In this document: positions 1 through 64,000 of the stretch, in pieces
How the letters are laid out: each line of letters begins with the position of its first letter
How positions within the stretch are numbered: position 1 is the first letter of the stretch
DNA from: Ginglymostoma cirratum
Taxonomy: Eukaryota
Direction: 5' to 3'
NCBI GenBank assembly: GCA_024137785.1
Contig: JAHRHZ010000002.1
Location: 4,803,258-4,867,257 of the forward strand
DNA: 64,000 nt
Made by a program: the position numbers and the translations under genes
The notes under the pieces: model-generated
Databases searched by the model: none
Told to the model about the DNA's origin: nothing
The model's input: the letters and a program-made list of their open reading frames with translations, nothing else

Positions 1-719
1 AAATTATACAAAAGGAGGGACTGAATGAGCTGAAAGTGGTTGGCACAGCTGTTACTGTTGGTTAAGGATGAGGAAAGATCACAAGGTGAGTGAGTAGGAA
101 ACAGAGTGCAGAAAGGGCTGGTAACTTGGAGGGGCAGGCAGGGTCAGAGCTTTTGAGGGGAATTGCTCAATGAAATAATCATTGTTTAGGTCATAAGCAT
201 CGGTGGGAGGTGCAATGGCAGACCTAGAGTGAGTGTCAGACAGCAAACAGAACATGGCAACACTTAGCTTTGGAGTGCAAAAGGCTTACAACTTTCTTGA
301 AGCACTGCTGTGACCCCCTCTGGACCATGAAGTGGCACTGACCCAGGCAGTAACCTCAGAGCAGGCTGTGGTCTCCTTTAGCAGTCCTAGAGAAAGAGGG
401 TGACCCTATTGTCCATCACCAGGACTTCCGAGTGCCGAGCACCAAAGCAGGATGCTAGCTTGGGTCTTGGAAACATCTCCTTTTGAACTGTGAGACAGAT
501 AATAATTGGCTTGTAGCATTTGAACGAGTGCACCCTCTCAATTTAAATATGGCCTTGGCGACATAACCACAAGAAGGTCTCAGCACTGCTGACCAGCTCT
601 TCTGCTGCTGACTGCAAGATATTGCAGGAGCAACGCATGGATGTGGAGTGCAGATTTAACAAGGTGAGTAAGGTAAGACTGCATGAGAAAATGCTTTGGA
701 GGGGTTTCAGAAGAGATAG

Positions 720-2230
720 ATACCAGAAATGAATGTGTTATTCCAGGAGAATAGGTTGGACATTCTGGGCTTGTTTTGACTGGAGTTTAGAAAAGTGAGG
801 AGTTACTTGATTGAAGTGTATAAGATCTAGAATAGTCTTGAGAAAGTGGATTTGGAAAGGATTTTCTCTTATAGGTGAGTCCAGAATTAAGAGCACTGCT
901 TTAAGATGAGGTGCCTTTCTTTCAGCACAGAGATGATGAGAACTTTATTTCTCTTGAGGATTGGGAAACTTTGGAACTCCTGGCCTGAGAAGCTGGTGGA
1001 AGCAGGGCGATTGAATATTTTTAAGTCAGAAGTGGATAGGTTTCTATTGGGTAAGGGAATGGAGAGGTATTGGGAGTAATTTAAAATGTAGAATTAGAAA
1101 CAAAAAAAAGGAAACAAAATAAACACAGATAATGGGAACTGCAGACGCTGGAGAATCTGAGATAACAAGGTGTGGAGCTGGATGAACACAACAGGCCAAA
1201 GGAGCAGGAAGGCTGACGTTTCGGGCCTAGACTCTTCTTCAGAAAATAAACAGATCAGTTTCATGTTTTAAAGTTTCCAGTGCTCACGGAGGTAAATCCT
1301 TCATAAAGCTTCCAAAAATATGACAAATTATGAGAAAATGTAGCCTGCTGTGTTCCTGCCATTCCCACTACTCCTCCTGGAAGTGCCGTTCACAATAAAA
1401 GTGGCCAGAAGAATCACACTGAACCAGCCAGAACAGGTTCCCCTCTACACACAGCATGATCAAACACAGAGCATGCAGTTTTCCAAAGTTAAAGTATATC
1501 ATTCCAAATTATGACAACCAAATACACCATCATAGCAGGTTTGATGAGGGTAATGAGTTGTACATGGCCTTCCAGATGATATTTGATGAAATGCCAATAA
1601 CAGGCTTGTCAGCAAAGTCAAAGCTTATGAAATAAAAAGGACAGTAGCAGCATTCATAAGAATTTGCTCAGAGTCAAGAAACAGAGTAGTGCTTAACAGC
1701 TGTTTTTCAGAATGGACCAAACTCCCCAGGGAATGGAGCATTGCTTTTGCTGATCTGTAATCATAATTTAGACTTCGATAGATAGGGCACAATCTCAAAA
1801 CATGCAGGTGAACTAAAATGTCAATTTAATGTGAATTGCAGAACTGATATTGTTAAACTTCAAGAGGGTCATAGACTAATGTGTGGTCAGACAAGATAAC
1901 ATTCAAAGAGAGGCACAGACTAAAGCATTGTGTTCGGAAGAATAAGGGACTGCGAATATAAAGCAAAGGTTACAATTCTAAAGGGATGTAAGAATAGAGT
2001 CACCCAATTTCATAAATCCATAAGTTGTCAAAGGTGGTAGGGCAGGTTGAAAAAGTGCAAACAGGCAAACAAGGTCATGGGATTTACATATAGCGGCATA
2101 GTGTAGTGTACAATAACAAGGTGGTTATGATGAACTTTTACAAAAGAAAAATAGTTCAGAGTCAACTGCAGCACTATATACAATTCTGGGCACCACATTA
2201 AGGCAGGTTATGAAGGCTTTAGAGAAGACT
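720..2230 (+). mobile_element. Old CR1 fragments with a pLTR insertion at about 1128-1245
   Basis: CR1 3'-type sequence at about 720-1090 and RT-like remnants at about 1560-2230. Confidence 0.55.
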
Positions 2231-3404
2231 TAAATATTTATGAAATAATTTCTTCTGTCACTAAGGATTATTGTCCTTAGGCAAAGAGACGGATGACAGA
2301 AAGTTTAGTGGAGGTTCGATCGAGGTTGTGAAGACCATTTTTATTTTTTCCAACTGTGAACTAAGAGTGGGGAAAGGAACTGCTTCAAACGAGGAAGCTG
2401 TGTAAGAAGGTATGAGTAGCACGTCACTGGAACACGTGATTTATATTTACAATGTTGCCTTATCCCAGCAGTATGGTAGCATGCTAAACACATCACTGTA
2501 TGTGGTGTGTGGTTTGGTGTGTGTGGTGTCATATGGTGTATGTTCAGGACAATTCTGCTCAGAGACAATCATTTGATTGCTTTTTTTCAGTTGACTGGTT
2601 GTGTGGGTTCAGAAGAGCTCAGTATAGCAACAACTTCTTGATTAGTTCCTGGATAGGCTCTAGCCTTGTATATAGACGATGGAGAAGCTTCCAGCCTGCA
2701 AAGAGAAAACAGCTAAATCTTTCTCTTTCTGTCTCATATTCTCACTTATAATTTCCCTACAAACTGTTCTCTCTGCAAATTCTCTTGTGGAAAAGGACAG
2801 AAAACAAAACACCTCCAGAGGCACAGAATTCTGAACGAGTGAATGAAAGATAGAGTCAATTTACCCACAACCTTATGACATTAGCACAGAATTGGAAGGA
2901 GTCAAGAAAAAACTATCATTTAGGATCCAGACTGATGCCGAATTGTGCTTCTCTGTCTTCACCTATAATATTTGTGTCTTGTTTCTTTGTGTCTGTATGT
3001 GTATGGGAATTTTAAAATGGGGTAGAGTTTAAGTTATAGAATTCTAAGTTAGCAATTGACGTTTCTTTCTTGCTATTGGTTAAAAACAGTTTTATTTTAA
3101 TAAATAATTATTTTCTTGTTAACGAAAAACCTGATGTGCATAATCTTTTAACCTGTGTTACACAGTTAATCTGGGCAATTCGTGGTTTACTCAAATTTTC
3201 ACATTTGTGATGACTCTGGGAATATTGAGGCTTGGTTTTCAGCACAATACCCCTGTGACTCATGACAAGTTGTTCAAAATCTTGAGGGGTATAGGTAGAG
3301 TGCATAGGGAGAAATGGTTTCCCATTCATGGAAAGGTGAAGAACCAGGGGTCACCCATTTATTGGGACTGGCAAAGGAATCACTGGCAACAGGAGTGAAA
3401 ATTG

Positions 3405-3850
3405 TGCCCATAATGGCTCAGTTGGTAGCAAATCTTGCATCTTAGTCACCCGGGTTGGGCTTCAAGTTGCACTGTGGGCCTCAAACACAAAACTCAGCTG
3501 ATTGATGCTCCAGTAGAGTATGGAGAAAGCTGTGCTGCTGGCTGAAGGTGTCACCTTTTTTGAATAAAATGTGAAACTAAAACCCCACCTGCCTATATAG
3601 ATATAAAAGCTCTATTTTGAAGAAAAATGGGGGTATTTGTCCTAATATCCTGCCAAAACATATCCCTTATCTAACATGACAAAAACAGATGATCTGATAC
3701 GGTCAAATTTCTGTCTGGGGAAGTTAGTTGGCTGCCACATTTCCAGCACTGAAACAGTTCTGCAATTCATAAGCACTTATATGGTTGTAATGTGCTTTTA
3801 GACATTTGCTGGTTGCGAAAATCCCTATATAAATACAAATCTTTACTTTT
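3405..3850 (+). mobile_element. tRNA-derived SINE with a Deu-like central domain (another fragment at about 45845-46045)
   Basis: A-box-like TGGCTCAGTTGG head, central TTTTGAAGAA...CCTG..AA.ATATCCC, and tail TATATAAATACAAATCTTT. Confidence 0.55.
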
Positions 3851-4434
3851 AAAAATGGTGAGTAGTTATATTCTGGAAAGCGCTTCCTGAGGGTGTAGTG
3901 GAGACAGATTTAACTAAGGTACATCCACCACTTCCTCTGGATGTTCATTCCTCTGAGTAAAAAAACTTGTTCCCCCTATCTTCTTTAAATCTCTCTCCTC
4001 TCACCTTAAAAATGTGCTTCTAGTCTCGAAATCTCCCATCCTAGCTAAAAGACACCTATTATTAACTCTATCTATACCTTTTCTGACTTGTAAACCTCTA
4101 ATAACATCACCTCTCAATCTCTTACACGCCTGTAAAAAAAGCTGTATCCAGCTCTTCTTTATAACTCAAACCCGGCATCATCCTGAACTCTCTGTAGCTT
4201 AATAATTTCCTTCCTAGAGCAGGAAAACTAGAACTGGACACAGTATTCCAGAAGAGGCCTTCCTTCTGTGTTGCAAACATTCTATGATTCTACAATTAGG
4301 TCATTAACTATACTGGATATCCAGGCATCTATTTTAAACATGTATTCCTTACTGTTGTATGACCATGGCTGAGTGGCTTTCTGGTGCCCGTTAAACAGGA
4401 CAGCTCTGGTGGAAATCCGAGTTGATAATGTTAC

Positions 4435-4695
4435 CTGATGTTTGGTTTGTCCCCTTCATTATTGTGATCAGACTTTCCTTAGCCATGGCTGAAAGTTTAT
4501 TCGCTTGATTTGTGAGGTATTCCCAGTACTCCTCGTCAAACGAATCCATCATCCACTGCTGCCGGGGGACTGTCCGCCTGGTGTCACTGTCATAATAGGT
4601 CACAGGAACTCCATTGATCGTTGTTACACCAAAATACTCAGGTAGTTCAGCAATGCCAGAGGTTGCTATAAATGCCGTAGTAATGGTATTGCTGT
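4435..4695 (-). CDS. Gene B exon 2, MHC class I alpha1 domain (gene presumably continues beyond the window start)
   Basis: Acceptor TTTGTTTTACAG and donor G|GTAACA; 261 nt. DSNTITTAFIATSG...YYDS...RQQWM...EEYWE...TNQTSG is 55/87 identical to gene A alpha1 by manual count. No alpha2 exon was seen in 1-4434. Confidence 0.93.
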
Positions 4696-5094
4696 CTGTA
4701 AAACAAATAAAGGAACAATTCATTTACAAAAACTACCAACTGAGCAGATATATTCTCAGCCACATCATGACGGTGCCCCAGAGACAGATACAGAGCGATG
4801 GAGAGGAATTCAAACAGAAAACAGGCAGATGCACGGGGTAACAAGGTGTGGGGCTGGATGAACACAGCAGGAAAGCTTGACGTTTCTGGCCTAGACCCTT
4901 CGTACACCCGTACAAAGTAGGTACGACTGCAAATGTCAATTCTTCTCCCATTAATGAATATCGTGACACGCATTTCCTGCCGATGCTAACATTTCCACTT
5001 CCAGTAAAATCTCAGTGAATTTCCAGTCCACACCCGGGGCTGGAGAAATGAGAGAGAGAGAGAGAGAGGATGGAAGGCTGAATTCTGTACTTAC

Positions 5095-5146
5095 CGGGAG
5101 TGACCCAGGAAAAACACAGGGAGATGGAGAAAACGATCAGCAACAT
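5095..5146 (-). CDS. Gene B exon 1, signal peptide MLLIVFSISLCFSWVTP
   Basis: ATG at 5146, phase-1 donor G|GTAAGT; 15 of 17 residues identical to the gene A leader. Confidence 0.9.
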
Positions 5147-5375
5147 TCTAGGAATGCACTGTCCCTATTCCAATTCGGGACTGGGAATAAAATAGTCTAA
5201 AATGGGGAGGGGGAAGACTGAACAAGGTCGTCGAGACTCCATTTTACTGCTGAATTTGAAGATAGATCATTTCCTGAGCGAGAAACCCCAGTACCAGAGG
5301 AGAGCAGAGGCGTGTTTATAAAAGGATATCCAATTAAAATGACATATAGTTATCCGTCGTGAGTTACCGAGAGGT
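5147..5375 (-). promoter_or_regulatory. Gene B proximal promoter with candidate X1-like (GGTAAC, 5363-5368) and Y (ATTGG, 5330-5334) boxes and an ETS-like CAGGAAAT
   Basis: Motifs are shared in the same order with the gene A upstream region; GATCATTTCCTGA (5265-5277) is identical in both. Confidence 0.5.
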
Positions 5376-6199
5376 CAAACTCGGGCGAAACAAAGAGCGA
5401 GACAGAAGCTTAGGTGGGGCTTTCTGCTATTGCTTCAATGTGGGGGATGGAGAAGGGAAAATGTTATCGCTGGTGACGAATGTATTGCTCAGTCTATCAC
5501 ATGCCCGTCAGCGCCTTAGCCACAGTGAAGAATCTGCCCTGAAACAGAAATAGCTGGAGAAACTCAGACGGTCTGGTAGCTTCTTTGGGGAAGTGAAAAC
5601 AGAGACCAGTAACCTTTCTTCAGGACTAGGTAGTGCCTGTCCTCTCAGTTCGCTCATTATTGGAGTAACAGGTTTCCTGAAACTGCCAGTCAGTCAGAGA
5701 GAGAGCAGCAGCTTCCGGATACTGACTGCTCCTCCAGAACTGATCCAGCCTTTTGTGTTTCACTTTTCGCCCGATTGGAGTTTTGCAGGGACATGGGATG
5801 GTGAGCCAAGTGGGGGGGATGTCGGCGACAAGAGCAAGGGGCTGGCTCTTATCAGCCCCCACCATTTCGGGCATCCATGCCTCAGAATAGCACCATTGGA
5901 TGTCAGTCCCCTAACCTACCCCATATCTGACAAACCAGTAACCACAGTATCCCCGGGCTGATTCTTATTGGAAATCTGCCTGTTGGTTTTAGTAGCTTGG
6001 TGATCACCGTTACCTAATATAGACGCTGGAACATTTATTGCAATTTTCCGATAGTTTATCAATTTCATTGTGTTTGTAAAGAAGCAACAGTTTAGATATG
6101 ATACATTAGTTAATTAGATAAAGAAAGTATATAAATGTGACAATTGGGGGACAGTTCATTGAGGACAAACAGGCTGTCATTATGGAATGTGTTGGGTTT

Positions 6200-6940
6200 T
6201 TTTAATTTCAAAAATATACTTTGGTCATATACACAGCCACTGAAGCAGGTTGGTTCTGTATGTAGCATATGAAAGAACAAACAAACATTGGACTTTGACT
6301 CTATCCAACAAGCAAACCCAAGACATTCTTATTTGTACAAGACTATGTTTACTTATATTTGAGGCACCAGGAGGGTCCAGTGACTGAATGGACCCCCATG
6401 TAGCTTTGGCTGAAAGACCTCAGACAGTGGTCTTTCCCCACTGCCTCTTGGCAGCAGCTATCCCAAGCTTTAGTGCATCCCTCACCACATAGTCCTGGAT
6501 CTTGGAATGTGCCAGTCTGCAACACTTGGTCAGGGGTCACCTCCTTGTCCTGGAAGATCAGCACATTTCGGGCAGACCAAAGAGCACCTTTCACCATTTT
6601 AATGATCCTCCAGGCACGGTTAATGTTTGACTCAATGTGTGTCCTGGGGAACACAGAGTCCTACGTCACGGAGCTGCTTGGGACAAACTTTGACAAAAAC
6701 TACTACATCTTTCCCCAGGCTTCCTTTGCAAAGGCACATTCCAGAAGGAGATATGTGTCAGTCTTATGAAAATTGTGAAGGTAGCATCCTGCTCTCGAGT
6801 TGGTGTGTTAGGGAACCCTTCTCTTAGTCTTCCTCCTCTCCTTCTGGTCCATCTTCCACCTCTCTGGTGGGAACTGCTCCATGAAGACTGCTCTGGGGAA
6901 CCACGCAATGAGAGCTGCCCTTTAAGGGAATCCTCCTCTG
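6200..6940 (-). mobile_element. L1/Tx1-type LINE 3' fragment
   Basis: THIESNINRAWRIIKMVKGALWSARNVLIFQ resembles the Tx1 ORF2 C-terminus. Confidence 0.6.
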
Positions 6941-7544
6941 CCCTGGCACTTATTGTTATGCCTTATTTCTAGCGGCGGCCAACTTAGGCTGGGTCAGTTG
7001 ATTGTCTGAACCCTTTTGACCAATGGCCATAGGACAATACTCATAATGTCAGCTGATCCCCATATTGTCCCATTGCCCACCTTCACCTGAGGGTTAGTTG
7101 ACCAACCTTACTAAAAGCAAAACCTTCATATTTTTGAAAACAACGTGCCAGTAATAGAGTGCCTTTGGCACCAGATAAATTGTCAACACTGCTTCAATGG
7201 GCATTGTGACCTCTGTATTTTTCATACTCCTTCCCTTTGTTTTCATATGCTAGAAACTCGGGAAGCTAATTACTGCTGTAAAATGAAATCTCAGGCTACA
7301 TCATAAATACGAAGATAATTTCATTTGTAAGGGCCCACAATATTCAAAAGGATCCATGTCAATTTTGGAGAGTTTCATGGAGGGTTTCTCTTCATTAACG
7401 AGACTTGTTGCCAGTATGGCATCCTGCTTGTCCTATCTTCCCTCTCTTCAGAGGCAGAAGTATTTACCACTGCCTGGGTCTACTGGGAGTCTTGTGCTAT
7501 CTTTAAAATACAGTTGTGCAGCAGGTGAAGTGCTGTCAATCTAT

Positions 7545-8194
7545 ATTATGTACCGGGCCAGACCCTCTCAAAATGTTTTAAGAAGGTAGCCTAGACCCTA
7601 ACTTTTTGTATTTCTAAGACAAATGCAATGTGCGGTGTTCCAGATGCAATTCGATTGGTAAACTACTTGAAGTTAAGCAAAACACACATGATTTAAACAC
7701 TATAATTAAAATATAACCAAAGAAAAAGGAATTTAGAGTAACTTAATTGTAGTGGAAAACTTAGCAGAATAATAGATACAGTAACTATTACTAATTAACT
7801 GTTCCAATATAGTAATATCCCATAAACACACCTTTGGCGAAAAGGCAAATTCAGAAAAATAGATTTGTCTCACGGGTAACCCACCAGCAGAAGAAACCTC
7901 AGCTTCTAGCTGTATCCAAGAGAGGGAAAAGATAACTTCAAATTCTTCAAGCCTTGAACAGCAACTGCTTAGAGCTAAACCTAAAAACTTTAAAAAAAAC
8001 GAGTAAAGCCTGGTCTGTAGACCTAGCTACATCCGTTCAGGCTGCTTCCATTGTTCCAACTTTAAAAAGAAAACCCCAAATTCTCTCAAGCTGTTAACTG
8101 TAGTGATTTCGGTGGACCGCCCAAAGCCCCCTGCCTTACAATCTCTCTTCAAAAACAGAACAAAATAACCTCTTAACGCTGTAGCACCATCACA
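7545..8194 (-). mobile_element. Probable solo LTR
   Basis: The minus strand starts TGTGATGG and has LTR-like composition; no target-site duplication seen. Confidence 0.4.
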
Positions 8195-11100
8195 GTCTGG
8201 AGGTGTCCTGCAAGGTTTCTTCTTCTGAAATGTCACCCTGAGATGGCAGACAGACTAATAGCCAATCTCTGAGAGAGAGCTGGAGTCCTTAGTGGATAGG
8301 ATGGTGCAGAGAAGGGCTGTGCTCCTCCACCAGGACTGATAGGGGACAACATGTGACCAGTGCTATCATATTCTGTTTGCAATCTCACACCTACTATTGC
8401 TACTGCCTGTGCCTCCCACTCACGCTGTTGCATGTAGCATCTTTTCTCACTCACTCACACCAGCACCCATGAAACCAGCATGGCCTGTCTGTGCTGCTCA
8501 CTCATTCACTTGGGGCACCCTGCTACCTTTTCCCAACCTGAACCTGTGCCAGACCCTTCGACGGCCCAGAGCAGGGCAGAAAGTGCCAAGATGGATGTTG
8601 GGGTGTCGAGCACACATCTCCTCAGCTCCTACCTGCAGAAGACCTCACTGTTTCTGTGGTGATGCTGAAATTTCCATGTCCCACCAATCAAATGTAAATC
8701 ATTGTCCATTGCTGTGCTGCTCTCCCATTGCCCTCACTATAATTCAACCCCTTTCTTGCCTGTTGATGGCATCAGTGGAATCTGCATGCCCTCCATTGTG
8801 ATGAAGGCAGCTCCAGAAGAAATCTTCTCATCTACCTGGAAGAAATCACAGGTCCCTCAGAGGCAAGGCTGCCTCCTGCACCCTGCACTGACTCCGATAC
8901 TGAGACCTCGGTGGGTATTCTAGCTGGATTCATGTTGGGAGCACATACTGGTGAACATTGCACTGCCATTTCTCCACTGCTGGTCAAGGCAGAGATGCCT
9001 CAGGTCACTGGCACTCGGAGGACTGCCAAAAACCAGGCGACTGCTCAACCCCCAGCAAGAAATGCACAAGCAGACACAGGAGCAGCAAGCAGGTTTGTCT
9101 CAGGATAAACTGACTCAGAGGCTGCAGGACACTGCCAACATTGTTTGGATCATGCTGCCTCTTGGCATCTGGGCAGGGTAGTAGCTGCCATATCCTGGAC
9201 AGCCAGACCCAGAACATTCAGTGTCTGCTGGATGAACACACAAACCTGCACCTCAACCGCCTAACCATTGATGCTCAGGACCAAAGGCACGGCAACAGGG
9301 GTCGAGGGACCTTAACCCTAACTCTATGTACCTCTTCCTCACAAGGTGACCAGGCAGTGACAGTAGGTGAAGTGAAGGTGGAAGAACAGCATTTCATTTC
9401 TCGTTTGGGAACTCTGCAGCCTTTGGACTTAACGTCAAGTACAATAATTTTAGGGCCTGAGCACCACCTCCCATATCCTTAACCCAATCCCCACACACCA
9501 GGCCTTGTCATCACATGACATGGTCCCCATTAGCAGCTCCTGGTTCTTCCAGGCTGACCTTTCCCCCTTCCTTTGTCCGTCTAGCTGCTGATCTCTCTCT
9601 CTGGACTCCATCTCCACCTCTCTTCCCACCCAATCTGCAGATAAACATCATCATTTTCCTATCACCAATCAGTTCTGAAGAAGGGTCACTGTACCCAAAA
9701 TGTTAACTCTGTTTCTCTCTCCACAGATGCTGCCGGACCTGCTGAGTTTCTCCAGCTACTTTCGTTTCTATTTTTGATTTCCAGCACACTACCCCACTGA
9801 AGCACTGAGTTTTTTCAGCATCCACGTTTCTTTTCTTTCGTTTAGTGTCAGTTGATACCCAGCCACAGTAGAAACCATGCGGAGGGGCCCAGCACATTCC
9901 AGAGGTTACTGAGCCTTCCAGCTACACCCTGCACACCCCCAACAACTGCAGCCCCCCCCTCCACCCCACCAACCCATCATCCCTGTGAGAATTTAAGCCC
10001 AGGATGGAGTGGCTGCCTCTGGGAAGGGCCCTCTCTGGGCCCTCTAGACACAATCACATGGCGGGGTTGCCTGGTCAAAGCTCCAGGGCCAACAGGCTCC
10101 ATTGTAGGACAGGTTCCTTCCACTTTTGCTACAGACCATGGAACTACACCAAGATATAATGGGGGAGAAAGGGAGGAACCCTTCTGAGGGTAAAACTTCA
10201 TGGTAAATACATTCTCATATTTATAAAAATATGTTCACTTTTCATCATCAGCTGTGTGCTTCACAATATTTCATGGTATAAAGTGTGAAGCGGGCAGCTC
10301 CATGTGCAGGCTTTAGGACAATGTTGGGTGATTGCTACTTTAGCAACTAGGCTGAATCTTTCCAATCTGCTCTACATTGCAGACTCGATGACCCAAGTGA
10401 TCTCTTTCCACACTGTAGGAATTCTGTGATTCCTTGTGCATCACAGGGTAAATTGGTTACCTCACTACTGCCAATCTGAGCCTGTTTTTCTGGTCGAATT
10501 TCTAATGCCAATATTGTTGTGCAGGGCATAGAAGATTCTGCCTCAGTCGGGATGTTGTCCACCAGGGGGCAGATGACCCCCATGGTGTCCACGCAAGTTC
10601 CTGGGTGCAAGCACTGAATGTGCGCACACATGCTCTCATCACCGCTTCGAGATCATCTCACTCCACCTTTTATGTTTTTCCGAAGGCGCTGTGGCAAGAT
10701 TCTCACTGGGCAGCAGCGAGTTGATAATTGATGCGAGTACCACTCATTAAGGTCTATGTTGACAGCTCAACTCACCTATTCAATATTCCAGATGCAACCT
10801 TGCCAAACTTACAAACTAACCATTGGGAAAACTCAACATGGAAACCAGAGTGAACTTTTGGTGACTTCAGTTTGTAAGGAGCCAAATGACAGAAGCCCAC
10901 CATTTGTCTCTGACTCTTCCTGCCCAATGGTGAGCTGCTTTCCTTTCGGAATGAGAGAGAGAGAGGCTGTACTATGAAAGTGGTTGGCACTGCCATTACT
11001 ATTGGTGTAGATGGGGATGTGTATCGAGTGAGTGAGAAGGCAGCACAGAAGGCATGCAGGGTTTGTGGTGACAGGGGTTTGGGAATGGTGAGTGCAGGTG

Positions 11101-11739
11101 AAAGAAGATGTTACAGACAGTAGTGAGAGTGGTCAAGCGTCAGTCTTGGTGTAAGCTGGGTACAGTCGGAGAACTAGGGTGAGTGTGAAGTATCAGAGAG
11201 AAGATGATAGACCATACCCTGATGGAGTGGAGAAGCTCTTTGACCTGCTTCCGACATTCCTGCAGCTGGCTGAGATTGCTTTAACTCGGGGTGCAACCCT
11301 GCAGACACTACCCACCCCCCCGCCTTCCCCCGCAGGACTGATCTCTCTGGACTGTTCTCAAAGTTTTGAAGATAACACCTTTCAGCCTGCAGGTCATTTT
11401 CCAGTAAATGGTCAATCCCTTGCAAAGGCAAATTTAAACTCAAACACAGCATTACTGGCCTATAATACTTGTTTTTGAAGTGAGCTTCATGGTGCCTCAA
11501 TGCTTTCTGCTGTCAGTCTGTAAGAATAGTACACAGGAATTTGCAGTTAATACTAAAAAGAAGTCTCTAGGTTATCAAGATTGGAGAGAGTCAGTTAAGT
11601 TAGAAATTAAAGAGTCAAAATAGAAATAATACTTCATTGGAATTATCTATAAAGGGTAGGGCTGGCAAAAGTGGTAAAAAAAGATTGGGAACAAATTTGG
11701 AGAATGTTAGGGTTTCTGGATTACAGAGAACCATTGGGT

Positions 11740-12117
11740 AATGATGTAGTTGCCTTAGCTGCTTCAGGTGATGTCATTCTTTATCTTTCACCAGCAATTC
11801 CCGAGTTTGCAGCTGCAAAACCCTTTCTCCCCAGTTCTCTTTTCTCTCTCTTGTTTTCCTGAAATTCTACCACATCTTTTCCAATGAGTTTTGGTTAGAG
11901 TAACTGTGTTTGGTTACAATTCAGCTTTTATCACCTGTTCCAAAATCTGGACTGAAATACTGAGCTCGCATTTTTAGAATCCCCTCTCTTTGTCTGGTTG
12001 TGTATTTCAGTCGTACTGTTTCACTACGTCTTTTAGCTGTTCTATGTTTAAGGACACAAATTCTTGCCAAATTAAATCGTCTTGTTCTACAAACATCTCT
12101 GCATCAAATTTAGCCAT
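11740..12117 (-). mobile_element. Possible degenerate Gypsy/Gmr1-like gag N-terminus
   Basis: MAKFDAEMFVEQDDLIWQEFVSLNIEQLKDVVKQYD* followed by coiled-coil-like remnants. Confidence 0.3.
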
Positions 12118-13471
12118 CTTAACTTTCCCACATGTTATCATTTCCTTAAAGCTTGTTGCTGCAGTATCTTGCTTGATTTTAAAAAAATTGATCTATATTA
12201 TTATCCCTTCCATTTCCAAATTCTTTAAAGTTCAAATTCAGTTCATTTGCAATGGATTTAATTTCAGTTTGAAGCTTTCAATTGTCATGGATGGTTTAAA
12301 ATGCATTTCACTCAAAGTTGTCGATAAATTTGTTTATATTTGTATATCTCCTCTTTAGGAGTGAGAAATTCAATCTGTGATAACGCAGCAGAAAGTCCCT
12401 TTATATTTAAAAGAAGAATTGATTCATGTTTGCGCTGCTGAAGTAACTTCCAGTGCTATAAGGTTACTATTTCATTCCCAAAAAAAAAACCCATTTACTT
12501 ACAGGTGAAAGCAAAAACTGAAACTGACTGGAATTGAATCGGATCAGTCTTCACTCAGATCTGGTATTTCAGCCGCTTGACTGACATGAAGGATTTGTAA
12601 TTGTAGGGTTGCTTCATCAACTGCGATAGCGTCTATTGTTAGTGGCTGGGGGGGTTATTAATTTCATAGGAGTGTTCAGCAGATCAGGTTACAGGATGAA
12701 GACAGGGATCTTTCACAGGTGTGGCACTTTTCAACTGTTTGAAGACTTTTAAGAAGGAAAACTGTTTTCAAGTATGTCCCCTGTTGTCCCTCCCTGATGG
12801 AAACAGTCCCGCATTAAAATGCCTCCTTCATGTTGTTTCAAGATGGCTCTCCAGACTGTGATGGATACCCTCTCTTTAGAGAATGCTCTGTGTTTGTCGA
12901 GTGCCCTGTTCTTTAAAGTGTACTGTCTTTGTCTTGTTTTCCTGCCTTTTTACTATCAGCGTGACTATCTGCAATGCCAAAGATCACCCCTACACATGTA
13001 CAGGCATAGCCTGTGGCAACAGCTTGTCGTGGCAGACTGCAGAAGTGTCTGTTTAAATGCACCGCCGGACAAGAGATGGGGGGTTGGTGGAGAGGCTGAC
13101 GGCTGGTAAAAAGGTGAGCTTCCTGTCCCTGCCCTTGTCTGAGAAGTACATCTTCTCATCCGTCACTATTTTGCTGCATTCACCCTGCTGCCATTACCTC
13201 ACTGCCCAGCCCTCTTCAGCCGCCAAGCTGCCCTTTCCAGAGTCAGGAGTGGATACGCAGGAGCTGGGTGGCTGCTTCGGCCCCTGTTCCTCACCCCATT
13301 CACTGCTCCCCCTCAAGTGCTCCCTATCCAAACTCCCTCTTCCTTACCCATATCCTCATCCAGACACTAAGGTGCCCAATGAAATGGCTGCCGGTGAATA
13401 TCAGCTTGCCAAGAAGCTGTATTCCTGGGTGTGTGTTTATTCATCGCGCCACTTATGCCAACTTTCCCAAT

Positions 13472-14078
13472 AGAGTCATACAGCATGGAAACAGACTCTT
13501 CGGTCCAACTGACATATGTGGACCATAATCCTAAACAAAACCAGCCCCATCTGCCTGATCCTGGCCTATGTTCCTCCACACCTTTCCTATTCATGTGCTT
13601 ATCTGAATGTCTTTTAAACATTGTAACTGTACCTACATTCACCACTTCCTCAAGAAGTTCATTCTACACGCGAACTACCCCCGTGTAAAAAAGTTGCCCC
13701 TCATGTCTTTTTAAAATCTTTCTCTTCTTACCTTAAAAATATGCCCCTCGTCTTGAAATCCACAATCCTAGGGAAAAGACACCTGCTATTCACCTTATCT
13801 ATACCTCTCATGGTTTTATAAACCTCCAAAAGATCACCCCTCAACCTCCCATACTCTAGTGAAAAAAAGTCCCAGCCTATCTAGCCTCTCCTTTTCACTC
13901 AAACCCTCCTTGCCCGGCAACATCTGATAAATGTCTTCTGAACCCTCTCCAGCTTAATAATATCCCTCCTATTACAGGGCGACCAGAACTGGACAAAATA
14001 CTCCAGAAGAGGTCTCAGCAATATACTGTAAAATTTCACATAACGTCCCAACTTCTATACTGAAGGGTCTGAGCAATA
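13472..14078 (-). mobile_element. CR1-type LINE 3' end
   Basis: Reverse complement of the CR1 3' region; related pieces at 3950-4260, 15265-15625, 38128-38565 and 45320-45455. Confidence 0.75.
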
Positions 14079-15159
14079 TCGGGATGCTCAGACAATGGCT
14101 GCCAGACTCAATGTTCCATATCAAGCAAGTGGTAGTCGCACTACAGGATTAATTTCTCATTTAGCACTTGAGGCATTCATAAAGACCGAGGCTGCTCACA
14201 CCTTCAGTGAAATCTGCTACTGCCTGATCCTTTTTATTTCCACTGGAGTGTATCATTGCCCATAAAGTTGTCTCATTCTGCGTATCATACTCCACGTAAT
14301 CCTAGTGTATTTAAATTAACAGCACATAGAGCAGTGAGTAGGGAGTTAGCAACAGGATAAATTGAGGGCCAGGATTGGGGGCCCAACACTTCAGTTTAAA
14401 CTGAGCAGAGAGACGAAATCAGCAACAGGATAAATTGATCCATGATATAATCCATTCCTTTGCCTAATTGCCTTTCTCTCCCTCTGTGCTGTTTCTCCAC
14501 CTATTCACTCACTCCTTTCCACTCCTCCCAATCCCCTCTATTAAGCATATACACCACCTTCGTCCCCCCACTATCAATTCTGAAGAAGAGTCACTGGACC
14601 CGAAACATTAACTCCGCTTTCTCACCGCGGATGCTGCCAGACCCACTGTGTTTCTCACAATTTTCATTTTCTATTCCAGAATCCTGAATACTTTCCTTTT
14701 GAGTTAGAATGAAATGGGGATCTTTTTCATTCTCACCCTTGGGGCCAAAGATAGAAATAACCTATCATTTGAGTCAAACTTCACATTCTGTTTCCAAATG
14801 CTGACTGGTCTGTTGTAAATTGGTACAATTTTCTATGTTTTGTCTCTGATTTATTTTGAAGTTAGATAAGATTGCTAATGCTTAGTCAATAAATATCAAT
14901 ATTAAAAGGCATTTGGTAATGAACTTTGGAACCAATTAGTAACTATAACCAGTCTCTAATGCTGTCATACAAAGGCTAAATGTTACATGAACATGTTGTA
15001 CTAAGTCATTCTTGTAGTTAAGAGTTATCAGTTTATTGTTTCAGATGTATTTTTCAAATCATGAAATAAATTACAAATGATCTTCTATCCAATTGGATGG
15101 GACCTCTCTCCCAGGTTCCATTCTTATCTATTTAATGAAACCCAGAGAATCACCTGGGA

Positions 15160-15790
15160 TTGTTTTTCTTCATGCTCGTCCACTGTAACACCCAGTGTCC
15201 TCCACAGATTTGTTCTCGGCCCTCTCTTATTTCTCAACAACTTGCTGCCCCTCTGTGACATAGAGGCAGAGAGTCATATAGCACAGAAACAGACCCTTCG
15301 GTCCAACCAGTCTATGCCAACCACAATCCCAAATTGAACTTGTGCCACCAGCCTGTGCTTGGCTCATATTCTTCCAAACATTTATTATTCATGTTCTTAT
15401 CCAAATATCTTTTAAATGTTGCAACTGTACTCACATCCACCACTTCCTCTGGAAGCTCATTCCACACACGTACCACCTTCTGTGTAAAAACGTTGCCCTC
15501 ATGTCTTTTTAAAATCTTTCTCCTCTCACCTTAAAAATATGCCCCCTATTGAAATCCCCCACCATAGGGAAAAGATGGTATGCACCTTATACCCCTCATA
15601 ATTTTTATAAACCTCTATAAGGTTACATTATTCAAAAGCACAGGCTAGCTTTCACACTAATGATACCCATCTCTACTTGACTACCATTTCTTCTCCTCCA
15701 CCAAATTATCACACTGTTTATCTGACATCCAGTACTAGATGAGCAGGAATTTCCTCAAATTAAATATTGGGAAGACAAAAGCAATGTCAG
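15160..15790 (+). mobile_element. L2-type LINE RT fragment interrupted by a CR1 3' fragment
   Basis: VLGPLLFL, DTHLYL and MSRNFLKLNIGKTKA motifs flank an antisense CR1 piece. Confidence 0.6.
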
Positions 15791-16699
15791 TGAGCAAGTT
15801 ACTGTCAATAACATTATTGACAACATCTTCCATCACTGATGGGGCAGTAATGACTGGATTGGATTTATCTTGCATTTTAAGGACCAGATATTGCTTACAG
15901 TCTCAGCCGCAAACTGTATTTCTTGTCTACTAAGTCCATCTCTCTCCCTTTAAGACTTAATTAGTCTGTTCTCAACTTTAGTGTCATTACAGCACCAAGT
16001 TATGAACGGTGGTGTACAATGAAATGATTAACTAGAGAAGTCCCTACAAATATTCACATCTCAGTGATGGGGGAGCCAAGCTCATTAGGTGCAAATTAAA
16101 TGGCTGAAGCTTTACAACCATCTTCAGCCAAACATCCTCCTGAAGTCCCCACTGTTGGCTGATTCAATTTATTCCATATGGTATCAAGGAACTACTGAAG
16201 ACTCAGCAAAGGCTGTGGACCCTGAAAACATCCCTGCTGCAGTACTGAAGTGTTGTCTCCAGGACTAACCACAAATTGTCCCAGTGGGTTACCCAGTGAC
16301 ATCCAACCAACAATGCCCTGTCTACAAAATGCAGGACAAATCCAATCCACTCATTGAAGGGTCTAGGCCCGAAACGTCAGCCTTCCTGCTCCTCTGATGC
16401 TGCTTGGCCTGCTGTGTTCATCCAGCTCCACACCTTGTTATCTCAGATTCTCCAGCATCGGCAGTTCCTATTATCTCTCTCCACTCATTACTCCCTGTCA
16501 GTTCACCCAAAGTGATGGAAGATATTGTAATAGTGTCATTGTGTAGCACTTACCTAGTGACAACTTGCTCACTGACACTCAATCTGACTCCCTCAAGGGC
16601 CACTTGGCTCCTGACCTCATGAGGGTCTGGGGGTCCCAACTTGCACAAAAGAGCCAAATTCTAGAGATGAGGGGAGAGTGACTGCCCTGATGTAAAGAT

Positions 16700-17110
16700 A
16701 GCACACAATAAGTTCCCCGAATGTCTCAAAATCCAGCTAGCATGTGACCATAGGAGCGTATCAGGGAGATGGTTAGGGGCAGCATGGTGGCTCAGTGATA
16801 AGCACTGCTGCCTCACAGCGCCAGATCCCAAGTTTCATTACTGCCTTTGACCCACCACAGCAACCCACAGCAAAGCTCCTTCGTAATAAAGGTTAACATG
16901 GCATGAATCCTGACTCCAGCCCATAATGAAATGTACACAAAGCAAGATTACAATGGGATCCATGTGGCCACAAAGGCCATTGTTGAGCACCAACATGTGA
17001 GGCAGGAGATGCTCTGGAGATTTGCAGTTCTGAGTTAGTCAATGTCCAGATTCCTGCTCATTTGCCCCATGAAGCATAATCCAACCACAATGAAGATATA
17101 GCCATTACAA
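16700..17110 (+). mobile_element. PIF/Harbinger transposase remnant, with a SINE 5' piece inserted at about 16776-16850
   Basis: KIQLACDH and ILTPAHNEMYTKQDYNGIHVATKAIVEH resemble HARBI1-type DDE motifs. Confidence 0.55.
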
Positions 17111-17289
17111 CAGCATATTACGGGAGAAGCTGAGGAAAGGAAGATGAGGGAGAAGGGGAAGTGCACAAAGAGGAATTGGAGGAAACAGAAGTGCAGGTGG
17201 GGAAAATGAAGGAGGTGGAGGAAGGGGAACCAGAGGAGGTGAAAATTGGGGAGAAAAATGTGGATGAGGGTATAATGGAGAAGGGGGAG

Positions 17290-17565
17290 TGATTGGACAG
17301 ACAGGAAGGAAATTAGCCATCAGAATATATGAACATCAGCTAGCAGCAAAACTACACAATGAACTCTCCTTAATATCAGTATACTCGGACAATGAAGGCC
17401 ATCAGTTTAACTGGGACAAGGTAACCATAGTAGCTCAAGCCAAACACAGACACACGCAGGAATTCCTAGAGGCATGGTTCTCCACCCACATGTCAATCAA
17501 CAAACATAGAATTAGACCCCATATATAAACCCATACAGATTAAAACTGGAAATGACAGTACTCAC
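17290..17565 (+). mobile_element. Penelope-like (Poseidon-type) GIY-YIG fragment; its 3' end resumes at about 18840-18970
   Basis: IGQTGRKLAIRIYEHQLA...HQFNWD...EFLEAW; the downstream piece carries a degenerate hammerhead-type motif. Confidence 0.75.
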
Positions 17566-17569
17566 CATA

Positions 17570-18838
17570 GAAAACAAGGTGTGGAGCTGGATGAACACAG
17601 CAGGCCAGGCAGCATTAGAGGAGCAGGGAAGCTGACGTTTCGGGTCTGGACCCTTCTTCAGAAATGGGGGAGGGGAGGGGGGCTCTGAAATAAATAGAGA
17701 GAAGGGGAGGCGATGATAGAAGGTGGATAACGGAGCAGATAGGTGGAGAGAAGATGGACAGGTCAAGGAGGTGGGGATGAAGCTAGTACAGGTGAGTGTA
17801 GGTAGAAAGTGGGGGTGGGGGTTGGTCAGTGAGGAGGGAGGGGCAGGTAGGTGGGAGGGAAGACGGACGGGTCAAGGAGGCGGGGATGAAGCTAGTAAAG
17901 GTGAGTGTAGGTAGAAAGTGGGGGTGGGGGTTGGTCAGTGAGGTGGGAGGAGCGGATAGGTGGGAGAGAAGATGGACAGGTCAAGGAGGCAGGGACGAGA
18001 AGGTGGTGCTGGTCTTGGGATGAGTTCGGGGTTTGGGAGATTTTGAAGCTTGTAAAGTCCACATTGAGACCATTGGGTTGTAGGGTTCCCAGGCAGAATT
18101 TTTTTTTTCCCTTATTCACCCATGGGATGAGGGTGTCACTGGCTAGGCAGCATTTATTGCCCATTCCTAATTGTCCAGAGGGCAGTTACAAGTCAACCAC
18201 ATTGCTCTGGGTCGGGAGTCACAAGTAGGCCAGACCACGTAAGGATGGCAGTTTTCTCCCCTAAAGGACATTAGTGAACCAAATGGGTTTTTCCAACAAT
18301 CAACAATGGATTCACGGTCATCATTAGACTCTTAGTTCCAGATATTTATTGAATTCAAATTCCACCATCTGCCATAGCAGGATTTGAACCCGGGTCCCCA
18401 GAACATTATGTGAGTCTCTGGATTAACAGTCCAGCGATAATACCACTAGCCCATTGCCTCCCCATAGAATATGACATGCTGTTCCTCCAGTTTTCAGGTG
18501 GCATCGTTTTGGCACTGGAGGAGGCCCAGGATAGACATGTCGTCCAAGGAGTGGGAGGGGAAATTGAAGTGGTTCGCGAACGGGATGTGTTGCCATTTGT
18601 CACGAAACGAGTGTAGGTGCTCCACAAAGTGGTCTCTCAGCCTCCATTTCGTTTCCCCAACGTCGAGGGAGCCACATTGGGAACAGCAGATAAAATAAAC
18701 CACATTAGCGGATATGCAGGTGATCATCTGTTTAATGTGGAAGGTTTTCTTGGAGCCTGGGATGGAGGTGTAGGGGCAGGTGTAGCACCTCCTGTGGTTG
18801 CAGGGAAAGGTGCCGATGGTGGTGGGGCTAGTGGGACC
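17570..18838 (-). mobile_element. Penelope-like (Neptune-type) 3' fragment interrupted by a SINE
   Basis: CNHRRCYTCPY...VGETKWRLRDHFVEHL (ORF 18494-18856), a partly duplicated pLTR segment, and a SINE at about 18100-18462. Confidence 0.85.
18098..18463 (-). mobile_element. tRNA-derived SINE nested in a Penelope element
   Basis: Poly-T (antisense A tail) at about 18098-18107 and B-box-like GGTTCAAATCC on the minus strand. Confidence 0.75.
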
Positions 18839-18969
18839 AGACAGTATAAATTCCAAGCTGAGTAGAATAACATTGCTTCATCAGAGGCTCCACTAATGAT
18901 GTCACCTAGCATGGTGACAAAATGTCTGAACGAGAACACGCCAGCCCAGTGAGCAAGTCAACAACCTCA

Positions 18970-19200
18970 AGGGGAAGTGAATTAAGGAAAATGGAGGAGA
19001 GGACATGGAGATAGGCAATGGGGGGAATGGAGGTGGAATTTGAAATTGGGGAACTGGAGGGCGAAATGGGGGTGAGAAGTGAAATGGGTGGGGGAGGTGG
19101 AAATTGGGGAATGAGAGTGGAATGGAAAGGGGGGAATGGAAGTTGGGAACTGGAGGGGGAAGTGGAAGGGCAGAAGAGTAATGGGGGGAAACGGATGAAA
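18970..19200 (+). repeat. Purine-rich low-complexity tract (another at about 17120-17290)
   Basis: GGAA/GGGA-rich imperfect repeats. Confidence 0.7.
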
Positions 19201-20059
19201 AAACAGTAGTGTTGAAGTTGAGACTGTTAGAGTCATGTCCTTTCGTTCATTTTTTCACAGGAGGCACAGGGCAATTGATATACTAATTGTAAAATTTTGG
19301 AGTTAAAGTCAACAACCCACAGGATATAATGAAAGAAGATAACTAATTTTCATCAGGTTTTAGTTATTTTTACTGCAAATGCCCAGAACCTACTTCTTGA
19401 GCAGTCCAGAGGTTTCCCTCCTTTTGTTGTAAACATCGAAGCCATTCCTCTGCCCAGGAGTCAATGTGGCAATTATCGTCCAGCTGTTGAGTTTCAGCAT
19501 CCACATCTGGTTATAACTGCACAAACCAAACATCAACCTGTTGCTGGATGAATCTTTCTCTGCACAAGCACACACTCTAGTTTTGTGGTGTCTTATTTCT
19601 CCTCCCTCACTGCTTGCAAAGCAGCACTGTAAACACAGCTCACAAAGAGTTCCAGCAAACCTGTTTCAAAATAAACAGTCCTGGCTTTCCACAGACCTTG
19701 ATTTTAAAACAGTCCTTTTTCCTGTTTTTAATTCACAATCAAAAATAAAGTATAATAGAAAGATGAGGGGCTAAATCTTATTTTTTTTGGCTAAAGTTAG
19801 TTGCATCAAGTTTTTTGGAGGGGTTAGACCAAAGGTTTTTCTCACCAAATCTTACCATATGCACCCCATTAATTATCTACGCTGCTTCATGGAGTCACTT
19901 TTATCAGAATTTAACCCTTTCCTACCAAACATATCACTCCAGGAACAATTTGCTACTGCCTGGGTAATCTGGAATTACTTGGCATCCGTGGTACCTGGGC
20001 TCTCTTTGAAAAGCTGTTGAGTGCCTGGACAAGCATTGTCAGTCTGGAGCTGCTCTGCG

Positions 20060-20340
20060 TGGTTCATGATATTTGTCCCTGACCTCACAGACAAGCTGGA
20101 CTTGACACCCCACATTGCTGGCAGGGACTTGGAGTGCCTGCTGGACAGATGGTGCACTGGACAGATGTCCTCTTTCCCCAGACTGGAGGCGATGACACCA
20201 GAACATGCCAACCTGAAGTTGCTACCTGGCTCAGTGCAGTCTCAGCCATTTGGAGGAATGCCCAGCACTGTAGGAGGAAGGCCATTTACCTTCTCCACTG
20301 CTAGGGTAAGTGCCATCATTTTCTCTCTGATACTTCACAC
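20060..20340 (+). mobile_element. Harbinger-associated Myb/SANT-like ORF remnant (related copies about 8240-8350 + and 11190-11340 -)
   Basis: PHIAGRDLECLLD...DVLFP...AVSAIWRNAQHCRRKAIYLLH across frameshifts. Confidence 0.5.
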
Positions 20341-20851
20341 TCGTTCCATTTCTGCTACTAAACCCATCAAGGCTTATGCTCAACCATTTCATTATTGCCT
20401 GAAACATCTTCCCCAATTATTCCAACTCCTTGACGCCACTAACCCTACATGCCCTCTGTGCTGTCCGCTCACTCACTCAGAATATTTCACCATCCACACC
20501 AACTGTAAGAGCTGTCACACCCATTTTTGTCTCCCTCAGTATCAGCCACTGACTCATTCCAGGAAGAAAGCTGCACTCAATAGGGTACAGAGCGTCAAGA
20601 TGGGTAATGTTCTGCCTGACATTCAGCTCTTTTCCCCTCATGTCATCAGCTTTCTGACTTAGACCACCTCTGGTGGCTGACTGACCCTGCCCAAACCTTG
20701 GATTGACAATGGAGGCTGGCCTTGACTTACTGTGCTGGGATCCTCTATCTGAAGGCCATCCTCCTTGGCTTGACTGAGCACAGCTGACAACTATAACAGG
20801 CTTTCTGGCTTTGTGCCTGTGCTTAGTGGCAAAGCAGGACAGCATTATTTT

Positions 20852-21070
20852 AAAATAACACAGAGTAGAGCTGGAGGAACACAGCAGGTCAGGCAGCATC
20901 GGAGCAGTAGGAAAGTTGACGTTTCGGGTCGGGACCCTTCTTCAGAAACCCCATTTCTGAAGAGGGGTCCCGACCCAAGAAGTCAATTTTCCTGCTTCTC
21001 TGATGCTGTGTTCCTCCAGCTCCATTCTGTGTTATCTCTGACTCTCGCATCGGCAGTTCGTACTATCTCT
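20852..21070. mobile_element. Short palindromic Penelope-pLTR-derived insertion
   Basis: Inverted pLTR halves centred near 20950; CAGCATTA at 20840-20847 and 21071-21078. Confidence 0.7.
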
Positions 21071-21079
21071 CAGCATTAG

Positions 21080-21880
21080 TTTGAGTTCAGTGACCCTTCT
21101 TCAGAACTAAAAGCTAGGAATAGTCAGTACATATGCTGAAGACAAGGGGTTGGGGCGGCTGCGGGGTGGGGTTGGTATAGGAGTGAGCGGATAAGCAGAA
21201 ATGGACCCCAGAGAAAGAGAACAACAGTTAGACAAAGGGATGGATGAGAGTATGCTCATGAGAAAGAAAGGCTGATAATTGGGATTAAGAATGGGTTGCC
21301 TCTGTTGATAGCAGGGCTGGGGTGCAGGGGTGGGTAAACGTTGTGGAAGAAAGTGCTCAGGCTCTAAAATTGTTGAACTCAATATTAAGTCTAGATGGCT
21401 GCAAAGCTCCCAGGTGGAAAATGAAGTGTTGTTCTTCCAACTTGCTCTGAGCTTTGCTGGAACACTGCAGCAAACCTGAGACAGAGATGTTGGCCAGGGA
21501 GCAGGATGGTGTCTAAAAGGGGCAGGCAACTGGAAGCTCAGGGTCTTTTTTGCAGACAGAACGTGCAAAGTGGTCACCCAGTCTGTACTTCATTTCCCCA
21601 ATGTCAAAGAGGCCACATTGTGAGCAGTGAATACAGCAGACTACATTGAATGAAATACATCTAAAGTGCTGTTTCACCTGGAAGGTATGTCTGGGACCTT
21701 GTACAGTGAAGAGGGAAGAAGTAAATGGGTGGGTGTTACACCTTCTGTGATTACAGGGGGAGCTGCCGTGGGGCTGTGGAGATGGTGCTGGGGGTGAAGG
21801 AGGAGTGGACCAGGGCATTCCAGATGGAACGGTCTCTGCGGAAGGCTGACATGAGAGGGATTAATGCTGAGAGTCTGGTG
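21080..21880 (-). mobile_element. Penelope-like GIY-YIG fragment, older subfamily
   Basis: CNHRRCNTHPF...CSQCGLFDIGEMKYRLGDHFA in ORF 21513-21818. Confidence 0.75.
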
Positions 21881-22539
21881 TTGGCTGAGGGGTAGGGTGC
21901 AAAAAGGCAAAGTAAGGCAGAGAAAGCAACACCCAAGTAGGTGCAGAGAGAGTGAGCACTCTGACAGCAAGTGAAGGGCCCAGAGCTAAACCCTGGCCCA
22001 GTCCATTTTCTGGGTGTGTGCTCCTGAGCACTGTGTCCTTGCTGCAGCATTACAATGGGACTGGCTGGTGCAGCCTGAGGTGCAGCATTGACGAATGGAT
22101 CAGAAATGTATGAGATGGTCCTTGGAGGCTGCCAGATGTCTGGTGCCGTTGTCCATGGATTTGTGGTACATGTGGCGAGTCCCATGGAGGGTTGGTATCC
22201 GATATCCTTTACAGCAAGCAGTAAGCTGAAGCTGCCAGGTATTTGCTCTGACTACCAGGTTGGGGATTTATAGAATCCCTACAGTGTGGAAGCAGGCCAT
22301 TCAGCCCATCATGACCACACTGACCCTCTGAACAGCATCACATCCAGAACCACTCCCTTATTCTATTGCTGCAACCCTGCACTTTGCATGGCTAACCCAC
22401 CTAGCCTGAACATCCCTGGGCACACTATCCCTGGGCAATTTAGCATGGCCTATCCCCTTAACCTGCACATGTTTGGACTGTGGGAGGAGACTGGAGAACC
22501 CAGAGGAAACCCACACAGACACGGGGAGAACGTGCAAAC

Positions 22540-22996
22540 TTGTGCATCATGGCTTGGTACTGCAACTGTTTTGTCGAGGACCGTAAGAAAGTACAGAGAA
22601 TTGTGAACACAGCCCAGTCCATCATGCAAGCCAACCTTCTGCTCATTGACTCCATCTACATTTGCTGCCTCAGACATGCAGCCAACATCATCAAAGATCC
22701 TTTCCTGCTTATAATGTCTTCCAACTTCCTCTGTGGGCAGAAGATGCAAAAGCTTAAACACAGATTCAAATACAGCTTCTTCCCCGCTGTTATTAGACTT
22801 CTGAAAGGATCTCTCAAATTTCAAATCTAATGTTGATCTTTCGTTCTGTACACCTTATTTGCAGTCTTAACTTTGTATTTCTTGCTGTGTACAATTACCC
22901 TGTGCACTTTGTATGGTATGATCTGCCCATGAAACAAACTTTTCACTGTACCTAGGCCCACGTGTCAATAATAAATCAAATCACATCAAATCAAAT
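22540..22996 (+). mobile_element. Rex1/Babar LINE 3' end
   Basis: CIMAWYCNC...DRKKVQRIVNTAQSI...RFKYSFFPAVIRLL, then AATAAA and an (ATCAA)n tail. Confidence 0.8.
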
Positions 22997-23154
22997 TAGT
23001 AGGGTGCCAGGTGGGTAAAATGCCAGCTTAAATGATGGAATACAAAGCCAGGGGTAGGGGTTGTCAGGGCTAGACCTGGTGACAAGGTAGTGGAGCTATG
23101 TTGGGGTTGTAGGGCATTTTGGATTAGGTTCGGTGGTAAGATGAAGGTTGGGAT

Positions 23155-23552
23155 GAGGGGGTCAGAGAGTGGAAGGGGGGTGTGGGGGGTCAGTGAGAGT
23201 GAGGGGGCGTGGGGGGTCAGTGAGTGAGGAGGGCATGGGGGTCAGAGGGTGGGGAGCATGGGGTCAGAGAGTGTAGAGGGGCGTGGGGGTCAGACAGTGA
23301 GGAGGGTGTGGGGGTCAGTGAGTGAGAAGGGCTTGGGGGTCAGTGAGTGAGGAGGGCATGGGGGTCAGTGAGTGAGGAGAATGTGGGGGTCAGAGAATGG
23401 GGGGCATGGGGGGGTCAGTGAGAGTGAGGGGAGAGTGTGGGTCAGAGAGTGGGGGGGGGCGTGGGGGTCAGAGAGTGGAGGGGGACATGGGGGGGAGGTC
23501 AGTGAGTGAGGACGTGGGGGGTCAGTGAGTGAGGAGGACGTGGGGGTCAGAC
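23155..23552 (+). repeat. G-rich minisatellite, unit about 20-25 bp (GGGGGTCAGWGAGTGAGGAGGGCRT)
   Basis: More than 15 imperfect tandem copies anchored on GGGGTCAG. Confidence 0.9.
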
Positions 23553-23564
23553 AGAATTGAGGCA

Positions 23565-23965
23565 CTGACCACCATTTTTTGGCTATGCTGGGCTTGGTAT
23601 GGCGTCCATGTGACCGACACGAGGCTCCCTGAACAGGTGCTCCACCCCCAGCTCCAAAACGGCAGGTGAGCCCCAGGTGGGCAGAGGAAGTGCTTCAGTG
23701 ATACTCTCAAGGCCTCACTGTTACTGGGAAATCACTGGTCCAAGACCGTCCAAAGTGGAGGAGGAGCTTCCGGGAAGGTGTCGAGTGCCTTGAGACTTAC
23801 CACCAGGAAAATATAGAAGCCAGATGAAGGCAGCGCACTGCCACATCAGTGTCCTTCCCTAAGTGTAACAGAGCGTTGCAGTAGCTGTATCAGACTTCAT
23901 GGCCACCTACGGGCTCACCCTGAGATTGGAAGAGAGTCATCCTTGTCTGTGAGGGACAGAATGCC
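23565..23965 (+). mobile_element. RTE-type LINE 3' fragment
   Basis: VHVTDTRLPEQVL...PGGQRKCFSDTLKASL...SLVQDRPKWRRS. Confidence 0.7.
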
Positions 23966-26296
23966 CAGGTGCCTGCAATGGAAAGGATGATACAGGAGAT
24001 ACAACAGCAACTGTGTGAGGCACTGACAGTCCTGTGTTTGTTGCTGTCTGTTTCGTTACCCCATTTTCCATTCTCAGCCCCTCAAATTTATTTATTTTTG
24101 TTAATCAATTACATTGGTTTGAGTTGTGTTTACGCATTCATTAAAAATTGCCTTAAACTTGATGGTCACTATTGCCTTGAAACTTTTATTCTTATTATCT
24201 GCTCTGGTTCATATACCATTACTCAATGTAGCGGTCAATCTCTGTTCTTGGGCTTTCTACATACTGGATAATAAGAGTTTTCTACGTACTGTAGGGAATC
24301 CATATTGCGTCCGTTCTGTTTCCTCTTCTACCCAAATAAATATCAGAGTTGTTCAAACCCCTCATTATTATTATTCTCTACTTTATTCTCATTTTCCTAA
24401 ATTTTGTGCATTGTACTTCTCTTCCTTCCTTCAATTACTGTTAGATGACCACAACTACCTTTCAAATTCTCCTCCTTGACCAATGCCCCCTCCAAATGTC
24501 TCATTTTGTTCAGTGTCTTTTTCTTTTTTCATCATTCCTCTTACGTTTTCTGAGAGCTTTCCTGAAACGTCAGAAGGGTCTCGACCCGAAACGTCAGCTT
24601 TCCTGCTGAAGGGTCTTGACCGGAAACATCAAGCTTTCCTGCTCCTCTGACGCTGCTTGGCCTCCTGTGTTCATCCAGCTCTACACCTTGTTATCTCAGA
24701 TTCTCCAGCATCGGCAGTTCCTACTATCTACATATAAATGTGCACCGTTGTTGTTGTTGTGGTGGTTTAATTTGCTTCAAAGTTTATAGTGCAACCTCAT
24801 TGCGCGATAGGATTTATACCATTTTTTTTCAAAGTCCACAGACTGTTTGAGCTCTGTTTCTCAAACCTCGGTTTGGTGGAAAGATTTCCTTTCAAGTGGA
24901 TTTAGAAATATCGATCTCCTCACTGGAATGGTACCCTAGGTCACATCTGAAAACATGCTGCCCTTCGTTGTATTTATGGCCCATTGCTTGGGGTTCCCTG
25001 CATTCCAGTTTTATCAAATCACCAAATGGAGAATGACCACAAACCGCCCCCACTTTGGCCACCAGATGGAACTATTTCACCAGCTGGTGGAAACAACTGT
25101 CTCCACATCTTGGACATGAAATTGTTCAGGAATTTTTAGTAATAATGAATTTCCTTTAAAAATATAATGAAATTGGGGTGAATCATATTCCCTGGGTGCA
25201 TTGTAGCTTTAAGTGTAAGATGCAATTTTTGACAACTTTGCTTCACAGTGTACAGGCCAAACCTCCATCTGATAGGAAGTACATCTTGCATTTTTTAAAA
25301 AAAAGCGCAGGGGTTTCTCAAACACACTGAAGACCAGAATTAGAGATCCAGTTCAGTCTCTGGGTCACAATACATTTCTGAATATTATGCATTTAAAATC
25401 AAAACCTCACTTCGGGGCAGCAAGGACCACCAATGGATCTTTGAACTTCCATTTTGATGTAAACAAGATGGGTCAGAGCAGTATATCTCACTTGCAGGAA
25501 GATCTCAGAGTAAAACATGAGGCACTAAAATAACAATATTATATTTTACTCAGTAATATTAGGCACCTCTCCTCCAGTAAACAAACTTGGACTGCAATTT
25601 CTGTCCCCCAATTTTGTTTTCTTTTGTTTGCAATGTCGGCCTTAATTTAACTTTTCTTACCTTTGTTTTGGGATGCTCATAATTCATCATTCATCCTCCT
25701 GTCAACTGCACTGAGGGTTTGCCTGCAATAAGGTGTTTTTACTGGATACTGCATGCTTATGTTGTCTCCCATAATATAAGAAACCGAACATGGATATTGT
25801 GATATTGAAAAATACAACACATGCTGATTACAGCTGACTATTATGTACAAACATTGCATTCTCAGGCACATAGGTGTCTGGCATAACATTAAACTCTTAG
25901 ATTACAGCAGAGGAGCAAACTGCCCTTCAGTGTCATGCTTCAAGTGATCTGAGGTAAGTTGGAGTATGAAATCTTCATACCCTCAAGATACAAGCTATGA
26001 AACAGTAACGTTCTCTTAAAAAAAACTGACACTGTGATCATGAGGCATATACAGCAGACTTACTTCTTATTTCTTTACTCAGTATTACTGCAGTACTCTT
26101 TGCAACACAAATTCTTTTGTCATTTTATGTCTCCTACCTTACGACCCATCTCAGATTTTCCCACCTTTTCCATGTCATCTACATAAAAATATCACATGTC
26201 AAACTTGCCCCAGTTTAGATGAAAGATAATCTCCTGAGACATTAACACTGTTTGTCTCCTCAGTGATGCTCCCAGATCGGCTGAATATTTTCTGCC

Positions 26297-27500
26297 TTTC
26301 TTCCAAAAGGCCGATGTTTTGATGCTGCTATCAGAAGGCATATTCCAGAGTCTGCACTGGTCATCGAGATCTCTGAAGGCCTTATCAAAAAGCAGATTCC
26401 ATTTGATGTCCTTATTTATGAAACTGGCAACAGGTGTAGTATAATTCTCTCAAATTAACTTCTCATTAATGTTATTTCTGTTTCCATTTAGCCCTTGGCT
26501 CTGGTGATATTCAGCGCTGTGCTGTGAGTGCTCCCTGTTTGTACAATCACACAGGACACCCCAGAAGGGACACTGCTCCCCACAGCCACATAACATTGTG
26601 TACAATTCATTTGATGGATCTGTGGGGAGAGAAGTGATCTTCTCAGCAGTGTCCTACTCCTAATCTTTAACATTTTCAGTCAGATCATTTGTTCTGATAA
26701 TATTTTCAGTTTCTTGTTTAAAGTCCTCACAGTTAATCTTTTCAGACTGAAAAATAACAGGTCTCAGTGTCTCCTGTGGAATCTGTATCTCATCTAGTTT
26801 TGTTTTAAATGCCCGAATGATCCCGGTCATTGATTTCTCACCAGTTGGAGGTGTTATATCCTTCAGTGTTGCCCTCACACGTGTGATAATCCCATGCAGA
26901 ATGTCCAGTGTGAGAGAGCACAGCAGAGGGACCTATTCATAATTTGTGGCTTCATAGTGTTGGAGAACTTGTTCTTTCAGCTAACCTTTCTCGAATGACA
27001 CAGTGTGTTGCATATATCAGTAATATTTATCAAAACTGTCTCTCCTTCAAATGCAGCATCGGAGTCAATGTCCTACCTTTCAAATGCTTGTGGTTAATCA
27101 TTTTTCACCACTGCTTGAAACATTGAAAACCACATTTTCTCCAAATCTGTATTGGAAATGACTTCTATTTTAATACTATTGTAAATGTTTTCAGACCTTC
27201 CTTCCGTTTGTGGACCAACTTGTTATTCTCATTCATTATTCTCACTCCCCTGTTCCTTGCAATTACTCAGCTCCTCCTAATTCTTGGGGCTCTGATTTTT
27301 CTTCCCTTTCTGGGTTAGTTCCAGGAAGCTTTTCAATATGGATCACAGTGACTCAGTAAGATCAATGTTATTCCCTGTTCTTTGTAGTTGATTAGCAGAA
27401 TGTTACTGGGATTACTTGTTACTGTAATTACATCACCTACAGAAATTGTATTGTCTGTCAGAACCAGACTCAGTTCTTGCTCACTAGGAGTTTGGTTACC
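26297..27500 (-). pseudogene. Decayed, internally deleted interferon-induced very large GTPase (GVIN1/URGCP family) coding sequence
   Basis: One frame from about 27046 to 26297, with in-frame stops, reads DSFDKYY*YMQHTVSFEKG*LKEQVLQHY...LDEIQIPQETL...KITSLPTDPSNELYTMLCGCGEQCPFWGVLCDCTNREHSQHSAEYHQSQGLNG...EKLI*ENYTTPVAS...LWNMPSDSSIKTSAFWK. This follows the remembered VLIG/URGCP C-terminal signature (LP.KPQDELF..GC..QCPFC...C...H..H...H.PQGL...KLV...W.I.PD.S...S.YWK). Upstream patches (ELTQKGKK, DLEKMW, LSLVLTDNTISVGDVITV) match more weakly. No P-loop was seen. Confidence 0.8.
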
Positions 27501-27555
27501 TCCAACTGGGTCAGATTTCAGGCTGTGAATCTCTCTGAACAGGCTCAGTTTTGAG

Positions 27556-27653
27556 CTATGTATGGGATTCAATTAGCTCCAGTTCCACATTATTACCCGT
27601 GGCTTCCTGTTGATGTAGAGTGGGCTCCATTTCCAGAAATGGTTGCGTGGAAA
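27556..27653 (-). CDS. Gene A candidate terminal exon, coding part ISTQPFLEMEPTLHQQEATGNNVELELIESHT*
   Basis: Acceptor TGTTTTTATTAG, open in phase 1 for 32 residues to TAG at 27556-27558. The sequence continues directly into the VLIG-like relic. Confidence 0.55.
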
Positions 27654-30600
27654 CTAATAAAAACATTAAATAGGTCAACTGTGCAACATTTGAGAAAAGT
27701 GTAAATGTGGATATTAATATAACAATGATTTAAATGGTTTTTACTAAAATTTGGAATCTCACTTGTTTGATGTTCTTCCTCAGACTTCCTGTGGCATTGT
27801 TGCTGTAGGTTTCGAGTTTTATCTGTGGGCAAGAATAAAGAGTTTTAACTGTAAATGCATTTTAACTGTATGTTCCCCACTTACATGTAGCATCTCTGAT
27901 ATATCTTACACTATTATTTTATTCACCCTGCTTTTAAGCTGTGCTGGGGCCTGAGAAAAAGTAGGAGAGAAGCTACAATGGGAAACGGTAAACATAAGAG
28001 AAAAAGAAACTAAAACAGAAATTGCTGGAAATGCACAGCAGGTCTGGCAGCATCTGTGAAGGGAAATCAGAGTTAATGTTTTGGGTCCAGTTACCCTTCT
28101 GTTCTGTAGGAGGGAGTGTATTATCATGGTTAGAAGATGAGCTAGTGAACAGGAAAAAGAGAGAAGGCATAACTGGGTCATCTTCTGGCTGGCAAGAAAT
28201 AATGAGTGATGTGCTACAGAGTTTAGGTTTTGGGACTTCAACATTTAACAGCACGTAAAAGTAATTTCGATGAAGGGACAGAAGGTATGGTTGCTAAATT
28301 TGCTGAAGACACTAAGATAGACACCAAGAAAATTGTGAAGGAGATGCAATGAAGCTACAAAAGGATATTGATAGGTTAAGTGATTGAGCAAAGATGTGTA
28401 AAATGGTGTCTCATGAAAATATTGTCCATTTTGTCAGGAAGAATAAATGTAGTATATTATCCAGATGGTGAGAGGTTGCAGAGGTCTGACATGCAGAGGG
28501 ATCGAGCATTCCAGTGCACAAATTACGAAAGGTTACTATGCAGATAAAAGTAAAGTCATCATAGTCCCACTGGACCGTAGGGCTGCTTTCTCATTAGAGA
28601 CAGATGACTGGTGGTGATTTAATCTGAGGGTCACAACAGCTTAGGCAATGGGAGAGGTCGAGAATGAGAGTCCTTCATGGTAATCTCAGCCAGTGTGGCA
28701 ATTTTGCAAAGACAGCATAATATTATTGTTCATTGCAAGGGGACTGGAATACAAAAGTAAAGAGGTTGTGCTTTATTTATACAGGGATTTGGTGAGACCA
28801 CATCTGGACAATTGTGTACAATGTCACTGTTTTGCTTGGAGAGGAGAAGGCGGAAAGGAGATTTAATCAATGTTTCAAGATCATGAGGCTTCTGAACAGA
28901 GCAGATAAGAAAAACTAATTTCCAAATGTAAAAGGAATGAGAACCAAGGGGAACATGGTATAAAGTGTTTTGCAAAATAAGCAAATGATAGAAAATAACA
29001 TTTCACACACCAAGTGTTTTGGTCTAGAATGTCTTGCCTGGAAGTGTCATGGAGACAGGTTCAACTGAAACATTCAAGACGGTGTTGAATAGTTATTGAA
29101 ACAGGAACAATGAGCAGGATTTTGAGGAAAATGAGCAGGATTTTGAGGAAAAGGAAGGAGTTTGGCATTAAGTCAAAATGCTTAGAGAGCTGGTACAGAC
29201 ATGATGGGTTGAATGACCCCATTCTGAACCATATGCCTCTGTATCACCCCTGTTTTTATTAAGGAAGAAAGTAAATGTGTTGGAAGCAGTTCAGAGATGG
29301 TTTACTAGACTGAAACCTTGAGTGGACAGGTTGTCCTTTGAGTGAAGATTGGACAAGCTAGGCTTGTATTCACTGGACTTCAAAAGAATAAGATTGAAAC
29401 ACACAAGATCATGAAGGCTTTTGACAGGGTGCTTCCTCTTGTGGGAAAATCTAGAATATAAGGACAAGGAAGAGTAGGCCATTCAGCCCCTCAAGCCTGC
29501 TCTACTATATAGTAAGATCATGGCTAATCTGATTATGATGTCAAAACCACACCTGCCTGTCTCCGATAATCGTTCACTGCCTTATTAACAAAGAACCTAA
29601 CCACCTCTGCCATAAAAATATTAAAAGACTCCGCTTCCATTGCCTTTTTCAGGAAGAGAGTTCAAAAGTCTCACAACCTTCTGTTGTGAATGGTGATCAT
29701 TTATTTTTAAACAATGACTCCCTTGTTCAAGATTCTCCTGTGAGACAACATATTCTTTTTAAAACCTCATTCGTGGGATATTGGTGGTGCTGGCCATGTT
29801 TGTATTTTTTGCCCATACCTTGCTGCCATTGACAGAGTGGCGGTGAGCTGCCTTCTTGAAATGCTGCTGTCCCTGTGCCATAGGTTGACCTACAATGCTC
29901 TTAGTGACAGAGTTTTGAATCCTGGAGGTGGCGTGTTGGGAGGGGGTGGGGAGGTGGTGGTGTTTCTGGTGGGGGGAGGGGAGTGGATGGGGTGGGAGTG
30001 TGAGCCCAGCATTGCTAAGCACTTAAGAAGGACTACCATGTTGAACTTTAACTTTATTTCTCTATTTTTCTACTTTATACTGAGAAGGAATTTAATGTTG
30101 AACTCTAATTTTTCTACTTTGTACCTAGGTACCTATGTACCTAAGATGGCACTGGGAATGTAACATTGTACACTCTTCACTGTACTCCTGTACCCTGTTG
30201 AGTACACATGACAATAAATCCAATTCCAATTCTAATTTTAATTCAACGCTAAAGGATAAGCAATAGATTTCCAAGTCAGGATGCTGATTAGCTTGGTTCG
30301 TGGTGTTCCCAGATAACATCCGCATTTGTCCTTCCAGATGGAAGTGGTCATGTGTTTGGTAGGTGCTATCTAAGACTGTTTCTTGAATTTCTGCTCTGCA
30401 TCCTGTAGGTATTGGTATTATGTGTTAACAAAATAGGAACATAAGAAATAGCAGTAGGATTTGGCCCATCAAGCTTGCTCTGCCATTCAATATGAATTGG
30501 CTGAACAGCTGGTTTGCAATGCTGAGTGATGCCAACAGCATAGATTCAATTCACTTGCTGGCTGAGGTTACCATGAAGGACTCTCCTCAATCTCTGTGGC

Positions 30601-33600
30601 ATCCTGGAGGTGACTATAGAACAGTCTATGGATTTCATTGAGACCTTTGATAAGGTTCCACATGGTAGGCTGCCCTGGAAGGTTAGATTGTATGAAATCC
30701 AGGAGAGCTGGCAAATTGGATACACAGTTGGCTTGATGGTAGCAAGCAGAGGGTAATAGTGGAAGGATGCTTGTCGGACTGGAGGCTCAAGACTAGTGGT
30801 GTGTCTCAGGGGTCGGGCCCATTGCTGTTTGTTATCTATATCAGTGTTTTGAATGAGAATGTACAAGGCATGATTAGTAAGTTTGCAGATTACACTAAAA
30901 TAGGTGGTATCATGGATAGAAATTGCAGCAGGATCTCAATCAGCGGGGGAAGTGTGCCGAGAAATTGCAAATGGAGTTTCATCTAGATAAGTGTGAGATA
31001 TTGCATTTTGGAAAGTCAAATCAAGGTAGGAGTTTCATGGTGAATAGTCGGGCCTTAAGGAGTATACTGGAACAGAGGGACCTTGGAGTTCAGGTGCATG
31101 GTTCTCTGAAAGTGGAGTCACAGGTAGATAGGGCAGTGAAGGCAGTTTTTGGCACACCAGTCAGGGCATTGAGTATAGAAGTTGGGAAGTTATTTTGCAG
31201 TTGTACAGGACTTTGGCGAGGCCGCACTTGGAGTGTTGTGTTTAGCTTTGGTCACCTAGCTATAGGAAGGATGTTATTAAACTGGGAAGAGTGCAGAAGA
31301 AATGGCCAGGACTCAAGGGACTGAGTTATAGGGAGAAGTTAGACAAGCTGGGACTTTTCTCTTTAGTGCATAGGAGACTGAGGGGGGGATCTTATAGAAG
31401 TGTATGTGATCATGAGGGGCGTGATAAGGTGAATGCACTCAGTCTTTCTCCCAGGGTTGGGAACTCAAGGACTAGAGGGCATCAGTTTAAGGTAAGAGGG
31501 GAAAGAATAAATGGGAACTTGAGGGGCAACTTTTTTTACACAGAGGGTGGTACGCATATGGAATAAGCTGCCAGTGGAAGTGGTTGAGGTGGATACGTTG
31601 ACAACATTTAAAAGGCATTTGGATGAATACATGGATAGGAAAGGTTTTGAAGGATATGGGCCAATTGCAGGGAAATGGGGTTAGCGTGGATGGATATTTT
31701 GGTCGGCATAGACCAGTTTGAGCCAAAGGGCCTGTCTCCGTGCTATAGGACTCTATGACGATAACTCCATGAATCCATAACAGAAACTGACCTGACTACG
31801 CATATAAATAGGTGAAGTCACCATAGTTCCGGAGTACCGTAGGGATGATCTCTCATTAGGGAAAACAATTGGTGATGGTTGAGGCTGCCCAGTTTGACAT
31901 TCCACTCCCTCTGTTACTTACCTGTCTGAGTCCTTTTCCACATTACTAATATGATTATTCCGACTATAACAGCCAGTGGAATAATCACAAATCCTGTTAT
32001 TTCAAGATGCAAGTGTCTAGCGCCATTTCCTGGGATTTCTGAAACACATTTGAACAAGATCATGATTATTGCTTTGTTCCTGAACCCATTCCCAGTTCTG
32101 AGTTAGCCTGTTTGTGTGTTGTTGTTGTTCCCAGGATTACATTACAAAGAGGTGGCAGAACTAATCATTCCCAAACTTCAGCTAATGACAAATACCTAAT
32201 TCCCATTGAAATAAAGGCCACCTTTGGTTGTATTTCTAAAGACTTTTGGCTCATGGTTCTATCCAGCATATGGAAGGATAACTACCTCAGTCTCTTCTTT
32301 GTAATCTGCAGCTGGTAATGGTTTCCCCTTTACTTACGAATGACTGCTGTGTGTCTCTAATAGGTTTTCGCAAACCCTTTTATTCACACTATTATATGAA
32401 ATACTGTTCTTTGTACATACATCTGTTACTAGTAAAAACTATTCCATCATTTTTTCATCATCTTGTGCATAAAACTGATTCTACTTCAACATCTTTATCA
32501 TCATTTTGTTATTACCCTACAGTCCCCCACCCACCTCGAGTTTCTCTCGACTTTTATACAAACACATTTAACTATTTCTTTAAACTTTAAACATCTCCCA
32601 CCATTAACACACCCACCCAGCACCAACATCTGAACTTCACAGGTTAAGTCTGTAGCCAGACAGGCCACTCAAAATGGCGGAATTGGATAATACACCAAGC
32701 ATTGACCAAAGTATCTGTGCAAAGATACTGAAATAAACAAGCTGCAGACCCTGGCAGGTGGCACAATACACAATTGACTAAGCCTATTTACCAGGATAAC
32801 AGGAAACATCGAGCTGTAACCGGAACAAAAGGACACCTCACACTCTTGTCTGGGCAGCCTCACTTACGTGCCCCTGACACTTTCAGAAACGGAATACCTA
32901 AGACCACCCCACCATCTGCATGGCAATGCCTGATTGGGTCTGATCAGTTAGGGTAATCAATTCGTGATCGATCCATTGGTGGGAATCAAAGATCCTCCCA
33001 AAGGGGTGCGGAAGCTTTCAAGGATAAGAATCACCGCAACAGCACCTTCAGGACCGGTAACTCGAGATCAACCACCATAAGAAGAGACACCCCTAGAAAC
33101 CACTGGGAGAGGAAGACCAGACAACCATCACCATGTGGATCAAGGCCAAGGTTTAGTGTGGTGATGTTTGATCATTCCAAGTTAAATTAAAGTACGAGAT
33201 ACTGATTTAGATTTACTGTGTTAATTGTCGAATTTATAGTGTTAATTGTTAGTTTGTAGCATAATTGCTATCATAGTATTAATTGTGTTATAATCAATAA
33301 AGATCATTTCATATTGTTATTAAGAGTCAACTCACGGTCCTTTGTGGGATATACTAAACTGTGTGTGGTGAGCGCAACCGGTCTTTGTAGCATCTTACAA
33401 TTTATTCTGAGATAGTAGGAACTGCCGATGCTGGAGTCTGAGATAACAAGGTGTAGAGCTGGATGAACACAGCAGGCCACGCAGCATCAGAGGAGCAGGA
33501 AAGCTGACGTTTCAGGTCTGGACCCTTCTTCAGAAATGGGGGAGGGGAAGGGGGCTCTGAAATAAATAGAGAGAGGGGGCGATGATAGAAGGAGCAGATG

Positions 33601-36600
33601 GGTGGAAGAGAAGACTGGCAGGTCAAGGGGGCGGGGATGTAGCTAGTAAAGGTGAGTGTAGGCAGGAAGTGGGGGTGGGGGTTGGTCAGTGAGGTGGGAG
33701 GAGCGGATAGGTGGGAGAGAAGACAGACTGGTCAAGGAGACGGGTTGAGAGCGGGGCTGGTCTTGGGATGAGGTTGGGGATGGGGAGATTTTGAAGCTTG
33801 TAAAGTCCACATTGAGGCCATTGGGTTGTAGGGTTCCAAGGTGGAATATGAGGTGCTGTTCCTCCAGTTTCTGGGTGGCATCGTTGTGACACTGGATGAG
33901 CCCCAGGATGGACATGTCGTCCAGGGAGTGGGAGGGGGAGTTGAAGTGGTTCGCGACAGGGAGGTGTTGTCGTTTGTCGCAAACCAAGCGCAAGTGCTCC
34001 ACAAAGTGGTCTCCGAGCCTCCACTTGGTCTCCCCAATGTAGAGGAGGCCACATCGGGAACAGTGGCTACAATATACCACATTAACGGATATGCAGGTGA
34101 ACATCTGCTTAATGTGGGAGGTTTTCTTGGGGTCTGGGATGGGGGTGAGGGGGGAGGTGTAGGGGCAGGTGTAGCACTTCCTGTGATTGCAGGGAAAAGT
34201 CCCAGCGGTGGTGGGGCTAGAGTAGAGTGTGGAGCAGAGGAGGGAGTCACGGAGAGAGCGGACCCTCCGGAAGGCAGATAAGGGTGGGGAGGGAAATATA
34301 TCCTTGGTAGTGGGGTCAGATTGCAGGTGGCGGAAGTGGCGGAGAATGATGCGTTGAATCCGGAGGTTAATGGGGTGATACATGAGAACAAGGGGAACTC
34401 TGTCTTTGTTTTTATCGCGGGGAGGGGGAGTGAGGTCTGAGGTGCGGGAAATGCAAGAGATGTGGTTGAGGGCGTTTTTGACCACTGGAGTGGTGGGAAA
34501 TTGCGGTCCTTGATAAACGAGGACATCTGGACATCCAGGAGTGGAACGCCCCATCTTGGGAACAGGTGCAGTGGAGGCAGAGGAATTTGGAATAGGGGAT
34601 GTCATTCTTGCAGGAAGGTGGGTGACAGGAGGTGTAGTCTAGGTAGCTGTGGGAGTCAGCAGGCTTGAAATAGATATCAGTTTCAAGGTGGTCACCAGAG
34701 ATGGACACAGAGAGGTCCAGGAAGGTGAGAGAGGTATCAGAGATGGTCCAGGTGAACTTGAGGTTGGGGTGGAAAGTGTTAGGAAAGTTGATGAACTGTT
34801 CGAGCTCCTCGTGGGAGCACGAGGCGGTGCCGATACAGTCATCGATATAACGGAGGAAGAGGTGGGGGATGGGGCCAGTGTAGCTGCAGAAGAGGGACTG
34901 TTCCACGTATCCTACAAAGAGGCAGGAGTAGCTTGGGCCCATGCAGGTAGCCAAGTCCACCCCTTTCATTTGTAGGAAGTGGGAAGGAGTTGAAGGAGAA
35001 GTTGTTAAAGGTAAGGACAAGTTCGGTTAGGCGGATAAGGGTGTCGGTGGAGGGGGAGTGGAGGGGGACTGGACGGGCTGCGGGACAGGAAGAAGTGGAG
35101 GGCTTTTAGGCCATCTGCATGGGGAATGCAAGTAGTTTATTCTGTTCTTGTAATCATCACCACTGATCAAGGGTGAGAGTCTTCAATCATTTCTGTAACA
35201 TAATTATAATTCTGTAAAATAGCCAATATAGTTCTTTCCCAGTATCTCACAGTTTATAGTCATCATACTCATTCAGTTTTGTTGTTCCAATTAGTATTGA
35301 TACTTTTCGGGTCCTTCTTAACATTCCCACCTGGTTTGTCAATATGAGAATGCAATTGCTCTGCCTGTCTGAGGACTGTCTTCTAACTTCCCATCTCTGA
35401 TCCATATTAAGTTGGACTCTTACGTGACTGCACACAGCATTCACAACAAGATAGATGGTCTAAAGTTACTGAAATAACTCCACAGAGGCCAGTATCCCAT
35501 CACCAAGTCACCCTTTATTTACACGTGGAAAGTCCTTGACACTAATCCAGCTCAGAGCGAACAGGGTATCTGACACTCCGTTTTTATCTGTCAGCCACAT
35601 CTCCCTGATTGAATCAGATTAACAGTCCCAATTAGGGAACTCGTATTCTATGAGGTCCACTTGGCTGACCTCATTGCAATCACTGCAGGTACAAATACAG
35701 ATACAAGGGTACAATCTAATGACAATTACAGCAACATGTTTGCATGGTGACCAGAACTGGCAACAGAATATTCAAGATATTTGATATTCAGCAAGGGTAG
35801 ATACAAAGGAAAAGGAGGTGATGTTATGTTGATAGGAAGGAGTGGGATTGGTACATTAGTAAGGGAGGATCTCAGATCAGAAGAACAATGTGCACAAACT
35901 ATTTAGGTATTTAGCAAACAGCAAGGGGTAGCCGATACTGGTTGGATTTATTTATAGGTCACCAAGTAGTAGTTGTTGCATGGGGAATGTTGTTAATTGG
36001 AGATGAGAGAAGCAAGTAGCATGGCCACCATCGTTATCATGGTGACTTCTTTCTATATATAGACTGGGTAAACCAACTGAGCACCACAGCTGTGGAGGAT
36101 TGTAGAGCTTCTGGATTGTGTTTGGGATGGTTTTCTAAAGCAGAATGTTGTGGAGTCAATGATAGGATGTGTTATTTTAGGTCTAGTATTCTGTAATGAA
36201 AAATAGCTAATTAACTATCCTCAGGGATGATGTGAAGGAATAGAGCAGTACCTTTGAAAGTGAGGTGGTTAATTCTGAAGCCAGAGTGTTCAATTTGAAT
36301 AACAGAAAAACGATGAAGGCATGAGGCCCAAGTTGGTTGAGGCAAACTGAGCAAATAATTTAGAAGGCATGATTATACAAAGGCAATGGATAGTCTTTAA
36401 AGAATTATGATATAACTTACAGCAACTATCCACGCCTTCAAACTTAAAAAAAGTCAGTCAGCATGGTGAACAAAGAAAGTTCAGGATTGTATAGGATTAT
36501 GAGCAAAGATCTATAAATTTGCCTGAAACAGCAGTAATTCTGAAGGGATTGGGAGGTGCATAGAATACCGCAAAGGAGGACCAAGAACCTGTTGACAAAA

Positions 36601-39600
36601 GGAAGAATAAATTATAAATTTAATCTTGCAGAAATATAAACATGAACTGTAAAAGTTTCAAAAGATACGTAAAAAGGGAACACTTGGCTAAAATGGATCG
36701 GGGTGCATTAAAGGCAGAGTCAGGACATATTAAAATGGGGAATATAGAAGTGAGCTAAGTACAGAGAAGCTAAGTAATTATTTTATGTTAACAAAGTATG
36801 GAGCTGGAGGAACACGGCAGGCCAGGCAGCATCAGAGGAACAGGAAAGTTGATGTTTCAGGTTAGGACTCTTCCGTCAGCTTTCCTGCTTCTCTGATGCT
36901 GTGTCGAGCCTGCTGTGTTCCTCCAGCTCCACACTGTGTTAACGCTGACTCCAACATCGGTGGTTCTTGCTATCTCACTAATTATTTTGTGTCTATTTCG
37001 ACTGAGGAAAATAGCATAATTCTCCCAGAACCAGAAATCCAAGTGACTAGGGAGAATGAAGAGTTGAAGGATATTAGAATGAGTAAAGATGATTGTATTG
37101 GGAGAAATAATGGGGCTGAAAGTACATGAATCCCCAGGATCTGATGATCTACGTCCTGAGTGTTGAAGGAAGTGACTATAAGAGATAGGCTTCGGGTTAG
37201 GCATTGATGTTTACCTTCACAATTCTGGAATGATCCCTGCAGATTGGACAGTAGCAAATGTCCCCCTACTATTTAAGAATGAAGCAAGAGAAAATGGGGA
37301 CTATTGACTGGTTAGCTTTACAAACGTAGCAGGGAATCGAAACGGAGTCCCTGGAGCTGTGAGGCAGCAACGCTAACCACTGAGCCACCTTGCCTTGGAT
37401 ATAACTTGAACATATACTTCTTGGAGATGTAGCAAAAGGTCTGCCCAGATTGTCATACCAGCACTGATGCTTATGTTTTTGCGAAGCCTGTTGCTTCTAG
37501 TGCGACTGAACATAATCTCTGGTTTTTCTCCTTAACGACTCATAAGAGGTATGTTTTTACTTACTTTTCTTTACTTCCAATTTCTTGAATCATCTGGTTT
37601 TCAGAGATGTCATCTTCCCTTTACCTTTTGTTTCCTTTTTTTGATCTGTGAAACTACTTGATGTGTGAAGTCTTCCATCAACACTCTGCCTTCCCTCTAT
37701 TGGTCTCGTATTCTGTGGTTTGCTCAGCTCCACAAGGTGAATGCTATTAAATGGCTGCTGTACTGCCTTCCAGAACCAGGGGCCACAGTCTAAGAACGCT
37801 TGGTTAAATTGTTTAGGACTGAGATGAGGAGACATTTCTCCACCCAGAGAGTGGTCAGCCTGTGGAATTTGCTACAACCGAAAGCAGTTGAGACCAAAAC
37901 ATTGTATGACTTCAAGAAGGAGTTGGATATCGCACTTAACAGGTACCAAAGAATATTGGGGAGAAGCAGGAAGAATAGGATAATGAGTTGGATAGGCATC
38001 CATGGTCGTAATGAATAACAGAACAGGCTGGAAGGGCCAAATGAGCTTAATCCTACTGCTAGTCTCTATCTTCCTGCTCTTTCCCTATGTCCACAGGCTT
38101 TTGAGTGGGCAGGGCCATTTCACAGGGTCATAGAGAAATACAGCATGGAAACAGACACTTCAGTCCAAATTGTGCATGCTGACCAGATATCCTAAATTAA
38201 TCTAGTGCCATTTGGTCCATATCCTTCTAAACCCTTCCTATTCATATACCTATCCAGACTCCTTTTAAATGTTAATTGCGCCAGCTTCGACCACTTCCTC
38301 TGGCAGCTCATTCCATACATGCACCACCCTCTGTGTGAAAACGTTGCCCCTTAGGTCCCTTTTAAATCTTACCCCTCTCACCTTAAACCTATGCTCTCTA
38401 GTTCTGGATACTCCCACCCCAGGGAAAAGACCTTGTCTATTTATCCAATCCATGCCTGTCATGATTTTATAAATCTCCTTAGGTCACCCCTCAGCCTTTG
38501 ACACTCCAGGGAAACTAGCACCAGTCTATTCAGCCTCTCCCTATAGCTCAAACCCTCCAACCCTGGCCCTTTTCATCTACCTGACGAACTGAAACATCTA
38601 AAGCTTTAGCATTTTTCCACATTATTGCCCAATTCTGTGCTTTGCTTTTGGCTCGAATATTGTAACCTTTTAAATGTTGTTGCTCCTTTAGGTGTTAAAT
38701 CCCAGTGTTCAGCTGTTTCTAAAAGAAAACTAATACCTTTTCATTGCAGACTCTGATGACATGATTATGGATAAACTCAACTCTCAATGCTCCACACTTG
38801 CAACAACTAGCAAACTCACACAGGTCTTTAAGAACTGATCGAATGGGTTTCCCTGGAATCAGGGATCTCTGAATAAATCACATTCACTGGATTGCAGGTT
38901 TTGCTCTGGGATGAAATGGTCTTGAATGCCTTTAGGGTAGATGCAGAATCTGCAGTGCTCTCTTCCAACCCCTGTCTCTCAGGCCTGACTTCCAAGTTGA
39001 ATGTAAAAGCCTGGTGTCTCTGCTCACCGGCACACAACTTGATACCGTTCTACACAATTGTTTCTTCAATAACTTACAATGTTATTATGAGGAGGCTGTC
39101 TGAGTTTTTGATAGGCTGATGCTCATATCGTGACTGGCTTGCCCCAGTCTGATATTTTTCTTTACCTCATTTGAGGTTCTCTGCTAATGTTTTCCTGTGG
39201 ATTTCACTGGATGGCACCAATATACGATTAAATCAGAATCTCTACTATTGCTACCATGGTTTGTCTTATCATGAGACTTGCGGCTCAGTGTTCTGATCGG
39301 CACATTGAAGAGATAGCTATTCTAGCTCCTTCCAGTTTTATGTGGGCTATGATGATTTCCCTTGCCCTCAGGCTGACCCTGGTAGGTTTCAACAAACCCT
39401 ACAAATTACACCAATATAAATGACACTGCAAGTTCATCTCTCAGGAGTACAGAACGTTCTATCCTGTCTTCACAAGCTCTAGCACATGACAGCTGATGTC
39501 ATTGTTAAATTATGTTATAAATTGCCATCTCATTGTCATATCCACTGTTATTATACTATAAACTTTACACATGTTAAAAATCCACTCCTACATTTGGATT

Positions 39601-42600
39601 TGCTGCCTGGCAACGTAAGATTAATTGTTGGTGGGGGAGGGTAGAGGAGTTTGGAGTTGAGACTGGTCATGGGCAAGTAGCAGTGAGCACATCTGAGAGT
39701 TAAGTTGGGACTTAAGTACTAAATCTAAGCTGTCTTTCACTGAAGCAATCCGTGAGCACTGGACTGTCTCTGTTGGTATGAATTGCCTTATTGTTTGCTC
39801 TTTGGTCACTCCCTATTTCTGGAATGTAATCTGTTACCTTTTTTTATAAAGATAGAGCGAAAATATTTGTACAAGGTCTCTCATTCTTACATCACTCATT
39901 GTAATTGTTCTTACTTCTAAGTGATCAATGTTTACTTTAGCTGATTTCTTCCATGTTATATACTTGTAAAACATCTGCTTTTATAACACGGTTCATTTAC
40001 TTTCCTGTTCTATCTTTTTCCCCATTTTATCCCTAGCTTCCTTAGCAGGCCACAACTGGATTTTTCTTGCTCAGTTCTTTTTCTCAATCAGATGTATTTC
40101 TATTGAACATTTTAATTTGTAGTTTTAAATGTTTCCCTCCATTGATTAAACATCATACCTTGTAATTTTATTTACACATTTCATTTTAGTCAACTTTCCC
40201 TTCATACTGATTTAACTGGATTTAATTAAGATTCTCATTTGAGACTGGAATATGTATTTTTCCAAAATGAATATGGAATTCAATTGTATTATGAATACCT
40301 TTTATCATGGAGTCAATTAATACATGATTACTAATTAAATTGTGCTTCATTGCATAATTCAAGCTACGAAGTACTTTGGATCTGACCCCTTCTGATGATT
40401 CTGTAATTTTCTGTTTCAGAAATCTATTGTAATACTAATAATACTGAAATTATTGCAGTTAAGGTTAGAAGGGAAATCGGTTGATGGCTGTTAATGACTG
40501 ATTTTCTGGATTTTTACGGGGAGAAGAGCTGGGACTGAGGGACAAAGTTGTTATACTGATATAAGGGCTTGGATGGAGACCAATTTATTAGCTGTGTCCG
40601 GGAAGGCTTTGTGAGATAGTATGCTGACAATCAAACCAGAGAGGAGGCCATACTAGACTTGGTATTGGGGAATGAGCTAGGACAGGCGATTGATATTTTG
40701 GTAGGAGAGCATTTTGGGCTTAGTGACCATAACTCCTTAAGATTTTGAGTAGTCATGGACAGGAACAAGAGAGGCCCTTGGGTGAGGGTACTTAATTGGG
40801 CAAGAGCTAATTACATCCAAATTAGACAGGAACTGTGAAAGATGGATCTGGAGCAGTTATTTGAGGGCAAATCTATGTCTGACATGTGGGACGCTTTTAA
40901 AGACCAGTTGATTAAGTGCAGGACATGTGTGTCCCTGCAAAACTGAAGGATAGGAATGGCAGGATTCAGGAACCATGGGTGACAAGGGAAATTGTAAGTT
41001 TAGTCAAAAGGGAAAAGGGAGCATATGATAGGTCTAGGCAGCTACAAACTGATGAAGCCCTTGAGGAGTATAGAGAAATTAGGAAGGAACCTAAATGCAG
41101 AATTAGGAAGCTAAAAGGGGCCATGAAATGGCTTTAGCAAACAGGGTAAAGGAGAATCCCAACGCTTTTTATTTATTTAGGAGAACAAAGATGGTAGCAA
41201 GGGAAAGAGTAGGCACACTCAAGGACAAAGGAGAGAATTTATGGGTGGAGACACAGGAAGTGGGAGAGATACTTAATGAGTACTTTGTATCAGTATTCAG
41301 CAAAGAGAAGGACAAGGCTGATGTTGAGGCCAAGGATGAGTGTGTGAATACTCTGGAAAATGTCAGTATATTGAAGGAGGATTTTTTGGGTATCCTAAAA
41401 TGCACCAAGTCCCCACGGACAGATGGAATATATTCTAGGTCACTGCGAGAGGGAAGGAAAGAAATATCTGGGGTACTAGCAGATATCTTCACATCCTCTT
41501 TGACCAGAAGCCAGATTCCAGAGGTCTGGAGATTAGCCAATATTGCTCCCTTGTTTAAAAAAGGAAGCAGGGATAATCTAGCAAATTATAGGCCAGTGAG
41601 CCTGATATCTGTGATGGGGAAGCTCTTGGAGAAGATACTGAGGGACAAGATGTATGCACATTTGGAAGAAAATGGACAAGTTACTGATAGGCAGCATGAT
41701 TGAATTTTTCGAAGCGGTAACAAAGATAATTGATGAGAGTAGGGCTGTGGATGCAGTTTACACGGACCTTAGTAAAGTATTTGATAAAGTCCCACACGGC
41801 AGATTGGTACAAAAACTAAAATCACATGGGATTCAGGGTGGACTGGCTACATAGGTACAAAAATGGCTCGGTCATAGAAGACAGAGGGTGGAAGGATATT
41901 TTTCAGAATGGAAATCAGTAACTAGTGGTGTTTCTCACAGATCAGTCTGAGGTCCTCTGTTTGTAGTGTATATAAGTGATCTGGAGGAAAATGTGGGTGG
42001 TCTGACTAGTAAGTTTGCAGATGACATGAAGATTTGTGGAGTTGCGGATGGTGCTGATGATTGTGAAAGGTTACAACCGGATATAGATAGATTGGTAACT
42101 TAGGCACAGAAATGGCAGATGGAGTTTAATCCAGACAAATGCAAGGTGATGCATTTTGGAGGATCAAATTTAGGTGTGAATCATACTGTTACTGGCAGAA
42201 CCCTTAGGAACACTAACATATAGATGGATCTAGCAACACAGGCGGCCAAGGTGATTAAGAAGGCATATGGCATGCTTGCCTACATTGCCCGTGGCTTGGA
42301 GTACAAGAGTTGACAAACCATGTTGTAGCTATATAAAGCCTTTGTTAGGCTACATTTGGAGCATTGTGTGCAGTTTTGGTCACCATACTACCAGAAGGAT
42401 GTGGAAACTTTAGAGAGAGTGCAGAGAAGGTCCACCAGGATGTTGCCTGGTCTCCAGGGAAATGGCTATGAGGAAAGGTTAAAAAGACTAGCATTGTTTT
42501 CACTGGAAAGACAGTAGCTGAGAGGAGACTTGATAGAGGTCCACAAAATTGTGAGAGCATAGATAGGGTAGAGGCTTTCCCAGGGTTGAAATTTCAATTA

Positions 42601-45600
42601 AAGGGGGCACAGGTTAAATGTAACAGGGGGAAAGTTTAAGTGAGATGTGCGAGGAAAGTTTTTCACGTAGAGAGTGATTAGGAGACTGCCAGAAGAGGTG
42701 TTGGAAGCAGGCACATTGGCAACATTTAAGAGGCATCTGGATGGTTACGTGAATAGGGAGGGGATAGAGGGATACTGACTGAGCGTGGGCAAAAGGTGTG
42801 CTTTTTAGTTTAGTTCGGGCATGATGATCGGCACAGGCTTGGAGGGCCAAAGAGCCTGTTCCTGTGCTGTACTTCTCTTTTGTTCTTTGTTCCAACAGAC
42901 TCTCTGCACAAAGAAAAGTTAAAAAGATATACACTTCGTAGCTTCTATTTAACCAATTAGGTTTAAGTCCAGTTTGAAAGAAAAATCTCACAAACACTAT
43001 TGCATTGTCCTTGATACGTACTTCAACTGTTTTTCATTTAATGTTCTATGTCTTGGTACAATCTCAATCCTGCTCCTCAAATTATCTTTTGAGCCTAACA
43101 TTTAATCCGCTTGATCCTATTGACACACAGCTGAGGTAACAATTCAGGTAAGTGCTTTGAGTTTTTACATTTTAGCAAACCCTAATTCCTCAAACTCAGT
43201 CAGTGAAAATTCATTCTGAGCTCTATCCCTATCATTGGCTCCTGCATGGACTACAACAACTGAATCCCCTTCCTGCCGTTGTCCTCCAGTCCAAATTCAT
43301 CTCTAGACATGAAGAGACATCTTTAACAAGGCACCTTCCATTCACAGCTGCAGAGGATAGTCACATCCCCCCCTAACCATACAGTGTCCCATCACTACCA
43401 TGTTCCTTTCTACACTCCCTATCTTCCACCACCACCACCACCACCAGCGCTTTCCCCCCCACCCACCAGCACTACCCCCCACCACCATTCCCCCAACCCA
43501 CCAACACCACACCACCACCCCCAGCCCACCACTGCCTAACTATTAGGTCCCCACTGGGTCTTCGAGATACCAGTTTGTGTTTTGCATGAAAGATTGAGGC
43601 CATTATAATATTTAAGATGCGTTTGTATGGTGTTAGGGAATCCTGTTGTCTCCCATTAATGTGCTTTGTGAGAAACATCACTTTGACAACCACTTCACCA
43701 AAACTCTAATCAAGTCACTTTCTCAGAAAATTTAAGTGATGTGTAGAATTAACTGCTGGTCTGTTGCCTTTACACAAACAGCCAAGTGGCATTAACTGAT
43801 TCCATAATCCTCCAGCCAAACCATTGGAAAAATTGCAAAACATATCAATATATAACTTGCTCGGTGATGTACTTCATTTTATTTTTCTAAGTTTCTCTTC
43901 CTTTTATTCCTTTTTTGAATCTGTTTCCTTGGCACAGTCTCAGTCTCTCCTGCCTGTTGCTATCCATATCTCATTCATTCTATCCTTTTAGTCACACACT
44001 ATTTCCCTGTTTCTCTTTCTCTCTCTCTCACACATGACTATCTAATACGGTTCCTTACCCCACTGATAGAGCTTGGCCTCTGTCATGCTGCTGTGTTCAA
44101 TTCGACAGGAATATTGATCCTCATCCCCAAGATTGATCTCAATCTCTTTCTGGATCTGATGGGTCCCATCGTGATTCGGTCGAATCCCCGAGGATTGTGT
44201 CTCAGACATCGCCTTTCCATTCCTTAGCCAGGTCATGTTGATGTCTACAGGATAAAATCCAGTGACCAGGCAGAAGAGAGTCAGCAGTTTGTCCTGACGA
44301 TTGGGCTCATTTCTGGAGATGAACACTTCAGGCTGAACTGTGATGGGAAAGGGTGAAAACACAAACAATAGACAGACACTGAATGGAATGGGAGAGCGGT
44401 TACATAGATCAGTGAGGTTAGATCAGAACTGAAATATATACCTTTCCTTTTGAGATATTCCTTTCCAAAGTGTAAGCGTAGTTTCAAACGCTCAACAAGT
44501 TCTATTTCCAACTGCCATTTCCAATATTTGTTCCAGGATTCATCTGAATTCCATTTTTCCGCAGTCTTCACTGCAAAGTGATTTGATGCGACCCATCTCA
44601 TTCTGTCTGGCTCTAAACTAATAAGATCATTTCCATCAAATCCAAATCGCATTGATGTCTTAATGGAGCCATCATCATTTATTTCAACACTCCTTATCCA
44701 TTGGAAAATGTGAATTCCTGACAATAATGAGCAGGAAACAAGGAGCTATTATTGGTTGCAATGTTTCTTTATTAAATGATAAATTTCTCTGCGGGTTCTA
44801 TATTGATATACCAGATTATAGTAAACCTAAAATAGCTCAGTATTACAATGGATTCCTTTATTGGTTCATTCACAGCAGGATTTATTACTGTAAAACTGAT
44901 TCTATACACAGTACTGAAGGAATATTTGTGTGAAAATATCTACTGCCTGTGAATATCTCTATTTGTGAAACCCAGGCTGCCCTACAGGACTTGCACAGTG
45001 TATACTAGTTTTGATGGTGCACAGGAGATAAATCCTGTTCCCCTCAAGGGACATGAAGCCATCCAGGCAACACCTACACTGTCAAGTGAAAATGGGTCGG
45101 TAAGAAAATCAATGTGAGGAACTCAGCTCCTGGGGCCTGTAGCTAATGATGAAGAAAGTTCAATGAGCTCATGAGGTAGGTTCACAGCACCAGCCTCACT
45201 GCTACAATATTCCTGCGTTCTTCTCCCTGCTCAGTCATACAATCATTGCCCCACACTTCACTATGTCTGTTCACGTTTCAAATGAAATGCCAAACCCGTT
45301 CTCCCTTCTCATATAGATAAAGTCATAGAGATGTACAGCACAGAAACAGACCCTTTGGTCCAACTCATCCATGCCGAACAGATATCTTAAATCAGACCAG
45401 TCCCATTTGCCATATTTTGGCCCATATCCCTCTAAATCCTTCCTATTCATATACCCACATAAGATTTACTGTAAACACAAAATCAGAGCCCAACTTCACT
45501 TCAAAGCAAAGAAGAGATTTGCTGAAGCAGTCTCATATCATATGACATCATCTCCAAGGTGAAGTCACCCATAGTCTAACTAGACTATAGGCTGCTCTCT

Positions 45601-48600
45601 CATTCTAGAAAGTAAAAACTGGTGGTGGTGGTTTAACCCAGGGGTATTGGCTAGCTCTGCTGGCTGGATGCCTGGTTTGGAATGTAGAGTAACATCAACA
45701 GCATAGGTTCAATTCCCACACTAGCTGAGGCTACCATAAAGGATTCTCCTTCTCAATCTGTCCCCTTGCCTGTGGCATGGTGAGCCTCATGTTAAATCGT
45801 CAGCAGCATTCTCTCTCTAATGACAGGTATCAAAGATTCCAAGGCATTATTCTGAAGAAACATTGAGGAGTTATCCTCAGTCAACATCATAAGAAGTGTG
45901 GTATTGTCACATGTTGTTGTGGGAACTTGCTGTGTTCAAGCTGGTTACTCTATTCCCTACACTGCAGTAGTGACCACTTTGTGACTCTAAAGATAAGCTG
46001 TTCTGAGTTTGAGAAAGACCTTATGTAAATCTATACTTGCCCTCTTTTCCCTCATGCTGTCACAGGTACATTCCTCACTTCTCAACAACTCATATATCTC
46101 CTACACTGCAAACAAATTCATTCCTCTGTGACAGGCACCTCAGTGAACATTATCACTAATTTAATCCAATCACGAAGGTTTTAGAGTAGATTTGTAGCTT
46201 GGTGGATGTTGTGGTTGGATGGCTCGCTGAGCTGGTTCATTGTTCCGCAGACGTTTCGTTACCCTGCTGGGTAACATCATCAGTGCAGCCTCTGAAGAAA
46301 CGCTGTTGTGTTTTCCCGCCTGTTATTTAAACTCTGGTGTCCATTGAGCTGGATTACCTCACTTCCGGCTTTCCTTCACAATGGAGTGTATACAGGCTCT
46401 AGCTGTATGTGTTTATTGATGACTTTCTTAGCAGAGTACCAGAATTCTAGGAATTCCTGTGCTTGTCTCTGCTTTGCCTGTCCCAGGGTCTTGGTGTTGT
46501 CCCAATCGAATTGGTGGTTTTCCTTATCCATGTGGATGGAGATGAGCGAGTATTGGTTGTGTCTTTTGATGTTTGTGTACCCTTGTGGTTAACTTCCTTC
46601 CTGTTTGTCACAGACTTTGCAGGGAATCTTGTATATGACATTGGTCCTGTCCATAGTGGGTAGTGGGTCTTTGGTCTGGGTGTGCAGTTGGCGAAGGGTT
46701 GATGTGGGTTTGTGTGCTACTCTAATGCCCAGTGGTCATAGGAGTCTTGTGGTCAGTTCAGATGTGTTCCTGATGTAAGGTAGCGTGATGAGTGTGTCGA
46801 GGCATGTAGTATCTTCCTGGTGTTGTTTGTGTGACAGGCATCTTCTGACTCAGCTTTTCAGGTTTCCATTGTCTTTGAATACTTGGAAGAGGTACTTTTT
46901 TTTTTGGTGTAGTTCTGTGCTGCTACAGTGTATTGTTGCACGTTTAAATAGTGTTCTCACACAACTTTGTTTGTGTGTGTTAGGGTGGTTGCTGTTGAAA
47001 TTCCAAGGGTGAAGAGAAGAGGAGAAGAACAAACAGCTCCTGGATGTCATGGGGCAACGCAGGAACAATGGGGAATTCTTAACAAAGAAATCTAAACAAA
47101 GGTACACAGGAAAGCCACGCACACTGACCAAGTACTGAATTTCAACAGCAACCACCCGAACACACACAAAGTTGTGTGAGAACATTATTTAAACGGGCAA
47201 TGATACACTGCAGCAGCACGGAACTACGCCAAAAAGAAGAACAGTACCTCGTCCAACTATTCAAAGACAATGGAAACCTGAAAAACTGGGTCAGAAGATG
47301 CCTGTCACATGAATGACACCAGGAAGATACTATATGCCCCAACACACTCATCATGCTACCTTACATCAGGAACACATCTGAACTGACTACAAGACTTCTA
47401 CAACCACTGGGCGTCAGAGTAGCACACAAACCCACATCAACCCTATGACCAAAGACCCACTACCCACTATGGATAGGACTAATGTCATATACAAGATTCC
47501 CTGCAAAGTCTGTAACAAACACTACATTGGACAAACAGGAAGGAAGTTAAGCACAAGGGTACACGAAAATCAACTGGCAACAAAAAGACACGACCAATAC
47601 TCACTTATCTCCATCCACATGGATAAGGAAAACCACCAATTCAATCGGGACAACACCAGGATCTTGGGACAGGCAAAGCAGAGACAAGCACAGGAATTCC
47701 TAAAAGCTTGGTAGTCCATTAAGAAAGCCATCAATAAACACATACAGCTAGACCCCATACACACTCCATTGCAAAGGAAAACCGGAAGTGAGGTAATCCA
47801 GCTCAACAGACACCAGAGTTTAAATGACAGGTGGGAAAACACAACAGCGCTTCACTGGAGGCTGCACTGGTGATGTTACCCAGCAGAGTAATGAAACGTC
47901 TGCGGAAAAACGAACCAGCTCGGCGAGCCAACCAACCACAACGTAATCCAATCACTCTTATTGGACAGGGTTGCAATAACTTGGGATGCTGTGTGACTTG
48001 GAAGTGAAGCTGAAGGTGATGGTGTTAACAAACATCAACTTGTCTTTCTGGATAATGGAGTTCGCTAGTTTGAGAGCTCTGTAAAAGAAGTCTGAGTGAA
48101 TTGCTGCAGGGCATCTTGCAGATAGTACACATTGTAGCCATTGTGTAGTATGAAGGTGCAGTAAATAGGGAATTATACAGTATGGTGGTGGGATGAATTT
48201 TGAAAGTTGTGGATTTGATATTAATTAAGTGGGCTGCTTTGTCCTGGATAGTGATAAAATCAGGAATATGAATGTTGGCAGTGAAACTATCAATTGTAAT
48301 ATCAAATCAATCCATCTGCTTCAGTATATGTCCTTAAGAACAGGAAGTCTCTCAACATGTGACTCCGGATGCTGGTTGACTCATGACTGGTCTCTGAAAA
48401 GGCTGAGCAAGTCACCCAGTTCATGTCAAATTAGGAATAGGCAACAAATATTGGCCTTGTCAGTTACACAAACATCCCATCAAAGAAGGAATTAGCCTGT
48501 CTACCTGGTTGAATGCTGTGCTGCTATGGGCAGGACTGGCCATACATTGAACGTATATCTCAGGGTCACAGACTGTAGTGTAATGATATATGGATGCCCA

Positions 48601-51600
48601 TCTGGCACTCACTAAAAAAGCAGTCCGGAGAGATAACAATAAACCAGCTAGCATCCACAGATACGGGAAGAATTTCAGGTTGATGACCTTCGTCAGACGG
48701 GGAAAATTTTTCAATATGTAGCAGGTTTTGAGCAAGTGAAAGAGGGAGTTTAGAAATAGAATAAGGGAGAAGATCAATGACAGATTGGAATGGTGAGGGG
48801 TTAAATGACAAAGGAGTTGGTGTTGCTGAGCCAAAGGGAGTGACAGTGTGTAAAGTAGAGAAACAGAAGTTGAGTGTTCAGAAGAATTACACAGGATTTC
48901 TGGCACTGAAAGAGGTTAAACCAGTCCCTGCAAGTGCTTATGCTCAACCTGAGCTCCTCCCATCCTATTTGCTGTAAATCTATGTTTGTAATCTTCTATT
49001 GCCTTTTCCCTCAAATACTGAACTAATTTCTCCTTAAACGCATCAATACCATTTGCTTTAATGACTGTGCGGTGGCTCTTTGGGTAAAAGAAATTTAAAT
49101 TCCTTGTTGGATTTCTCTGGCTATTGTATATTAGGGCTTTGAATGATTTTCCCTAAATGTGGAAATGATCTCTCTGCATCCACGCAATCAAAATCTTTAA
49201 AAGTTATTAAAACTGCCAATTGACACACCTTAGGCAGAATGGACTCCGCCTTCAATTCCTTTCTCATATGTATACCCATAAATACATTGTTATAAATCCT
49301 CTCTGTGCCATCTCCAGTGCCTAATGCTTTATTCTTATCATAACGTGAGAACCAAAACTGCAGGCAGTATGTAGTCTAAGTAACTGTTCAATACAAATTT
49401 AACATAATTTCCTAATTTTCAATGCTATTCCTTTAGATATAAAGCCAAGTGCTTGGTTCACGGTTTTTAATGACTTTGCTAAGCTGTGACGTAGGTTTTG
49501 GTGATTGATGTATTTATGTGACAAGATCTACTTTTCTTCTCCCCCACCTAGATCTGCAGTTTGTAACTAATAAATAATCTCCCAATTTCCAAGAAACACA
49601 GCCTACTCCTACAATTTGGTGTCAGCTGCTAGAATACACCTCCTCCCATCCACCTTCCTGCAAAAATGCCATCCCCTATTCCCAATTCTTTCACCTCCGC
49701 CGCATCTGCTCCCAGGATGAGGCATTCCACTCCCGTACATCTCAGATGTCCTCATTTTTCAAGGACCGCAACTTCCCCCCAACAGTGGTCGAGAACGCCC
49801 TCAACCGTGTCTCCCGCATTTCCCACAACTCATCCCTCACACCCCATCCCCACAATAACAACCATAACAGAATCCCCCTCGTCCTCACATACCACCCCAC
49901 TAACCTCCGGATCCAACGCATCATCCTCCTACACTTCCGCCATCTGCAATCCAACCCCACCACCAAAGACATTTTTCTCTCCCCACCTATCTGCTTTCCG
50001 GAGGGACCACTCTCTCCGTGACTCCCGTGTCCGCTCCACACACCCCTCCAGCTCCACCTCACCGGGCACTTTTCCCTGCAACCGCAGGAAGTGCTACGCC
50101 TGCCCCTACGCCTCCGCCCTCACCACCATCCCAGGCCCCAAGAAGACTTTCCACATCAAGCAGATGTTCACCTGCACATCTGCCAATGTGGTATACTGCA
50201 TCCGTTGTTCCTGTTGTGGCCTCCTCTACATCGGGGAAACCAAGCAGAGGCTTGGGAACCGCTTTGCAGAACACCTACGCTGGGTTTGCACTAAACAACT
50301 GCACCTTCCAGTCACGAACCATTTCAACTCCCCCTCCCATTCCTCAGACGACATGTCCATCCTGGGCCTCCTGCAATGCCACAACGATGCTACCCGAAGG
50401 TTGCAGGAACAGCAACTCTTATTCTGCTTGGGAACCCTGCAGCCCAATGATATCAATGTGGACTTCACAAGTTCAAAATCTCCCCTCCCCCTACCGCATC
50501 TCAAAACCAGCCCAGCTCATCCCTGCCTCCCTAACCTGTCCTTCCTCCCACCTGTCCCCCCTCCCACCTCAAGCCCCACCCCCATCTCCTGCCTACTAAC
50601 CTCACCCCGCCCCTTGACCTGTCCATCCTATCTCCTCCCTACCTCCCCATCTACATTCACTTTACTGGCTCCATCCCCGCCTCTTTGACTGGTCTGTCTC
50701 CTCTCCACCTATCTTCTCCTCTATCCATCTTCTTTCCGCCTCTCCCTCTCTCCTTATTTATTTCAGAACCCCCTTCCCCTCCCCCATTTCTGATGAAGGG
50801 TCTAGGCCCAAAACGTCAGCCTCCCTGCTCCTCTGATACTGCTTGGCCTGCTGTGTTCATCCAGCTCTACACCTTGTTATCTCTTGAAATCTGTTTTGCC
50901 ACCTGGACCGTGACTCCATATTCACTGGCCTTGTTCATTTGTCTATTGTGGGCCAGCTTAGCAAAGGCCTTTTGAAAATCCAGATAAATTACTTATATCA
51001 ATTTACCACTATCTACTCTCTCTGTAACCTCCGCAAAGTTATCAATAGGTTGGGTCAAGTATGGTTTTCTTTTGTGAAATCCATACTGACTGCTGCACAA
51101 GCTAGCTACCAGTTTCTTGGTTAGCTGCTTCCAACCTCTTTCAGGGTGGGGATTTACAGGGCTTGCTTAGTTTAGCGTAGAAGAGGAAGACACCTGGTAA
51201 TTGAAGTGTGAGGAGACCACATTGTGAGCAGTGAATAGAATACACTAAATTGAAATAACTGCACATAAATTTTCTATCACAAATCACTGTATCACATGGA
51301 AATGGAGGCTTGGATGAAAAGGACACAAAGAAAAGGGCAAATGGAAGTGTGTGCATCGTTGTTCTTACCGGATGTCTGGTTTGTACTCTTCATCATCATC
51401 TTCAGGTTCTCTTTTGCAATGGCACAATGTTTATTCCCTCGATTTGTGAGATATTCCCAGTATTCCTCATCAAAGGCATCTGTCATCCACTGCTGTCGGG
51501 AGACTATCCGAGGGGCACTGCTGTCATAATAGGCCACCGGAACGCCGTTGATCATTCCCACTCCAACATACTCAGGTAAATCAGTGGTGCCAGAGGTGGC

Positions 51601-53567
51601 TAAATACATTACCATAAATTTATTCCTGTCTATAGAAAATAAAGATTAACAAATTCAAGGCATACTTGAATAAACACTCACAAACACTACCAGCTGATCA
51701 AGGGAAGCTCACCTACATAGTGACAATCTTCAGTTTAATGGTAGGAATGCTCAAATCCGGATAGTGCATTCACACCAGCAAATACCTATCATAGCTCCAA
51801 TAGCTGCTAAAAAAGGTACCAAAGACAGTGGCCCAGATCTTCTGGTCAGGTTCAGGAATGATGCTGAGTGCATTGACTCTACTGGTGGAGACTTCTGTAA
51901 CCCAGTCCTTTTCTGATTTTTCAGCTATTTCTTTCAATTCAAGAGTTGAGGGGAGAGTGGCTGCCCTTGACATCGAAACATAGGAATTAGGAGTGGGACT
52001 AGGCAAATTCGGCCCTTTGGGCTGCTCCACTATTTAACATGATCATGGCTGAACTAATCTTGGTTTCAACTCCGCTTTCCTGCCTGTTCCCATAGCCCTT
52101 TATCCTGCATTTCACAAGTGTGGCATCAAGAAGGGTATCGGAGGGAAAACTCTTTGCTGGTTGGAGCACACAGGAAGATGGTTGTAGTTTTTGGAGTTCA
52201 GCCATCTCAGATCCAGGACATCTCTGCCCGAGTTCCTTAGGTTAGTGTCCTAGGCTATGGGCTGTTTGGTTGTAATGATTAGCTGATCACTGTTAGACTG
52301 TTAGATATTAAACTGTGTGACTGGTCCTGGTTCAGTATGCAAATAGGGCACATATATCTGACCCAAATCTCTGACTCTGAACTCCATGTCAGGAACAGTT
52401 GTGGAGAATGCCAGACAATCCCAGAATCCTGACTTGCATCTCCCAATTTAGATCCTAAATCTGATGATCTGGACACCTGAAGATTTTTATCAGTAAATAT
52501 CTGAAGACGCATCAGAAGATTTCCTGGCGGGAAATAAAATGCTTCTAGAAGCTGCTTATTCATTATATATCATTCTTTCAGTTCAAAAATTAAGCAAGCA
52601 CCTGTAAGTATTTTGAATCAACCCGTTAATGACAAATCTCCAGAGTGGGACTCAAACCCGGACCTTCTGACTCTGCCGCAGGAGCCTTAAAAAGAAAGCT
52701 ACTGCTGGTATTTCCAGACAGTCTCCTATCCAAAATCTGAAGCTGCCTACGAGAGCAGACAAGATCAGGCATTTTCAGACTCGTGACAACTGGGCTTCAG
52801 AAACCAACAGCTCATTTTAGATCTGTTGGGAAGTGCAAGGAGAGAGAAACGGCTGTTTCCCTCTAGTGCAAAACCTGCAGGGAGAGAGAAAGGGAAAGGC
52901 TGTTGGACAGAAACAGACAAAGAAACAATGAGATCGAGAGAGAAACATGTGCACGGACAGAGGCAAGACCGCAGAAAAAAGAGACAATCAGAGAACCAGA
53001 GACAGAGATAATGAGAGAGAGAGGGACAGAGGGAGACATTGAAGAAGAGACAGAGAAGAAACAGAAACACAGGGACACAAAGAAAGAAAGACAGAGATCC
53101 TTAGAGAGAACAGAGATAGAGGGATAGAGAGCAGACGGAGAGAAGGAGACCAAGGAAAAAATATCCAGAAGGAGACAGGCAGGGATCCAGACAAAGACAA
53201 ACAGACACACATATATACGGACACACAAGCACACACACACACATGCACACACAAGCACGCACACAGACCAACACACAGACACAGATTGAGACACACTCTG
53301 AGTCACAGAAAGACAGAGAAAGAACACAGACATACACAGTGAGACAGACATGAAAGGAAATTCTCCCCTCGTCTCCTCATCGGTACAATCGTGACATTAA
53401 TTCCTGACAGACGCCGACTAACATTTCCACTCCCATAAAGTCCCAGGAAAGTTTCTGTCCTCACCGTTTGCTGGAGGAGTGAGTGTGAAAATGGAAGGCT
53501 GAATTCTATACTTACCGGGAGAGACCCAGGAAAAACACAGGGAGATAGAGAAAAGGATCAGCAACAT
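27556..53567 (-). CDS. Non-classical MHC class I heavy chain, gene A (multi-exon gene span: leader, alpha1, alpha2, alpha3, TM, cytoplasmic exons)
   Basis: Five phase-1 exons with GT-AG sites splice into one open frame (52+261+276+279+117 nt). The protein is about 333 aa if it ends in the 27934-27950 exon, or about 380 aa if it uses 27763-27822 and 27556-27653. Domain order is the canonical class I order; the cytoplasmic exons are inferred. Confidence 0.9.
27763..27822 (-). CDS. Gene A candidate cytoplasmic exon, DKTRNLQQQCHRKSEEEHQT
   Basis: Acceptor CTTTATTCTTGCCCACAG and donor A|GTGAGA; 60 nt, phase 1-1, open in the class I frame. Flanked by 104-nt and 109-nt introns. Confidence 0.6.
27927..27950 (-). 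CDS. Gene A candidate 24-nt cytoplasmic micro-exon, GPSTA* (in-frame TAA at 27934-27936)
   Basis: Strong acceptor TCTCTCCTACTTTTTCTCAG; possible donor G|GTGAAT that overlaps an AATAAA at 27918-27923. Confidence 0.55.
28150..29470 (+). mobile_element. Mosaic of degenerate CR1 RT and 3' fragments
   Basis: AKFAEDTKI motif, LVRPHL-like remnant and CR1 3' UTR-like segments. Confidence 0.65.
30622..31760 (+). mobile_element. 5'-truncated CR1-type LINE
   Basis: SGVSQGS.GPLLF, ISKFADYTKIGG, MEFHLDKCEILHFG; 3' tail CTCTATGAC. Confidence 0.88.
31922..32038 (-). CDS. Gene A exon 5, connecting peptide plus transmembrane segment
   Basis: Acceptor TGTTTCAG and donor G|GTAAGT; 117 nt, phase 1-1. Reads EIPGNGARHLHLEITGFVIIPLAVIVGIIILVMWKRTQT, a hydrophobic run followed by WKR stop-transfer. 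Too short for the ORF track. Confidence 0.88.
32651..33399 (+). mobile_element. Probable solo LTR
   Basis: TGTA...TACA termini and an AATAAA at 33296-33301; no target-site duplication seen. Confidence 0.45.
33410..35135 (-). mobile_element. 5'-truncated Penelope-like element (Neptune-type): RT C-terminal half, Zn linker, GIY-YIG endonuclease and pLTR
   Basis: FLRYIDDCIG (RT), CNHRKCYTCPY linker and CSRCGLLYIGETK..L..HF.EHL in the ORF track. Flanked by direct repeat TTTATTCTG at 33401-33409 and 35136-35144. Confidence 0.9.
35730..37322 (+). mobile_element. Degenerate CR1-type LINE (endonuclease through RT start)
   Basis: Remnants of the KGKGG-type endonuclease motif and of SPGSDDLRP, DWTVANVP.LFK motifs, with many stops. 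Confidence 0.7.
36787..36978. mobile_element. Short palindromic Penelope-pLTR-derived insertion inside a CR1 copy
   Basis: Inverted halves; TAATTATTTT at 36775-36784 and 36979-36988. Confidence 0.7.
40550..42892 (+). mobile_element. Degenerate CR1-type LINE ORF2 through 3' end
   Basis: KSPRTDGIYSR.LRE...WRLANIAPLFKKGSRDNLANYRPVSLISVMGKLLE, D.SKVFDKVPH, KFADD, then a TGTTC-type tail. Confidence 0.9.
43427..43532 (+). repeat. (CCA)n and C-rich simple repeat
   Basis: Visible CCACCACCA runs. Confidence 0.8.
44059..44337 (-). CDS. Gene A exon 4, alpha3 C1-set Ig domain
   Basis: 279 nt. Reads VQPEVF...LTLFCLVTGFYPVDINMTWLRNG...IRPNHDGTHQ...YSCRIEHSSM...W, with donor G|GTAAGG. A 104-nt intron separates it from alpha2. 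Confidence 0.96.
44442..44717 (-). CDS. Gene A exon 3, MHC class I alpha2 domain (no cysteines)
   Basis: Acceptor TTGTCAG and donor G|GTATAT; 276 nt. Reads GIHIFQW...RFGFDGNDLISL...WVA...AVKTAEKWN...LVERLK...FGKEYLKRK, matching class I alpha2 motifs. Confidence 0.95.
46174..47943. mobile_element. Penelope-like (Poseidon-type) insertion made of two oppositely oriented copies forming a long inverted repeat
   Basis: About 46207-47003 is the reverse complement of about 47137-47942. GIY-YIG motif NVIYKIPCKVCNKHYIGQTGRKL. 12-bp direct repeat TAATCCAATCAC at 46162-46173 and 47944-47955. Confidence 0.9.
46245..46290 (-). ncRNA. Minimal type I hammerhead ribozyme motif in a Penelope pLTR
   Basis: Minus strand reads GCA-CTGATGA-T-GTTACCC-AGCA-GGGTAAC-GAAAC-GTC-TGC: intact core, 7-bp stem II, GUC triplet, GCA/TGC stem I. 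Confidence 0.7.
49636..50883 (+). mobile_element. 5'-truncated Penelope-like element (Neptune-type) in the gene A alpha1-alpha2 intron
   Basis: CNRRKCYACPY and CSCCGLLYIGETKQRLGNRFAEHL in frameshifted ORFs; same 3' terminus as the 33410 copy. Confidence 0.9.
51369..51629 (-). CDS. Gene A exon 2, MHC class I alpha1 domain
   Basis: Acceptor TTTTCTATAG and donor G|GTAAGA; 261 nt. Reads DRNKFMVMYLATSG...LPEYVGVGMINGVPVAYYDS...RQQWM...EEYWE...TNQTSG, with class I YDS, W..., YW motifs and the N86 sequon NQT. Confidence 0.95.
52880..53350 (+). repeat. GA/CA-rich low-complexity tract in gene A intron 1
   Basis: (GA)n, (GACA)n and (CA)n runs. Confidence 0.85.
53516..53567 (-). CDS. Gene A exon 1, signal peptide MLLILFSISLCFSWVSP
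   Basis: ATG at 53567, hydrophobic 17-mer, phase-1 donor G|GTAAGT. Near-identical to the leader at 5095-5146. Confidence 0.9.
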
Positions 53568-53810
53568 TCTGGGAAGTCACGTCCCTATTCTGATCAGCGA
53601 CTTAGAATAAAACACTCTGAGGGGTAATCAAATGGCGTTTACATACTGGGAAATACCGTAAAACAAGTCAATCTATTAAATTCTAATTAACTGTTCACCT
53701 CGAACTTTGATCATTTCCTGAACTCAAATTCCAGAAGCAGATTGGTTCGCCTCAGAGAAACGACCAATTAAAAACCTGAACAGTCACGAACTGTCTCAGT
53801 TTCCAGTAAG
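53568..53810 (-). promoter_or_regulatory. Gene A proximal promoter with candidate X1-like (GGAAAC, 53799-53804) and Y (ATTGG, 53764-53768) boxes and an ETS-like site
   Basis: Paralogous to 5147-5375; GATCATTTCCTGA at 53709-53721 and CCAATTAAAA are conserved. Confidence 0.5.
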
Positions 53811-54304
53811 GTGACTCAGACAGCCTGACCCAGTGTGTGAATGAACATGTCGAAGTGAGAGTGAAGAGTCCTCCACCAGCCCCAGGGCAAAAATAGGACA
53901 TACTGAAATCCTTGACACAACAGTAAACATACTGACACTAGCCCCAGTCCCCCTTGACTATGTTAAACTGGATCCAGCCCAGGCTGGAGTTATACCACAA
54001 TAGATTAAATATGTTACAGTTAGACATCTTCTGTAATATTGAGATCATCACACAGAGAATTCACAGTGAAATCCAAGCAGCTGGAGAGTGAGGGGAGGGA
54101 GTCATACTTAGCTCCATAAAATTAAAGGTTTACCAGTGGAGAAATAGTTCATTGATCAGAATCAAGGTGAACAGCTCAAAGAAAGTACGCTCTGGGTAAA
54201 CCGTGAAATGCTCAGGTCATTTGTTGCCCCGTAGGAATGGACTGGTTCTTCATCCCAAGGATAATTTAGCAGCAGAAATAGGGGAACCAGAGGAGCCAAA
54301 TGTA

Positions 54305-54463
54305 GAGATAAAACGGTGTAGAGCTGGATGAACACAGCAGGCCAAGCAGCATCAGAGGAGCAGGAAAGCTGACGTTTCGGGTCGAGACCCTTCAGAAAAT
54401 TTTCATCCAGCTCTACACCGTGTTATCTCAGATTCTCCAGCATCGACAGTTCCCACTATCTCC
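54305..54463. mobile_element. Short palindromic Penelope-pLTR-derived insertion
   Basis: Two opposed pLTR pieces; 12-bp direct repeat GAGCCAAATGTA at 54293-54304 and 54464-54475. Confidence 0.8.
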
Positions 54464-54574
54464 GAGCCAAATGTACACATGCCACTCCGACAACAAGGAG
54501 ACAGCCACTTGGACAAGTGATCACTATTTACATTTTGCGAAATAAGATACTTGGGGGCGTAAGAATTGGGTCAC

Positions 54575-54867
54575 TAGTAATGATGATGACGTCAGCTAGT
54601 ACGAGGGGGCATAGCTGCAAATTGAGGGGTGATAGATTTAAGACAGATGTCAGAGGCAGGTTCTTTACTCAGAGAGTGGTAAGGGCGTGGAATGCCCTGC
54701 CTGCCAATGTAGTTAACTCAGCCACATTAGGGGCATTTAAACAGTCCTTGGATAAGCATATGGATGATGATGGGATAGTGTAGGGGGATGGGCTTAGATT
54801 AGTTCACACGTCGGCGCAACATCGAGGGCCCAAGGGCCTGTTCTGCGCTGTATTGTTCTATGTTCTA
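54575..54867 (+). mobile_element. Young CR1 3' end
   Basis: TRGHSCKLRGDRFKTDVRGRFFTQRVVRAWNALP; tail GTTCTATGTTCTA. Confidence 0.85.
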
Positions 54868-55249
54868 AATATAATATCCGTAGGAGCGACATGAATATAT
54901 AACGGGTAGCTATAGGCTAAAAAGCTTGAGGGGAGATTCTATATAACGTAATGATTCAGAAGGAGTTAATGTTCATATTACATTGAGCTCCACCCAGTCT
55001 GATGAGGTCACACACAGTCTTTGGCTGGAGACAGTTGAATTCTATATCAACACCTTTTGGGAGCATATGTACTCTGTAATACTCCTAACAGCCCTGGCAA
55101 CCATGTCTAACTCATAATGTAAGTTATACTTCTTGCTTTCAGGCAATAAATCAGTTAACCAAGACCAGTACCTCTTCTCTTAAATGTCTTCAACGGTCTA
55201 TCCATAATACTATACCAGGATAGGCCCTGGACACAGATAGAAAGAGGAG

Positions 55250-56156
55250 GAGATAATAGGTACTGCAGATGCTGGAGAATCCGAGATAACAAGGTGTGGA
55301 GCTGGATGAACACAGCAGGCCAAGCAGCATCATAGGAGCAGGAAAGCTTGATGTTTCAGGCCTAGACCCTTCATCAGAAATGGGGGAGGGGAAGAGGGTT
55401 CTGATATAACTAGGGAGAGAGGGGGAGGTGGACAGAAGATGGATAGAGGAGAGGATAGGTGGAGAGGAGAGAGACAAGCCTCTCTCCCTATTTATATCAG
55501 AATCCTCCTCCCCTCCCCCATTTCTGATGAAGGGTCTAGGCCTGAAACGTCAAGCTTTCCTGCTCCTATGATGCTGCTTGGCCTGCTGTGTTCATCCAGC
55601 TCCACACCTTGTTATCTATGGCCAGATTACTTAAGTGGTTTTCATGATGCATTGATTCACACACACACATGATTCTTTCTTGGTTGATCTTCTGAAGATG
55701 CCAATCAGGGTCACCTTTACAGTTCCCTCAGATAAAGGCAGTAATACATGTAATGTAGTTTTTTATTCTCTGAGCTTCCAAGAACTACTCATGGAGGTTA
55801 GGCAGAAAGCTTTCAGATCTTCATTTTGTAACATCAACAGCCAGATTCCTTCTCACAGATAACACATTCCAAAGTCTAACTCAGAACCTACACTCACCTT
55901 TACTGGCTCCATCCCCGCCTCTTCGACTTGTCTGCCTCCTCTCCACCTATCCTCTCCTCTATCCATCCTCTATCCACCTCCCCCTCTCTCACTATTTATT
56001 TCAGAACCCTCTTCCCCTCCCCCATTTCTGATGAATGGTTTAGGCCCGAAACGTCAAGTTTTCCTGCTCCTATGATGCTGCTTGACCTGCTGTGTTCATC
56101 CAGCCCCATGCTTGTTATCTCGGATTCTCCAGCATCTGCAGTACCTTTTATCTCTG
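55250..56156. mobile_element. Cluster of Penelope pLTR copies (inverted pair about 55250-55617 plus a solo copy about 55880-56156)
   Basis: Same terminal sequence as 50650-50883; CTGATGA...GAAACGTC cores at 55524-55551 and 56028-56055. Confidence 0.8.
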
Positions 56157-59100
56157 ACCACTTCCTGATAGATTAATCATTTCCTCCATGGGGTCCCAAT
56201 CATCATTCAACCTCTGCCATCTGCTTTAGTGCAAGATCTTTTGCAGACTTCCTGGAAACAGTTCCCAGACACTGACCTCATTAATAGCCAACTTCTGCTG
56301 TCTCTTTAAACATAATGCTCTTCTCCGGTGATTAAGCAACTAAACAACTTTTTGATAAGGAACCTATCTGCAATTAACTCCCAGCCTGGCCTCGTGAATA
56401 AGCAAAAGTTTGTTTGGTCTGTTTTCCTTTTAACATAAGCCGTTACCCACAGTTCAAGTCATTGTTAGCTCGCAGTTCCCAGAGCACAGCTCCAAACTAA
56501 AATTGATTAACTAAAATAAAAATGACAAATAAAAGTCAGCAAATGTTCTAACAAGAATTGCTAACTTTTTAATTTAAATTCTAACCCTTTAAAAAAAATC
56601 CCATGTACATCTCGACACAAAGAGACAAGATACAAATATTGCGGACGGGGAAGGAACAAAAATGTCTCAGATGGGTAGTTCAGGCACCAGCCCAGATCAC
56701 AGAAATCAATGAGTTGTTTTCCTTCAGTCCGGTTCTGATTCTTTTCAACTCTTCGAGAAGGGCACGAGATTGTGGACACACCAAATCTCAATCTTCCATT
56801 CACTGATTGAAGATTTATCCTTTCAGTGTCTCTGAATGAGTTTTTTTTCCCTTTTCCTTTCAAGAAGGGAATTTGCAAAGAGAAGGTGAGAGGTAGAATA
56901 GCTAGCTCCTTGGGATTTTCTTTTACTTCCACTCAAAAGATACAGAGACAGAGAGAGAGATAGAGAGTGGGAGAGAGAGATTTGGGTGCTCTCTCTTTTA
57001 CAGGGTGAATGTTTGTGCTGTATTGCCACCTGCCCAGGAACTAATCAAAAAGTTGTTTATATACTGAATACTCTTAAACACAACTGTCCTGTTTGAATCA
57101 AACACAATCAAAAGTCTGTCACTGGGTAAATTGGCCTAAATGGACACCCACAGAACAGAAACATCCAGCATCCTCCCCTGCTGCTGTAAATAAGGTAGAT
57201 ACAACTCACAAGGATTTCCAGTATCTCAATTTTTTAAAACCGCAGCATCATCTTCCACAGTACCTCAATTTATAGCAGTATCTTTTCCTATTTCTTAGCC
57301 CACAGTACATGAGAAAAGGGTCTTTACAGGCATTACACTATGATCAACTTGGTTTCATGACCAAGTAAGCGTGTATCTACAGGATATTTTCTTTTTTGCA
57401 CATTTTGCAATATGCTTGTGTAAGTTTTGGTTGAGGGTTGAATAGAAGTCAAGAACCTGAGGAATGATTTGTGTGGCTTTGGGAACAACATTATTAATGG
57501 TCACAGAATTCATTTGCAGTTGGACTTAAATTCTCAACTGCACAGGGATATGGGTTCAAATCCCACTCCAGGACATCGGCAGAAAAACTCCTCGCTGAAA
57601 TCCCGGTGGAGTACTGAGAGTAAGAGACAGGAGCAGATGGAGGGATTTGAAAACTGACTCAAAAGCCTCAGTAATGCTGAGCTTTCTCGTGAACATCGGG
57701 ATATTCATCGAGTTTTATTCCTGACACACTGAACTGTACAATATAACCTGAGTGAATGAAAGCAGAATGGTCTATCAGCAGTGCTGACGGAAGACAATCA
57801 AATGGCCATTCCAGCTGACACCAGGGACTTTTCTACCTTTCATGGCTTCAGGAACCCAGACACAAAGACAGCACTGACACCTACAGCTCTAACTAGTTAC
57901 CAGCTTAAATCACATCAAAACTTTGCCTACCTTTTGAAATTCATTCATGGGATTTGGCATTTCTGGCTGCAATCAATTTGGTACATGTAGACCCAAAGTG
58001 CTGCTATGAAGGGAATTCTAGAATTTGACATGAACAGTGAAGTAAAGATGATGTGTAGTTTGGAAGGCAACTTGTGGGTATGTGTTCCAGGTAACTGCTG
58101 CCCTTGTGCTTCTAGGTGGCAAGGTTTCGAATTTGAAACGTGTTGTCAAAGTAGCCTTAGTGAGTTAATGCACTGCATCTTTTAGATGGTGACACTGCTG
58201 CTACTCAGCATTAGTAATTAATGTTTGTACATATAGTGCAAATCAAGTGGTCTGCTTTATTCTGGATGTTGTCAAGCTTGTGGAGTGTTGCTGGTGTTGT
58301 ATTCATCCAGTCAAATGAACAGTATTCTGTCACATGCTTCACTTGTATGTCGTAGATGGTGGACATGGTTTGGAGAGTCAGGAAGTTAGTTAGTCACTGC
58401 AGGATTCCGAGCCTCTTACCTGCTCTCGTAGCTGCAGTATTTACATAGCAAGTCCAACTGCGTTTCTGGTCAATTCTTGGTTTGGTGATGGCAATACCAT
58501 TGAAAAATCAAACTGCAGTGGTTACATTCTGTCCTAGATGGTCATTGGCTTGTCTGGTATGGTGTGAATAATTCTTGTTAGTTATCAGTCCAAGCCTCGA
58601 TATTGTCCAGGTCTTGCTGTATATGGACATGGTTTGCTTCAGCACCTGAGTAGTGATTAATGGCTTGGCCCGGCATGGCGGTCTCTCAGCACAGCATTGC
58701 AGTCTTTTGGCAATTCATGGTAGTCTCTCAGCCTGGCATGGCCTCAGCATGGACTTCTGGTCATGAGGTGATTCCGCTAAGTGTGGCCCAATCATGGCTA
58801 AGCATGTAAGAAAGACTGTAATGTCTGAACTTTCAGCTTTCTTAGCTTTAAGTAGAAAAGAAATAAAGTCTACAATGTGTAACTTTTAACCTTATTTCAT
58901 ACGTTTTACGCTATACTATAATTACTGCAATGCTTAAATTTGTTCTTTCTACCTTGTTCTTAAGATTCTGTACCTAGGTACTTGTAACTAAGATTGGGCC
59001 TTTTCACTTTTCATTGTACTTCTGTACTGCTGAGCTTGACTACACATGACAATAAAATCAAAATCAAATCAAATATGATGACGGAAGATTATTGACAGAG

Positions 59101-59289
59101 AAGCTAAGATGGCTGAGCTGAGTACAACCCTGAGGAACTCCTGTAGTGATGCCCTGGAACTGAAATGATTGACGTTCAACACCACAGCCATCTTCTTTTG
59201 TGCTCAATATAACTCTAGTCAGTGGAGATTCACCCAAATGTCTGTTGGCTATACATCCTGACTACCGGCAGATACCATTAATTGACATG

Positions 59290-59655
59290 GAGCAACGGGC
59301 AGCAAATCCCAGAACACTGCGACTAACATTAGATCTGATTCTGCCGTCAGTCAACATTTATCAAAGAACTTGAAGTGTGCTGTGAATGATACCAAAAAGC
59401 AGTTAAAGATTGTCAGTCTGACTGACAATGTGACGAATTTGCACATGCCAAAAGCTACACAGGACTGTTTTACAGAGGCGAAAGGAATATATATTGTACC
59501 TTCTTTGATGAAAAATGGGTCATGATTCTGCCAGTCTTGGCCACATTCCTATGGCAATAACCTGACCAACCAGTTTATTTGCACAGTCGAGAACTAGAAG
59601 TGTTTCTTCTATTCTAGACCTGATGAGTGCAATACAAAAAGCTTCAACTTCATTC
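59290..59655 (+). mobile_element. Degenerate Penelope-like endonuclease C-terminus with pLTR
   Basis: Translates SDSAVSQHLSKNLKCAVND..KQLKIVS; ends in CTGATGAGTGCAATACAAAAAGCTTC, a hammerhead-like motif. Confidence 0.5.
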
Positions 59656-61119
59656 TTCCTTTGAACTCTGAAAGTAGGCTCGAGTATTTTAGTGAACAGG
59701 AAGACAGTGTACTGACAAATCAGATACTTTGGGTTACAGTAAGAATTTATTGAGTTATAAATCTATAGAGAAGATTGGTAAAAATCACAGACAAACAAGA
59801 GAGTGTTCAGCTTACAACAGTTGTTCAACCAAACAAAATAAAGCACTTGCAATGACTCAAAATTTGCCTCTAAGTCCCAAGTTTGATATCTTTCTTTTGT
59901 TAGGCAAAGGGATCAAGTGTGACAAAACTAAGGCAGATAGAAAGAGTGTGGATATGGATTAGCCATGATCTAATTGAATGATGTAACAGTCTCAGGGATT
60001 ACTCCAGTTCCTACATTCTTAACTTCTTCTCTACTTATCTCCAACAATCAAACGGTCAGTGTCAACCGCTTCAGTCTCCAGTTCAGTTTCAGACCGGAAA
60101 TGGAGGGAAATTTACATTTAATGGTTAGTTCAAGTTTACTTATGATCAAATAATCGAAGCATGGTCATCAGTTTACAATATTATGTTTAATTGTAGCAGA
60201 TTTAAAACAATCATACACAATATATCATGACTCAGCTTGTAACCCATCTTTAGTTAAAAGGCACACCCCCTGCTGTACTTTGACAGTATCTCAAAGTGAG
60301 AATTTCCAGTCTATCATGGTCGAAGCAGCAAGCTCCAACAACTGTGCATCCCACTACATCCCCATTAAATCCTTACCAAGCACTTGGCTTTATGGCCAGA
60401 GAAAAGTTAGAAAGACTTATTATGCAAAGTAGAAAAGAACAAAACATTAATTCTACATTAGTCTAGTCTGAATTTATAGCATTTGAGAAGCCATATTTTG
60501 CTAAATCACACTATTATTTGTCTTAGTGTTATGCTCAGTAATAGTCTTTACAGTATAATTCTTTTTGACCTTTATTCCATAAGACTATGTATTAACCAAA
60601 TCTTTAAGTATACTGATCAACAACAACTCATCCTTCACATACTGATTGTCATCATGCACATAGTTTACATACACTCTATACAAGTTAAGTATTACCTAGT
60701 TTGCAAATCTCTATTTTTTAGGTTTATATGCAAATTTACCACTGACCATTTGACTTTAAAAAGTAATTTGATCCAAGCACCAGCTGTAGTTAGGATAATC
60801 CCTAGCAGATGACCTCTACATCAAAATGGTCACCGTGATACGATTCTATTTAATGAGAACAGTCAGTTAAGTCTGAGACAACAGGTTCATGGTATCAATC
60901 AGGAGGGCATGACAGCACACATCATCTTCTCCTGAGCAAATGGGTCAATAACATACTTTAAAATGTGTCATTTTGTTCGTGAGAAGTTATAAAAAGAGGT
61001 CAAATAAATGAAATCATAGAAAAAAAGTCAGAAGATAATGGGAAGTCTCATTAGGAGATAAATGTGATTAAGAGCCAGAGATTGATCATGCATTTAGAAT
61101 CCAGCCTCATCTCACTTGG

Positions 61120-63900
61120 ACCTCTCTCTTGACTTCTCTTGTACACCAAGATTTTAGGAGGGTTGTATCATCGGTCAGCTCCACATACAACACAATCCTG
61201 AGTAGGCGACTGTTGTCTAACTTGGCAACATGACCCACCCAAGTCAGTTGGCCTTGCAGGACAATGGTGATGTTGGTTGCTTCCAGGAATTCAATGGTTG
61301 TTGTGTAGCCCTCACTGTGGATCCTGAGAGGGTGCTGCGGAGGTGATGCTAATGGAAGCATTGATGATGTATATGACAGCAGTGCTGAACGCCTAACTCG
61401 GCATCATAAAGGTGGGTGGTGAGGATTACGTCTTTGCACATAGAGTTTGGTCCTCACGTTGAATTTACAGTTCTCCACACTTGTTAGTAGAGTATACTGA
61501 ATGCACTATTTGTTTTGGAAAGCCTGTTGTCCACTTCCTTGTCTACCGTGGCATCAAAGCTCTCCAAATTGGTAAATTGCTCAAAAGCACTCAGCTAGGT
61601 TCGCTCGATGATAACATCTAGTAGATACGTGTCTTGAGGTCCAGTGCTTCAGTTTTGTTTAAACTAATTTTTTGTTTGAAGAGTTGCACCATTTCGGAGT
61701 AACATGTTGTTACACATTGCATGTGAGAATAATTAAGGATGCAGTCATCAGCAAAAGGTAGCTCACGGATGAGGCCCACAAAGGGTCTAGGCCTGAAATC
61801 TCAGCTTTCCTGCTCCTATGATGCTGCTTGGCCTGCTGTGTTCATCCAGCTCTACACCTTGTTAGCTCATGGATGAGGTTTTCCCATGTTTTTGTGCATA
61901 CCCGAAGATGCCCAAGATGGAAGAGACCCCCTCATTCATCCAGAAGCACATGAAAACTCCTCCTGGAGGTGTGTTGTTGCTTGTGGCAGTATCACACTGA
62001 AAAAGATTGTGCATAAGGTCAGGACCAGCTCACATTCCTGCTCAACACCATATGGAGATTTGTAAGAGGTTACTGCTGTGCTGGACTTGCCTGTACGGAC
62101 TTTCATGGACTGCTTCACCGTAACCAAGTGGGCATCAGGGTTTGTCAAGAATTTTCCAGAGTCCATCTCTACTCACAATATCAAACGATTTTGCAAGGTC
62201 TATGAAACTGACTTAGAGACAGTATCATGTCTGTGATGCTTCCCTTTGTCCTGAAACTGTACAGCATCTCTGGAAGACTTCCTTCAGCAACGGAAGGCAT
62301 AAGTGAATTCACAGGTTCGTTACCCAGGACCTTCCCAGAAATAGGAAGGAGAATGACCCCACGCTAGTCGGAATAATGACATTTTTCTGTTTGTGTTTGT
62401 ACAAGGTGATGACAACAATATCACAAAGTCCTGTTCCGTCCTGGAACACCTTTACAAATTCATTGAGTATCGTGTAGGGTCACCACACTTCAAACTCTCA
62501 GGTGGAGTTCAGACAATCATAGAACACCTACAGTGTGGAAGCAAGTCATTTGGCCTGTTGAGTTCACAGCGGCCCTCTGAACTGCATTCCACCCAGACCC
62601 ACCCTTCTACCCCTGCATTTTCCTACAGCCAATCCAGCTAACTGGCACATCTTTGGACTCTGGTAGGAAATCCACACAGATGTGGGGAGAAAACATGCAA
62701 ACCCCACACAGACAGTCATCAGAGGGTGGAATCGATCCTGGGCCCCTGGCATTGAAGTACCAGTGCTAACCACTGAGCCACCATACTGCCTCACAGACTC
62801 AGAGCGCTTTGCTTCTCATCATCTGGTTGATGGTGTCAGTTTCTCCTAGATCTGTGCTCTCAGCTAGTTCTTCTCGGAGTCTGCTGTTGGAGGAGGCTGA
62901 TGTGCACTTGGCACTGAGGAATATTTCATAGCGCTCAAACTGGTGATTCAGGAGTAACTCCTCCTCAGTGTGTTCATGTCTTAATGTCTGCATTCTGCCT
63001 GGTGCTTTTGGGTTTGATTTATTGCTCCACAGATAGATTTTAGTGCTTCATTGAAGTTTACATCACCAATATCAGTGCTTTTTCCTACAAAGCATGATCC
63101 ACCTGTCATTCCCAATTCTCAGGTTTGCAATGAAGGACACTGTACACTTGATGGTAAACTATCTTTTTCTGAGCAGGGAGCCCAATGGGCTCACCTTTTT
63201 ATTGGTAGCAGATCTTGGATTTCCTGGTCACTTTCATTAAACTAGTCCCCGTTTTTTTTTGTACTTTTGTCTGACTTCTTCTATAGTAGCCAGTGCTGCA
63301 GGTTTGATAGTTATCTCTGCACATTGAGATTTGCAAGATTCTGATTTAAAGTTCCTTTGAAGGATTGCCTTTAATGTTCGTGAGCTTAAACGTGAAATGG
63401 AATTTCAGCTGGTTTACATGTCAGTTAGCAATGGGAATGCACAACATCCTTGAGGTCAAACTGGGGCAGCAAAGAGTAGTCTATCAGGTCCAACAGTTTA
63501 GAATGAAAGTGCCTCCATGTATACTTGAAATAATGCTTTTTTTCTGGAAATACGGTCTTAGTTATGGACAGCTGCTTTTCTGCAGACTTCCAAGATTAGA
63601 AACTGTTTTCATTGCAGTTTCCAACTCCCGGCTTCCAAGACTTCCTTCTATGCCAGGCTGTGATAGGAACTGTGATGTTGAAGTTGCCAAGGACAATTCT
63701 GGATGAGTTTAGACAGAACTGTGTACAATATGTCTTACTCAGCTGCGTGAGCCTTCAGGGTTGGACTGTAAACACTGAGGAGAGTTGCACAATGCTAGTC
63801 TTAGAGCAGGAAGCCAAGGGACGTGATGAATTTGGAGTTGCTGATTGACAGACTTGGAAGCTTTATGGCAACAGTTTCCTTCATTGTGCAACTGACCCCT
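61120..63900 (-). mobile_element. Long degenerate RTE-type LINE with internal SINE and pLTR insertions
   Basis: QLTWVGHVAKLDNSRLLRIVLYVEL, FADDCIL, GVEQECELVLTLCTIFFS, IDLAKSFDI remnants. Confidence 0.7.
62518..62791 (-). mobile_element. tRNA-derived SINE with CR1-like tail (similar copies about 22268-22540 and 37325-37395)
   Basis: Minus strand GGCAGTATGGTGGCTCAGTGGTTAGCACT...GATCGATTCC A/B boxes. Confidence 0.75.
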
Positions 63901-64000
63901 TTGTTTTCACTTACACTGAAGTTTAGTAATATCACTGCACGGAAAGCACTAACAAAGCACCATCTTTCAGGGGCCAAAGCACACGTAAAACTTGAAGCTG

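What the first reader, a model, noticed from the sequence alone, without database searches (positions are those of the whole stretch)
26297..32038. Class I cytoplasmic exons run directly into a very-large-GTPase (GVIN1/URGCP) relic: possible MHC-I-VLIG fusion receptor
Seen: after the TM exon come two small phase-1 candidate exons (24 and 60 nt) and a third acceptor (27653), spaced by 104-nt and 109-nt introns. The third exon opens in the class I frame and continues on the same strand, with no recognisable repeat in between, into VLIG-like sequence ending in the GCGEQCPF...C...H..H...HQSQGL...FWK signature (GCGEQCPF at 26564-26587). Established: GVIN1/URGCP proteins are interferon-associated very large GTPases, usually encoded almost wholly by one giant terminal exon, while class I tails are normally short. 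Inference: the ancestral gene encoded a class I ectodomain plus TM with an intracellular VLIG module (a ligand-sensing receptor coupled to an immunity GTPase), and that module has since decayed in this copy. The alternative is that a class I gene captured the last exons of a neighbouring VLIG gene. I know of no description of such a fusion but cannot exclude one.
Basis: partly seen in the sequence, partly recalled or inferred. Interest (0 to 1): 0.92.

Follow-up and report, generated by a model that had tools for sequence, protein, structure and literature searches.

The report
Shark MHC-I gene ending in dead VLIG exon
An expressed shark MHC class I gene is spliced, in frame, into the start of a neighbouring giant immune GTPase (VLIG/GVIN1-like) gene that has since decayed; another shark has an annotated protein model joining the same class I parts to an intact GTPase, so a real class I-GTPase fusion is possible but not shown.

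Summary
The core observation holds. A spliced transcript contig joins the class I TM exon (32038-31922) to a 60-nt exon (27822-27763) and then to an exon starting at 27653. That exon runs through the whole VLIG relic.

VLIG homology starts at the 27653 acceptor, which looks like the native acceptor of the VLIG giant exon. It covers the 5' leader, the former ATG (now ACG) and the N-terminal linker, then a middle piece and the last ~280 residues. Two deletions removed about 1170 codons, including the whole G domain. There are 11 stops and 3 frame changes.

The class I frame enters in the VLIG's own frame and stops after 32 codons, at a TAG where intact relatives have Gln. Today's product is therefore a class I molecule with a tail of about 57 residues; the relic is 3' UTR.

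RefSeq XP_060706692.1 (Hemiscyllium ocellatum, 1932 aa) has MHC_I, C1-set, TM and a complete VLIG in one ORF. It lacks the leader and half of alpha1, and other VLIG models carry unrelated N-terminal add-ons. A functional fusion receptor is therefore unproven (about 0.3).

The parts
51369..51629 (-). Class I alpha1 exon (261 nt, phase 1/1)
   Evidence: Pfam MHC_I E 5.7e-09. AG/GT borders and open frame. 63% identical to XP_060706692.1 aa 1-40.
44442..44717 (-). Class I alpha2 exon (276 nt, phase 1/1); contains no cysteine, so no alpha2 disulfide
   Evidence: Pfam MHC_I E 4.4e-12. Borders. 68% identical to XP_060706692.1 aa 39-131.
44059..44337 (-). Class I alpha3 exon (279 nt, C1-set Ig domain)
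   Evidence: Pfam C1-set E 2.7e-16. Borders. 80% identical to XP_060706692.1 aa 132-224.
31922..32038 (-). Connecting-peptide/transmembrane exon (117 nt, phase 1/1)
   Evidence: Borders and frame. Present in transcript contig X1 record 1. Homologous to the TM segment of XP_060706692.1: Smith-Waterman score 50 against 22 +/- 4.5 for shuffles, p 0.0006.
27927..27950 (-).
   Evidence: In-phase TAA. The transcript contig joins 31922 directly to 27822.
27763..27822 (-). 60-nt exon adding 20 codons to the tail; origin unknown (possibly a former 5' UTR exon of the VLIG gene); absent from XP_060706692.1
   Evidence: AG/GT borders, phase 1/1. Both of its junctions are in contig X1; one raw read in X10. 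No VLIG homology in any frame.
27556..27653 (-). Coding start of the terminal exon: 32 class I tail codons plus TAG. The sequence is the VLIG giant exon's 5' leader and first codons, read in the VLIG frame.
   Evidence: Frame. Homology to XP_067865890.1 aa 56-87 and XP_060706692.1 aa 261-292 begins at the acceptor. The TAG aligns with Gln in both.
27598..27600 (-). ACG at the position of the native VLIG initiator ATG
   Evidence: Aligns with Met1 of the stand-alone Chiloscyllium punctatum VLIG (P0104), Met277 of XP_060706692.1 and Met74 of XP_067865890.1.
27342..27597 (-). VLIG relic, N-terminal acidic linker (about aa 75-162 of XP_067865890.1); one frame change near 27530
   Evidence: tblastn, two linked matches, E 3.4e-09; alignments.
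27118..27393 (-). VLIG relic, middle piece (aa 459-552 of XP_067865890.1, the end of the URGCP domain); 4 stops. About 296 codons are deleted before it and about 874 after it, including the whole G domain.
   Evidence: tblastn E 1.7e-07 to 1.6e-08 with four proteins. Stop count. G domain positions in the intact proteins.
26204..27040 (-). VLIG relic, C-terminal ~280 residues in one frame with 6 stops. Holds the Cys/His signature (GCGEQCPF at 26587-26564, with CPFC changed to CPFW).
   Evidence: tblastn E 1e-82 to 3e-89 at 62-66% identity. Profile HMM hits occur only here. Phmmer against 1.84 billion proteins, best E 1.1e-17.
25863..26203 (-). Rest of the 3' UTR. The transcript contig runs 287 nt past 26150. 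No canonical AATAAA; AGTAAA at 26079 and CATAAA at 26129.
   Evidence: The true 3' end was not determined.

Best explanation
Gene A is an expressed nonclassical MHC class I gene on the minus strand. Its last exon is the collapsed remains of the giant coding exon of a neighbouring GVIN1/VLIG-like gene on the same strand.

The pre-mRNA is spliced from the TM exon to a 60-nt exon and then to the native acceptor of the VLIG exon. The class I frame continues in the VLIG's own frame. It passes through the former 5' leader (17 codons) and the former start codon (ATG now ACG), then 9 more VLIG codons, and stops at a TAG that was a Gln codon.

The protein made today is a class I chain with a tail of about 57 residues and no GTPase. 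The rest of the relic serves as 3' UTR.

The most likely origin (inferred) is a tandem class I then VLIG gene pair whose transcripts were spliced together. This class I copy came to depend on the VLIG exon for its stop codon and 3' end, and kept it after the VLIG died. This account does not require a fusion protein that ever worked.
For: - Spliced contig and raw read showing the junctions.
- Exon borders, phases and the stop codon.
- VLIG homology begins at the acceptor and does not extend upstream of it (p 0.20).
- Relic anatomy: 11 stops, 3 frame changes, two deletions, no G domain anywhere in the 64 kb.
- The missing regions are as well conserved among VLIGs as the retained ones, so their absence is real.
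- The same TM-to-VLIG splice, in frame, appears in XP_060706692.1.
- The decay is complementary: here the class I is intact and the VLIG is dead; in XP_060706692.1 the class I is N-terminally incomplete and the VLIG is intact.
- Stand-alone VLIG models start at the native Met in Chiloscyllium punctatum.
- Heterogeneous N-terminal add-ons on other VLIG models show that the giant exon accepts many kinds of upstream exon.
Against: - This class I copy has no other 3' end in the one assembled transcript, so the splice is constitutive here rather than an occasional read-through.
- Phase and frame match. The leader stretch is open in three loci and differs by an in-frame 2-codon indel. This would also fit a leader that is translated.
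- The leader exon of gene A was not identified, so the intactness of the class I gene is not fully shown.
- Expression evidence comes from one contig, one junction read and a few low-depth reads.
Confidence: 0.55

Rival explanations
1. Ancestral true fusion receptor. The founding gene of this class I/VLIG pair encoded one type I membrane protein: a class I ectodomain, a TM segment and a cytosolic VLIG GTPase. This copy lost the GTPase by nonsense mutations and deletions and survives as a plain class I. Intact fusions may persist in other loci or species.
For: - In-frame entry at the native VLIG acceptor; TAG at a former Gln codon.
- XP_060706692.1 has MHC_I + C1-set + TM + URGCP + URGCP_GTPase in one 1932-aa ORF.
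- XP_067865890.1 (Heterodontus francisci) has a signal-like peptide and a TM segment ahead of the same linker and an intact VLIG. It is the only one of 103 VLIG-family proteins scanned with an N-terminal TM.
- The splice is constitutive in the transcript seen here.
Against: - XP_060706692.1 lacks a leader and the first half of alpha1, so as modelled it could not enter the ER.
- The Heterodontus TM segment is not demonstrably related to class I TM exons: p 0.33 against XP_060706692.1 and 0.004 against the window.
- Only one of 126 fetched VLIG-family proteins carries class I homology.
- Other VLIG models have clearly accidental N-terminal add-ons.
- A frame match is expected one time in three by chance.
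Confidence: 0.3
2. Unrelated adjacent pseudogene. The VLIG fragment merely lies downstream of the class I gene and is never part of its transcript.
For: - The C-terminal block is in another frame and 500 nt beyond the class I stop.
- X10 read depth is uneven: about 3 over 26350-26950, none over 27145-27542.
Against: - One contig links the TM exon, the 60-nt exon and 27653-26150 without a break, with 3 mismatches in 1504 nt.
- VLIG homology starts exactly at the spliced acceptor.
Confidence: 0.03
3. Both halves are dead: a transcribed class I pseudogene running into a VLIG pseudogene, with no protein product of any use.
For: - The leader exon was not identified.
- Gene A lacks the alpha2 disulfide.
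- Expression is low in poly(A) run X10.
Against: - Six consecutive exons keep AG/GT borders, phase 1 and open frames, while the adjoining VLIG sequence accumulated 11 stops.
- The intact-looking class I part of XP_060706692.1 also lacks alpha2 cysteines, so this is a lineage trait rather than decay.
Confidence: 0.12

Closest known systems
RefSeq model XP_060706692.1, 'interferon-induced very large GTPase 1-like' (Hemiscyllium ocellatum), 1932 aa
   Same: - Same order of parts: alpha1 (partial), alpha2, alpha3, class I-type TM exon, then the VLIG giant exon entered at the same point and in frame.
- Class I parts are 63-80% identical to gene A; the TM exon is homologous; the linker is homologous.
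   Different: - Its VLIG part is intact, with URGCP and URGCP_GTPase domains.
- The TM exon joins the VLIG exon directly, without the 60-nt exon.
- It lacks the leader and the first ~46 residues of alpha1.
- It is an automatic prediction and is not named as a fusion.
GVIN1 / VLIG-1 family of interferon-inducible very large GTPases. Human GVIN1 forms a coat on cytosolic Burkholderia (doi 10.1101/2025.03.24.645074, eLife 2025; abstract seen).
   Same: - The relic belongs to a shark subfamily of this family (tree).
- It keeps the C-terminal Cys/His signature.
   Different: - Known members are soluble cytosolic proteins.
- The relic has no G domain and no open frame, and it is part of a class I mRNA.
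Elasmobranch nonclassical MHC-Ib lineages (UBA, UDA, UEA, UFA) in MHC-linked clusters (PMC10751288)
   Same: - A class Ib-type gene sitting among other class I genes.
- It lacks classical features such as the alpha2 disulfide.
   Different: - That paper has no occurrence of 'GTPase', 'GVIN' or 'cytoplasmic' in its main text.
Transcription-induced chimeras and exon capture between tandem neighbours; immune gene fusions such as TRIM5-CypA (from my own knowledge, not checked here)
   Same: - An upstream gene splices into the exons of the downstream gene.
- One partner can decay while the other keeps the shared exon.
   Different: The partners (MHC class I and a VLIG GTPase) and the recurrence across shark loci have not been described in the library searched.

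Membership tests
VLIG / GVIN1-URGCP family | URGCP-like GTPase (VLIG-type G) domain | tested here: not met
   No match anywhere in the 64 kb by tblastn with 26 or more full-length VLIGs or by a full-length profile HMM. The deletion spans aa 553-1426 of XP_067865890.1, whose G domain is aa 561-963.
VLIG / GVIN1-URGCP family | Conserved C-terminal region with the Cys/His signature | tested here: met
   27040-26204 matches at 62-66% identity, E to 3e-89. One signature Cys is changed to Trp.
VLIG / GVIN1-URGCP family | Open reading frame | tested here: not met
   11 in-frame stops, 3 frame changes, and ATG changed to ACG.
MHC class I heavy chain | alpha1/alpha2 MHC_I fold and alpha3 C1-set domain, on phase-1 exons | tested here: met
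   Pfam PF00129 on both exons and PF07654 on alpha3. Borders and phases.
MHC class I heavy chain | Transmembrane exon after alpha3 | tested here: met
   32038-31922 encodes a hydrophobic 22-residue core followed by WKR. It is present in the transcript.
MHC class I heavy chain | Leader exon with a signal peptide | tested here: inconclusive
   A possible ATG...GT exon lies near 51870-51780. It is not conserved with gene B and the reads laid did not cover it.
Classical (peptide-presenting) class I | alpha2 intradomain disulfide | tested here: not met
   No cysteine in the alpha2 exon.
MHC-I-VLIG fusion protein (hypothetical class) | Class I exons and VLIG sequence in one mature transcript | tested here: met
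   Contig X1 record 1, plus one X10 read.
MHC-I-VLIG fusion protein (hypothetical class) | One open frame from the class I ectodomain through the G domain | tested here: not met
   In the window the frame stops at 27558-27556 and there is no G domain. The feature is met only in the model XP_060706692.1 from another locus or species, which lacks a leader.
MHC-I-VLIG fusion protein (hypothetical class) | The fusion protein is made and inserted in a membrane | not testable with these tools
   Needs long-read cDNA, ribosome profiling or proteomics.

The most novel reading that the evidence does not exclude
Sharks have, or once had, a working type I membrane receptor in which a nonclassical MHC class I ectodomain is joined through its own TM exon to a complete cytosolic very large GTPase. 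The class I/VLIG pair was duplicated as a unit, and this window holds a copy in which the GTPase half died.
Probability: 0.3. Interest if true: 0.9.

Novelty: new variant of a known kind. Interest (0 to 1): 0.62.

Why it matters
If the fusion is real, it would be the first case of an MHC-fold ectodomain wired directly to a cell-autonomous immunity GTPase. That would link ligand recognition on the luminal or surface side to a dynamin-like effector on the cytosolic side, in the oldest jawed vertebrates.

If it is not real, the locus still shows three things:
- A class I gene can take its tail, stop codon and 3' UTR from a dying neighbour.
- Class I and VLIG genes are interleaved on one strand in shark class Ib clusters.
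- Automatic annotation hides such chimeras under a plain 'GVIN1-like' name.

The question can be tested directly with existing shark genomes and long-read RNA.

Tried and rejected
- **Pfam on the relic pieces:** nothing found. The local copy lacks the C-terminal VLIG families that the protein database lists.
- **First tblastn with distant VLIGs:** this suggested the relic began abruptly at about 27046, leaving a 600-nt gap with no homology. I held that view until closer shark paralogues showed N-terminal and middle pieces. The 'unrelated 3' fragment' reading was then dropped.
- **VLIG homology upstream of the acceptor** (a TM-like stretch in the 109-nt intron and the 60-nt exon): not significant, p 0.20.
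- **Other weak hits:** at 19.4-19.7 kb and 48.0-48.3 kb to the Cys/His region, and of the alpha1 exon to a VLIG G-domain stretch. All had E 0.001-0.6 in tiny databases and were judged chance.
- **Database searches for fusions by the representatives' Pfam columns**: none found. The fusion model was hidden as a non-representative member of a 90% cluster and surfaced only through the listing of cluster members.
- **ESM Atlas:** only ordinary class I clusters.
- **Run X11:** no reads laid.
- **Papers:** PMC8454915 and PMC7002201 are not held.
Full report
**Observation**

The stretch lies on the minus strand of a repeat-rich, shark-like window. Pfam finds an MHC_I alpha1 exon, an alpha2 exon and a C1-set alpha3 exon.

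With a script I fixed the borders of all the exons:

| Exon | Coordinates |
|---|---|
| alpha1 | 51629-51369 |
| alpha2 | 44717-44442 |
| alpha3 | 44337-44059 |
| TM | 32038-31922 |
| 60-nt exon | 27822-27763 |
| last exon | from 27653 |

All have AG/GT borders and are phase 1, with open frames.

The class I frame closes at TAG 27558-27556, 32 codons into the last exon. The tail after the membrane is therefore about 57 residues.

**RNA evidence**

No run was on record as an RNA holder, but two raw RNA-seq runs of the same species label were offered. I laid four runs on 26150-32100.

- One Logan contig of run X1 (2041 nt, depth 11.3) covers 32039-31922, then 27822-27763, then 27653-26150 without a break.
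- It has 3 mismatches in 1504 nt.
- It extends 72 nt beyond the TM exon and 287 nt beyond 26150.
- Both joints have CT..AC ends, which is GT..AG on the minus strand.
- One raw read of the poly(A) RNA-seq run X10 shows the 27763>27653 junction.
- The 24-nt exon is not used.

Depth in X10 is low and uneven: about 3 over 26350-26950 and none over 27145-27542. I cannot explain this.

**The VLIG relic**

Pfam gave nothing for the pieces. A phmmer search with the 67-residue signature piece against 1.84 billion proteins returned 78 hits, best E 1.1e-17. The four hits I scanned carry the URGCP and URGCP_GTPase domains. The sources name the shark and chimaera hits I looked up 'interferon-induced very large GTPase 1-like'.

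With those proteins, tblastn matched only 27064-26204: one frame, six stops, E 6.5e-55. Neither a relaxed tblastn nor a full-length profile HMM found anything else in the window. The regions just upstream in the protein are as well conserved as the matched ones. At that point I read the relic as a 5'-truncated fragment lying 600 nt beyond the acceptor.

That reading was wrong. Closer shark paralogues from a region-restricted search match the C-terminal block at 62-66% identity, E to 3e-89. They also reveal more. For XP_067865890.1 (Heterodontus francisci, 1725 aa) the matches are:

| Protein residues | Window coordinates |
|---|---|
| about 56-99 | 27653-27523 |
| 99-162 | 27533-27342, after a frame change |
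| 459-552 | 27393-27118 |
| 1427-1677 | 27040-26300 |

The relic is therefore a whole giant exon that lost about 296 and about 874 codons by two deletions. The second deletion removed the entire G domain (domain positions). It carries 11 in-frame stops and three frame changes. In a tree of the C-terminal region it falls inside this shark subfamily on a long branch.

**The junction**

VLIG homology starts exactly at the 27653 acceptor and does not extend upstream of it (p 0.20 by shuffling).

Stand-alone Chiloscyllium punctatum VLIGs begin with a Met that aligns to ACG 27600-27598. So 27653-27601 is the former 5' leader of the giant exon, and 27653 is most likely its native acceptor (inferred; I could not read an intact locus).

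The class I frame after splicing is the VLIG's own frame. The TAG that ends the class I protein aligns with Gln in both XP_067865890.1 and XP_060706692.1.

**An intact counterpart**

The Pfam columns of the cluster representatives showed none. Listing cluster members turned up XP_060706692.1 of Hemiscyllium ocellatum, 1932 aa. Its Pfam domains are:

| Domain | Residues |
|---|---|
| MHC_I | 7-126 |
| C1-set | 137-216 |
| URGCP | 436-734 |
| URGCP_GTPase | 766-1168 |

Its class I part is 63% (alpha1), 68% (alpha2) and 80% (alpha3) identical to gene A. Its TM segment is homologous to gene A's TM exon (p 0.0006). That TM segment joins directly to the same leader, followed by the native Met and a complete VLIG.

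It is the only one of 126 fetched VLIG-family proteins with class I homology.

**Why a functional fusion is not shown**

- The Hemiscyllium model begins at an internal Met of alpha1. It lacks a leader and the first ~46 residues of alpha1, so as modelled it could not enter the ER.
- It is an automatic prediction.
- Other models of the same subfamily carry N-terminal extensions that look accidental: a LINE-derived piece that also matches 41209-41586 of this window, an AIG1/septin-like GTPase in a 'low quality' model, and a low-complexity repeat.
- The Heterodontus model has a signal-like peptide and a TM segment. That TM segment is not demonstrably related to class I TM exons.
- The decay is complementary. 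Here the class I is intact and the VLIG dead; in the Hemiscyllium model the VLIG is intact and the class I incomplete. This fits two neighbours that are spliced together but function separately.

Against that view, the splice appears constitutive in this gene. The frames match. The leader stretch is open in three loci and differs by an in-frame indel.

**Verdict**

What is shown:
- An expressed class I gene whose tail, stop codon and 3' UTR come from a dead VLIG exon, entered at the VLIG's own acceptor and in its own frame.
- An annotated in-frame class I-VLIG model in another shark.

What is inferred:
- A tandem class I then VLIG pair, spliced together and duplicated as a unit.

My odds are about 0.55 for exon capture or read-through without a working fusion, about 0.3 for an ancestral or still-existing fusion receptor, and about 0.12 for both halves being dead.

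I found no paper describing such a fusion. The MBE 2023 paper on the elasmobranch MHC has no occurrence of 'GTPase' or 'GVIN' in its main text.

Noticed in passing
window 4433-4712, minus strand: Alpha1 exon of a second class I gene (gene B). It is 75% identical in DNA to gene A's alpha1 and 63% identical in protein to XP_060706692.1 aa 1-40. The rest of gene B lies left of the window, so its 3' end, with or without a VLIG exon, could not be checked.
   Followed up: partly
window 28013-28100; also 9679-9767, 14584-14663, 20852-20941: Short, very high-copy element, SINE-like. Word depth exceeds 10,000 in contig runs X3 and X1, and many RNA reads have loose ends at 28022-28066.
   Followed up: partly
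window 33646-35026 (-), 49578-50685 (+), 18497-18877 (-), 21516-21860 (-): Repeated retroelement ORFs with a Cys-rich motif followed by a GIY-YIG-like motif. This suggests Penelope-like elements, but Pfam GIY-YIG matched only weakly (E 0.003, below the cutoff) on one copy.
   Followed up: partly
window 40916-41851 (+) and 30610-31563 (+): LINE-type reverse transcriptase fragments inside the long class I introns. The first also matches the N-terminal 124 residues of a Heterodontus VLIG gene model (XP_067881252.1), so that model's N-terminus is probably transposon-derived.
   Followed up: partly
window 26150-27940: In poly(A) run X10 the read depth is about 3 over 26350-26950 and zero over 27145-27542, although both lie in the same terminal exon of the X1 contig. 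Possible causes are a second transcript, a 3' fragment, or reads from a close paralogue.
   Followed up: no
P0086 = XP_067865890.1 (Heterodontus francisci), aa 1-54: This is the only VLIG-family protein of 103 scanned with an N-terminal signal-like peptide plus a strong TM segment ahead of an intact VLIG. It may be a membrane-tethered VLIG, or an artefact of translating 5' exons.
   Followed up: partly
window 52770-53400: Low-complexity tract (CT/GT-rich) giving long spurious ORFs on both strands just upstream of gene A.
   Followed up: no
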